A stretch of DNA of 64,000 nucleotides from Leucoraja erinacea (Eukaryota). A program made the translations under genes and the position numbers. The notes under the pieces are model-generated. The model was not told the origin of the DNA and searched no databases. It worked only from the letters and a program-made list of their open reading frames with translations. Where the stretch lies: NCBI RefSeq assembly GCF_028641065.1, contig NC_073385.1, positions 48,050,001 through 48,114,000 on the forward strand. The letters are read 5' to 3'. Of the stretch, positions 1-64,000 are shown one piece after another; positions within the stretch are counted from its first letter, which is position 1, and the number at the start of each line of letters is the position of its first letter.

Positions 1-303
1 ATTGGCATAATTATCTTCTGATTTCTCTGAGACTTCATCAGCCAAAATCAGCTTGAAGGGCCGAATGGCCTACTCCTGCACATATTGTCTATTGTCAATA
101 AAATGTTTTATCATAACAGCTGATCTTGTGTTTGCAGCTTGTGTTGTTGGCGATTAGTTGTTTAAGAAGTGGTGTCCCGAGTGGACAGGGTGGTGAAGAA
201 GGCTTTTGGCACATAAGACATTATCAGTAGCAGCTGTAAAAAAAGATTGGTGAGGCAGCTCTTGGCGTATTGTGTACAGCTATCGTCAGCCAGCTATTTG
301 AGA

Positions 304-740
304 AAAGACGCAAAATGCTGGAGTAACTCAGCAGGTCAGGCCGCGTCTCTGGAGAACATGTATGGGTGATGTTTCATGTTGTGACTCTTCTTCGGACTGA
401 TTATAAGGGGACGGGAAGAAAGCTGTACAAGAGGACAGGACAAAGCCTGGCAAGTTATAGGTTGATACAGGTGAAGGGGGCTTGATAGGCAGATGGTTAG
501 ATGAAGGCTGGAGATGAAAAGACCAAAGGTGTGCGACAAAAGGATTAAAGAGTTGCAAATTGTGAAGTTAGAGGAAGGAATGTAGGTGGAGGTTGAAATA
601 AATATGTCCTGGTGGAGTACACAGGAAGAGGATGGGGTGGGGGGGAGATGTCTGTAGTTTGCTAAAATTGGATAATTCAGCGTTCATTTCAAGGCATCCA
701 AGCAGAATATGATGTGCTGTTCCTCCAGTTTGTGTGTGGA
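304..740 (-). mobile_element. Penelope-like element 3' remnant (GIY-YIG tail plus 3' UTR)
   Basis: The minus strand near 690-738 reads THKLEEQHIIFCL, matching the Penelope endonuclease C-terminus (RKLEEQHLIFRLG type). It is followed by the recurrent 'atgctggagtaactcagc..ggcagcatctctggaga' repeat end. Confidence 0.7.
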
Positions 741-1004
741 AGACGCTGGCTAAATGAAAGATGCCATTAAGCTGGAAAGAGTGCATGAATGGTACTAGGA
801 CTAGTATGACTGAGATATTGAGACGTGTTGGGCAGGACTTTATTCTTTGAAGGCGGTGATATTATGAAGGTATTTAAAATCGCGAGGGACATAAATAGGG
901 TGAACACACAGTCTTTTTTCACCAGCGTAGGGATTCACAAAATTCAGTGCCCTGAATTTCTTAAGAAACTGGTGAATCTGGAATTATCCAACAGTTCAGT
1001 CTTC

Positions 1005-1676
1005 AAGTTCAGCCAAAACTGTCTTCAGAAGGGTCTAGATCTGAATCGTCGCCCATTCCTTCTCTCCTGAAATGCTGTCTGTCCTGAGTTAATCCAGCAT
1101 TTTATGTCTTTGGGCAAAACTAATATTGATTACAGGACGTTAAAAAAGAAGAATGGGATTTAAGGACAGTTTGGGAACATGGATCTGAGACAAAGTTCAG
1201 CTGTAGTGAATGGTGAAGCAGGCTTAAAGAGTAGGATACTTATGGACCTGTCCCACTTAGGCAACTGTCATAGTCGTAGCAGGTCACCGAAAAAACAGCG
1301 ATTGGACTATTGGGCCTGTTCTACTTATGAGATTTATTTAGGCGACTGCCGGCGTATCCGACAATGGAATTCACCGAAGTCAGCACTGGCGACAACCTAC
1401 GTTAACCTGGCAACAGCCTACGACAGCACCTACGTCAAGCTACGCTCATTGGCGTCAAACCCATGGTCGCCACCGTTGCCGTTGAAAACAAGTTGAAAAT
1501 CCAGCAGCGACCAGAGAGAAGCTACGACTCTTTGGGCGACTGAGGAGACTACTCATGACCATACAGGTGACAACCGGCGACCATGTGGCTACAGCCTAGT
1601 CGTCTGTAGTCACCGAAAAAAATCGCCTAGGTGGGACAGGCCCATTAGTGGGTTGAGTCACCTACAAGTGACTTCA
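1005..1676 (+). repeat. Copy 1 of a local ~0.65 kb duplication (copy 2 at 5047-5657)
   Basis: Directly alignable from aagttcagccaaaactgtc to gggttgagtcacctacaagtgacttc. Near-identical spurious ORFs occur at 1179 and 5279. Confidence 0.9.
1243..1644. mobile_element. PIF/Harbinger-type MITE
   Basis: TIRs TGG(A/G)CCTGTCCCAC ... GTGGGACAGGCCCA, flanked by TTA on both sides. Confidence 0.7.
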
Positions 1677-1689
1677 CTGTGGGTGTTAG

Positions 1690-1820
1690 TGTTGGTCACA
1701 CTTTCCTCTTATAGATCGGGTCTTAGTCCAAAGATTTGAGCACAGAATCTAGGGTGATAACTCCCTTGCAGAAATGAGGACTGGAATTGTTAGCCTGGAT
1801 TTTCTTGGAAGAGACATTAA
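1690..1820 (+). mobile_element. Ancient SINE 5' fragment (SacSINE1/Deu-SINE-like), truncated by L1
   Basis: agatttgagcacagaatctagggtga...gagacattaacc resembles the shark SacSINE1 body as recalled; not aligned. Confidence 0.4.
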
Positions 1821-4800
1821 CCCCACAAACTTCTAGCACGCCAATTGAAAAAACGGGAAAAAGAGAATGCAATACTAAAGAGAGGAATTATTAACACTAC
1901 CCAAGGATATCAATAAAAGATTTGCTCAATTTTACCAGAACCTATACACATCTAAAACGTCAATAGACAATAATAAAGTTTCAAAATTTCTGGATAATTG
2001 TAACCTCCCTCAATTAGAATTGAGGGAACAAGAGGAACTGGTAGCACAAATTACTTCTAAGGAGATAGAAGACACAATAAACACACTTAAGAACGGAAAA
2101 ACACCAGGACCAGACGGATTCAGTAATGAATTCTATAAATCCTTTTACGACATAGTTACTCCACGCTTACAGAAAATGTATACATATGCTTTTAAAGAGC
2201 AAAGCTTACCTGAAACATTAGCAGAATCAACGATCACATTAATACTTAAAAAAGATAAAAATATAGAAGAGCCAGGATCATATAGAGCTATTGCTTTGTT
2301 TAATACGGATCAAAAAATAATAGCGGGAACACTAGCCAGAAGACTAAGCAAGTATGTTAGTAGATTGATAAATGAGGATCAAACGGGATTTATACCTAAG
2401 AGACACTCATTCAATAATCTGAGACACTTGCTTAGCATAATGCACTCGCATAAATCTCATGACCAAGAGTTTTCTATCATTTCACTGGACGCAGAAAAAG
2501 CGTTTGATCAAGTAGAATGGGATTATATGATTAAAGTATTGCAAAAATTCCAAATGGGAGAGAACTTCATTGCATGGATAAAATTATTATATAACAAACC
2601 AACGGCTAGAATACTATCTAATAATATACTATCCACGAAATTTGAATTATCAAGGGGCAATAGACAAGGATGCTCACTATCACCGCTGTTATTTGCTTTG
2701 GTAATTGAACCCCTTGCTGAAAAAGTAAGAACACACCCGGATATTTATGGTTATAATACAAAAAACTCAAATAACATAATATCGTTATACGCCGACGATG
2801 TACTATTGTACATCACAAAACCACAAATTAGTATACCAAACATATTAAATTTAATTGAGGACTTTGGATCCTTCTCAGGATATAGAATAAACTGGAACAA
2901 AAGTGAAATTATGTCGATAAAACCAAAAGACTCAACACGCCTTCGGAAATTCCCCTTTAAAATAGCCACAGAAAAATTCAAATATTTGGGAATTGAAATT
3001 ACTAGAAACTACCATGATATGTTTAAAAGCCAATTATAATCCCTTACTTAAGAAACTAAATAATTTGATTAAATTCTGGAAAACACTTCCGATGTCCCTA
3101 ATAGGCAGAATAAACACTATAAAAATGACCTTTTTACCACAAATCCTATACCTATTTCAATCAATACCTATATATCTCCCAAAAAGTTTTTCAAAAATTT
3201 GGACTCGGACATTACAAATTTTATGTGGAATTATAAATCCCATAGAATACAAAGAGCACACCTTAATAAACAAAAAGAGTTAGGTGGTCTAGCGCTCCCT
3301 AACTTTATGTATTATAATTGGGCAGTAAATATTAAAAATATGATTCACCTGCTGGACAATTCTGCCCAGCAGGTGAACTGGATTGTAATGGAAAGAGAGG
3401 ACTGCTCTCTGTGTAATATAGGAGCGACTCTCCTTTCACCAATATATCTGAATAACAAAAATTATAATAAAAATCCAATTATACACAGCACAATTAGAAT
3501 ATGGAAACAAATAAAACAAAATCTAAAATTAAGAAACCTATCTCTTTTAATACCAATAGTTAATAATCCTTTGTTTAAACCATCAATTATAGACAATTCA
3601 TTTATACAATGGGAAAGAATGGGAATCAAAACGCTCGGAGATCTGTACGAATTGGGAAAATTACTATCATTTCAACAACTACAACTGAAATATAATTTGA
3701 AAAATAATCAATATTTTAAATATCTTCAAATTCGTGATTATCTGAAATAATACACAAAAGACTATCATAATATGCCTAGACTTACTGGATGAAGCAATGA
3801 AGACAAAGGTGGAATCAGCGAATCTAATATCATACTTGTATAACATCATCTTAAACATAGAAATACTCACAACTGATGGAATTAGAAGAGACTGGGACCA
3901 AGAATTAGCTATAAAAATTTCAGCTGGGATAATCACTACAGGTGCATAAATGTTCGATCAACGTACGACATATTCTCATCCAATTCAAAACATTACATAG
4001 ACTATATTACTCAAAAACTAAAATAAATAAACTCTTCCCTAATGTCTCACCCATCTGTGATAAATGTCTGTCAAGAAGCTACCATAGCGCATTCTTTTGT
4101 TTTTTGTACAAAAATTCTGGAATGAAATATTTAACATCTTCACAAAATTAATTAAAATAAAACTGGTACCAAAACCAGAATGGATCATTTTTGGAATATC
4201 GGAAGGTAACCCTGAACTAAACGTGTTTCAGAAGAATTTACTCAATTACGGGCTAATAATGGGAAAAAAGCTCATGCTTAAATTCTGAAAAAATGCGCCA
4301 ACACCAACAATAAAAATGTGGATATCAAATATGTCTGAAACACTACATCTGGAAGAGATGAGATTCCTCTTAGCAGGCAAACCAGACCACTTCCAAAAGA
4401 CGTGGTCTACTTTTTTGGAACTATTACAAGCATAAGGTGCAATAGTAATTTTAAAAATAAATAAATAAATAAAAGGTACCAGGATCTGGCAACGGGGGGG
4501 TAAAAAAACCCAACAAAAACAAAAACAGACTTGGTTGGAAGTCCCCTTTCTGCGGAGTTTAATATTATAATAGAGTGATTGTTTCTCCTTTCTGCCACAG
4601 AGGGTAGTTGAGGCCAGTTCATTGGCTATATTTAAGAGGGAGTTAGATGTGGCCCTTGTGGCTAAGGGGATCAGGGGGTATGGAGAGAAGGCAGGTACGG
4701 GATACTGAGTTGGATGATCAGCCATGATCATATTGAATGGCGGTGCAGGCTCGAAGGGCCGAATGGCCTACTCCTGCACCTAATTTCTATGTTTCTTTTT

Positions 4801-5047
4801 CCTTCTTTTCTAGGGTCTACTTTCTTTCTTTACTTCCTTCTCTAACTTCTTTTCTAAGGGTCTTTCTTTTCTCAACACTCTCCTGCACCTTCACGACTCT
4901 TGCGCACTTTCCTTACTTCCTTTACTTCTATCTTTTTTTAAAGCTCAAAAAATGAAGCGGTACAAAAAATGTATTAAGACATATGTGTTGTGTATTATTG
5001 TAACTTACCGTACTTCTAATAAAAAAATAAATAAATAAAAAATAAAA
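1821..5047 (+). mobile_element. 5'-truncated L1-clade LINE: disrupted ORF2 (~1821-4435), 3' UTR and A-rich tail
   Basis: KLLARQLK, KTPGPDGF, SLDAEKAFDQVEW, RGNRQGCSLSPLLF, LYADD and a C-terminal CDKC motif, spread over frameshifted ORFs (2020-3039, 2993-3283, 3199-3750, 3942-4288). Tail aataaaaaaataaataaataaaa at 5018-5047. Confidence 0.93.
4590..4796 (+). mobile_element. CR1 LINE 3' end nested in the L1 3' UTR
   Basis: gatcagccatgatcatattgaatggcggtgcaggctcgaagggccgaatggcctactcctgcacc plus a tttctatgtttct tail; the same end recurs many times in the window. Confidence 0.85.
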
Positions 5048-5657
5048 AGTTCAGGCAAAACTGTCTGAAGAAGGGTCTCGATCTGAATCGTTGCCCATTC
5101 CTTCTCTCCTGAAATGCTGCCTGTCCTGAGTTAATCCAGCATTTTATGTTTGGGAACATGGATCTGAGACAAAGTTCAGCTGTAGTGAATTGTGAAGCAG
5201 GCTTAAAGAGTAGGATACTTATGGGCCTGTCCCACAGGCGACTGTCATAGTCGTAGTAGGTCACTGAAAAAACAGCGATTGGACTATTGGGCCTGTTCTA
5301 CTTACGAGATTTTTTTAGGCGACTGCCGGCGTATACGACAATGGAATTCACCGAAGTCAGCACTGGCGACAACCTACGTTAACCTGGCAACAGCCTACGA
5401 CAGCACCTACGTCAAGCTACGCTCATTGGCGTCAAACCCATGGTCGCCACCGTTGCCGAAAAATGTTCAACAAGTTGAAAATCCAGCAGCGACCAGAGAG
5501 AAGCTACGACTCTTTGGGCGACTGAGGAGACTACTCATGACCATACAGGTGACAACCGGCGACCATGTGGCTACAGCCTAGTCGCCTGTAGTCACCGAAA
5601 AATATCGCTTAGGTGGGACAGGCCCATTAGTGGGTTGAGTCACCTACAAGTGACTTC
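5047..5657 (+). repeat. Copy 2 of the local duplication (includes MITE copy 5222-5626)
   Basis: Starts immediately after the L1 A-tail. Lacks ~60 bp present in copy 1 between tttggg microhomologies. Confidence 0.9.
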
Positions 5658-6053
5658 TGCCACCATCTTGAAAACAGCCCTTTGTCCAGCATCCACCACT
5701 GCTGCCAGATCCAGTCCAAGGATGGAGAATCGTGATTATTTTTAAGAACTCTTAATGTCCATAGATAGTGTAATTCTACCCAAAGTCTGCAAACTCAAAT
5801 AACTCAACCTGAACACTCTTGTTAGGTTCGATTTACGCTTTTGGGAATGTTAATGCATATTTGTTGTGTACTATTGCAACTTGCTATCATTTCACTATAC
5901 CCTTTTTAGTTTGCTCCCAAGAGTTGATGGCTTCTTTATGTGGCATTCACAATTTGTTGATTGAATTGGGGTTGGTCATGATGGAATTTGCCCATTTAGT
6001 TTGGTGGATTGTCAATGCAATAGAAGAGCTACCATGTTATTATACCCGTAGCA

Positions 6054-6258
6054 TGCAGATGCTGGTTTAAATCGAAGGTAGACAAAATGCTGGAGTAACT
6101 CAACGGGACAGGCAGCATCTCTGGAGAGAAGGAATGGGTGACGTTCCGGGTCGGAACCTTCTTCAGACCAAGGGTCTCGACCCGAAACGTCACCCATTCC
6201 TTCTCTCCAGAGATGCTGCCTGTCCCGCTGAGTTACTCCAGCATTTTGTGTCTACCTT
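6054..6258. repeat. Inverted pair of Penelope-derived ends (~85 bp arms) with hammerhead-like cores
   Basis: 6075-6161 is the reverse complement of 6171-6258, with few mismatches. Confidence 0.85.
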
Positions 6259-7464
6259 TAGAAATTACAAGATGCTCTTCAAGAAAGTAGAGGAAATTGT
6301 GCCCAAAGCACAGTAAGTGGGATTAATGGACTTACTTTGAAATTGACCAATCTTTTGATCTATTGGCAAATTCAGCATCCCATCATCTGAAGAGCCCCAT
6401 CTAATGGAATCTTTCACAGGGTAGGAATAATGCAAGATAGAGGCAGTTATACTGAAATTTAAGATTGCATCTTGATTACTGTAATGATAGGCATAAACCT
6501 AGAGTTTAATCCCTAGTAATGCAAGTTGACACCAGAGGGCCTGAGGAGCATTTTTAGCCTTCAGTGAAAGCAAAATGAACTTTGATAAATATTATGGAAA
6601 AAACAAGCTCAAAAACATGAGTATGAACGGATGAATAGAGGAAGGCCCACTGAAGTATTGATCACAAAGGGTAAATTTAAGGTAGATTTCAATAAATTGA
6701 TACTTAAGATTTTTGTTTACTTTGTGTATGTGCCACACTCGTGTCATGTTTCTTGGTGGGAACACTAAAAGTAGCTCCCAATTAATGGAATGACAATGTA
6801 CAATCTGTCCCTTTTATTGGATACATTACATGTGGTTTACATCTTATATTTCAGTCCAGTTGTGGCAAGAAGCCAAAACAGCGAGTAGTATTCCTTTAAC
6901 AAGGAAAATAAAGAAATGTGGAATTGAACTCTCTGGCAAAGTGCAGTATAAAAAAATAAACCTTGCCTTTCATTCATATGAAATACTGTATCTTCAATTT
7001 CTGTTAACTGTGAAGACTTAATGTTTCAGATTAATGAATTCATCAGAAGCATTCCGATGAAAGGTCATTAACATGAAATATTATTTTCTTCTCTCAAATG
7101 CTTTCTGAATTGTTTTTTTTCGAGCCTTTTTAAAGATTTGCAGCATCTATTATTCTAATTATGTTCTACATGCTGTGTGTTCTTTCTGCTCACTTTTCAA
7201 TATACAAATAAATATGCTGGATAAAGAATAATTAATGATGGTTTGAGATCTTGTACTATTAAAGTGGAGTGTCATCCAAAGTAATTTCTTTCATCATTGA
7301 GCATTAATATTATTTAATTAGTTGAACTAAAAGCTGTAAATAACCAGGAGGATCTCAGCAGATTGAGTAGCATGTGAAGATCTGGGTTTGGGGGAGGAGT
7401 GGGAGGAATTGTTGGCATTGGAGGTCAAAACCCTTCACAAGGACAGAGTGGAGAAGGAGGATGA

Positions 7465-7680
7465 CATAATGTTGGAGTAACTCAGCGGGACAGGCAGCAT
7501 CCCTGGAGAGAAAGATTGGGTGACGTTTCTGGTCGAGACCTTTTTTCAGTCTGAACAAGGGTCTCGACCTGAAACGTCACCCATTCCATCTCTCCAGGGA
7601 TGCTGCCTGTCCCGCTGAGTTACTCCAGCATTTTGTGCCTACCTTCGATTTAAACCAGCATCTGCAGTTCTTTCCAACAC
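7465..7680. repeat. Inverted pair of Penelope-derived ends with hammerhead-like cores
   Basis: ggagtaactcagcgggacaggcagcatccctggagag ... ctctccagggatgctgcctgtcccgctgagttactcc; centre ctgaacaagggtctcgacctgaaacgtca. Confidence 0.85.
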
Positions 7681-7899
7681 GTGGAGAAGGAGGATAGCTA
7701 CTATAGTGGGGAGAGGGGTATGGATGGAATGGGCAAGTAGGGGGACCAAGGAATAGTGATGAATTACTGACAGCTGGAGCCAGGTGTGGGAGGGATAGAG
7801 TTGGGAGGCAAAGGGGGTGGATCGTAGATGGAATCATATACAAAAGCGCAAGTGGAGGGAGGGGTGGTGGTTGAAGGTGGAGACAGCCAGGAGGGTGTT

Positions 7900-8660
7900 A
7901 AGCTGGAATGAAAAGGGCACAGATGGCTCAATAGACAAATTAAATTTAATGCACAGAAATGTAAAGTTATACAGTGAGGAAAGATTATATAGAGTAAATG
8001 GCACAATTTTATAGGCTATGAAAAACCTTGCTGTAACAGTCCATAAATTCATTACATGTCATTACAGTTTGAGTGACTGGTAAACTATGGGATACAGGAC
8101 TTGCAAAAAATTGATTGCATCCAAATCGGGTTGCTACACCTTGGGAAGGTTATGAAAGTGCTGAGCAGACTTACCAGAATTGTCCTAAGGATAAGATTTT
8201 GCCTACAAAATTAAGAGTGTTTATATGTCACAAGAACCCAAACAATGAACTGTGTTCAGTAAATACTGAAGTTGTACGGGCAAAGCTGAGGTTCTTGGAG
8301 CAAAGAAAGTTAAGAGGGAATTTGATAGAAGTGTACAAGACGTTGCTGGGTTTAGAATTGCAACAGAGGGCTGCTTTTCCCTTATTACGTCATTCAGTGA
8401 CTTAGAAGTGCAGATCTAGTCTTCAGCAAATGATTCACAGATGTGAAAGAACTTATGTGGCAATCTGGTTATGATATGAGACACGGTGACTGCAAATATG
8501 GTGGAAACAGTCCAACAGGTAATAGGATAGACACAAGAGAAAATAATTTACTGTCGCAGACGGAAAAATAAAAAGCTGAACTGCATTCTATAAAGAGGAG
8601 ACCTGGATTGTTTCATAAAGAGTTAGCATGGACTTAGTGGGCAGAATATCCTCCTTTGCC
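7900..8660 (+). mobile_element. Degenerate CR1 LINE 3' portion
   Basis: LEQRKLRGNLIEVYKTL in ORF 8115-8405. Confidence 0.6.
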
Positions 8661-9559
8661 ATAATGCTATAGTTTACGCATTAGTTATTATGCATGTGTT
8701 AATTTTAGTAGATCCCTGTTCTTGATTCAATATGAATTTTCCTTTGATTTGCCTGACATTTCCTTATTATCATTTGAAATATACCCATTGTGTTTAAGGG
8801 TACTGTTCCTAATTAGAAACATTATTTGTAATGTTTTTGATGTTTGATTTCTTTTAAATTTTAAATGATTTAATGTTTTACATTTTGTATATTTGTAAAC
8901 TACAAACATTATTTGATTTTGATATCTCATAAATTTTTCTTTGCTTTCTGTTTTGCTATTTTTTGCAATTTATTCACTAGCCCATGAGAAATAAAACCAG
9001 GAGTAAACTATTTAACCTCTTTTTTTTTTAATATTCTGCCATTTAACAAGATCAGTTTCCAGCACAAACTCATCACGTAGTTCCATTAAAAAAACAAAAA
9101 AAAAACGTTTTTTTAACAGATCTGGTGACTGAGCTTCCGTAGTCTACTTGATTGAGAATCACACAGATTCAATGTCTTTTGAGTAAAGACATTTCTAATT
9201 TGTCTGTATTGGTTGACCCTTTATTTGGGTCGGAAACCATAGACATGGCAAGCATCATTTTGTCCCTCACCTGGTAAGCCCAGTAGAATCTTTATAAATC
9301 TCTTGCCGTCCACCAGGATGTAGGTTTTTGTCTTTGTGATTTGATGTTGCTCGTGGTGCTTTTGGCAATTGGAACATTCGTTCCTTGAGATTATATAGTG
9401 GTTCCGTATCACAGTAATTATTTACATTTCCTTCTAATTTACTGGGAGTTTGTACAGTTTATCATGAACAGATTATCTTATGACCTGAGAGTAGGCTTTA
9501 CCCAAAGGTAGAATCTACCTTGTGACTTTGAACACCTTTAACTTACTTACATATACTTT

Positions 9560-10482
9560 ACACAGAACAATACAGGGACAGCCCCTTTGGTTCAAAAGCA
9601 CCTTGCGGACATAATGCCAAGTTAAACAAATCTTCTTTTTCTGTGTCATCAATATCCATCCAATTCCTACATATCTAAAATCCTCTTTAATTGTCATATC
9701 TGCCTCCACCACCACCCAGGGGGGCATAGTGTTTCAGGCATTCACCATCTGTAAAAAAAACGTTGCCCCTCTCATCTTAAAGCTACACTCTCTAGTCTTT
9801 GACATTTCTACACTGGGAGGGGATAAAAGGTTCTGACTGTCCTACCCTATTTATGCCTCTCAATTGTATGTAAAACTATCAGGTCTCTCCTCAATCTCCA
9901 ACGATCCAGAGCAAACAATCCAAGTTTGCCCAAACTGTCTTTCTAATCCTCTAATCTAGGCAACATTCTAGTAAAACTCCTCTGCACCCTCCCGAATCTG
10001 CATATCCTATAATGAGCCAAACAGCTCAGCACACATTACACCATTATGGGATTAAACAAAGTTCTATAAAGCTGCAATGTGACAACGTGCTCCAACCACA
10101 GAAGGCAAGCGTACTACATGCCTCCATCATTCTGTCTACTTGTATTGCCACTTCCAGGGAGCTCTCGACTTAGACTACAAGATCCCTCTATATATCAATG
10201 CTGTTATGAGTCTCGCCATTAATTATATACTTTCTCTTTACATTTGACTTCCCCAAATGCAACATTGCACACTGGCTTGGATTAAACCATCTGCCATTTC
10301 TGTAGCTTTTCTATATCGCGCTGTATACTTTGACAGCATTCCTTACTCTCTGCAATTCCACCAGTTTTGGTGTTGTGTGCAAACTTACTAATCAGCCCAT
10401 CAACATTTATGTCCAAGTCGTCTATATGTATATTGCCATCAAGAGGTCCCAGCACAGATCCCTGCAGAACTCCAATTTTCAA
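9560..10482 (-). mobile_element. Degenerate CR1-clade LINE (RT end and 3' region)
   Basis: GVLQGSVLGPL..IDDLD..ISKFAHNTK in ORF 10282-10482, with CR1-like 3' sequence toward 9560. Confidence 0.75.
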
Positions 10483-11304
10483 AATATGATTGTCTGCAAA
10501 GTTATAGGAATGTAGCTATAAACTAAATTTGGCGTGTACATTAAATTGAAACTCTACCTTGCTTGAGCACCTTTGGCTGCAGAAACTATCCTTAAGACAC
10601 TCTGGAAATTGACATCCTTTCCTCAATGTGTTTTTTTTTTAAATTTCTCACATTTAACCATTTTTTTGTTTCAGCATTATGTTTTGACATGTCACAAGTA
10701 TTTCCTGCAACTACTTCCAAGATCATAAATTATTTTTGATTTTGCTTTTAATTGTACCCATTGACTCTTTTGCCTGCTTAGAAGTTAGATCCCTGACCAT
10801 GACTGAATGATTTTAATCACTATGCGCTCTTTCCCTGTGCTCCTTCATAGGATAGAGATGGAAAATAGTAAAGAATGCTTATTTAGGTAAATGGATAGAT
10901 TTTGGTTATTTTATTGTCATATACCCACTGCAGTGAAATTTCTACTTTGGCCGATGCACATAAAATAAAGTGTGCAATAATGACACACGACAATAAGTAC
11001 AAACAATAAATGCAAAGCAGCGGAATGGTGCAAAGATTGTAGAGCAGAAAGATTGTAAGCACAGAAAAATAAAATACTGGTGCAATAACTAAGATAGAGT
11101 TGAGAATATGTAGCAGCACTTTCAATCAGTCTGATAGCCATGGAGAAGAAGTTGATCTTAAATCCAGACGTCTAGCCTTCAAGGCTTCTGTATCTCTCCC
11201 AGAAGGAAGAGGAGAGAAAAGGGTGAGAGGCATCCTTGACAATGCCAAGGTGGCAGTCATCCTTGACAGTGCACACTGTAGTCGGTCTTGGAATGTTTTT
11301 TTTT

Positions 11305-11560
11305 AGAAAATTGCACACCAATTCCACGCCGACCAGTGATCATCTATGCACTAGTTCCATCCTACGCACGAGGGATAATTTAAGAGGTTAATTAATCTAC
11401 AATCCTGTACACCTTTAAAATGTGGGACACAACCAGAAAACCAAAGCACCTGGGGAAAACCCACACAGTCACAGGGAGAGCGTACAAAGTCCCTGTAGTC
11501 GGGATCGAACCTGGGTCTCTGGCGCTGTAAGGCAGCAACTCTACCACTGCAATACTGTTA
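11305..11560 (-). mobile_element. tRNA-derived SINE (HE1-like)
   Basis: The minus strand begins gcagtggtagagttgctgccttacagcgccagagacccaggttcgatccc (A/B boxes). Relatives lie at ~34525-34720, ~37895-38080, ~38250-38385 and 56065-56168/59886-60095. Confidence 0.75.
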
Positions 11561-11748
11561 CTGGTTTACTAATTAATTTGCATTTAGAGTTAGAGTAGAT
11601 TGGGAAAGAAGAAACCATATTGGGTAGGATGATTCAAAAAAATCTCAAACATGACTACCCAAATCATTCTAAAAGAATAAAATTCCAGATTGTTGGGCAA
11701 ATACTTTTTTTAAACTGTGCAAACTAATCAGCATGTGTTAATTTCCAG

Positions 11749-11923
11749 GTTGGAAACTGCATGACTACGGAGACTTGAAATTCACCACTGTACCAAATGA
11801 TACATCATATAAGAATGTTCACCACCCAAGGACAGTGGGTTTAGCAAACCAGACATTAACAGCAGCAATAAGTCGAGCAGTTGGGGAAGGTCACATAAGT
11901 GTTATGCTTGGAGGAGATCACAG
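11749..11923 (+). CDS. ARG2: Arginase-2, coding exon (human exon 3 equivalent)
   Basis: AG/GT flanked; (G)WKLHDYGDLKF...PRTVGLAN...VMLGGDHS, including the Mn-ligand His. Confidence 0.95.
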
Positions 11924-12030
11924 GTGAGTATCAGGAGCAGGCAACTAAAAGTTTTAGTTCTCATCTCTTACTCACAGCTAATACTGTTGCACATGGACTG
12001 GTAATTTATGCATTTCTTTATCCTAACCAG

Positions 12031-12190
12031 TTTAGGAATTGGTTCTGTCCACGGGCATGCCCAACAACGTCCAGATTTGGGTGTCATCTGGGTGGACGCA
12101 CACTGTGATCTAAACACGCCCCTTACATCCCCTTCTGGTAATCTGCACGGACAGCCAGTGTCATTCCTTATAAAAGAGCTGCACGACAAG
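12031..12190 (+). CDS. ARG2: Arginase-2, exon 4 equivalent
   Basis: [53 protein letters not shown]; DxHxD motif; phases match neighbouring exons. Confidence 0.97.
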
Positions 12191-12344
12191 GTAAAAACCA
12201 TATTTGAATTAAACCAGTTAAAAACATTATCAACTTCGTACACATTGAAGATGTACATGTCTATCCTAGAATTTGATTAATTTCTCCAGCCACATTTTAT
12301 CAATGGATAACTTTTATTTGATTTACAAATTGTATTTATTTCAG

Positions 12345-12439
12345 ATCCCATCACTTCCTGGATTTTCTTGGGTCACTCCTTGTATATCTGCAAAGGACCT
12401 GGTTTACATTGGAGTACGGGACGTTGATCCTGCTGAACA
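12345..12439 (+). CDS. ARG2: Arginase-2, exon 5 equivalent
   Basis: [31 protein letters not shown](H); tttcag/gtaagg. Confidence 0.95.
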
Positions 12440-13089
12440 GTAAGGATGTTTTCCAAAATTGCCCACTCTTTGTATATGAATGTTGAGATTGTTTGGAGCT
12501 TTGGCTCTGAACATGTGCTGCATCTATGACGGATGTTGGGGTGGCTTTGGTTCTAGTGAGGCAAGGTAGGTTGAACAGAGTTCCGTCGTCCAACAGATTA
12601 ATTCCACTCCGGTGGGAAAGCTTGTTGGAGAAAGACTGAGGAAATCGTTGGGTGATTATGAGACATTGTTTGACACTTGTCTACGCTGAGATTGGGTCGA
12701 TGCAGACCCATTTAAGATCCTGGCTTGTATGCCTTCATGTAGCAGAGATGAGAGAAAATCTTGCAGGCAACAAATTCAAGAACGCTGCTCCACAATTCCT
12801 CTAATTTGATGGTCAAAGATTGGTCAAAAAAGGTAAAATCTAGTTACTGAAATATAATTGATGGATATCTAGATTAAAAGATGCATTGCATGATACTAAG
12901 TATTTACAAGTATTTATTGCACCATAAATATATATTCAGAAAGTTACAGCATGGATTATCTTTCATATCCTCGGGATGCTTCAATATGCTGTATGATATT
13001 CCCGATATGCAAGTGATAACTTGTACAAATATAATTGTTAGGTTTTGCACGACATTCTCAAAAGCAAATAAAAATATACAACTTCTGTT

Positions 13090-13948
13090 AGCAATGTTAC
13101 AAAATTTTGAGATTTTAAAAATCAAGTCTGCAATTTATCCCATCAGATAAAGCATAACAATAAGTTTAATTTGACACCAAATTCACTTTCATATCTCAAG
13201 TATTAAAAAAGTTATGGCCATTTTCATACTCGGAAATTAGCATCTTGTTCCCTATTGATTTTCAATGGACATTACAAAAAAGCTGTGATCTTGGATAATC
13301 AAAAGCCCATTTCTTAAGGAAAGATTAACATTTTTAAATAGCCTAAGTGTCCAAAGATTATTCACAAATAATTCACAATATAACATGATTTTTATATCTA
13401 ATTTACATTAATTTATAGGCCAAATGGAAGGAATTTAGTGTTCAATTGCTGTAAATAAATGCCCATTTAAATCGGCTTTCTAGTGGGTTCATGTGAACGC
13501 GCTGGTTTAGAACGTTGAAATCGCGCTGGATTAGTGCCCTCAAATGCCGAGAAAAATACTGCGGGATATAAAAAGCCCAAAATGAACTACTCGCTATAGA
13601 TAACTTGATATATAGGGTTATATATATGCCCCATTTAATGTAAAAATAAGGTACATACCTTTAATTGTTTGCTTTATAAAACCCTGGGGCTGCGAGAGGT
13701 TGCGGAATGAGACAGTAATTTTAAATTATTATAACTATATTATCGAGGCCTATAAAACTAATAATACCTTTTGCGACCGGGTCTTGCAGCGATTTTTCGT
13801 TAATGATTTACTAGGCTGAACATCTGCGATTAGTACAGCCTAGTAAAAATCGCGTTTTAAACCCGCCCCCTCCAAACAGCGCCAAAATCGCGGACCTGGC
13901 TGTGGGCAGATTCCCATTGACGATTCAGGTAGGTTTTGTAACATACCT
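13090..13948. mobile_element. Non-autonomous DNA transposon with 9-bp TSD (Merlin- or MULE-like)
   Basis: TIRs AGCAATGTTACAAAA / TTTTGTAACATACCT; exact direct repeat ACTTCTGTT at 13081-13089 and 13949-13957. Confidence 0.8.
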
Positions 13949-14174
13949 ACTTCTGTTTGTGATGCTTGACACAATGATCGAAAATAATTACTTTCTTGGA
14001 AAGAATATGTATCTGTGATACCTCAAATGTCATTATTACTGTTTGCAAGTCCAGATGGCATTTGCATATTAATGGCCTAGAATTCATAAATTCTACCTTG
14101 AATTGCCAATAATGTAACATTAGTACCAATAGTTTATAATGACAATTATATTTAAAAAAAATTCTTGCCACCAG

Positions 14175-14279
14175 CTATATCCTGAAACATCTTGGCATCA
14201 AATACTTCTCAATGAAAGAAGTGGATCAACTTGGAATACAGAAAGTAATGGAAAAAACATTTGATCATCTCATTGGAAA
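14175..14279 (+). CDS. ARG2: Arginase-2, exon 6 equivalent
   Basis: [34 protein letters not shown](K); ccag/gtaagt. Confidence 0.95.
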
Positions 14280-14349
14280 GTAAGTAAAATAACTGTTAAA
14301 CCTGCCTATATCCTTCACACTGCCTGCACTGTCCAGCAATGATAGTTAC

Positions 14350-15930
14350 ATTGAACAGTACAACACAGGAACAGGTACTTTGGGCTATAATGTGTCTGCT
14401 GAACGTGATCTGAAAATTAAACTCTTATCTGCCTGCACATGATCCATATCCCACCATTCCCTGCATGTGTTGATCTAAAACACACTTAAATGCCATTATA
14501 GTATCTGCCTCCACTACCACCCTTGGCAGTGTATTTCAGACACCCACCACCATCTGTAAAAGGAATTTGCAGTGCACATCTCGGTTTAAACTTAGCCCCT
14601 CTTGCCTTAATGCTGTGCACTCTAATATTTGATATTTCTATCCTGGGGAAAATATAGGTATAATTCCATAGTGTACCTTTTCTATTCCCCACATAATGTT
14701 GTATACTTCTATCAGGTCTCCCATCAACCTCAAGTGTTCTCAAGAAAACAGTATTTCTGCCCAATCTACATTTGTTGCAAATAACCTCTCATCCAGGCAT
14801 CATTCTGGTAAATCACCTCTGCACTGTTTCCAAAGCTTCTCTACCCTTCCTGTATTGAGATGACCAGAACTGGACGCAATATTTCAAATGCCTAACCAAA
14901 GTCCTATAAGGCGGCATCATGACTTCCTGACTGTCAGACTAAATTCCATCTGCCATTTCTCTGCCCATTTCTGTAGCTGATCAATATCCTGTTGTAAACT
15001 TCGACAGTTTTGCTCAAAGTCCGCAGCTCCAGCAATCTGGGTGTCATCAACAAACGTACTAACCCACCCATTTACATTTATGTCTAAGTCATCTATATGT
15101 ATATTATAAACTGGAGATCACATCACAAATCGCTGCATAACTACACTGGTCACAGACCTCCGGCCTAAATATCATAATTCCAGCACAACTTTGTCTTCTA
15201 TCAATAAGTTAGTTATTAATCCATACAACCAAGTCATTGTTAACCCCATGCACTTTATTGTTTGGTTCAGTTTACCATGGGGGTGTTATCAAATACCATA
15301 CGAAAATCTAAGTTGACAATATCCATCGCCCTAATCCTCATTTTCACCTCCTTACAGAACATATCAGGAACATATGGTGCAATTAACCCATTGTATTGCA
15401 AATAGGAGTAAATCCTAGTCTGACGAATCCTCTTCAATAGAATTTCCTACCATGCCCGTGAGGCTCACCAGTCCATAATTTCCTGGATTCTCTCTAGTTC
15501 CCTTCTTAAATAAAGAAACTATGTTAGCTACTCTTCAGTCCTCCAGGACATCACCTGTGGCTAGAGAAAATGCAAAGATCTTTGTCCAGGTACCTGCATT
15601 CTTTTATCTCTGTCCATAACCTGGGATTGGTTCCTTCAGGCCATGGGGATTCATCCATATTCTTCAAACACCCAACACTGCCTCTTTAATCTCAAACTGC
15701 CCTTGCATATTAGTATTCTCCACACTGATCTAACTGCCTGCCATGTTCTTCACCTTGGTGATTACAAATACAAAGTACTCATTTAGTACTCCACCTACAT
15801 CACAGACTCAAATTCCCTTATCCTTGAGTGCTCCTAGCTTCTCTTATATTTAATGCACATATAAAAAGCCCCTGGAATTTCTTTAATTTGACTCGCCAAC
15901 ATAATTTTGTGGCCCTTCTAATCATTGTAT
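14350..15930 (-). mobile_element. Degenerate CR1-clade LINE
   Basis: Minus-strand CR1 3'-region and RT-like sequence, similar to 9560-10482 and 43930-44760. Confidence 0.7.
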
Positions 15931-16194
15931 TGGTTCTTATCACAGGACATAAAAGAAAGTTAATTTAGCTAAGTTCTCATGGAAGGATGGGGTTAAAGGT
16001 GAGAGAGTAGGTGGGGAATTGTACTAAAATTGTTCAGCAAGGTATTATCCAGATGATGTTACCTCCACTTTAAATTGTGGGTCAGCATAACATGCTTTCT
16101 AAAGCAATTTGTAAATTTCTTTAAAAGTATAGATTTGTTTATTTAAGAGGCAAAAATAAATGTGAATCCAACAACCTGGTGTGTTGCTTTACAG

Positions 16195-16328
16195 AAAAAG
16201 ACCATTGCACCTGAGCTTTGATGTTGATGCTATTGATCCATCTTTAGCTCCCGCTACTGGGACTCCAGTGATTGGAGGGCTAACTTATAGGGAAGGAATG
16301 TATATCGCTGAAGAAATCTACAACACTG
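16195..16328 (+). CDS. ARG2: Arginase-2, exon 7 equivalent
   Basis: [44 protein letters not shown]; arginase DxD signature. Confidence 0.97.
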
Positions 16329-16437
16329 GTATGAAACAATGTGTAGAAGCAGTTGGTTGCATAGCCAGAGATTAATTATTTTTAAGGCAGCTTTTCGCGC
16401 ATTGAAAGTTAACTTGTACCCATTGCTTCTCTGGCAG

Positions 16438-16640
16438 GAATGCTATCTGCAATGGATCTAGTGGAAGTTAATCCTAAACTTGCAAATACAGAAGAAGAAC
16501 TGAATGCCACAGTAAATATTGCCGTGGATGTTATTTCTTTTTCTTTGGGACAAGCACGGGCAGGATCGCATGGCAAATGTAGTGAAATACCAACTCCCGA
16601 TTCTGCAGATGAAACAAGTGAACAGACTGTACGGCTTTAG
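16438..16640 (+). CDS. ARG2: Arginase-2, last coding exon
   Basis: (G)MLSAMDLVEVNPKLA...GQARAGSH...IPTPDSADETSEQTVRL*. The extended C-terminal tail and the VTI1B neighbour indicate ARG2 rather than ARG1. Confidence 0.95.
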
Positions 16641-17102
16641 AACTGACAAAAGACAAGTTGGCTGTTACAACAACCCCATCATTCAGAACTCTGAGAGAAA
16701 GGACTTTGGGGCTGGGGGGATCTTGTAAAAACGTTCCGGTCTTTGTTCTACATACTTTCATTTTGGGATTCTCTAATAGGGCATTGTTCTCTGACCATCG
16801 GCTGACATCCCACTTCTCTACAAGGTATTACGAACAACCTTCAGCTCTGAGCTTTCCAAACATTCCAGTATGAATAGGATTGGAGCCAATACCCTATTCA
16901 ACTATCTGGAGAGAGATCTGGATCACTCGAAGCATCACCTCTGGCAGAAGATGTAAATCTGCTGGCAGAAAGGCTCTGTTCTTGTATGTTAAAACTGTGA
17001 TTGGTACTTCTCCTTCCAAAATGGTCGAGCATACTTTTTAAATGACTTGACCTCAACAGAAACATGTTCAAGCCCCTTAGGACATGTTACATATCAAATG
17101 AC

Positions 17103-17111
17103 TTTATTAAA
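17103..17111. terminator. Overlapping candidate poly(A) signals: AATAAA (-, VTI1B) and ATTAAA (+, ARG2)
   Basis: TTTATTAAA lies between the convergent stop codons at 16640 and 17366. Confidence 0.5.
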
Positions 17112-17365
17112 ATTTTGTGCACATCACTACAATGTAGTTATTCGCAGTAGCATTTAAAGAATTGAAGTGCAAATTTAAAATTGCTTCACCTCAGACAAAA
17201 GTAATTCCTGTAATGAGAAGGGTCTTCTCAGCAGGTTGAAGTCCTCTCAGCAGGTTGAATACATAAAGAAAAATTATTCATCGGTATATGGATTTTCATG
17301 TACTTCAATCATCTTCAACTATGAATCCTAGGCACTGCAGCCAATCTATATATGCATGACTTAAG

Positions 17366-17462
17366 TCAATGGTTGTGAAAAAACTTGAGGTATACAACAG
17401 TTCCAAGAATTGCCACTTCCAGAAGAATAATAATGCCCAGTAACAGCTTGTTTGTCATAATC
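17366..17462 (-). CDS. VTI1B: Qb-SNARE VTI1B, exon 6 (TM anchor, stop)
   Basis: (R)IMTNKLLLGIIILLEVAILGTVVYLKFFHNH*. Confidence 0.95.
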
Positions 17463-18057
17463 CTGGAGAGATAAAAACATTAATTTGAGAAATGTTACGC
17501 CTAGGTCAAACACTGGCTTTTATAGCGGGGAGAGATCACTTTTATATGGCACTGAAGGGTTGGGGAAGAGATTTTCAGATTTGTTCCTATGCACTGCTTC
17601 AGTAAGAAAGCAATTTTTTTCTCATCATAAATTTTAGGTGAATTTTTTTCCTCTGGGTGTTCAGCTACACAAATGGAGCAACAATTAATTAAAAATACCT
17701 GCTTTGTATTCAAATTGTGTGACATTGGATGCTTATTCGCATTCCCTAAAAAAAACAAGGGAGTAAAGGTGCAAGTCCACATCAGTAAGTATCCTAAGGC
17801 CCAGTTTGGACATTTTTCAAATTTAAATATCAAAACAGCTGGCGCTCAAGTTATGCAGGGTACAAATACACTACTGCCTTTACAGTTCTATGGATGGAAA
17901 TGTACAGTACTGGCTGCAGAAAATAATTCCTGCTAAACTTATTTCAGATGCAACTTATTGAGAGCAGTGCCGAGGGGCTAGATTTCTTTGTTGCCTTGGA
18001 CAATATGTGGTACTAACTTTGTTACATCAGGCAATTTTAGTTGCTCTTAACTCTTAC

Positions 18058-18119
18058 CTTCTGGACATGGCACGAAGTATTTTCCGACTTCGACTCAAAT
18101 TCTCACCTGTATTAATTAG
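18058..18119 (-). CDS. VTI1B: VTI1B exon 5
   Basis: LINTGENLSRSRKILRAMSR; gaag/gtaaga. Confidence 0.95.
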
Positions 18120-18259
18120 CTTCAGAACAAAAAACAGAATTAATATCTCCTTGTTTGATGTGCATAAATGTACAACTTTTGATATTTTCAGATTGGAGCA
18201 TTTTATATTCTGGTATTTCCAAAATAAATGTTGTACTTGCATACCTAGTGAGGACTTAC

Positions 18260-18433
18260 CCTATCTTTTGAACGTTCCAGTTGCTCTCTCTGCTCTCCAA
18301 GTTCTTCAATTATTTCTGAACCTATCTGATCAGTCTCTGCTGCTATCCTTTGAGAACGGTCTACACTCTGGCTAGCTCTGGCAAGACTGTCTGTACCTTG
18401 CAAAAGCAAAGCACGCTGGGAGCTTAAGTGACT
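18260..18433 (-). CDS. VTI1B: VTI1B exon 4 (SNARE motif)
   Basis: SHLSSQRALLLQGTDSLARASQSVDRSQRIAAETDQIGSEIIEELGEQREQLERSKDR. Confidence 0.97.
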
Positions 18434-18610
18434 CTGCAACAGAAAAAGATTGTTATTGGAAATTACTGAAAATCTGAAATGCTTATGAGTCTGTTTTTAA
18501 GTAGGACCTCAACTAAAGATTTAATTTCCTTAAACTTTAAGATTTACAAGATTATTTTGCCAAGCAAATCATTACACCCAGATTCAGGGAGAGGGGTGAG
18601 GAGAGGGAAA

Positions 18611-19124
18611 CAGAAACAGAAATTAAGTGCAGGAGTAGGCCATTTGGCCCTTCGAGCCTGCACCACCATTCCATATGATCATGGCTGATCATCCAACTCG
18701 GTATCCTGTACCTGCCTTCTCTCCATACCCCCTGATCTCTTTAGCCACAAGGGCCAGATCTAACTCCCTCTTAAATATAGCCAATGAACTGGCCTCAACT
18801 ACCTTCTGTGCCAGTGAATTCCAGAGATTCACCACTCTCTGTGTGAAATGTTTTTTTCTCATCTCGTTCCTAAAAGATTTGCCCCTTATTCTTAAACTGT
18901 GACCCCTTGTTCTGGACTTCCCCAACATCTGGAACAATCTTCCTGCATCTAGCCTGTCCAACCCCTTAAGAATTTTGTAAGTTTCTATAAGATACCCCCT
19001 CAATCTTCTAAAATCTAGCGAGTACAAACCGAGTCTATCCAGTCTTTATTTATATGAAAGTCCTGTCATCCCAGGAATCAGTCTGGTGAACCTTCTCTGT
19101 ACTCCCACTATGGCAAGAATGTCT
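18611..19124 (-). mobile_element. Young CR1 LINE 3' fragment
   Basis: YSLDFRRLRGYLIETYKILKG..SRTRGHSLRI..FTQRVVNLWNSL (ORF 18689-19027), plus CR1 3' UTR. Confidence 0.9.
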
Positions 19125-19670
19125 TTGAGCATTGGACATTGTGACATCACACGATGGAACGTTCACCAGGGGCTGGGGCTCCTGCAAAGGCATATGTAAA
19201 TGAATCCATTCCGATTGGATATATGTAAACATTGGGCATTGTGACATCACATGATGGAACGTTCACCAGGGGCTGGGGCTAGGGCTGATTCTATGGGTGA
19301 GATGCCAGTTTTTTTTTTTGAAATATTGGGGGGGGGGGGGGAAGGATTTGATTAAAAACGTGTACTTAAACACGACGAAATGTAATGAGGAGCGGATACT
19401 TAGAAAGAAAAGTGAAATCTCTACCGAAATGGAAAAGATGTGGGCGGTTCTGCGTCTGGTTTCGGAGTTGCAGTAAATCAAAAAAGAAATGCAGCCGGCA
19501 GCCGTACATGTAAATGGATCCATTCCAATTGGACATCTGCGAGCATTGGGCATTGTGATTGGACATCTGCGAACATTGGGCATTGTGACATCACACGATG
19601 GGAACGAATCAAAAGGCAGAAAGGAAACGGCAACCGGTCGGATGGCACGAGGGTTTTATATATTAATAGA
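19125..19670 (-). mobile_element. Helitron-like non-autonomous element (5' part) with internal tandem repeats
   Basis: Minus-strand start A|TCTATTAATATATAAAA; repeated cattgggcattgtgacatcacacgatgg units; the aaatctctaccg motif is shared with ~21950 and ~37875. Confidence 0.55.
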
Positions 19671-19711
19671 TAGATAGAAGATAGATAGATAGATAACAAG
19701 TTACTGCAAAT

Positions 19712-20890
19712 AGAAACATAGAAAATAGGTGCAGGAGTATGCCATTCTATATGATTATGGCTGATCATCCAGAATCAGTACCCTGTTCCTGCTTTCTTCC
19801 CATATCCCTTGATTCTGTTATCCCCAAGAGCTATATCTAACTCTTGAATACATCCAGTGAATTGGCCTCCACTGCTATCAGGCAGAGAATTCCACATATG
19901 AAGGCCAACATGCCATTAGCATTCTTCAATGCCTGCTGTACAAGGACACCTAGGTCTCATTGCACCTCCCCTTTTCCCAATCTGACACCATTCAGATTAT
20001 AATCTGCCTTGTTTTTGCCACCAAAGTGAATAACCTTACATTTATCCACATTAGACTGCATCTCCCCACTCACCCAACTTATCCAAGTCATTCTGCAGCC
20101 TCATAGCAACCTCCTTGCAGCTCACACTGCCACCCAATTTTGTGTCATCTACAAACTTGGAGATGTTACATTTAGTTCCTTCGTCTAAATCGTTAATATA
20201 TATTGTAAATAACTGGAAAGGCCCATTAATTCCTACTCTTTGCTTCCTGTCTGTCAGTCGGTTCTCTATCCATGTCAATACCCTACCCCTAATACCATAT
20301 GCTCTAATTTTGCACACTAATCTCTTGTGTGGGACCTTGTCAAAGGCTTTTTGAGTTAAGATACACCACATCCACTGGCTCTCCCTTACCCATTCTACTT
20401 GTTACATCCTCAAAATTCCAGAAGACCAGTCGAGCATGATTTGCCCTTCATCGATCCATGCTGACTTTGACCGATCCTGTCATTGTTTTCCAAATGTGCT
20501 GCTATTACATCTTTAATAATCGACTCGAGCATCTTCTCCAGTACCGATGTAAGGCTAACTGGTCTATAATTCCCTGTTTTCTCTCTTAAAAAGTGGGGTT
20601 ACATTTGCTACTCTCCAGTGCACAAGAACTGATCAGTTTAAAATGATCACCAATACATCCACAATTTTTATGGCTTCCTCCTTGAGTACTCTGGGATGCA
20701 GACCATCAAGCTGAGGGGATTTATTTGCCTTCATCCCAACAGTTTACCCATCACCATTTCATGACTAATGTGAATTTCCTTCAGTTCCTCTGTCACGTTA
20801 GATGCTCTATTCTCTCGTATTTCTGGGAGATTTTTTTGTGCCTTCCTTAGTGAAGACAGAACCAAAGTACTTGTTTAACTGGTCTGCAAA
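19712..20890 (-). mobile_element. CR1 LINE fragments (RT and 3' end, internally deleted)
   Basis: QKAFDKVPHKRL..FTIYINDLD..ISKFVDDTKLGG (ORF 20051-20371). Confidence 0.88.
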
Positions 20891-21183
20891 TGTTGTTTTA
20901 TACCAAGGATAGACTCAAAATACTGGTAGGCGGCATCTCTGGAGAAAATGGATAGGTGATGTTTTGGGTCGGTACCCTTCTCCAGCTGATCCAGTATTTT
21001 GTGTCTGTCATTGCTTTTATAGACTTGCCTAAGGGAATAAAGCAATTTTTAAATTCCCAAAATGCTTTATTATGTTGCTGTTTGATTAACTTGGTATAGT
21101 AAAAATCATTTTATTTTCAAAAATTAAATAGAACAAGGGAAGCTGGATAGGCAAGCAAATGAATGCCTGAGTTTTAAAGTGAA

Positions 21184-22065
21184 CTAGACCAAGAGGGACC
21201 CGTTGGGTCCCATCCCATCCCATCAACACGCGGTTGCGGGGGGGGGCCTGTGGAGTTACACACACACACACACACTGGGCACCTCCCTCACACACGGGAG
21301 GGGTGGGGGGGGGGGCGAGAGGAGTGGGAAGGGAGGCGGTGCAGAGGAGGGTGGTGGGGAGAGACGGACAGAGAGGAAGAGTGGGACAAAGTGGTACAGA
21401 GAGGGAGGGGGGGAAGAAGGGGCATGTGAGAGGGAGCGTGTGGGGGGGCAGAGATGGAGGGGGGGGGGGGGGCGCGAGAGTTTCAGAGGTTGGGTTGGGG
21501 GGGGGGGGGGCGCGTTGTCAGAGTTGAGGGCTGGTTCTCGAACGCAATAATCACTTGCTCCTGGCAGATCGAACAAGAAGACAAATTGGTTTTTTTCAAA
21601 GGTCTTGCGAGCGGCGCGGCCGGGCGAGTTCTTCAAAAGCAAGCCGGAGACCTCTGGATCTGCAGAACCCTGCCCATTCTTCCTGCAATAACGACCGCTG
21701 CCGCCATGTTGTTGAACTTCAAGAAGCCCAGCGGAGTGTGCTGGATGACTTGATCACGTGTTCCCGGGCTTCAATCCACGTAACTGGCTGCGCATTGAAA
21801 AGTCTGCGCAGCTGGTCGCGAGGAGCAAAGGCATTGTGACGTCATGCAGCTCGCTTCTGATTCAGTTCTATTTTAAAACAATTTTAGTAAAAAACTTGGG
21901 AAATAATTAACCAGATTTTCAGATGAGGAGATTTTTGAATTCATGACGTAAATCTCTACTGGAATATATAAACATTTCACTGTTACCACCTGGTTTTGAT
22001 GGAGATATGACTGACAACCAACCAAACAAACAAACTAATGAAAATAAGTTGTAATAGTTATATGA
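21184..22065 (-). mobile_element. Non-autonomous Helitron with GC-rich cargo
   Basis: Minus-strand 3' end GGGACCC-AAC-GGGTCCC hairpin followed by TCTTGGT-CTAG|T; 5' end A|TCATATAACTATTAC; insertion between A and T. Confidence 0.75.
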
Positions 22066-22707
22066 TATGATGCCCCCCGACAAACTGGGTATTTCCTTCC
22101 AAACAGTCCTACATTAAATATGGGCCTAGGACCACAACATAATAATGCAAACTGAAACAGAATCTGACTGAAGAGTTACAGATTGTACAGAAAAAATAAA
22201 TAATGATTTAAATGCACAATCGGACAATCATATTGGAATAAAATAAACTTATGGTTATGGTTATGGATCAATGCAACTGACACAAGAATCTCAGGTGTCA
22301 AATGATCAATTACTTTAACTAACACAATTACATCATTGGTGAGTTTCACAAGTTACCAATAAAAAAGAATAATGCTAATTGTGTATAAACACAAAAAGCG
22401 AGAGTAACTCAGCGGGTTAGGCAGAGAGAGAGAGAGTAAAAGATATGCAAAAAGTTATCATGATCAAGGAAAGGTGGAGCCCACAATGATCCATTATTGG
22501 CAGTGGGCTAGGTGTTAACAAATTATACAGACAGTGAAATTAGTACGATGAATAGGGTGGGGGACGAATGCAAAATTGACACTGGGCAGCAGATAAAAAA
22601 TATTACAGAATAAGTGGCATATGCAAAACGGAATTTACTGTCAATAAATCTACGGTGCAAAACGGGATTTAATTCATGCCTCATTATACTTTAGTTGCAG
22701 TACTTAC

Positions 22708-22893
22708 ACTTTGTTCATTTTCAGCACCATGCACTGTATACTTAAAGTCACTTTGTACTCCATATCCAGTATTGACATTTCTTGCATCGCGCTGTAGCTT
22801 GATGACATCTTTTCTGTATGATCGGATTTTGATATTCATCTGATTACGAAATGATGATGGTGCATTCCTCAATTCCTTTTCCATTCCATCCAA
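22708..22893 (-). CDS. VTI1B: VTI1B exon 3
   Basis: LDGMEKELRNAPSSFRNQMNIKIRSYRKDVIKLQRD...ENEQS; ctag/gtaagt. Confidence 0.95.
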
Positions 22894-23057
22894 CTAGAAA
22901 CAATAGTATCCAGGAATAAGGGCAGCAGGTTTACAACAGGCTTAAACTATGCCCCCTAAAATTTGTAGCCAAATTAATTGAGTAAACAGTCATGCAATGG
23001 GAACTAAAATATTCAACTGAGTGACTTTTAATTATGTCTCTCTAATTTGGTACTTAC

Positions 23058-23113
23058 AATTTCATTTGCTTCCTCCACCTTTTCATCTATTTCCCGTAGA
23101 AACCTTTTCTGAT
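23058..23113 (-). CDS. VTI1B: VTI1B exon 2
   Basis: (D)QKRFLREIDEKVEEANEI; gcag/gtaagt; phase 1 fits exon 1. Confidence 0.9.
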
Positions 23114-23665
23114 CTGCAAAATATGAAATAATTTTAAAAAGCACGATTTCAATAAATAATAGGTTGCTGCATGATTCAGTCCTCACAAGCCCATTAACAA
23201 CACCAACCCCCATTCCACCAGCTTCAGGTAGTAACAAAAACAAATCTTGAATATTTTATCTCCGTTTTAATTCTCGGGGCCATTGAGTTACTGGAGAAAA
23301 AGGTAACATGGTTTGATCTGTAAAATTATTTGGATTACTTTGTGCTCAAAGTATGGTTAGAATTATCTTGAGTACGAGATCTATATAGGTCAGTGACTGC
23401 TTATTTACAGACAACTACACACTAGTTCCTTCAGTGCTACAGATATTTATGATTCCAATGCCTGTATTATTTTAACTGGTCTAGCACTGTATTTTTCAAT
23501 TATACTTTTGATAATTCTTCAGTGGATTATCGTCAACTAATTGTGATCGCCTTTGCATTCCCACGTAATCATGTTTGCAGCTGAAGAAAAAAAAGCAACA
23601 AAATTCTAGGGTAAAAAGGATTTAAATCATTTACAAAATCCTTGACACAGCTAGTAAATCAGTAC

Positions 23666-24030
23666 TCACAATCACAATAATACTTTATTAGCCAAGTATG
23701 TTTTGCAACATACGAGGAATTTCATTTGCCAAGTCATACAAATAAAAAGAAACAAAACATACAAAATACATTTTAACATAAACATCCACCAGTGACTCCT
23801 CCACATTCCTCACTGTGATGGAAGGCGAAAAAAAAAGTAAAAATCTCTTCCCTTCTTTACTCTCTCACGGTCGGGGACCTCGAGCCCTCCATTGATGGGA
23901 CGATCTTGACGCCCATAGCCGGCGGCGTTTGAGCCTTCCGCATCGGGGCATTCAGATCCTGCATCGGGGGATGTCAGCTCCCCCGCACCGGGCGATCAAA
24001 CCCCACGTCGGGGCTGGTCGAACCTCTGCG
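23666..24030 (-). mobile_element. GC-rich non-autonomous retroposon with Rex1-like tail
   Basis: ccttccatcacagtgag core shared with ~36727 and ~56735; tail aataaagtattattgtgattgtga. Confidence 0.55.
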
Positions 24031-25147
24031 TTGTTGGTTTTACAGGCTCCAACATTTTGTGGGATTTCACTTGAGTCGATACAGGGACGATGTTTCCCCA
24101 GGCTGCAGAGTCCAGAAATAGAGATCACACCCTCAGAATAAGCCAATCCTGACAAAGTCTAGAAGATATGTTCAACTGGAGCGCACTGAACCTTTGGAAT
24201 GTTCCACACGAGAAGATTCAGTCACTGCATATCAGCAAGGACATTAAAAAATTAAGGGAATCGAGGTAGGGGTTGGAAAAGTGTCACTGAGCTAAAAGAT
24301 GACAAACAATCTTACTGAATGATAACAGCAGAACACAAATTAAAAGGGCTACTACTATTAGAAATTACTAATTACAATTTGTGTTACAGGTGGGTAAACT
24401 CATCCATTGCTGAACCTTGTCGAGGTCTTTATCAAGATAAAGAACCTTATTAATGTCTTTATCAAGATAAAGACATTAATAAAACTAGTTTTGCCCAAAA
24501 CAAATAGAAGCCTGGCAGACCTGGATATGAGCTAATGTGTCAGCTCAAAGCTCTTCTGAGACTTCTCACCAGAAATAAACACACATGCTTGCATTGCTCG
24601 TCAATACAAGGTTGGCTGTGATGCAAATTAGGGAATATACGGCCTGAGCACTTCTCATCATGCACCATTAAGTGAGCTTGTCTTAGTTGCAAGCTTGTGA
24701 TTCCAATGCCTGTGGAATTCATTATTCAATTTTACCATTGTTAAATTCAGAAATATTACCTTTTTAAGTACTTACATCAGAACAATGCGGAAAATCAAGA
24801 CTGTATATCTGGATAGCATTGCTAAGGAAGATCACACACTGAATTAATTTATTTTAAACTGAGATCAGAATGCCAGTGCATAATCAATTGCCATGCAGCA
24901 GGCTATTTAAAACATTAACAGGTTTCCACTGTCTCAAAACTGTCACTGTTTTTTTTTTAAATCACAAGCACTACAAAAAAGTTATCAACTTTAAAAAAGA
25001 TGAATAGCTACTTCCTTCAGGCATGAGAAAGGAATAAACAGCACAAGTGAACACTGAAATACACTTCCTTAACATTTGGGCCAAATCATAATCAGGAGTT
25101 GTCTTTCGGACATGTAATTATAGTTGCAGAATCATATATTGTAATAT

Positions 25148-25965
25148 TGGTTTATTATTGTCATGTGTACCAAGATATAGTAAAGAAAATATCCAATCAA
25201 GTCATATGATACAAGAGTACATCAAGCGATACAAATACAGCAGGTGGTCTAAAAAGAAAAATAATCAAGTGTAGAATATAGACTCCACCATTATAGTGTT
25301 ACAGATCCAGAGAATGTGCAGATAAAAAAGTGTAATGGCTGCAAAGAGGTAGGCTGGGACATTGAAGCATCACCCTTCCCTTAGGAGAGGTCCGTTCAGT
25401 AGTCTGATACCCTCTATTTATGAATTTGGTGGTACATGCTCTCAAGCTTTTGTATCTTCTGCCCAACAGGGGATGGACAAAGGGAGTGACTAAGGCGTAC
25501 ATGATCCTTGATTATATTGGCAGTTTTTCCAAGGCATCATGAAGTGTACATGGTTTGTGTGATGGACTGGGCTGTATCTACAACTCTCAGCAATTTCTTG
25601 CAGTCTTGTGCAGAGCTGTTGCCAAACCAAGTTGTGATAAATCCCAATAGGATGCTTTCTGCTGTGCAGCTATAGAAATTGGCAAGAATCATTGGAGACA
25701 TGACCTTTATCTTGCTAACGCTGAGGGCGTAATTGGCATTTTGTCACCATGTTACTAAGCCCTCCATCTCCTTCCTGCACTCTGTTTCGTGATTGTTCGA
25801 GGTCCAGCTCACTACGGTGGTGTAACCTGTGAACTTGTAAAGAGAGCAGAATTTGTTCGCAAAGTCATGAGTGAATGGTAAGGGACTGAGAATATATTCC
25901 TGCAGGACACCGGTGTTGAGAATTATTGTGGAGGATATTGTGTCACCTATTCTTACTACCTGTAT
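25148..25965 (-). mobile_element. Degenerate Rex1/Babar-type LINE 3' part
   Basis: SSTIILNTGVLQEYILSPL..KFTGYTTVV (decayed TGAPQGCVLSP/KFADDTTVV); GRRYKSLRACTT; catgacaataataaac tail. Confidence 0.7.
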
Positions 25966-26389
25966 TTCCCGGCAATGAAGACGCACCCCCATTTTGAGTT
26001 GCTACATTTTGAAAAAAAGGCTGGCAGGACAGGATCAAGGGTTTGGTTTAGTCAGTAGAAAGGAAGTGAAACTCCTTCAAGGAGGCAATCTGGACCAGGG
26101 AGCCTCCAGCTTTGCCTGTCCCACAATGCGTTGTGCGGTTCAGGTCTGAGGGACGGGGACTTCCTGGCTCAGGGAGATCACATAACGGGGGGAGAGAGAG
26201 CCCGTGACGGAGCAGCCAGCCTTCTGCCCAGTAGCTACCCGCCAACCACCACCTCCACCGGTTGCGCCTGTGCCGAAGGACATCGTGTTTGGCTGGCGGA
26301 AGGGCCGGCAAAAGGCACTGAGGTGGCGGCCGGTTCCGCTGTCCAGTCCCGGAGGCCGCTTGCAGCCGCCCAGGTCCGCTGCATGCCAC

Positions 26390-26530
26390 GCGAATGGCTG
26401 CAGTTCCCAGGTCGGCTCGCTTGCCCCAGGTCTGGCTGTTGCGCCCAGGTCGGCTCGCTTGCCCCATGTCAGGCAGCAGTTCCCAAGTCAGCTGCGTGCC
26501 CCGAGAATGGCTGCAGTTCCCAGGTCATAA
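26390..26530 (+). repeat. GC-rich minisatellite (~18-bp units) inside an unclassified element (~25970-26620)
   Basis: Repeated ggctgcagttcccaggtc / ggctcgcttgccccaggtc. Confidence 0.65.
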
Positions 26531-27764
26531 ATCCACACTGTCTCTAATCATTTTATTATTCTGTTTTAGGCATTCAGAATAACAAAATTAATAAAGACAG
26601 CATGAATTTATAAGGCATTTTGTTATCAATCCTTAATTGAAGGGGAAAGTTTAGAGATGCAACAAGAGCCCGTAGATCAGTACAAGGAGGAAGCAAGAAA
26701 ATGTGGTACATGTGGGAAAACAAGGAGTGATAAGAACATGGGGAGCGTGAGTTTACAACTGATTTTTAGAGTATTGAAAGCCACTAGAGATTGGTGAGCC
26801 TGCTGTCAGCAGAGTAAAGGTGAGGAGGGTAGCAAAGTTGTGATCTTATTGTCGAAGCTTTTTAGGAGTGAGACCACTCAGTCAAAAGTACAAGTATTGG
26901 AAATGTTGAACAAGTAACGTAAAAGGACACAAATAGCTGGAGTAATTCAGCAGGTTTGGTAGCATCTCTGGAGAACATGGTTAGGTGACGTTTCGGGACA
27001 ACACCTTTCCTGCTTTATACTTCCTGATGATCTAAAGCTTAAGCATAATCCTTCTGTGATATAATTTAAGTAAAAATAAAGAAAAGATTTGCATTACAGC
27101 AGGTTTAAAATAAGAAATGATTTGTGTTACAGCGCAAGGGGAAGCTTGATTTACTCTACTGGAATAATGAGAGAGCAGCAATGGAAGTAAGGTCAGTCAC
27201 TCAAGCAAATATCAATGGCAACTGAAAGATAGGAATGAAGGTAACAGAGGGACACTGAACGAGGAGGTTTGGAGAAAAACAGGATAAAATGCTGGGAGTA
27301 ATTAGCGAGTCAGGCAGTATCTCTGGGGAACATGGATAGGTGGTGTTTCGGGTAGGGACCCTTCTTTAAACTTGGAAGAGTCCCATACGAAAATGTCAGC
27401 TATCCATGTTCACTAGAGATGCTGCCTGACCCACTGAATAAAGGGATCAGGAGGTATGGAGAGAAGGCAGATACAGGATACTGAGTTGGATGATCAGCCA
27501 TGATCATATTGAATGGCGGTGAAGGCTCGAAGGGCCGAATGGCCTACTCCTGCAACTATTTTCTATGTTTCTATGAATTACTTCAGCACTTTGGGTCCTT
27601 GTTTTTAAACCAATATCTGCAGTTCCCCGTGTGTACAAGAAGATTTGGAGAATTGGTTAGATAGCAAACAAAATCACTAATATCAAGGACAGAAATTAAG
27701 ACACAATGGATTTGGTAGTGGCTGAATGGATTTGGGCCTATCAGATTTAATTGGCAAAACAATG

Positions 27765-27960
27765 AACTGCAGATACACAAAAATGCTGGAGAAACAGCAT
27801 CTATGGAGCGAAGGAAATAGGCAACGTTTCGGGCCGAAACCCTTCTTCGGCCCGAAACGTTGCCTATTTCCTTCGCTCCATAGATGCTGTTGCACCCGCT
27901 GAGTTTCACTAGCATTTTTGTGTACCTTCGATTTTCCAGCATCTGCAGTTCCTTCTTAAA
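27765..27960. repeat. Inverted pair of Penelope-derived ends (second subfamily)
   Basis: cagcatctatggagcgaaggaaataggcaacgtttcgggccgaa ... ttcggcccgaaacgttgcctatttccttcgctccatagatgctg. Confidence 0.8.
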
Positions 27961-28529
27961 AACAATAAACTGCAGATGATGGTTTACGAAAAAAAAAGAC
28001 AATGTTCTGGAGTGTCTCCAGGTCAGGCATGCAAGTGTCATTTCAGGTTGGGGTCGTTGCATCTTAAGATCAAGACTGCCACAGTTTAGTTATAACACAT
28101 TTTAGAGGAGATAGAGGAGCAGAAAAATATTGCCTGGCTAAGTCTTCACCTCTTAGCCTTCTTTGTGCACATTTTAAATCTCAGCAAAAGTCGAGTTTAT
28201 AAACTGAGGCCCACTGGGAACTGTTAGAAGTTTGGGTGAGCAATTAATTGCTCAAAGACAAACTGAAAATACTGGAGAAATTCCGCTGGTCAGGCAATAC
28301 ATGTACAGAGATAAACTGTCAATGATCTTTCCTCAGAATTATCCATAGATGTCTGAAGAAGGGACACATATTCTCCGGGGTTGTTGTTTCTACTATTCTC
28401 CACAGATGCTGCGTGCCCGCTGAGCATTTTAAACGTGTTTTGTTTTTGTTATTTCGGATTTCCTGCATGAGCAGTTTGTTTTGTTTTGGTATTAGATTAT
28501 TGGCGAAATCAGTGGTTTACTTTTATCCT

Positions 28530-29185
28530 TCGTTGCGGATGGCAAGCCCGTCCTGGCCCTGCATTGACAGCAGGGATTTGCTCCATGGGCCGAGACATTG
28601 TAGCTGAGTCCCCGAGAGGCAGGAGGTGGAGTCTGGACGACCCCTGCCCTCCCCGACCCCCCGATCTTGCTGACCTTCACCCTCCGATCTCCCGGAAAAT
28701 TGCCCATTGCGGATCACCTGGATCCTCGTCCCCCGCTCTCCCGGGCCCAGGCTATCCCGGACCCCCCGCTCGTCCGGACCCTCACCTCCCGAGCGCCCGG
28801 CCATCTGCTCACAGCGGCTCGCCAGCTCCGCGCTGACAGCGCCGTACGCCTCGTGCAGCTTCTCGAACTCCTCCGAAGACATGCTCGCGGCGTCTTCATG
28901 CAACCGCCGCTGCTGCCGCATTTCCGGCCGCCGCTCCACGGGGCGTCGCTCGGCCCAGCGCCGGGCCCAGGCCCTGCCCCGTCCCGTCCCGCCTCCCTCA
29001 CCGCCACCGCACACGGCGGCTGTCACATGAAGCGCCAAGCGCTCCCACGTCGCAGCTCACACTTTACTCATACTCTGCTCATCATTCCGCGCCCCGTTAC
29101 ACCGGCGTGCGATCTCCGAGCAACCACCATCTCCCCCCCTCTGTGGCCATGGCCGCCCGCGGCGTCCTGGGAGTTGTAGTTCTTA
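28530..29185. promoter_or_regulatory. CpG island / VTI1B promoter with ZNF143(-THAP11) and ETS motifs
   Basis: High GC/CpG content; minus-strand ACTACAACTCCCAG at 29167-29180; CCGGAAAT at 28920-28927. Confidence 0.75.
28786..28882 (-). CDS. VTI1B: VTI1B exon 1 (start)
   Basis: MSSEEFEKLHEAYGAVSAELASRCEQMAGRSG, compared with human SSEHFEKLHE; A at -3; donor gtgagg. The six exons sum to 672 nt = 223 aa plus stop. Confidence 0.92.
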
Positions 29186-29204
29186 TCTGTCCGATCTTCT
29201 GGAA

Positions 29205-29912
29205 TAAAAAGACAAGAAACGACTGGAAATAATCAGCAGGTCTTACCCAGGTAGCATCTGCGAAGGGAGAAGCAGAGTTAACGTTTCAGTTTGATTAACG
29301 TGAATGAGGTGAACACAAAAGGTCGGAGTAACTTAGCGGGTCAGGCAGCATCCCTGGAGAAAAAGGAAAAGGTGAGACCTTTCTTCAGATGAGACGTGAA
29401 TGAGAACTGGGACTGAAGTGAAAGCGGGCAATGAGTGGTTCCACCGCCATCCATCCCTGGGCTTGTCTGAAGATGGGACTCAGCCCGAAACCTCACCTAT
29501 TCCTTTACTCCAGAGCTGCTGCCTGCCTGACGTATTGAGGTACTGTGACTATCCTGGGCTTGGAACCGAGCAGCAGCGGGTGTAACCCCTGCATCCCCCC
29601 TCTCCCCATCTCTCCCCCATCCAAGTCACACCAGCTTTTCGTTCTAACCTAGCTACAGCTAATAATGACCCGTTTCCTTTATCATTCATTGTTACTTTTT
29701 TGGGGTATCTTTCATTCATGTGTTCATATCTCTCTACATCATCGTCTATATCTCTCATTTCCCTTTCCCGTGACTTTCAGTCTGAACAAGGGTCTCGACA
29801 CAAAACATCACGTATTCATTTTCTCCAGAGATGCTGCCTGTCCCGCTGAGTTGCTCCAGCATTTTATGTCCATCGTCGGTTTTACCCAGCATCTGCAGTT
29901 CCTTCCTACACA
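29205..29912. repeat. Cluster of Penelope-derived repeats between the divergent VTI1B and RDH starts
   Basis: ggagtaacttagcgggtcaggcagcatccctggaga and tctgaacaagggtctcgaca..ctccagagatgctgcctgtcccgctgag motifs. Confidence 0.7.
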
Positions 29913-30030
29913 GCAGCTGGCGTTTGACAGGTGGGAACAGCGCCCGCGGGATTGTGGGTGTTGTCGTTCCACCGCCATCAATTCTCGGGGCTTTGCAACA
30001 AAGCAGCTCTTTGCATCCGCGGTTCTGGCC

Positions 30031-30107
30031 ATGTCGGTCCTATTCAGCTTTATCGGGATCTGTGCAATTGCTGCTCTTCTTCTAGCTGCTTTTGCTCCAT
30101 ATATCAG
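30031..30107 (+). CDS. RDH12: Retinol dehydrogenase 12-like (RDH11/12), first coding exon (membrane anchor)
   Basis: gccATG; MSVLFSFIGICAIAALLLAAFAPYI(R), compared with RDH12 ..MVAPSIR; phase-2 donor GT. Confidence 0.8.
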
Positions 30108-32940
30108 GTTCGCGTCTCTTATATATTTCAAGCATTGCTAATGTCATCTATTGTCTGTTATTTAATATTTCTACCACCTACAATTTTTTGTAAATAAATC
30201 GTATTTGGTCTCGGAGTAGCAAATCTGTAACTGCGGAAACGTGTATGATGTTATTTTCGAACCAAATTGAACCTTTATCACAGTTTAAAACAGTTTTATA
30301 AGTTTGATGGGCTGCTACATTTGACATAAAATATTCTTAGAGTGTGTCCTGGTCCATGCTACTTATTGAAATAAAAAGCAGAGCAGCTGCGTTTTGCAAA
30401 ATTCGTCAGTGCAAACTTTGAATACTCTAGCTTTTCATCGAATAAATTGGTGAGAGTAATATTTCCGGTGCTTTTTCATCAAATTGCGTTCCTCCCCGTT
30501 AAATAAATGTTTGACGCAATGGAATTATTCCGACAAAACACAACAAACGTCTTCCCGCGCCGAAATAAATGCACATTTTAAAAAGGACTGGTGGAACAAT
30601 TATCGTTCTGTCTGCAGAGAGCACTGCAAAGACGTTTAAAATAATGTTCAATGTGATGAGGGTTGGAGCTCCCGATCAGGTCATGGGCGGGACCTCTGTC
30701 CCTTTAATTTTGGTTGGTTACTTGGCGTTCCGGCTGTTGTTTCATTCTCTGCCCTGCGGATGAATCCCAAAATCAATTTTTTTCTTATCAAGTCGGCTAG
30801 AGGTCGTGAATGACGTGACATAACCCAAGTCCAAGGGTTCAGATAAGGTTTACCCGAATGCAGCCCGGATTAGAAGGTTTCAGCTATAGGGAGAGGGCTG
30901 ATAGACATGGAGTGTTTTCTCTGGAACGTCAGGCCGCATGGCCTACCCCTGCACCTATTTCTATGTCTATGTCTATGTCGGAGGTTGAGGAGAGACTTGA
31001 TAGAAGTGTATACATTTATGAGAGATATAGGCAGTCAGAACCATTTCCCAGGGTGGAAATTTCCAATACTAGAGGGCATAGCTATAATGTGAGAGTGGAA
31101 AGTTTAATGGAGATGTGCGGGGCAAGGTTTTGACCTGGATAGTGTTAGGCTTCTTGAATGTAGTTGGGGTGGCCCTAATCCAGCATTAGGCATATCCCAT
31201 CACTTGTCTTCCTTATAGCTGGAGGAAGAACTGAGAAGAGTCAGGAGGTCTGTCTGCATGTAGATACTCAGCCTGTGAACTGCCCTTGCAGCTCCATCCA
31301 GTTAGGTTTCTGGTCAATGGTTATCATCAAGATCCTGATGGTCGGGAACTCGGCAATCGGTGTGCAAACCATCCTCAAAACTTGTAAATAAAACAAATTA
31401 CAAATCCAAAAATCTAGATATAGAAGAGGAGACGGGGTGAAGAATTATTACTATCAATCTCTGAAAATAAAGCTGAATCTTTGCATGTCTACAGAAGCCC
31501 TCAGCCATCACTTCGATATTTTTCAATGATTATTCCAATACTTTCCCGAATAACCTCTGCTTTTCCCTCAAGAAACTTAAGGTGATCCTAAATCCTGCTC
31601 CCATTTACAAACTCGCACCGTGACTCAGTCCTGCACATACTGACCAACTCTAACAACCGATTCAACAATGCCACAAATTAAGAATTTGCTCTTTATTCCC
31701 TCAATCCTTCAGTCGCCTCATTCCTCTCTGTTCTATAAATGCAGCCCTGTAGATCTCAGATCTCTCCACTCTCCTATCCTGGACTCTGCCTCCTCTTGAT
31801 TATAATTGCTCCATCAGTGGCCATGGATTCAGTATGAAGAGGGGTCCCGACCTGAAACGTCACCTAATTGTGTTCTCCCTAGATGTTGCCTGACCCGTTG
31901 AGTTACTCCAGCACTTTATCTCCATTTTTGCATAAGCTGACTGATTCCCAAGCTCTGCAGTTACAAGGAACTGCAGATGCTGGAATTCATGCTCTAAGCT
32001 TCCCTTTCTCTCATCTTTTAAAGATGCTCATGAAAATCTAAAATATACTTATAAATTGCAGATGCTGGAAGTCTGAAATAAAATCCATTACGCTTTTGGA
32101 GGGAAAATGCTGGGTGTACTGATTCATTTGTGCATCTTCTCTGGAACCACAGAGTAAAGTTCCACCAAAAATTTCATCAACTTGAAAGGTTAACTGTTTC
32201 TATTCTCAGTAGCTGCTACCTGTCTTGCAGAGTATTTTAACCAGTGTCTTCACCTAAATCAATAAGCATTTGAACAGCTGCCTTAATAACTCTGAACGGA
32301 TCATGGTGTAAAATCTTAACATTCCCCTATGTACATTATGTACAAATATGTACTATGTACAAATCTTAACATTCCCCTTTCTACAGTTTATTTTTAAAGG
32401 TTCAAAGTGCAAGTTATTTCTGTGTAACACAGTCCACCCTTCACTCTGACATCCAATTAATGAATTAGTCTATAGCTTTGCTTTTACTGATGGTGGATGG
32501 ATTGACTTTAAGGGCATTGCATGAGACTAGTAGTAGGAGTATGTCATTTGGTTCTCCGAGGCTGCTGTGCATTTCAATATGATCATGACTATTCATCCCA
32601 AATTTGGTACTCTACACCTGCTTTCACCCTACATCCCTTGATCTCTTTAGGTATTAATACTACATCTAAATACATCTTGAATGTATTCAACAAGTTGGTC
32701 TCAACTTGCTTCTACGGGTTCATCACTCTTTGGGGTCAAGATATTTTTCCTCGTGTGTAGGAAGGAGCTGCAGATACTGGTTTATACTGAAGATAGACAC
32801 AAAATGCTAGTGTAACTCAGTGGTTCAGGCAGCATCTAATGCATAGAAGAAGTGTTCCGACCCAATCCGTCACCTATTCCTTTTCCCCAAAGATGCTGCC
32901 TGACCCATTGAGTTACTCCAGCATTTTGTGTCTATCTTCA

Positions 32941-33110
32941 TTCATACTGCTGGGTTATAAGTTATCCAAGCAAAATATGAGGTCCAATATCTCCAGTGTG
33001 CTTGTTCGCTCAATCTGGCAATGGAGGAGGCCCAGGACAGAAAGGTCAGTATGGGAATGGGAATAGGAGTTAAAATGGTTGACAATGGGGAGATTCAGTA
33101 GGCCTTTGCG
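32941..33110 (-). mobile_element. Penelope GIY-YIG endonuclease remnant
   Basis: Minus strand LPIVNHFNSYSHSHTDLSVLGLLHCQ..LIFCLDNL*PSSM. Another piece (HLIFQLGTPQPSGL) lies near 36070-36145. Confidence 0.75.
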
Positions 33111-33470
33111 GGAGACCCAGCGTAGAATACCTGTACATCGGTGAGAACAATTGTTGAGATGAGAGGGAGGGCTGACATAAACAGTATGAATAATGCTGTG
33201 TTAGGCATATCTTAAGATATCTTTGAGGATCTCACCCATGGGATAAATGCACTAGCAACAGCAAATTCGAGTAATAAACACGGATCTGCAGGTGCTGGTT
33301 AATACACAAAAGGACATAAAGTGCTGGAGCAACTCAGCAGGTAAGGCAGCATCCCTGGAGAACATAGATAGGTGATGTTTTGGGTTGAGAGCCGAAATAT
33401 ATAAGGCTGGTTTGGGGAGAGAAAATAAGTTATGGTGAACAAGTGTTTTCCAGGTTAAAGGACAGTAGGC

Positions 33471-33733
33471 AATGAAACAAAATAGTGACTACTGTTTATC
33501 ATTTAAACAGTTTTCACAGTTTCAGCAGTAAACAGTAGCCTTTATCATTTATCATCAATGCGAAAGATTCTTAAATTATTAAAAACTTAATGATAAGTTA
33601 TTTTGTCATTTAAAAAAGTTTTTAATGAAAAAATTAAGAATCTTTCTAATTTTTCAATGATAAAGGCTACTGTTTATTGCTGAAACCTTGAGAACTGTTT
33701 AAATGATAAACAGTGGTCACTATTTTTTTTCAT
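33471..33733. mobile_element. AT-rich fold-back MITE
   Basis: aatagtgactactgtttatcatttaaacag..gtagcctttatcatt versus aatgataaaggctac..ctgtttaaatgataaacagtggtcactatt (~80 bp inverted arms). Confidence 0.75.
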
Positions 33734-36699
33734 GATTGACAACTTGGGCTTGGGCTTGTTTCAATATTTGCAGATGACTCAAAGCTTGGAAACATGGTAA
33801 ACAAGGAGGAAAGGCAAGGTTTTCAGGATAGTCAGGCTGGTGGAATGGGCGGATACAGGGTAGGTGAAATTTAATGCAGAGATGGTATCTCTTGATAGGG
33901 AAAATGAGCTAAATGGCTTTCTTTGTACTGCAGAGTTTGTGTTGTAGCATTAATCTGGGAGAAAATTAAATTGCATTGGCACGGCCTGGGACAAACGTCA
34001 GCACAAATTTGACAAACTATATGGAGGAAAGCTATAGGGGAATGAAGAGGGAAATGCAACCGGCGTCTTGTATGTGGACCTTCAAAATAGAATCAACAAA
34101 GTTCATCATAATAGGTTATGTAAGCAAAATTAAACCCCATGTGACAAAACTGGCTGAGGGGCAAAAAGCAGTAGATAGTGCTGAAGGATTGCTTTTCTTT
34201 CGAGAGAGCTAAATGCTAAGTTCCTGATGTACCAGAGGGCAGAAAAGTGTGTTCCCCAAAGGCCAGTACTAGGATTTCATACTCCTTTCCAGCACATATT
34301 AATATCCATTATTTGGAAAGACAGATAATAACTACAAATTTCCAAATCCTTTGAAACTCAGAAGTATATCGCAGAGAAAACAGAAATAAAATAGGTCGAT
34401 CCATGACAAAATAATTAATTAACACATTTTGACAGAAACAATGAAATGTGGCAGGACAATTTTTAAAGAGTTATAGGAACAGGTACTGTTTTAGTTTAGT
34501 TTTTGTTAGAGATAAAACCTGAAAGCAATTTTACATAGGCCAATTAATTTACAAACCTGCACATCTGTGGAATGTGGGAGGAAACCAGAGCACCTGGAGG
34601 AAACCCACATGGTCACAGAGAGAACGTGTAAACTCCACACAGATAGCACCCGAGATCAGTATCGAATCCCGGTTTCTGGCTAGGTGACGCAGCAGCTCTA
34701 GCAGCTGCGCCATTCTGCGTCTCTTTTTTTAATCATCTAAAATCCTTGAAGGTGACAAGATAAGTAGAAAAGGCAATTTTGTTTTAAAAAAAGGAAAATT
34801 GAAGAGTAGAAAATAGCAGAGGCTAGAAATTGAAAATAAAAATGGCAAAAGTATTCAGCAACCATCCATGGGGAGAGAAACAAGGTTAATGTTTTAGATT
34901 GAAGACACTTCAATAGAATTGGAAAAGTGAGAAAACAATTGTGGAAAGAACATGGGCCATCTTTGTGATAGAGTACATATCAAAATTACTACAGCTTCCA
35001 GTAGTCCATAAGTTCATAAGTTGTAGGAACAAATTAGGCCATTCATCACATCAAGTCTACTCCGTCATTCAATCATGGCTGATCTATTTATCCATCTCAA
35101 CCCCATTCTCTTGCCTTCTCCCATAACCCCAGACACCGGTACTAATCAAGAATCTATAAATCTCCACCTTAAAAACATCCATTGACAGCCTCCACGGCCT
35201 TCTGTGGCAATGAATTCCACAGATTCACCGCGGTCTGACTAAATAAAATCTTCCTCATCTGTCTATAGGTACGTCCTTTTATCCTGAGTCTCTGGTCCTG
35301 GACTAGTAACCCTCAAACACACCAAAGAAAGTTTGAAATCATGAAAAACAATTGAAGATACATTACAGAATATTGAATTGATGTTCAACAGATGCAAAGC
35401 TAAAATGTAAAATTGCTTGTGAAAATACAGGTTGGAAATCTGAAATAAAAAACAGAAATTGCCAAATACGCTTCAGGTCAGGCAGTTTCTGTGGAAAGAG
35501 AAACAGTTAACTTTGGGTTAAGACACTTCATTGGAATTGGGAAAGTGAAAAAACAAGATTTTCGGAGAGAAAGTGGGGAGAATGGGTAGAACGAAGGGAG
35601 TACTTCTGATGGATGGTGACCAAATTAGATAATGTGCTTTATACTCCCTTGCCTGTGCTATAATACAGGTATCCAGCAGATCAGGCAATACACACAAAGA
35701 GAAAAATGGACCCAAAATCACAGATGGAGGCTTGAAAGAAATGGCTAGATCTGATACAGGTGGGAAGAAAGAGGAAGTTTTGCAAAGTTGGAGGCCATAA
35801 GATATAGGAGTAGCATTAGACCATTCGGTCCAGCAAGTCTGTTCCACCATTCGACCATGCCTGATCCAATTTTCCCACTACATCCCATTCTCCTGCCTTC
35901 TCTCCGTAACCTTTGACGCCCTAATTAATCAAGAACCTATCAGTCTTTGCTTTAGAAATACCCAGTTACCGCCCCCACAGCCACCTCTGGCTATAGAAGT
36001 TCCTGCTCATCTACATTTCTAAAAGTATGTCCTTTTATTCTGAGGCTATGCCCTCTGGTTCCAGACTCTCTGATTTTGAGTCCAGAAGGCTGTGGTGTAC
36101 CTAGTTGGAAGATGAGGTGGATCTGTTCAAGCGTGTGTTGGGCCTTCTTGTAAAGATTTTGACTTTGTCCAAGCTCTTCACTGTATCTCAGTACTTGTGA
36201 CAATGATAAATTAAACTCAACTAGTGAAGTGAGAAAGCCAAACTTGGTTAATGAGATTGTCAAAGTTTGTTTCTTAAAAAGCAGATAGCAACAAATGTTA
36301 AAAGTAAACCATGGCAATCTTTAATTGATTCGTCAAACGGGAGTGGCAAGATCTACAATGAGAAGTTCATTTCTTCTCAGGCTCCACTCACAGAACAAAG
36401 GAAAGTTAGCACAATTATACATTTTTCTTATAAAACACTCCTACCAAGTATGAATATGGCATGACTGAAATATTTTATAGCCTTTCAGAATATAAGAAAA
36501 GCTGGGTCCAAATCTAGCTCATCCAATATTAAGTTATTACTTATCTCTGGAGCATCAGCTATTTTTTTTCAGGCCCACATGAAGCTTTTCAAAAAGGGGG
36601 GTGGCATGACAGGATTACAAAAGAATGTGCGCTCATCACACATCACAAGCACGAAGTCCCTCGCGGCCGGGGTCCAGGGGCCGCTTAAGAGCCCTGGAA

Positions 36700-36876
36700 G
36701 TGCAGTGGAGAGCTAAGTTTTTTTGGCCTTCCATCACAGCAATGTGATGGATGTTTATGTAAATTATGTTGTGGCTTGGGTCTATTTGTTTGTAATGTAT
36801 GGCTGCAGAAACGTCATTTCCTTTGGACCTCAAGGGGTCCAAATGACAAATAAATTGAATCTTGTTCTTGATCTTG
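36700..36876 (+). mobile_element. Short retroposon (Rex1-like tail) inserted into a DNA-transposon-like remnant
   Basis: ccttccatcacagc..gtgatggatgtttatg core; tail aatgacaaataaattgaatcttgttcttgatcttg; TGGAAG on both flanks. Confidence 0.5.
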
Positions 36877-38959
36877 GAAGCTCTGGGGTTTTAGATGCTC
36901 TCTGGTGCATTCTGAGCCTTATATTGGAGCATTTTTGCACCAAATTTATGAGCAATATTTCAGAAATAATTTTGGTCAAGAGTAATAAGTGGGTGGAATG
37001 GGATGATTGGGATCATTGTTGTATACATTTTCTAAGATCAAGAATTGAAGTTGGCCTTGTTTTAATAATCAAGTTGTACTGTTGTAAAATGTTATGTAAA
37101 ATGCTATAAAGGAGCTTGCAAAAACTGCAAATAAAATATAAGTTTTTGCAGTAAAAAAAAACCTTGTTTTAGAAAATGTTTTGTGTGTTGATTTGATTGC
37201 CTGTTACTGTTAGACTGTGTTAGTGTGTGCATTGTACCTATAATGGATCTCCAGACCTAACAACTTCACATCACATCCATTTCAACATGGAATAGTGATG
37301 TGAATACAACATTTAGTTCGACTTCAATTTCCATCATGAAAATTGAAGTCAAACTAAATGATGCATTTACATTATCGCTTTCAAACTAACCTATTTTACT
37401 GTCATATTATTATAACAAATTCTAGTTCCATGTTGACTCATAAACAAGATCACAAATCACATTTTGAATTCTCAAACACAATGTGATTGTGATTAATTGC
37501 AGAGCTGCCAAGTTTCACCGAGCATTTCCGTATTTTGATGGCTGAAAATCAGTATTTTGTTGGGGAAATCGGTATTTCTCACATAAATGCAATAGAATAT
37601 ACTAAGCAGAAATTGGATTTTTGAAAATCAGTATTTTGCATGCAACCTCATGTATTCTCAAATATCAGTATGGAATACTGAAAATCAGCACTACTGAATT
37701 GTGAAACCAGTTTTGAAATGTGAATTTATAATTCTTGATTTTGATTCAATAACATATAGAATATATTATAACATCGCTATACTTATAAAACTCTGATCTT
37801 GCATGTGTGTGTGTGTGTGGGATCACATCTTCTCGAAAACATGTTGCGGTAACGGTAACATTTTTACATATTCCGGTAGAGATTTTTGTAATCTCACTTT
37901 CCTCACCAACTCTCTACACGTTAGGGGCAATTTTACAGAGACAATTTAACAAGTTGGGATGTGGGAGGAAACCCACAAGCTTGCAGGGAGAATGTGCAAA
38001 TTTAACACAGACAGGTCCGAGGACAGGATGGAACACAGATCGCTGGCATGTGAGGCAGCAAGTCCACCAGCTGTACCACTATATTTTATTTTCCAACACA
38101 CAAAAAATTATACGTTGATAACTTTGGCTATAAAAAAAAAAGAAACTATCCATTTTCAGTCTTAAATCTCTAAGTGACGCTATGTCCTCCTTTACAGCTA
38201 CTGTATGTTTTTGTTCAGTTCAAGACTATGCGGAAGAACATTGGCCATAAAGTTACTGCCTAAAATTGCCAGAGACCCGGAATTGATCCTGAATATGGGT
38301 GCTGTCTGTATGGAATTTGCTCCTTTTCCCTTTGATCACATGGGTTTTCTCCGGGTGCTCTTGTTTCCTTCCAAATTCCAAAGGTGCAGGAACCTTTTTC
38401 GGACCCAACCCAAAACGTAATATTTTCCTTTTGTCCAGAGATTCTGGCTGATCTGTTGAGTTACTCCAGCTTTTTGTATCTATCTTCAGTTTAAACCAGC
38501 ATCTGCAGTTCCTTCCTACACACACACGATAATATACAATAGAATTTTATTAATCCCAATAGGGAAATTGTGTGTGTTCGGTGGGCCGAAGGGCCTGTTT
38601 CTTTAAATTAAACTAAAAACACTAAAACCACAGGAAATCTAAAGAAGGGTCTCTACCCAAAACGTCATCCAATTTCTTCTATCCAGAGATGCTGGCTGCT
38701 CCATGGAGTTTCCCCGCACAATTAAAGCATGGAATAGTCTTCACCCTACCATAGTTACTGAACCAGATGCAACTACATTTAGGGTAGCTCTTTTTTCCCC
38801 AAGAACCCTTTTTTGCTGAAGTCCAAGTCAAGAGTCAAGAGAGTTTTATTGTCATGTGTCCCAGATAGGACAATGAAATTCTTGCTTGCTGCAGCACAAC
38901 AGAATATGTAAACATAATACAGAACAGGAGATAAAAGTTCAGTGTGTCTATGTGCAGTG

Positions 38960-40460
38960 TAGCTGCTGCTGCTGTTTGCGCCGGCGATGGCGGCCACGGT
39001 GTACTGCTCCTTGTTGTTTTGTATGTGTTTGTTCGTTTGTGTCATCTGTGAAAACTCTACAAAGATTATTTTCACGAGAGAGGTACTCATAAACATCGGA
39101 CCTACAGTACCTCCAAACATCGTTCCGGATTTCTCTCACTCGCTGGATTATTTGGACATACTCGTCGGCGGGGCTGTGACTGCATTCAAGGTCTTGAGAC
39201 GGAGGAGGACCCATGGGAAGCGCACTGGAGCACACACCCGACTCCGGTGACGAGGATTACGCACACCACTGCTGAGCATATTCCTGGCAAACGTACGTTC
39301 TCTCAAGAACAAAGTGAACGAACTGCAACTTGTGCATCTGACAAACAAGGACTTCTCTCGAGCTGCTGCCCTGTGTTTCACCGAGACCCGGCTTTGTGAG
39401 TCGACCCCGGACAGCGCGCTGCAACTGGCTGGCTTCCAACTTCACAGAGCGGATCGCGAAGTGGAGGCAGAGGGGAAATCAAGATGCTTCTATACCAACC
39501 AGGACTGGTGCAGCGACATCACGGTACTGTCAAATTTCTGCTTTCCCAACCAAGAATCCTTCTTTATAAACTGCAAACCCTTCTACTCTCCGAGAGAATT
39601 TACTTATTTTATTCTTACTGGAGTTTACATTCCCCCCCCCCCCCAAGCCTGCATACGTGAGGCGCAAATGCAACTCGCTGACCAGGTAATGAGGGTAGAG
39701 AGTGACTTCCTGGACTCCATGGTCATTGTTTTGGGGGACTTTAACAAAGGTAACCTCAGCCTTGACCTTCCAAAACACAGACTTCATGTTACCTGCCCCA
39801 CCAGAGGGGAGAGAAAACTTGCTCACTGTTACACGGCAATCAAGAACGCATATCGCTCTGTTCCCCGGGTGGGTCTGGGTCTCTCTGATCATTGCATAGT
39901 TCACCTTATTCCGACCTACAGGCAGAAACTAAAAGCTGCTAAGCCTGTGGTCAGAACAACGAAAAGGTGGACAAGCAAGGGCATTGAGAACCTACAATCC
40001 TGCTTTGACTGCACGGATTGGAATGTGTTCAGGGAAGCAACCACAAGCCTCGATGAGTATACGGACATTCTATCATCAAATGTGAGCTTTTGCGAGGACA
40101 GTTGCATTCCAACTAAGGCCCGGACATGGTTCAACAACAACAAGCCCTGGTTCACTGCAGAACTCAGACAGCTCCGATGGTCTAAAGAGGAGGCCTACAG
40201 GAGTGGGGGTGCAGACCTCTACAGGCAGGTCAAGTACAAGCTGAGAAGAGGAATCAGAGCTGCCAAAGAAAGGTACTCTGAGAAGTTGAGGAGCAAGCTC
40301 CCAGCTAGTGACTCTTCTTCAGTTTGGAAGGGCTTGCAAGAATTACCAGCTATAAGAGGAAAGCCCCCCCGCCCTTGTCAAGCATCTCAGGTTTGCGGAT
40401 GACACAACCCTGATTGGACTGATCCAGGATGGGGAGGAATCTGCCTACAGACAGGAAGTG
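38960..40460 (+). mobile_element. Rex1/Babar-type LINE: APE domain plus a short RT piece, internally deleted and 3'-truncated
   Basis: LANVRSLKNKVNEL, LCFTETRL, VLGDFN, SDHCIV, NNKPWF in or near ORF 39314-40402; then FADDTTLIGLIQDGEESAYRQEV at ~40392-40460. Confidence 0.88.
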
Positions 40461-40475
40461 TCTGTAGGCAGATTC

Positions 40476-41003
40476 TAATCCTAATTTGAGGAAGTTTCTA
40501 TTATTGCTTTTGAGGATGTGCAGCGTAGGTTCACCAGGTTTATTCTCGGGATGGCAGGACTGACATATGATGAAAGAATGGGTCGACTGGGCTTGTATTC
40601 ACTGGAATTTAGGATGAGGGGGGATCTTAGAGAAACATTTATGTCAAAGGATTTGACAGGCAAGATGCAAGGAAAATGTTGACGATGATGGGGGAGTCCA
40701 GAACCAGGGTTCATAGTTTAAAAATAAGGGGTAGGCCATTTAGGACTGAGATGAGGAAACATGTTTTCACCTAAAGAGTTGTGAATCTGTGGAATTCTCT
40801 GCTACAGAAGGCAGTGGAGGCCAATTCACTGGATGTTTTCAAGAGAGGGTTAGATTTAGCTCTTAGGGCTAAAGGAATCAAGGGATATGGGGAAAAATCA
40901 GGAACAGGGTACTGATTTTAGATGGTTAGCCATGATCATATTGAAAGGCGGTGCTGACTCGAAAGGACAAAATGCCTACTGCACCTATTTTTCTATGTTT
41001 CTA
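40476..41003 (+). mobile_element. CR1 LINE 3' fragment
   Basis: cctaatttgagg..gtgcagcgtaggttcaccagg..gttgtgaatctgtggaattctct..tttctatgtttcta tail. Confidence 0.9.
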
Positions 41004-41094
41004 CATTGTGTCAACGTTAAGTAAATGTATGATCGTGTATATAAACAATAAGTACAATTAAAACCTGAAGTACTAACAAATGGGCTTCTCACAG

Positions 41095-41250
41095 GTGCTC
41101 GAGTAATCATGGCCTGCAGAGATTTGACCAAGGGAGAAACTGCAGCTCAAGAGATTCGTGAAGTCACTGGAAATAAACACGTCATTGTTCGGGAACTGGA
41201 TTTAGCCAATACCAAGTCCATATACCAGTTTGCTGAAAATCTCACTCAAG
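41095..41250 (+). CDS. RDH12: RDH12-like, third coding exon equivalent
   Basis: (G)ARVIMACRDLTKGETAAQEIREVTGNKHVIVRELDLANTKSIYQFAENLTQ; acag/gtaatt. Confidence 0.93.
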
Positions 41251-42170
41251 GTAATTCATCCCTACGAGTAATATTTTTATTTATTTAATACTAACCAGTT
41301 GTGACCATTTAAATTGATCAAGGAATGTAAAAAGTTGAAATATTCTGCTGACATATCACTCAAGATTGGGATTAATTCATGAAGATAAAGTTCCAATTAA
41401 TGACAATAATATTGAACAGTTACTACATTTTAATATTTACTAACAAATCTAACAAGGTAGACAAATTATTGAAAACAAGATTTTTAAAAACAAGATAAAG
41501 AAAAAGATTTTAAAACATGCGTCTGTTAATAGAGAGTGTTGGGGATTAATTGATAAACCAAACACAATGGATATCCTGAGATCCTGAAAGAAGAAGCCAA
41601 GCGTCTCAAAAAATTCAAGGAATGCAACTTTGAATACGGGTGTGGTCATTATTATAAAAATAGTTATAGAAGTATAGGAGGCAGTGCCAAAAAACAATTA
41701 ACAAGAACTATGCTGGAAGTGAGATTATAACTATAAGAAGGGACTGAACATGCTGGGCTCTGTTCTGCAGAAAGGAAAAGAGCGAGTATGGCCCAGAAGA
41801 GTTCATTCAGATTTAAGGCTTTAATAGAGCACATGGAGAGAGGATGCCTGCCGTAGTCAAGACCAGAACGAGTGAATATAAAATGGTTACTAATACATCC
41901 AATAATGAACTCAGGAGACACTCTTTTGGCCGACAAGCTGTACAGATAAATGCCCTGGTATTTATGAAGATTAATGAAAAAGGAATGCAATAAATATACT
42001 AACCAGCTTGGATGAAGAAGCTGGTTTTGGAGTATGAAGCAGAAGGACCCATCAATTCATGGAAGGACCCATGAAGGTCATCAATTTGTTGCATGATTTA
42101 TTTTTTATATTCTCTACACTGGCTGGTCTCAGTTGCTACCTACTGGTATTTCAAAGCATCACATACAGAA

Positions 42171-42207
42171 AGGTCTGAAGAAGGGTCTCAACCCGAAAAC
42201 ATCACCT
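42171..42207 (+). ncRNA. Minimal hammerhead ribozyme-like motif in a Penelope-derived repeat
   Basis: AGGT-CTGAAGA-AGGGTCTCAACCC-GAAA-AC-ATC-ACCT: conserved core boxes, stem II, and AGGT/ACCT stem I. Confidence 0.5.
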
Positions 42208-43682
42208 ATTCCTTTTCTCCAGAGATGTTGTCTGACTCGTTACTCCAGCTTTTTGTGTCAATCTTTGGTTTAAATCAGCATCTGCAGTTGTTTCCTACAC
42301 ATCAGGAAGGGTGATAGATTCAGCTCATGAAAACCCAAATTTAATTGTGATATATTTTAGGCAAACATCTATCATGGAATGATGAACCTTTGTGAAAACT
42401 GGAACACATTTCAACCTACTGTGTAAATGCTAGCTGATATATAGAACTGTTTAGGTTATTCCCAGTTCAATTGAGGGTATGGGGAGAAGGCAGGAACGGG
42501 GTACTGATTGGGGATGATCAGCCATGATCACATTGAATAGCTCGAAGGGCCAAATGGCCTATTCCTGCACCTATTGTCTATAATTGCAGCCTCTTATGAG
42601 TTATATTCCACGAAATAAATGTACCATTAGACATTCATGTTGGAATTTTTCACCAAAGTCCACAAAACACACTCTCCTGCTGCGTTTAAAGTCAACAAGG
42701 TGGATTGATAACAGGTTAACCAATCCTCTCCATCCTGCCTGTCATGATATGCAGCCTTAATTTAAAGAGTGCTAGGCTATCATTAAAGCAACGCAGCATG
42801 TAAGTGAAGTGTACATTTCATGCCTTTATTGCTAATCTTAATGTCACTGGACATGAAGACTGTTAAAAGATTGGAAATGGTGGCTCTGAATGTCCAGGTA
42901 CAAGAGAGCCACCATGTTCACCTTCTACATGCACATTGACTCTGCCTCACTATTTCCTAGTCTCTAAGATTAATTTCTCTGCCAACTCCATTTTCCTACC
43001 CAGTTACCATATTCCGTAACTTCCTTGCTGTCCAGAATTTAAAAAAAAAAAAAATCACCCAATGCTCTATGGAGTGGAGCATCTCAAAGATTTGCATCCT
43101 CTTTGGAAGTAATTTTTTTCATTTTGAACTTCGCTCTTTGAATTACAGAATTGTAATAATTAAAGATTAGAACACAATTCTGAGCCCATAACCATGGCAG
43201 ATGAAAGAGCATCTCAGCAGCATTACCAGGATTGTTTTTGTCAGTGTCTTATTTCTTATTGCAGAGAAGCAAAACTGAGCAAAAGTGTCCAAAACCTAAC
43301 TAACCCTTGGTAATAAGGCATAAACCCTGATAATCTGTCAGCATTTCAAAGAGAGAAATCAGCAAGAAGATGTAGGATTCTAAAAATAATAATGTCCAGG
43401 TTCAGGAATAGCTTCTTCCAACAACCATCAGGCTATTGAACACTACCAACGTCCAATAAACTCTGAACTATGAGCTGCTTGTGTTGCACTAGGGATTTAT
43501 TTTTTGTTTTTATATGCATAATTTTTTTTTTATTGATCTTCATTTTCTATGTTTTTTTTAAATACTATTATCTATTGTGTACTATGTTCACAAACCTGTT
43601 GTGCTGCTGCAAGTAAGAATTTCATTGTTCTGTTTTGGTTTATGTGACTTATTTTCTACTGCCCAATTCTATTTAATGACAG

Positions 43683-43787
43683 AGGAAAAAGTAATCAGCA
43701 TTTTGATCAACAATGCCGGAGTGATGATGTGCCCCTTCACGAAGACAAGTGATGGGTTTGAGATGCAATTTGGTGTAAACCACCTGG
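43683..43787 (+). CDS. RDH12: RDH12-like, fourth coding exon equivalent
   Basis: [36 protein letters not shown] (SDR NNAG motif). Confidence 0.95.
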
Positions 43788-43929
43788 GTAAGTTGTTAAC
43801 AAGTTCTGTGTAATCTTGTTATGGGTAAACTGGCTGATGGATTTAGCTGTATCACAAAAGTGCAATGTATCAAAAACAATTAGTTGACTGAGATATGTCT
43901 TGGGAGATTCTTAATCAGAGAACTGTTAC

Positions 43930-44760
43930 AGCCCTTTGGCGCACCCTATCCATGCCAAAAGTTGACATTCTGCACTCGTCCCATTAGCTCGCAACTTGCC
44001 CATATCCCTCTAAACTCCCTCCTATCCATATATCTGGTCTAATATCTTTTGAAAGTCAGAATAGCATTTGCATTTATTGCTTCCTCTGGCAGCTCATTCC
44101 AGTTACAGACTACCTTCTGAGTAAAAAAGTTGTCTCTGAGGTTCCTCTTAAATCTCTCTCCTCTCACCTTAATCCAATGCCCTCAAGTTTTTGAAAACTC
44201 TACCCTGGGAAAAAGAGCGTAAGCATTCACTTTATCCATGCCCCTCATGATTTTGTACATTTCAATAAGGTTACCCCTCAGCCTTCTGCGCTTCAAAGAA
44301 AATATATCCCAACCTATCCAGCCTTTGCATGTAACTCAAGCCCACACATCCGGGTAACATCCTGGTGAATCTTTTCTGTTCCCTTTCGAACTTAATAACA
44401 TCATTCATATAGCTGGGTGACCAGAATCGCACACAGTGCTCCAAGTGTGGTCTTACCTATAACTTGTCCAGCTCCATCATGATATCCCACTTCTGTTCTT
44501 CACTAAGGAAGGCAAGTGTGCCAAATGTCTCTTGTCCACTGTCCACCCGACCTGCCATTTTCATGGAATCATGCACTTGAACTCCCAGCTCTCTCTGCTC
44601 TACAATACTGTGCAGGCCTCTACCATTTTCAGGCAAAACACAGTCTGACGTGCCAAAGTGCATTACCTCACACTTATCAGTGTTAAATTCCATTTTCCAT
44701 TCCTTGGCCAATCTGCAGAACCGATTTAGATCCTGTTGTAAATTTCAATATCCTTCCATC
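43930..44760 (-). mobile_element. Degenerate CR1-clade LINE
   Basis: WKMEFNTDKCEVMHFG..QRELGVQVH (ORF 44457-44711). Confidence 0.8.
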
Positions 44761-46265
44761 CTTTTATTATTTCATTGTTAATGAAACCCTACTTTTAACA
44801 TTCTGTTCTCTCTTGTCAAAAAATAAAGTATTCTAGAATATTTATTTCCCGACTTTGGTTATCATGCCCGAAAATAAAAGTAATTGCTACATGATCAAAT
44901 CCTTAAATGTCTCTTTGGTCCGTAAATTCTTTTTGTTCCGATTGTGTTTTGATTTTTGGTGTAGTATTTTAAATGTTACCTATTTTTCATCTTATTATGC
45001 CTTTTACTGTTACTAAACTCTTTGACCCTTCCTGATATAATTGTTTAACTTTATCCAAATTACTATTCTGCTATTCAGATTTACTATTCTCTTCATACTT
45101 ATAAATTACTATACATAAATACTTTATTACTTTAATTAACTTTACAGTTGTATTTAATCAAAATAGATATGAAGATGAACCTTTGTATTTCTGTTTGACC
45201 CATTACAAATCTTGTTGTTAAAAAAAACAAAAATCATAGATTTAAAAATTTGATTGTGTAAAACCCAAATACTTGTTGTCCTGACCCCTTTAAAGAATTC
45301 CAAGGTGAAATAATCTTATCTGCAATCTAACAAGAGGACACAAATACCCAAGTGTGAAATTCAATTCCAGCAAGAATACAAATAGTTCTCCAACTCATTC
45401 AGTCTTCTTTTCCATTGAAGTCCACAAAGTTAAATTTCAACTGACTAATCCAGCCGGGTACTTCATGGATAGGCTTCATCCTTATGGATGAAGTCTTCTG
45501 AATGAGTTGCTAAATGAAGCCCCTTTCATGATGCATAAGTCACCGACTAGTGTTCATAGAACAGACTAATGTTTCTCTATTTGGAACCACCAAAAAGAAA
45601 AAGCAGATGAGTGTTGTTTAGCACATTGGTCCTTCAGCCCATTCTGTACACATTTGGCTTGAAAGTAATAACAATTACACCACCAATTACATGTATTGTT
45701 GTGAACTGCTTCCAAGACCATGAGTAATTAGGTGCTTGTAGAAACAAGAAACTACAGATGCTGGTTCACAAAAAGACACAAAGTGCTGAAGTAACTTCAG
45801 TAATTCAACAAGTCAAGCAGTATCCCTGGAGAACATGAATAGGTGACACTTCAGGTGGGAACCCAGGAGAAAGGTCCCGACCCGAAACGTTACCTATCTA
45901 TGCTCTTCAGCAATGCTGTCTGACCCACTGAGTTACTCCAGGGCTTTGCTTTTTTTTTTGTTGTAATAAGGTGCTTGCTGAGTATGTCTTTTTTAAACTT
46001 CTGGGCATAAAAATCCTCTAAATTTAATTACTGTTAATATACTGATCCAAGTATTGCACCACTTAGTAAGAATGATGAATTTATAATTGAATGGCTGGAG
46101 GGAAGAAGCTGTTCCTGAACCTGGACTTTAGTTTTCAGGCTCCAGTACCTTCTTCCCAATGGCAGGGGTGAAATGAATATGTGACCAGGGCGGTGTGGCT
46201 CTCTGATTATGCTAGCTGCAGAATCTAAAATCAATGATGATGTTGTATTATTTGCATTTCTTTAG

Positions 46266-46475
46266 GACATTTCTTGTTGACCTTCCTGCTTATCAATCTC
46301 ATTAAAAGATCAGCACCCGCTCGCATTGTTAATATATCGTCCTTGGCTCACAACTTTGGCCGAATCAATTTTAATGATCTGCAGAGTGAGAAGAGTTATG
46401 ACGGGAGTTCTGCTTACTGCCAGAGCAAACTAGCAAACGTACTGTTCACTCGGGAATTGGCCAAGCGTCTGAAAG
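46266..46475 (+). CDS. RDH12: RDH12-like, fifth coding exon equivalent (catalytic YxxxK)
   Basis: [49 protein letters not shown]. Confidence 0.96.
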
Positions 46476-46994
46476 GTATGCTGCAAATATTATCTCCAAA
46501 ATATCACTAAAATAGTTACAGAAATTGCCTGTCCCTAGTGATTGGTTTATTTCAAAAAGGTACAGCAAATTAGGGTTCAGTTTGCCTTTACGCTATGAAT
46601 CTGATGTCCCTGCATCTTTCATCTAACAGATGCTAATAGATAATCCATTAATACTGATTAATAGAGTCCCAGTGTACAAGCATTGCAACAGTCTTTACTT
46701 TGCTGGTGGTAAGAAGCTTAGTGGCTTTAAAGCTGTGATCCAAAGTGGAGACATACAAACAGATATATCCCAGTTCCTCATCACAAAATGCTGGTAAATA
46801 CACATAGGATTCCCAAACATTAACTGACAAGCTACCTGCGCCAATTAGGAAAACGGTCAATTTCTCAATTATTCAGTTAGCGAAGGCAAGTGGGTTGCTG
46901 TGATGCATGCAGTGTAAGGCAGTGTGAAGGCTCTAGGTTTGATTGAGATGTCGGCTTATAAACTGGTGTAATACTCATGTTTTGCTTAATGCAG

Positions 46995-47184
46995 ACACCA
47001 AAGTCACAGTGAACTCTGTGCATCCAGGCTGCGTGAAATCAGAACTAACCAGACACTCCTGGGTCATGGCTCTGGCATGGAAGATTCTCACTTTCCTCAT
47101 CAAAACACCAAAACAGGGCGCACAGTCCAGCATATACTGTGCAGTTGCTGAAGAACTGGAAGAGGTTTCTGGTAAACATTTCAG
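46995..47184 (+). CDS. RDH12: RDH12-like, sixth coding exon equivalent
   Basis: (D)TKVTVNSVHPGCVKSELTRHS..IKTPKQGAQSSIYCAVAEELEEVSGKHF(S). Confidence 0.95.
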
Positions 47185-47441
47185 GTTTGTAACTTACATG
47201 TTTTTGTCATTTTAATTTAATAAACCTCTATGTGGGAAAATGAGAACAAGTACACAAAACTCCAGAGTGTCATACAGATCAAAAACAGGCCCTTAGGCCC
47301 AACTCGCCTATGCTGACGAGGATGCCCATCCATGCTAGTCCCATATGTCTGCTTCATGTTTCAATTAATTCAGCAATGATACAATTGGCCATTGCAGTCT
47401 GACTTGAATAGTTACATGGATAGGAAAGATTTGGAGGAATA

Positions 47442-49000
47442 CTAGATCGTGGGATCCGTTGGGTCCCGTCCCCCAATGGGGGGGGGGGGGGGGGGGGGGG
47501 GGGCACCCTCAGGGCACCCTCAGCATCACAGGGGAGGGCTAGTCCCTGAACACAATATTCCACCACGGACCCATAGGTCCCAATGCTCACCACTCCCTAG
47601 AGAGGAAGGGGGGGTAGAGAGGGAGGGGGAGGGGGGTAGAGAGAGAGGGAGAGGGGCAGTGAGGGTGGGGGTAGTGACGGTGGGGGTAGAGACCCAACCC
47701 CATCTCCCTCATCCTCCTCCCCTCACTCTCATTCCATGCTCCAGGACCAACCCAAGTCGTAGAGCAGCGCCAGGGCCTGGAACTCGGCCTGATTCTCCTA
47801 CTCGACCAAGCCCTGGCTGTAGACCTAGGTTTATCCTTGGGTCCAGCAGCAGCCCCTGGCTGTCAGCTCAGCCGCCGCCTGGGCTCCAGTGCAGTTCCGA
47901 CTTCACCGTCCCTGAGCCTGGACCCAAGCTTCGTTCCAGCGGCGGCTCCTTTATTGGCCCCTGTCATGGCACCGTCCCAAGCCCAGGGCTCGGCTCTCAC
48001 TCCAGCTCGAGCACCTGGCTCAGCTCCAGCCAAGGCCCACGGCGCCACCCTCGCCACCAGGTGTCGGGCGTCGGCAGCCGTCGCACGAGCACTGGAGTAC
48101 CCCTCCCTCCCAGTGTCCCGTTCTGCCTTGCAGGTTTTTTTTCCCGAATTCGGTGAGTTTTCGGGCAGGAGTGAAGGAGGGGGTAGTGTTAGAGAGGGAG
48201 GGGGGGTAGAGAGGGAGGGGAGGGAGAGAGAGAGGGGGTAGGGGGTAGAGGGGGAGGGGGTAGGGGAGAGAGACGGGGGGAGGGGGTAGAGAGGAAGAGG
48301 GAGAGGGTAGAGAGGGAGAGCGACGGGGGGAGAGGGTAGAGAGGGAGAGGGTAGAGAGGGGGGAGGGGAGGGGGAGGAAGGTAGAGAGGGAGGGTAGAGA
48401 AGGAGGCGGGTAGAGAGGGAGAGGGGCAGAGATGGAGGGGGGGTAGTGACCCCACATCATCTCCCTCCTCATTTCTCTCATCCTCCTCCCATTTCCTGCC
48501 GCAGCACCTACCCAGGTAGTAGAGCAGCGCCAGGGCCTGGAACTTGTCCTGGTTCTTGTACTTGACCCAGCCCTGGCTGGTTCTTGGTCGGTTTCTTTCT
48601 TGGTCATGGCCCCAACCCAAGCACCTGGCTCTGCCCTCACTCCAGCGTAGGCCCAGACCCAAGTGAGACTGTAGGCGGGCATGGACCCGAGGACCAGAGG
48701 ACTGCGTCAAGCAAAGGGAGTATTGGTTTCCCAAAAATTCCAGCGTGGTTCCCCCCCCCCCGAAGAGCCGGAGTACATTGTGATGTAATTCTTTTTTTTG
48801 GCAAAACAGTTGAGTCTGAGATGTGTTTAAAATTTCAATAATCAATAACTTTGGGAATATAGGTGGAAATGCGACGGGAATATGTTTATGACCTCCACAG
48901 GAATAAAAGTGAGTAGAATTTGTGAAAATGGGAAGGCTGTGGCCTAGCTTTTGTAAAGAAATGAGAATCAACCCAGACAGAGACGAATGAGCCAAAATGG
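47442..49000 (-). mobile_element. Non-autonomous Helitron with purine tracts and duplicated cargo
   Basis: Minus-strand 3' end GGGACCCAACGGATCCC-ACGAT-CTAG|T, the same terminus family as 21184. The 5' boundary is uncertain. Confidence 0.65.
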
Positions 49001-49677
49001 GCAAATGGGACAAGCTTAGATGGAGCATCCTGGTTGCATATCAAGTTGAGCTGAAAGGCCTAGATCTTTGCTATATGACTATGATTGTATTAACTAGAGA
49101 AATAGGAATGTGGAAAATCAGATTTAAAAATGTTGATTTTCAGTGAAATGCAGGGGAAGGATGGGAGAAAAAGCAGACAGATACAATACTGCCCTAAGTT
49201 GACAAAATGAAGCAAATGACAATTTTGTCAAAATTGAGGTATTGCTTGGTTTAGGGTATTTGAGATATGCTCTACACAATGGTAAACAAAATAAGTCTTC
49301 TCCGAGTACAATTTGAAAATATTTATCCCAGGAAGTAAGAAATTCCATCATAGAGAGTTGAAAGAAAAACACGTTTTCCTCATTTACAAGAAAAAGCCTT
49401 TCTGTCAGTTGCTTCCTTTTGTCAAAGTAGGACAGATACTCATCTTATGTGGTGCTGATTGCTGATAGCGATTAATAGCTATAAACAGCATCTATACATT
49501 TAGCAACGTACCAGAGACAAAGGTAAGCGAGAGGACAAGTTTGAAAAATAACGTTACCCTTTTCAGGAATGGTTAGCAAGATTTTGGGTCAGTTGCCAAT
49601 GTTGGTAAGGAAATGAATAACAAGAAAAGAGCTCTGCATCTTACTGTCTCCATTTCCACCATTGATTTTCTGTACAG

Positions 49678-49780
49678 CGACTGCCAACCAGCATTTGTGG
49701 CTCCACAAGGTAAAAATGATGAAACAGCCAAGCAGTTGTGGGATGTCAGCTGCAAACTTTTGGAAATTCAGTGGGACTGA
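49678..49780 (+). CDS. RDH12: RDH12-like, last coding exon
   Basis: DCQPAFVAPQGKNDETAKQLWDVSCKLLEIQWD*; AATAAA at 49814 and 50199 downstream. Confidence 0.93.
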
Positions 49781-50719
49781 ATTCTCAATAGATGGAAATG
49801 GAAGAAACCCAAGAATAAAGCAAACTGAAGGTTTATTCTTCATTTCTGTAGCAACTTTGAGACCTATTGTAAGAAAATTGATCTCAATTAAGTTGACTCA
49901 TTTCTTTTAGACCATCTAAACAACAACCTATTCAGTGTAACCTGCAATGGCTATATGTTGCAGATATGTGCAGTCTGCTTAAGAATGTTTACCAAGATTT
50001 TGGATTAGTTTGCTAAATCAGCTATTCTGTCAAAATCTAAACTCGTGAAATGTTGACAATTCATTAACTGCTTCAATACATCACTACTGCAGCTGCAAGT
50101 CACTGCAACACTGTAATGACCACTGTATTTTTGTGCTTGAGATTCAAATCTACATGCAAAATGAGGGTTAGGTATTTTCAAAAGTGTTATCATTAGGAAA
50201 TAAAGTAATTAAAATTATCTGTTGCACTTCTGCAGTTTCTTGTAATTATTTGTTGGGTTGTTCACAGAATGACTTAATCAATAATGGATACATTGGTAAT
50301 GGGCAAAAGCATAATTGGTTCCTGCTTCACAGATAAGCAAAGTCACTTGAAAACCACTGTCCAAATTCTTGCTGGTATTTACTCCACTTAAGTGGCAACC
50401 AGTCAGGATGTGCTGTCACACTCTGAAATCTGAGAATTACTGACAAATTGAAAACACCAAAAATTGCTAGTTCGCTCTATGGCTAGGTTCCAGGTGGAGT
50501 ATGAGATACTCCCATGAGTTTAGTCACTCGTCGTGAGTGAATATATACATTGCCAATTTATGTGCTGTTTTCAGGAGTATATTGAAGATGGGAAAATTGG
50601 GGATTGGAGCAATTCGCAACACGCATTGGTGTTCTCTGGTGCTCAGTCACTTGACGAGGATGTTTTCAAATCTATTAAACTTAATATTATTTTTTTAATT
50701 AATTAATTTACATCCTATG

Positions 50720-51458
50720 AATTAAACCCTTCACTAGTGAGGGGAAGGATGTAATCATGCCAATTCTGGCTTCCCTCCGAGCTGCTTCTTCGCCCCTTCC
50801 TCGCGGCCTACCATCGGACTGGAGCGGCGTTTCCTGTCTGGATCGGCTGGGACTACAGCTTCAGCGGCGGCACAGTGCTGGGACACCGTCACGGAGCCGG
50901 CGATGCCCTACCCGGGTCGCCGTGCTGTGTGTTGTGACTGCCGACTCCAACATCCGAGTGGCTGTGGGCGTCCAGCCGCGGGCGGCGCTGGATTTAAAAC
51001 ACCGCGGAGCTTGGGATCCGAGATCGCCCGAGTTGGAGCTCCAACCAGCGCGGTCTGAGGACTTTGGGTGTCGCGGTCTCTGAGGAGGAAGTGGCCGCTC
51101 CAGACATTCCAAGCCGCTGAGGAGTGTTCACCCGATGCCGGAGTTCCATCTTCCCGGCAAGAGGGCCTATAACATCGGACTGGCTGCGGAGGCAACAAAT
51201 AGGTCCCGACCTCGGGTGATCACAGAGGAAGAGGACTGAACGTTCTGGTGCCATTTCCCCACAGCTGAAATTTTTGATTTTGCTGTGGGGGGGGACGTTC
51301 ATGTTGAATTCTATAATGTGTTGCGTCATTTTTCTTCTTTAAAAAAAAAGAAATTCTATGGATGTACGGCAACAATTATTTCTTTAATGCAAAGCACTTT
51401 GGTTTCAACGCAAGATGATTTAAACGTGCTATAAATAAAATTTACTTACATACTACTA
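50720..51458 (+). mobile_element. GC-rich non-autonomous retroposon with L2-like tail
   Basis: CpG-rich body; hairpin ccccacagc..gctgtgggg; tail aaagcactttgg..aaacgtgctataaataaaatttacttac. Confidence 0.55.
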
Positions 51459-52798
51459 GAAATAAAGCACAAACATATATTTAGACAATCCGATCATAAA
51501 AAGGTGATTTGTAATTCAGAACAGAAATATTGATGCATAAAATTGTAATTTTGATTGGCAAAATTTACTGGTGCAGTAGTCTTGATAAAATATACATTAG
51601 ATGCTGTTTAACCTCCAGAATACAAATATTCACAAAGATTTGACAGGAGCTACTCCTAAACTGGTCAGGTTACAGTCAGAAGGTTAGACAAATAATCGCA
51701 TCTTATTTGACATGTAACAAATTCCCATGGTAAAGCTGTGGATTATATGTAAAACTGTTTTTTACAGTGCAGTTCAATCATAGATGCTCTTACTTTAAAG
51801 TAAAACAATTAGAACGTCCAGTTTATTCAGATATTACATTATGATAGTACACACACAAAAACACATTTTTATTTTACAGTTAGAGCCCTCAATATGACTA
51901 TTAAAATAAATCTCCTCTGCTCCATTTGCAACCTGCATCACTTCTGAAACACTCTTATATGTCAGCCACAATTTTCACATACAAGTCTTTTAATTTCAGA
52001 ATTGTTTAGGCAAGATCTGTGGAACAATATGTTTCCCTACCAATTATAACAACTCTAAAACTAAAAATATATATCATAGGCAACAGCAAAAGGGGGACAG
52101 CTCTGCATATTTTGCTTCTAGATGCTTTTATGACAAAGGAGAAGTTAAAATGGTGTTCAGAAAGGTCAAATAGTCTAGCATCCCCCTCCAACTCCATCTT
52201 CCAATTACCTACCTGCCAGATTTGGCACCAAACTGATGGAGCATTTTTGATGGAACAACAAATCATTAAGAATTAAGCATTAAAAGTTTCAGCAGAGTGT
52301 TGCTCATCTTATTTCGGAGAAAATATCAGCCTGTCAAACAGTTTGCAATTGCCGCAGTGAAGTTCGCCTCAAGAAAATCCCAGGTGGAAATGAAAGGCAG
52401 GGGAAGGAAGAGCAAAAGTAGAGGGGAAATGAAAAATACACAATTTACTACTTGTTTCTGCTTAGCAATTAAATTCCAGTAAATGATTTTTATTGATTCC
52501 TTCAAATATTTTTCAAATTCAGCTGAACTCTTAGGCCGCATCATCTTTTGCTCTTTAAGGCATTTAATGCAAGTGTAATAAAGTGTCATTGAACGATTGA
52601 AGAACTGTCCAATGCTAATCTAATATCTGCTAATATTCAAGAAACTATTCTGAAGTGGAAAGCTATTTCTTGCATTTTAATAACCTGGCGATGGTAGTGA
52701 AAAGGTCCTATATACCAGACCAATCCAACTGAGTTTAAATATAAACTCAATTTAGCATTAGATCATACTAGACTTTAAATAGAACTGGATAACGGAAA

Positions 52799-53047
52799 AT
52801 AACAATACAAATTTTGATTTAAAAATGAGCAAATTCCAAGGAACAAACTTTGAGATAATGTCATGATGAAACTTACAAGTCATCTACAGTATTTAAATTC
52901 ATTCATGTGGTCTTGTTACCAACCTAAGCAACATGATTTATTTATGCGTATAAATTGTATAATTTATATTCAACTTTAAAATCTGTCATACTTTGTTTTG
53001 TGTTCCTTGGAACTTGCTCATTTTTAAATCAAAATTAGTATCGTTAT
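52799..53047. repeat. Inverted repeat (MITE remnant) in the probable ZFYVE26 3' UTR
   Basis: ataacaatacaaattttgatttaaaaatgagcaaattccaaggaaca versus tgttccttggaacttgctcatttttaaatcaaaattagtatcgttat. Confidence 0.75.
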
Positions 53048-55749
53048 AAATTATTATGGCAAAAAATATATTTCATGATGGGAATTGGGTGCAGCAAATA
53101 TGAAGATTCCATTCAATCTCACTGCACATCTATAAGAACAATTTTGCACTATGATGCATCTTCTTTAAAAATGAAGAATGGCATTACAACATTATAGCAC
53201 GTTAGTAAGTGTTATAGCTTTTCAAGAGGACTAGTGTTTACAAGGTTGTTATGAATTAGGAATGTGCCATATTGAATATAGTATGTTTGCAGCTTTGTCG
53301 CACACTAAATACAATAATACCTAGTCTTTATGAAATCTTCCATATTACTTTGCCACATGGTAATTTTTTGCATATTTATATTCCTGCATTATCATGTGAA
53401 CTATAGTATTTGCAAATAAAATACATTAATGAATGTTATTAATTATTTCCCTTATATTATAAATGTTCTAATCAAGTATATGTATGATGATGAAATGAAT
53501 ATTATACCAACTCTGAAAAAGATCCTAAGAATTTAAATCTGTCAATTAAAAATCATAATTGTACATATTGAGAAAAATAAGGATATGGATGTGAAAGTAT
53601 CACATTAGCAAAAAAAAAAAAGAACTGGATCAATTATTCATTACATGAATTGCAGAAGATTAAACTAAGATACATGTGGTCACCTTCTCATTCTCCATTA
53701 TTTTCGTAGATATTTTCTATTCAAGCTAGGCATGTCATTTTTAGATTGTGGTATTTATTCAAAGTGACAAGCTACAATTTTCTAATGTTTGCATCAGTAC
53801 TCAGTCAAACAAAAAACAAAGGACATTATTACAACATTCAGAATTTAGCATAATTGTTTGATAACATGTTCGTGAAAATTTGAAGATACACTTTCATAAA
53901 ATATTGCCACTGGCATAAAGTATCAAAGATCATGGTTTAACCTTTCATCTTTATCTTTGAACAATCGAAAGTGACCACTGATAATATTCACAGAGTGAAC
54001 TCTCCTCCCAACTCCTCAACATTTATTTAAACTTTACTGCTAGTATCAGCCACCTACACATCATAAATTATTTGTTGCGACAATGAACATTTGCAGACTT
54101 GATCACTGTGTTATACCTTTCACAATAATGAGTTTATTTCTTGACCATGCCAAGCAAATGATTGCAGTTTCATTATTTATACAATTACATCTGATCAGGA
54201 AGGTACAAATAGTAAAATAAAAATACAATAGGAAAACTGAGTTCAGTACTTAAAAATATATTCTTATTGAAATGGAGGTATGTACACATTTGTATTTAAA
54301 ATTCTTTTTCTCCTCTATGTACACAATTAGTATTTTAACTGCTTACTTAAAATAGAAATACATTGTTATTTCGATTCAGTTTCATAAGTATATAATCTTT
54401 AAAGTTAATGGGTATACCACCATAAACTTTTTTTTTACCCCAAATTATCTCCAAAAATAACTCGCACTTTTAAATTGAAAACAACTATTTCTCCAGAAGG
54501 AACTGATGACAGATATTGATGTTGTATTTCTTTGAAAGGGAGATTTTGTTTTTGCTATTTGCTACAGAATAGGAAGGTTTACATAATTTAATCTCTTTTA
54601 GGTCATTACATCATCTAATCCCATAGGGTTGTAGTAAGGAGGGTGAAGGAGGAAATATTTTCCTGGATACATTGTAAAAGCTGATCTTCAATGTACCCAT
54701 ATTGGCAGGAATAAGGGTAATGGGCAGACTTTGAGCTGCCTACAGTACTGTTGGCACTCATCATCTCATGTCGCACTGCACAAGATATCAAAAGGCTACA
54801 GGCGCTCAAGGAAGTGTCAAGAACCAGTCCAAAAGAAAAGCAATGGCGATGAAGAGAAATTGATGGGGGGGGGGGAAGAAAGAGTAGTACTTTAACTTAC
54901 TCATCTCTAGACCAATCAGTCATGAAAGTTACAGCAGAGCTCACAATCCATGGACTGACAACTGCGTGAATATCAGTAATTCTGGATATATCTGAAGGAA
55001 TGGGTGGACATTCCAGTATGGCTATGGACATGACTGCCAAAGGCAGCACAAGTGGAAGAGGTTGCTCAAGGACAAAGCTTCAGGACAGTCAGAGGTGAGC
55101 AAACACATTTGTTTTGATGGCACAATCTTTTCACAAAAGTAGATTACAACAGAGATTACTTTAGAAATCCGTTAATTCTGATTTCGCAACTTTCGATTTT
55201 CTGCAAATTGATCGAACTACAGGTACTACTGAATGAAAACATCCAGAGAGACTTTCGGATCACAGCCACCAGAAGAAAAACAACATGAAAATAGGTTCAA
55301 CTCAAGCTCAACTAGTAACTTGAGTGGTTCACACTTGAATTAAACCATACCTCACACAATTCAATAGTGCCAAAACATGAACTTATTTGAAGTGCAGTCA
55401 ACACTGACTCAGTTATTACAGTGTTATATATCAATTGCATGCTTGTAGCCAACTCCCATTTTACGGACCGTGCCAGATTTGTAGTGACTTGACACATGTC
55501 CAAATCTGAAATGGAATGGGCGGGGAAAAGAAAATGCATGAAAACAGTCCCAAGTGCAACAGTAACCTTTTAAAATTCAAGTAAAAAAGTTCAAAGATTG
55601 CATAAGAAAACGTGACAAAATACTGCTAATTCCATGATTGTCCAAATAACTTCAGAACGTCATTCCCTTCCATCATCGATAAAATGTTATTTCATGGCAA
55701 ATTTTCTTGAGGTAGCAATTTAGATCCTGTGCAGCCTCGCTCTCCTTTA

Positions 55750-55953
55750 TTAATTGCCATGGGTTTTTTGTGTTTGCGTTTTAGGTTGGTGTGATTTCAG
55801 CCAGTCCCTACAGATCTTCGGTATGAGTTCCTCCTGTGCTCTTTCAGCAGCCTCCAGCACTTCCCGTACACTGCACACAGCCTGCACTACATCGAGCTTC
55901 ACCGCAACCAAATAGGCTGAGCGGTATTTATTACATAGCAAGAAAGCTTTGAT
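55750..55953 (-). CDS. ZFYVE26: Spastizin, last coding exon
   Basis: IKAFLLCNKYRSAYLVAVKLD..KICRDWLKSH..GN*, compared with human VRAYLICCKLRSAYLIAVK..DICAQWL. Confidence 0.92.
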   Translation of the reverse strand: MKAFLLCNKYRSAYLVAVKLDVVQAVCSVREVLEAAERAQEELIPKICRDWLKSHQPKTQTQKTHGN

Positions 55954-56064
55954 CTGCAGATATAATCAAAATGTTAAGTTACAAGATACCCGTGGGAACA
56001 TGCAGATCAGGGTCCTGCAGGTGGAATACGAATTTTAAAAATCACATTTTGTACATCACTATAT

Positions 56065-56168
56065 ACAGTGGCGCAGTTGGTAGAGCTGCTGCCTCACAGC
56101 GACTCAGAATCGATCTTGAGCTTGAGTACTGCCTGCGTGGAGTTTGCACCATCTCTCTGTGACCACAA
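56065..56168 (+). mobile_element. tRNA-derived SINE 5' half (3' half at 59886-60095), split by CR1
   Basis: cagtggcgcagttggtagagctgctgcctcacagc..ctctgtgaccaca resumes as tgagtttcctccaagtgctcgggtttcc after the CR1 tail. Confidence 0.75.
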
Positions 56169-59100
56169 GACAAATTGGAAATACAAGAGTGGAGTTCAAG
56201 GGAAAGAGAGTATAGGAAAAGTTAAGAAAGACACCAGAATTAACGGGGCAGAAAGCTCACGAAGGGATAGGAGAGTGGCCAAATGAAATATGAATCAATG
56301 TGAAAGGTGAGAAGAGTAATGGATTAAATGTATTAAATATGAATTGAAAGTATAAGAAGTAAAGTGGATGAGCTCGAGGCTCATTTAGGGATTGGTAGAT
56401 ATGACATTGTGGGGATTACAGAGATGTGGCTACAGGAGGATCGGGACTGGGAACTGAATATTCAGGGTTATTCGTCCTATAGAAAGGACAGGCAGGTGGG
56501 CAGAGGAGGTGGCGTAGCTCTGTTGGTGAGGGATGAAATTCAGTCCCTTGCGAGGGGTGACATAGGGGCTGATGATGTGGATGGAATTGAGGAATTGTAA
56601 CGGTAAGAAGACACTAGAATAGAAGGCTATTTATTGTCATTCAAACCTGGGTTTGAACGAAATTCCATTTCTACAGTTTTTTTTACATTACAAACACAAT
56701 CCAAGATCCACACTTAACACAGTTTTACATAAACATCCATCACAGTGAGTCTCCAACATCTCCTCACTGTGATGGAAGGCAAAGTCTTTATCTCTTCCCT
56801 TTGTTCCTTCTGCCATGGTCCAACTGCAGTGTCGAGGCGAACTGGGGCTCCGATGTTAAAGCCCCCGGCGGGCGATGGTAAGTCCTGAGGCCGTTTAAGA
56901 CACGCCGGGCGATGTTAGGCCCCGGCTCCATGTCCTTAAACCCGCGATTCCAGCGCGAGAAGTCGCCGTTGCGGAGCTCCGAAAAGCGGTCTCCCACCAG
57001 GGACCTGCGGGCTCCCGATGTTCCCGTCCACCGGGTCTGCGGCCGGTGCCTCCGAACTCCAAAAGTCGGGTCGCAGCCGCGTGCCACCACAGCTCTTCCC
57101 GCTCCGAAGTTGGCCAGCTCCGCGATGTCAGTTCCGCAGGCTCTGCAACTGGAGCCCTCAGGTTAGTCCCGGCCGGAGGTTGCCGCCGGCTCCACGATGT
57201 TAGGCCCAACGACATCCGAGACCCCACAGGGAATAGTCGGGTCCCCGCACAGGGAAGAGATTAACGGTTTCCCCCACAGCGCCCCCCCCCCCCACATATA
57301 CACAGCTAAAAAAAAATAATAAAAACTTACTCAAAGACATACATTTAACGACAAAAAATGGGAGTTATCTCCAGGCTCCCATACAGTAGCCTTGATATAG
57401 GGTGCAAGCTGCAGCAGGAGTTAAAATTGGCATGTAACTAAGGTAATGGGAGATTTCAATAAGCAGGTAGACTGGGAAAATCAGGTTGGTTCTGGACCCC
57501 AAGAAAGGGAGTTGTAGTATGCCTCCGAAATGGATTCTCAGAGCAGCTTGTACTGGAGCCTACCAGAGAGAAGGCAATTCTGGATTTAGTGTTGTCTAAT
57601 GAACCAGATTTAATAAGGGAACTCAAGGTAAAGGAACCGCTAGGAGGTAGTGACCATAATATAATAAATTTAAATCTGCAATTTGAGAGGGAGAAGGATA
57701 AATCAGAAGTGTCAGTGTTGCAGTTGAACAAAGGGGACTATGAAGGCATAAGAGATGAGCTGGCCAAGGTCGACTAGAAAAGGATCCTGGCAGGAATGAT
57801 GGTGGAACATCAAGGGCAGGAATGTCTGGGTATAATCCAGAAGATGCAGGATCATTTCATTCCAAAGAGGAAGAAAGATTCTAAGGGGAGTAAGAGGCAA
57901 CCGTGGCTGACAAAGGAAGTTATGGATGGAATAAAACTAAATTAAAAGGTGTACAACATAGCAAAGAGTAGCGGAAAGCCAGAGAATTGGGAAACTTTCG
58001 AAGGACAACAGAAGGTAACAAAAAGGGCAATACGGGGTGAGAAGATGAAGTACGAGGGTAAGCTGGCCAAGAATATAAAGGATAGTAATAGCTTCTTCAG
58101 GTATGTTAAGAGAAAAAGATTTGTAAAGACAAATGTGGGTCCCTTGAAGGCAGAAACAGGTGAGATTATTATGGGGAACAAGGAAATGGCAGAAGAGTTG
58201 AATAGGTACTTTGGTTCTGTGTTCAATAAGGAATACACAAACAATCTCCCAGATGTACTAGAGAACGGAAATAAATTTGCATTAGGCGAGAAATAGTATT
58301 GGGTAGACTGATGGGACTGAAGGCTGATAAATCCCCAGGGCCTGATGTTCTGCATCCCAGGGTGCTCAAGGAGGTGGCTCTAGAAATCATGGACGCATTG
58401 GTGATCATTTTCCAATGTTCTATAGATTCAAGATCAGTTCCTGTGGATTGAAGGGCAGCTAATCTTATCCCACTCTTCAAGAAAGGAGCAAGAGAGAAAA
58501 TGTGAAATTATAGACCAGTTAGCCTGACATCGGTGGTGGGGAAGATGCTGGAGTCAATTATTAAAGAAGTAATAACGGTGTATTTGGATAGCATTAAAAG
58601 GATTGGTCCAAGTCAGCATGCATTTATGAAGGGGAAATCCTGCTTGACTAATCTTCTGGAATTTTTTGAGGATGTGACAATTAAAATGGATGAAGGAGAG
58701 CCAGTTGATCTAGTGTATATGGACTTTCAGAAAGCCTTTGATAAAATCTCACAGGAGATTAGCGGGCAAAATTAAAGCACATGGAATTGGGGTAGGGTAT
58801 TGACATGGATAATTGGTTGGCAGACAGGAAACAGAGTAGGAATAAACGGGTCCCTGTTAGAATGGCAGGCAGTGGCGAGTGGAGTGCCGCAAGGCTCTGT
58901 GCTGGTGCCGCAACTATTTACAATATATATTAATGATTTAGATGATGGGATTAAAAGTAACTCTAGCAAATTTGCAGATAACACAAGGTTGAGTGGCAGT
59001 GTGAACTGCAAAGGGGATGCTAGGAGGTTGCAGGATGACTTGGACAGGTTGAGTGAGTGGGCAGATGCAGTATAATGTAGACAAATGTGAGGTTATCCAC

Positions 59101-59885
59101 GTTGGTGGCAAGAACAAGGAGGCAGATTATTATCCCAATGGTGTCAAATTAGGAAAAAGAGAAGTGCAACAAGACCTGGGTGTCCTTGTACAGAGGTCAA
59201 TGAAAGTAAACATGCAGGTACAGCAGGCAATGAAGAAAGTTAATGGCATGTTGGCCTTCATAACGAGAGGATTTGAGTATAGGACAGTAAAGAGGTCTTC
59301 TGCAGTTTTACAGGGCCCTGGTGAGACCACATATGGAGTATTGTGTGCAGTTTTGGTCTAATTTGAGGAAGGACATCCTTACTGGTGAGGCAGTGCAGCA
59401 TAGGTTCACAAGGTTAATCCCCGGAATGGCAGGACTGTCATATGAGGAAAGATTGTAAAGACTGGGCTTGTATTCACTAGAATTTAGAAGGATGAGAGGA
59501 GATTTTATAGAAACATATAAAATTATAAAAGGACTGGGCAATTAGATACAGGAAAAATGTTCCCAATGTTGGGCGAGTCCAGAACCAAGGCCACAGTCTA
59601 AGAATAAAGGAGAGGCCATTTAAAACTGAGATGAGAAAACACTTTCACCCAGAGAGTTGTGAATTTGTGGAATTCTCTGCCACAGAAGGCAGTAGAGGCC
59701 AATTAACTGGATGAATTTAAAAGAGAGTTAGATAGAGCTCTCGGGGCTAGCGGAATCAAGAGATATGGGGAGAAGCGACACGGGTTACTAATTGTGGATG
59801 ATCAGCCATGATCACAATGAATGGCGGTGTTGGCTCAAAGGGCCAAATGGCCTACTCCTGCACCTATTTTCTATGTTTCTATGTT
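56169..59885 (+). mobile_element. Near-complete CR1 ORF2 (APE + RT), disrupted
   Basis: DIVGITEMWLQ..RGGGVALLV, EPLGGSDHN, GKSCLTNLLEFFE, YMDFQKAFDK, SGVPQGSVL, KFADNT; (tttctatg)n tail. Confidence 0.93.
56617..57358 (-). mobile_element. GC-rich non-autonomous retroposon inserted in CR1
   Basis: Interrupts the CR1 sequence ggtaagaagacacta|atgggagttatc; hairpin ccatcacagtgag..ctcactgtgatgg; gaatgacaataaatag tail. Confidence 0.65.
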
Positions 59886-61298
59886 TACATGAGTTTCCTC
59901 CAAGTGCTCGGGTTTCCTACCACATCCCAAGGACGTGCTAGTTCGTAGGTTAACTGGCTTCTATAAATTGCCCCTAGTGTACAATAAGTGGGAAAGTGAG
60001 ATAACATGAAACTAGTGTGACTGGGTGGTTGATGGTTGGGGTGGACTCGGTGGGCTGAAGAGTCTGTTTCCATGCTGTATTTCTAAACTAAAAATACCGA
60101 ATAGGCCAAAGGATCAAGCAAAAGAATACCAGACCATTGGTCCTGGATTACTAAAAGGCATGAATGTCAATGGCTAAATAAATTATATGGACTGCTTACC
60201 AGGTCAAAAAGCCAGAGAACGATGTGGAGAGCTGAGATATGCCGCTTTAGAGCAAGTAACATAGAAAGGGAGTAATTTAAAGACAATGCAAAATTTAATT
60301 TTGAAATGCTTAAAACATTGATCATCCCTCTGGTTAAGTGGAGAAAATTGCCTCAAGTTTCATGTTAGACAATGTTAGACTGGTGATCGTGAGGGTAAAA
60401 TAAATAAATGCTGGTTGTTACCATTCATGTGAGCATTGACTCCATGCCAGTGAATGAACTGAATAGGATCAAGGATTGATTTTCAGACTCTCATTAAAAA
60501 AATGCAGGGTTGACAGAGAGGCCAATGCACAAAGTTGTAGTAAAGGAGGTTGCAATTGATGAGAAACAAGGAACTGCAAATGCTGGTTTACGTAAAAGAC
60601 ACAAAATGTTGAAGTAACTCAGTAGGTCAGGCAGCATTTCTGGAGAACATGGATAGGTGACTTTTCGGTTTGGGACCTTGATTAGAACTGTTGCAGTGCT
60701 GTCACAAGGACAGATGTCAATACATACTCAGTTGTATGCAGTAAGGTAGATGTGGGGGTGGAAGATTGCAACCTTCACCCCGTTTCGACGAATGCAATCA
60801 ACCTAGCGTGCACAATCAAATAGAACAAGTTGTCCTACAACTTTAGGCTGTGCACGCAATACACAAGAAGGTAGTTGCGCATGGATGGGAAGAGCGGGTC
60901 GGAAGAGGTGGAGAATCTTGGTAAAAGAACAAAATGTATTACATCATACCCAAATGTTGCTTCCTTGTAAATTTTGGAGCATTTTATGTACAGTTCAAAT
61001 TTTGATGCACTGCACCTTTACTGGGTTTATCTTACATTGCCATCTGCTGTCCATGACTTGCCTATATTACAGTTCTTCTTAATCTAAAGACTGTTAAGAG
61101 TTTTTGAATACCGCTAATGTGACTGCAGCAGTAGTTTGCTACTGAAGTAGCAGGTATTTTGCAGGTACAGTAGCTTGCAGGTATTCACATTGCAATCTTC
61201 AAATCTATACAATCTGCTGAATCAGGAATTAATCACTTCAAACCCAGTGTAATTCCCAAATATGAAAAGGTTATCTCAACATTTCCAAAATTGCCTAC

Positions 61299-61349
61299 CT
61301 TATTATCATCTTTCTTCATTTCAAGAATCAGTTTCTCTAGCTCTTTTGA
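61299..61349 (-). CDS. ZFYVE26: Spastizin, penultimate exon
   Basis: SKELEKLILEMKKDDNK, compared with human ELEGLIQAIHNDDNK; ttttcag/gtaggc; phase 0. Confidence 0.85.
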
Positions 61350-61572
61350 CTGAAAAAAAAGGATGAATGTCTTAATCAATTCACGGTAATATTACAGCAG
61401 ATATTTAAATGTTTAAATTTAGCTGTACTGTGACCCCCACATCTAATATGTGTTTAGTACAGCTGGATGGGTTAGAGTTGCATTTAAATATTGTCCTCCT
61501 AGGTGGAAGCAGAAGATATAACAGCTTTCAAGACCAACTGATCATTGGTAATTACATTTACATTGTTCTCAC

Positions 61573-61755
61573 CTGTGAAAGGTGCTCATCAGCACCTTCA
61601 ATAAATCGGAGGAGGAGGTTATCAGTGTCGTCACCACTAGCAACTCCTGATTCACTCACACATTTCAGCAACTGTCTGATTTGACAAACCTTGTGCTGCT
61701 GCAGAAGATGTTTTGCTGCTTTATCATAGACAGCAGCTGCATCCAACTGAAAATC
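61573..61755 (-). CDS. ZFYVE26: Spastizin, antepenultimate exon
   Basis: DFQLDAAAVYDKAAKHLLQQHKVCQIRQLLKCVSESGVASGDDTDNLLL.. Confidence 0.95.
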
Positions 61756-64000
61756 CTGAAGATAAAAATAAATAGGCATTAAGGAATACAAACTGGACCA
61801 AAATATGTGACATTGTGTTGTACGGTTAGAATAAAACTTGACAACTGGAACTGTATCTGCAGCAGAAAATTTGCAGGAGATATTGAAGAACTTTCAATGG
61901 TAGTACATGAGATCATGAAATAGCTGACAAGAAGACATCAATTTGAAAATGTCAGCGCAAGAGCAAGGAGTAAGACTGCTATAAATTCCTTTACACATAG
62001 TGTGGAACATGATCTGCCTGATGTCTGTGGGGATGTTACATGGAAACAGTTTATTTTCCCAGACATTTTTTTTCCCTGCTGGTCAGTTTCTAGAGTAACT
62101 TTTAATTGCATCTCTAATTCCCGATTGAAAATAGCATTTTAACCAACTCAGTCTGTGTAATGTGAATAGTGTTTCCATCAAATCGCAATTATTCACCCAT
62201 CACAAAATGTTCAATTAGCATTATGGAATCACATGTTACAGCACAATCCTTGTAATACATAATTCCATAAATACTGTGCATGCCACATCTTTATAGTCCA
62301 ATCATTTTCATATCCTTACCTTTTCCATGGTTTCCTGAAAATCTATGTAAATTATATTAGCAGTATTCTATTTATCTAATGCCTCTTATTTCATAAGATT
62401 ATTGATCTGTTATTTGGGAATATTTTTGGACTGCCCCCAATTTAACTTTCCCTTTAGCACTTAAGAATTTCCCCCTGTATTGAATTATCCCCGTCTTAGT
62501 TATCAGTATCTGTAACTGGATAAGGATTATTACACCTTGCATCTTTTTCTATTGTAAAGAACAGTGCTGGAGTAACTCACCGGGTTTGTGTCTTTTTGTA
62601 TCCTTTTTACGTTTTTCTTTTTAAAACTTAAGAGTTTACAGTGTTTTCTCCCCAGCTTCCCTCAAAATCTGCTCATGTACACATTGTGTATTAATGATTA
62701 GGCCTCTTAATTTTTTTTTGTATCATCTTCCATTCCATTCCTTACTGCACCTACTTTTTGGGAGTTATACAATCGCAGTAGCCATCACCTCTGAACAACA
62801 GGTAGCAACTTGATTTATCTTGCATTTCACCCAGTTGGCAGTTTCTTATTACTGTCTCTTATCTGGAGGAGATAGTTGAGGCAGGTCCCATTGCAAAGTT
62901 TAAAAACATTTAGACAGGAACATGGATAGGACAGGTTTCAAGGGATATGGGCCAAATGCAGGCAGGTGGGACTAGTGTAGATAGGACATGTTGGCCGGTG
63001 TGGGCAAGTTGGGCCAGCTTCCACACTGTAAGACTTTATGACCATCAGTTCTAACTAGATTGTCCTTTCCCCTACACATGTGTTTTTTGCCCTATTTTTT
63101 GTATTGTTAATTTTCTGTTATATTTCCTTGTTTTAAATGCCATTCTTATCTGTGAATTTAATGTTTGTTTCCTTTCAATTAAGTTTATTTTTCTATTTTC
63201 AAGTTTGTTTGTATCTCCTGGTTCAACCACCAAACCAAAGATGTCTTCCTGCCTTTTCATGCGTCAGTAAATTTAAGAAGGTTCCTTTTCGATCTATTTA
63301 CCCAAAACCCAATCTCATACTAGATTACAAAAATGTACACATTTTTCAGGGGACATTAACAGACATCTGGTCAAGCAATCTGCATCAGTGTTCAAACCTC
63401 TCCTCTTGCCTCCCTCCCATCTTCCCTCTAATCTCGTATGTTGATCCCTTCCTTTTAACTGTATCAACACTACAACCACTCCCTGTGGTAGGAGTTCCAC
63501 ATTTTCACTGCTCTTTTGAAATAAGTTGCTGGTATAAAATGTTTTGATGATAATTAATAGCTGACCCTTCATACTGCTGTCCTCTATTTATGTTCTTCCC
63601 TTCAAGTCGAACGTTCACTCGGCATCTACTCTATCAGAAGCTTTTACATTTAAAAACCTGTTACAGGTCTCAGCCTTTTCTTGTACAAAAATGACTCGGT
63701 GTTCAGCTTTTCGCAGTATGGATGCCCTCACAATTACAGTATTATCTTCATAGGTGTTTTTTGTACGCTCTCTACTAATTCCACACCTTTTGTTATAATG
63801 TGACAGATATAAATGTATGCAGTGCTTCAAGTCTTGTGTAGGAAAAGTTCAAATTTATCCTTCTGGAAATCGGTCTAATGTTTGGTTTGCTTTTTTGTGG
63901 ACTGTTAATCAGTGGTACAATTTGCAGTGTATTTATAATCCATGGTTTAATTTCCTTCTACATCACATAGATGTTATAAGTCATAAGCAATCCTATTCTT

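Follow-up and report, generated by a model that had tools for sequence, protein, structure and literature searches.

Loss of RDH12 blinds humans, and the skate considered here, which has a rod-only retina, is a classical model for vision research. The vertebrate RDH12 proteins (SDR7C), including those of Amblyraja radiata (XP_032882806.1) and Rhinoraja longicauda (XP_078262476.1), share an NNAG motif and a YxxxK motif, and in the orthologues of the gene considered here a 119-nt exon encodes the TGxxxGxG cofactor motif. NADPH-dependent retinal reductase activity is described for the human enzymes in the available text of PMC7022914, and a title cited in that source links RDH12 to Leber congenital amaurosis. 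A second body of work bears on genes that appear to be incomplete. In the available text of PMC9516821, missing exons are among the two most frequent kinds of false gene loss in older assemblies, this class being one in which a single exon of a repeat-rich 5' region has no alignment or blast match while the other exons are intact. For little skate, PMC10115646 describes a published assembly in which heterozygosity is 1.6%, LINEs have expanded recently and the long reads are noisy.

We analyzed a window of 64,000 nt from Leucoraja erinacea and found that its RDH12 gene shares the NNAG and YxxxK motifs with the vertebrate proteins but, both in the window and in the assembly, lacks the cofactor exon. 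Six RDH12 coding exons with canonical splice sites lie on the plus strand, as had been proposed by a sequence-only reading of this DNA. Coding exon 1a (30031-30107) is 77 nt long, encodes a hydrophobic N-terminal segment in which 25 of 25 residues are the same as in Amblyraja protein P0022, and ends in CAG|GT in phase 2; the CpG observed/expected ratio is 0.98 across 29900-30700. An alternative first exon, 1b (29149-29250, start not mapped), has an ATG at 29149, likewise ends in CAG|GT, and can be aligned in two frames with the N-terminal end of Amblyraja isoform X1 (P0018). Since exon 1b is out of frame with the RDH open reading frame here, it is likely to be non-coding. Exon 3 (41095-41250) starts in phase 1 and is matched by a spliced contig, record 24 of run X6, and by contigs of runs X1 and X8. 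It is followed by exon 4 (43683-43787), with an intact NNAG at 43709, exon 5 (46266-46475), with the catalytic serine and an intact YCQSK at 46415, exon 6 (46995-47184), and the coding part of exon 7 with its TGA (49678-49780), beyond which AATAAA/ATTAAA signals lie at 49814, 50199 and 50208. The phases of exons 1 and 3 are those given in the sequence-only reading, and exons 3-7 translate without a stop. Of the 278 residues encoded, 276 are the same as in the Amblyraja radiata protein XP_032882806.1.

Phylogenetic and positional evidence together support this gene as the cartilaginous-fish orthologue of RDH12, in keeping with its earlier identification; the suggestion in the sequence-only reading that the animal may be a skate is supported as well. 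In the tree, the gene is nested within an elasmobranch clade of proteins named RDH12 (support 99/97) and groups with its skate orthologues (support 100/99); the tree holds no mammalian RDH11 or RDH12 and hence is silent on whether the gene is RDH12 itself or a shared RDH11/12 pro-orthologue. Upstream and head-to-head with RDH12 is a VTI1-type v-SNARE gene on the minus strand, with its first exon near 28.9 kb and a further exon at 22777-22893 (PF05008 above cut-off at G000:C9:48072777-48072893), which we take to be VTI1B rather than VTI1A. Downstream and tail-to-tail is a ZFYVE26-like gene, one exon of which lies in an open reading frame on the minus strand at 61561-61893 (PF25569, E 3.4e-11). 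The argument from neighbors uses the human gene order.

The orthologues imply that an exon 2 of 119 nt, carrying TGANTGIG, should lie on the plus strand in the repeat-rich interval of 10,987 nt at 30108-41094, where it is missing. A six-frame scan of the window did not find TGxxxGIG, confirming that no glycine-motif exon lies between the flanking exons, and when 11 orthologous exon-2 peptides were compared with the window by tblastn, neither strand gave more than noise (best 19.8 bits, E 0.39). Likewise, a scan of the interval for AG..GT segments gave 14 open candidates in the right phase, none of them RDH-like. A search for short protein fragments containing skate exon 2 together with its intron flanks gave 138 matches; of the 120 listed, none fits the interval, and the best (83%) is from whale shark. 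When the whole assembly (G000) was searched with the full-length Rhinoraja protein, all six exons on C9 were matched and exon 2 was not. A search with the 41-aa Amblyraja exon-2 peptide found other loci only (11 of 11 candidates scored), its strong matches on C8 (63%) and C2 (81%) each being exon 2 of another multi-exon gene. Exon 2 is thus absent by tblastn from both window and assembly, and the window has no N gaps. Direct splicing of exon 1 to exon 3 would, as the sequence-only reading stated, give a stop at codon 48, the TGA at 41159-41161.

The truncation is already present in public annotation, given that the 249-aa RefSeq protein of this species (XP_055496725.1, our P0021) is identical to window exons 3-7 from their first methionine. 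The record's name, 'retinol dehydrogenase 12', gives no hint of a defect; the protein's Pfam adh_short match (E 6.8e-25) begins at profile position 34. The TGxxxGxG motif is present in all 16 named cartilaginous-fish proteins compared and in 3 of 3 Amblyraja isoforms, and exon 2 is kept in two other skates, Amblyraja and Rhinoraja. A 249-aa Rhinoraja isoform X2 was considered and rejected as evidence of natural exon-2 skipping; this isoform is uninformative because exon 2 has no methionine, so that a non-coding first exon would presumably yield the same protein.

Further evidence comes from read contigs of run X6, which is from the same species (organism A, study P4); that the runs are RNA is our guess and is not on record. 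Record 24 of X6 is a 312-nt contig in minus orientation whose positions 3-160 match 41093-41250 with 0 mismatches, so that the match breaks off at the edges of exon 3, the pattern expected of a spliced molecule. The other 152 nt lie upstream of the match, and 154 nt are counted upstream of exon 3. Its orientation was confirmed through X6 record 21, whose 33 spare letters show up as a loose end of 33 nt that precedes 40690. CAG stands at the acceptor (41092-41094) and also at the ends of exons 1a and 1b, so that direct splicing would have produced a match reaching 41092. Since the match stops at 41093, the exon upstream must have an ending other than CAG and is neither first exon. In both paralogues inspected exon 2 ends in GAG, and a GAG-ending exon 2 is expected to stop the match at 41093. 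From the length and the match boundary, we infer that the upstream sequence is made up of exon 2 together with 35 nt from a first exon. This reading turns on one base (a depth of 0.24 in the bin 41062-41093) of one contig of depth 7.7 from one study, and contig matching reached the last matching base in all 24 of the loose ends listed (21 by 16 distinct checks, plus 3). A cryptic exon might equally produce such a match, given that 7 GT sites in the region from 29.0 to 41.1 kb reach 7/9 or more on a crude donor consensus and follow an AG preceded by a base other than C. Within the interval, the read-contig comparison covered the part beyond 40389, and run X4, in which exon 3 has no cover, counts as no evidence.

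The 3' portion of the interval holds a candidate point of deletion or mis-joining. An inverted LINE-like 3' tail of about 120 nt (38827-38945, minus strand), with a partial second copy at 43572-43631, abuts a dispersed LINE-like element (38953-40462, plus strand) that is about 88-92% identical to other copies, has an internal deletion at 40372-40376, and has lost about 0.7-0.8 kb of its 3' end. This element has no Pfam match and is presumably Rex1/Babar-like. At its truncated end lies a perfect 17-bp fold-back with a 5-nt loop (40437-40475), directly after which a fragment that we take to be CR1-like (40481-41003, plus strand) starts mid-element; the fragment is 78% identical to 59358-59881, where the copy extends further upstream. 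We regard the junction at 40437-40481 as the candidate breakpoint. Perfect hairpins whose arms span at least 14 bp occur 3 times in the window, and about 190 kb of other loci yielded another 5; with similar hairpins recurring we reject the fold-back as proof either of an artefact or of a deletion. Twin-priming inversion is also unsupported as an account of 38827-40462, because the inverted tail matched none of five fuller plus-strand copies. Among the matches listed, no piece bridges 40462-40481; repeats break the contigs, and at the fold-back the depth of the X1 and X8 DNA contigs is dominated by repeat copies. X1 has a single contig over 40670, with 4 mismatches to the window in 95 sites, versus 0 of 362 in unique flank, and among the 40 of 1617 candidates scored, other genomic copies of that stretch are at most 85% identical. 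This may point to an error in the local consensus or to a second haplotype.

Given a spliced transcript with extra sequence at the exon-2 site, an assembly error or a deletion in one animal is likely. Our preferred explanation, to which we assign a probability of roughly 0.58, is that the assembly dropped a repeat-rich intron stretch and that living animals probably make the full enzyme. The lost stretch would have contained exon 2, the loss arising in the assembly rather than in the animal, and the break may lie at the LINE/fold-back junction near 40.46 kb. The intact product is predicted to be a 319-residue, membrane-anchored, NADPH-dependent SDR7C retinal reductase like its Amblyraja and Rhinoraja orthologues. 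The X6 overhang, the motif in orthologues, the divergent X1 contig and published precedents all count for assembly drop-out, as do the undecayed remaining exons, with 0 stops or frameshifts, canonical splice sites and 2 of 278 residues differing from Amblyraja. Decay is, however, a weak test of loss because divergence from Amblyraja is small (end branch 0.004), and the shortness of the time available counts against drop-out along with the gap-free window and the truncated RefSeq model. Also counted against it is the junction itself, where a 3'-truncated LINE, a 17-bp fold-back and a CR1 fragment starting in mid-element resemble a genuine break that was repaired. The locus otherwise resembles the missing-exon class of PMC9516821, in whose available text errors were proved by a better assembly and mapped reads, whereas the support here is indirect.

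A real deletion allele segregating in the species is a possible, though distinctly less probable, account, and the anatomy of that same junction, some 620 nt upstream of exon 3, speaks for it. A break would have taken out exon 2 along with the LINE's 3' end and the 5' part of a CR1 copy, repair would have left a short templated fold-back, and the assembly would represent this haplotype, with exon 2 still present in other animals. Such an allele would be null, producing either the frameshift with its stop at codon 48 or a 249-aa product without the cofactor-binding start of the Rossmann fold. The gap-free assembly fits it, the X6 contig is compatible with it, the divergent X1 contig may stem from the second haplotype, and heterozygosity is reported as high in the available text of PMC10115646. 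Nevertheless, internal deletions and interruptions are common in other LINE copies (L034, L036, L037, L038), recurring hairpins make the junction non-diagnostic, and nothing ties exon 2 to it. Both this account and assembly error had been raised in the sequence-only reading and stand, while its leading option, that a rod-only skate recently lost the function of this gene, is disfavored by X6 record 24 and by the two skates that keep the exon. Under that option, a deletion fixed since the Amblyraja split would have made RDH12 a very young unitary pseudogene, with residual transcripts splicing in a cryptic exon and retinal reduction taken over by the C2 paralogue or by RDH13/RDH14-like enzymes. 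The absence of exon 2 across the whole assembly, the truncated RefSeq model, the cryptic donors and the intact C2 paralogue with all motifs would agree with this, as would the several cone genes reported as pseudogenised in little skate in the available text of bioRxiv 10.1101/2025.07.30.667746. We nonetheless consider species-wide loss of RDH12 unlikely: the X6 contig differs from the exon 1-to-3 product expected to dominate after a deletion, the remaining exons are undecayed, Amblyraja and Rhinoraja are intact, and the main text of that preprint holds no word starting with 'retinol'. It is most improbable that exon 2 sits elsewhere in the assembly, on an unplaced contig or in an inverted segment, or that the window contains it unnoticed. 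While the genome-wide searches scored first-look candidates only, the window gave noise on both strands, and since paralogous exons at 63% and 81% were recovered, a near-identical exon 2 should have ranked first. An exon 2 on an unplaced contig was not found in the G000 searches.

No report of RDH12 loss in cartilaginous fish was found among the literature matches listed, and no literature joining skate, Leucoraja and RDH12 was found, the search covering openly accessible papers and the main text of the skate-retina preprint. If the assembly is in error, the result is of practical value: the 249-aa model of little-skate RDH12 in public annotation has no cofactor motif, and a screen for lost genes in the rod-only retina could wrongly score RDH12 among them. 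A real allele or fixed loss would instead amount to a naturally occurring null in a gene that has been linked to Leber congenital amaurosis, and the C2 enzyme would be a candidate back-up. Were the loss fixed, it would be a natural vertebrate knockout in which gene loss extends from the cone cascade into the visual cycle and bleached retinal is cleared through an older RDH12-like paralogue.

This paralogue, at G000:C2:53.088-53.101 Mb, has an open frame of 290 aa over exons 2-7; its first exon was not located. In the tree it branches outside the clade that unites all 25 RDH12 rows, and 167 of 280 residues are the same as in P0022. Its exons have the RDH12 phases, and TGANTGIG, NNAG and YGQSK are all present.

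The retinol dehydrogenase gene in the window has six coding exons on the forward strand, at 30031-30107 (exon 1a), 41095-41250 (exon 3), 43683-43787 (exon 4), 46266-46475 (exon 5), 46995-47184 (exon 6) and 49678-49780 (coding part of exon 7), all with canonical splice sites. Its best homologues are cartilaginous-fish sequences named RDH12. In a 27-row RDH tree drawn with mammalian rows left out, it groups with two other skates (100/99) within an elasmobranch clade (99/97). A v-SNARE gene lies upstream, head-to-head, and a ZFYVE26-like gene downstream, tail-to-tail, flanks that we take to match the human RDH11/RDH12 neighbourhood. The encoded protein differs from that of the skate Amblyraja at 2 of 278 residues. 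From the first Met, exons 3-7 are identical to a 249-aa RefSeq model labelled Leucoraja erinacea (XP_055496725.1), indicating that the public annotation has the same truncation. A second first exon, 1b (29149-29250), lies between the VTI1B-like and RDH12 starts; its stretch from ATG to donor exceeds by one base what the Amblyraja X1 model predicts, which puts the ORF out of frame in the window. The motif at about 29166-29182 within it is presumably a ZNF143/SBS element of bidirectional promoters.

Comparison with 319-residue orthologues reveals that a 119-nt exon, exon 2, is missing between the first two window exons; it codes for residues 26-66, including TGANTGIG. Eleven orthologous peptides did not locate it on either strand of the window (top score 19.8 bits), and the 14 in-phase candidate exons checked at 30108-41094 include nothing like RDH exon 2. 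When the skate assembly was searched, the protein of another skate, Rhinoraja, recovered all six exons on the contig carrying the window. The exon-2 peptide matched other loci only (11 of 11 candidates scored), the two strong matches being parts of multi-exon paralogues on contigs C2 and C8. Direct splicing of exon 1 to exon 3 gives a stop at codon 48 (TGA, 41159-41161). The sequence-only reading, which had described six intact exons, no exon 2 and this TGA, was accurate, and peptide searches of the kind that it had proposed find exon 2 in neither window nor assembly. Among related batoids, where it had also suggested looking, protein models retain exon 2 in all three Amblyraja isoforms and in Rhinoraja isoform X1. 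The assembly genuinely lacks the exon, but the species as a whole probably does not.

A search of sequencing runs found 24, of which 20 contain the last exon and 3' flank and 0 are on record as RNA. Contigs from four of those (X1, X4, X6 and X8) were mapped over 40390-41340, where X4 leaves exon 3 uncovered. A 312-nt minus-strand contig from X6, a run from the same species, matches 41093-41250 at record positions 3-160 with 0 mismatches, leaving 2 letters beyond the exon-3 donor and 152 upstream; its orientation was set by another X6 record, in which 33 spare letters equal a 33-nt loose end. Since the acceptor before exon 3 is CAG (41092-41094) and exons 1a and 1b both end in CAG, a transcript joining either directly to exon 3 would give a match reaching 41092. 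The X6 match extends only to 41093, as the depth bin bears out (0.24, or one base). The first loose letter served as a control: it was unlike the window in 24 of 24 loose-end rows among those listed, indicating that the mapping tool extends to the last matching base. Together with the match end, this indicates that the exon preceding exon 3 in the X6 molecule ends in a non-C base followed by AG. Exon 2 ends in Arg-Gly in 12 of 12 orthologues compared and in GAG in both paralogues inspected, an ending that would fit the match end. Judged from length and match end in this one contig (depth 7.7), the upstream 154 nt would comprise exon 2 and 35 nt from a first exon. In a scan of 29.0-41.1 kb, 7 of 25 good-looking donors also end in a non-C base plus AG, so a cryptic exon could produce a similar match end; we place the likelihood ratio of exon 2 being present versus a fixed loss with a cryptic exon at about 10 to 1, as a rough judgement rather than a computed value.

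The likeliest reading, to which we assign a probability of about 0.58, is that the stretch with exon 2 was dropped during assembly and that the animals would produce a normal 319-aa NADPH-dependent reductase. Missing exons are among the two commonest false gene losses in older assemblies, according to PMC9516821, and PMC10115646 reports that skate assembly was hindered by heterozygosity and young LINEs. Ranked second, and rather unlikely, is that the assembly captured a real deletion allele segregating in the species. Such an allele would be null, because the Rossmann glycine motif of SDR enzymes is required for cofactor binding. A fixed loss of RDH12 would have context in the cone-gene pseudogenes reported for little skate (bioRxiv 10.1101/2025.07.30.667746) and in the rod-only retinae noted in PMC12361510; it conflicts with the X6 contig, and we regard it as improbable. 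That exon 2 was simply overlooked is very improbable. Of the three readings offered from sequence alone, assembly error is favoured, haplotype deletion comes next and recent loss fares poorly. Among the papers listed by a literature search, with supplements outside its scope, none deals with a loss of RDH12 in cartilaginous fish, and the accessible text of PMC11979771 contains no RDH mention; mammalian RDH11 and RDH12 enzymology is treated in PMC7022914.

A LINE-like copy at 38953-40462 ends some 620 nt before exon 3 begins and is about 88-92% identical to other copies. It carries an internal deletion, is missing 0.7-0.8 kb at the 3' end and terminates in a 17-bp fold-back, past which it adjoins a CR1-like fragment entered mid-element. 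We assume that the copy is Rex1/Babar and the following fragment CR1; Pfam gave no match on the ORF of the copy. This junction (40437-40481) is a plausible breakpoint. Other copies of the element bear similar lesions, and comparable hairpins occur three times in the window and five more times in about 190 kb of other loci. None of the pieces listed spans the junction, an absence that carries no weight because repeat copies swamp the region. Over 40979-41340, the X1 and X8 contigs show 0 and 1 differences from the window, respectively. X1 has a single contig over 40670, with differences at 4 of its 95 sites there, and the closest other genomic copies are at most 85% identical (best 40 of 1617 scored); the divergence may reflect either a local error in the consensus or a second haplotype.

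Other repeats include a perfect palindrome with arms of 30-46 bp at 27793-27891, found also at two other loci (L032:2725-2788 and L043:57-124) and consisting at all three of one short repeat fused to an inverted copy of itself. Imperfect inverted repeats at 33472-33733 (80% over about 260 nt) and 37298-37372 (85% over 75 nt) are possibly MITE-like. LINE reverse-transcriptase ORF fragments at 1879-3750 are frameshifted into several pieces (PF00078, E 3.4e-40 on 1879-3036), and intron 6 contains a 26-nt G run and a long purine-rich low-complexity tract (47478-48450) prone to consensus error.

The RDH12-like paralogue on C2 (53088006-53101332) has exons 2-7 intact in a single open frame; all three motifs are present, and 167/280 residues are identical to the Amblyraja protein. 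It falls outside the clade of 25 RDH12 rows and could possibly serve as a backup retinal reductase. Two small contigs, C921 and C149, show near-identical RDH-like match patterns (51% and 39% matches, equal scores) and are possible unpurged haplotype duplicates. In catshark and smooth-hound RDH12 isoform models (P0009, P0016), the 35-residue exon 4 (NNAG) is absent in frame, which suggests that sharks may skip this exon.
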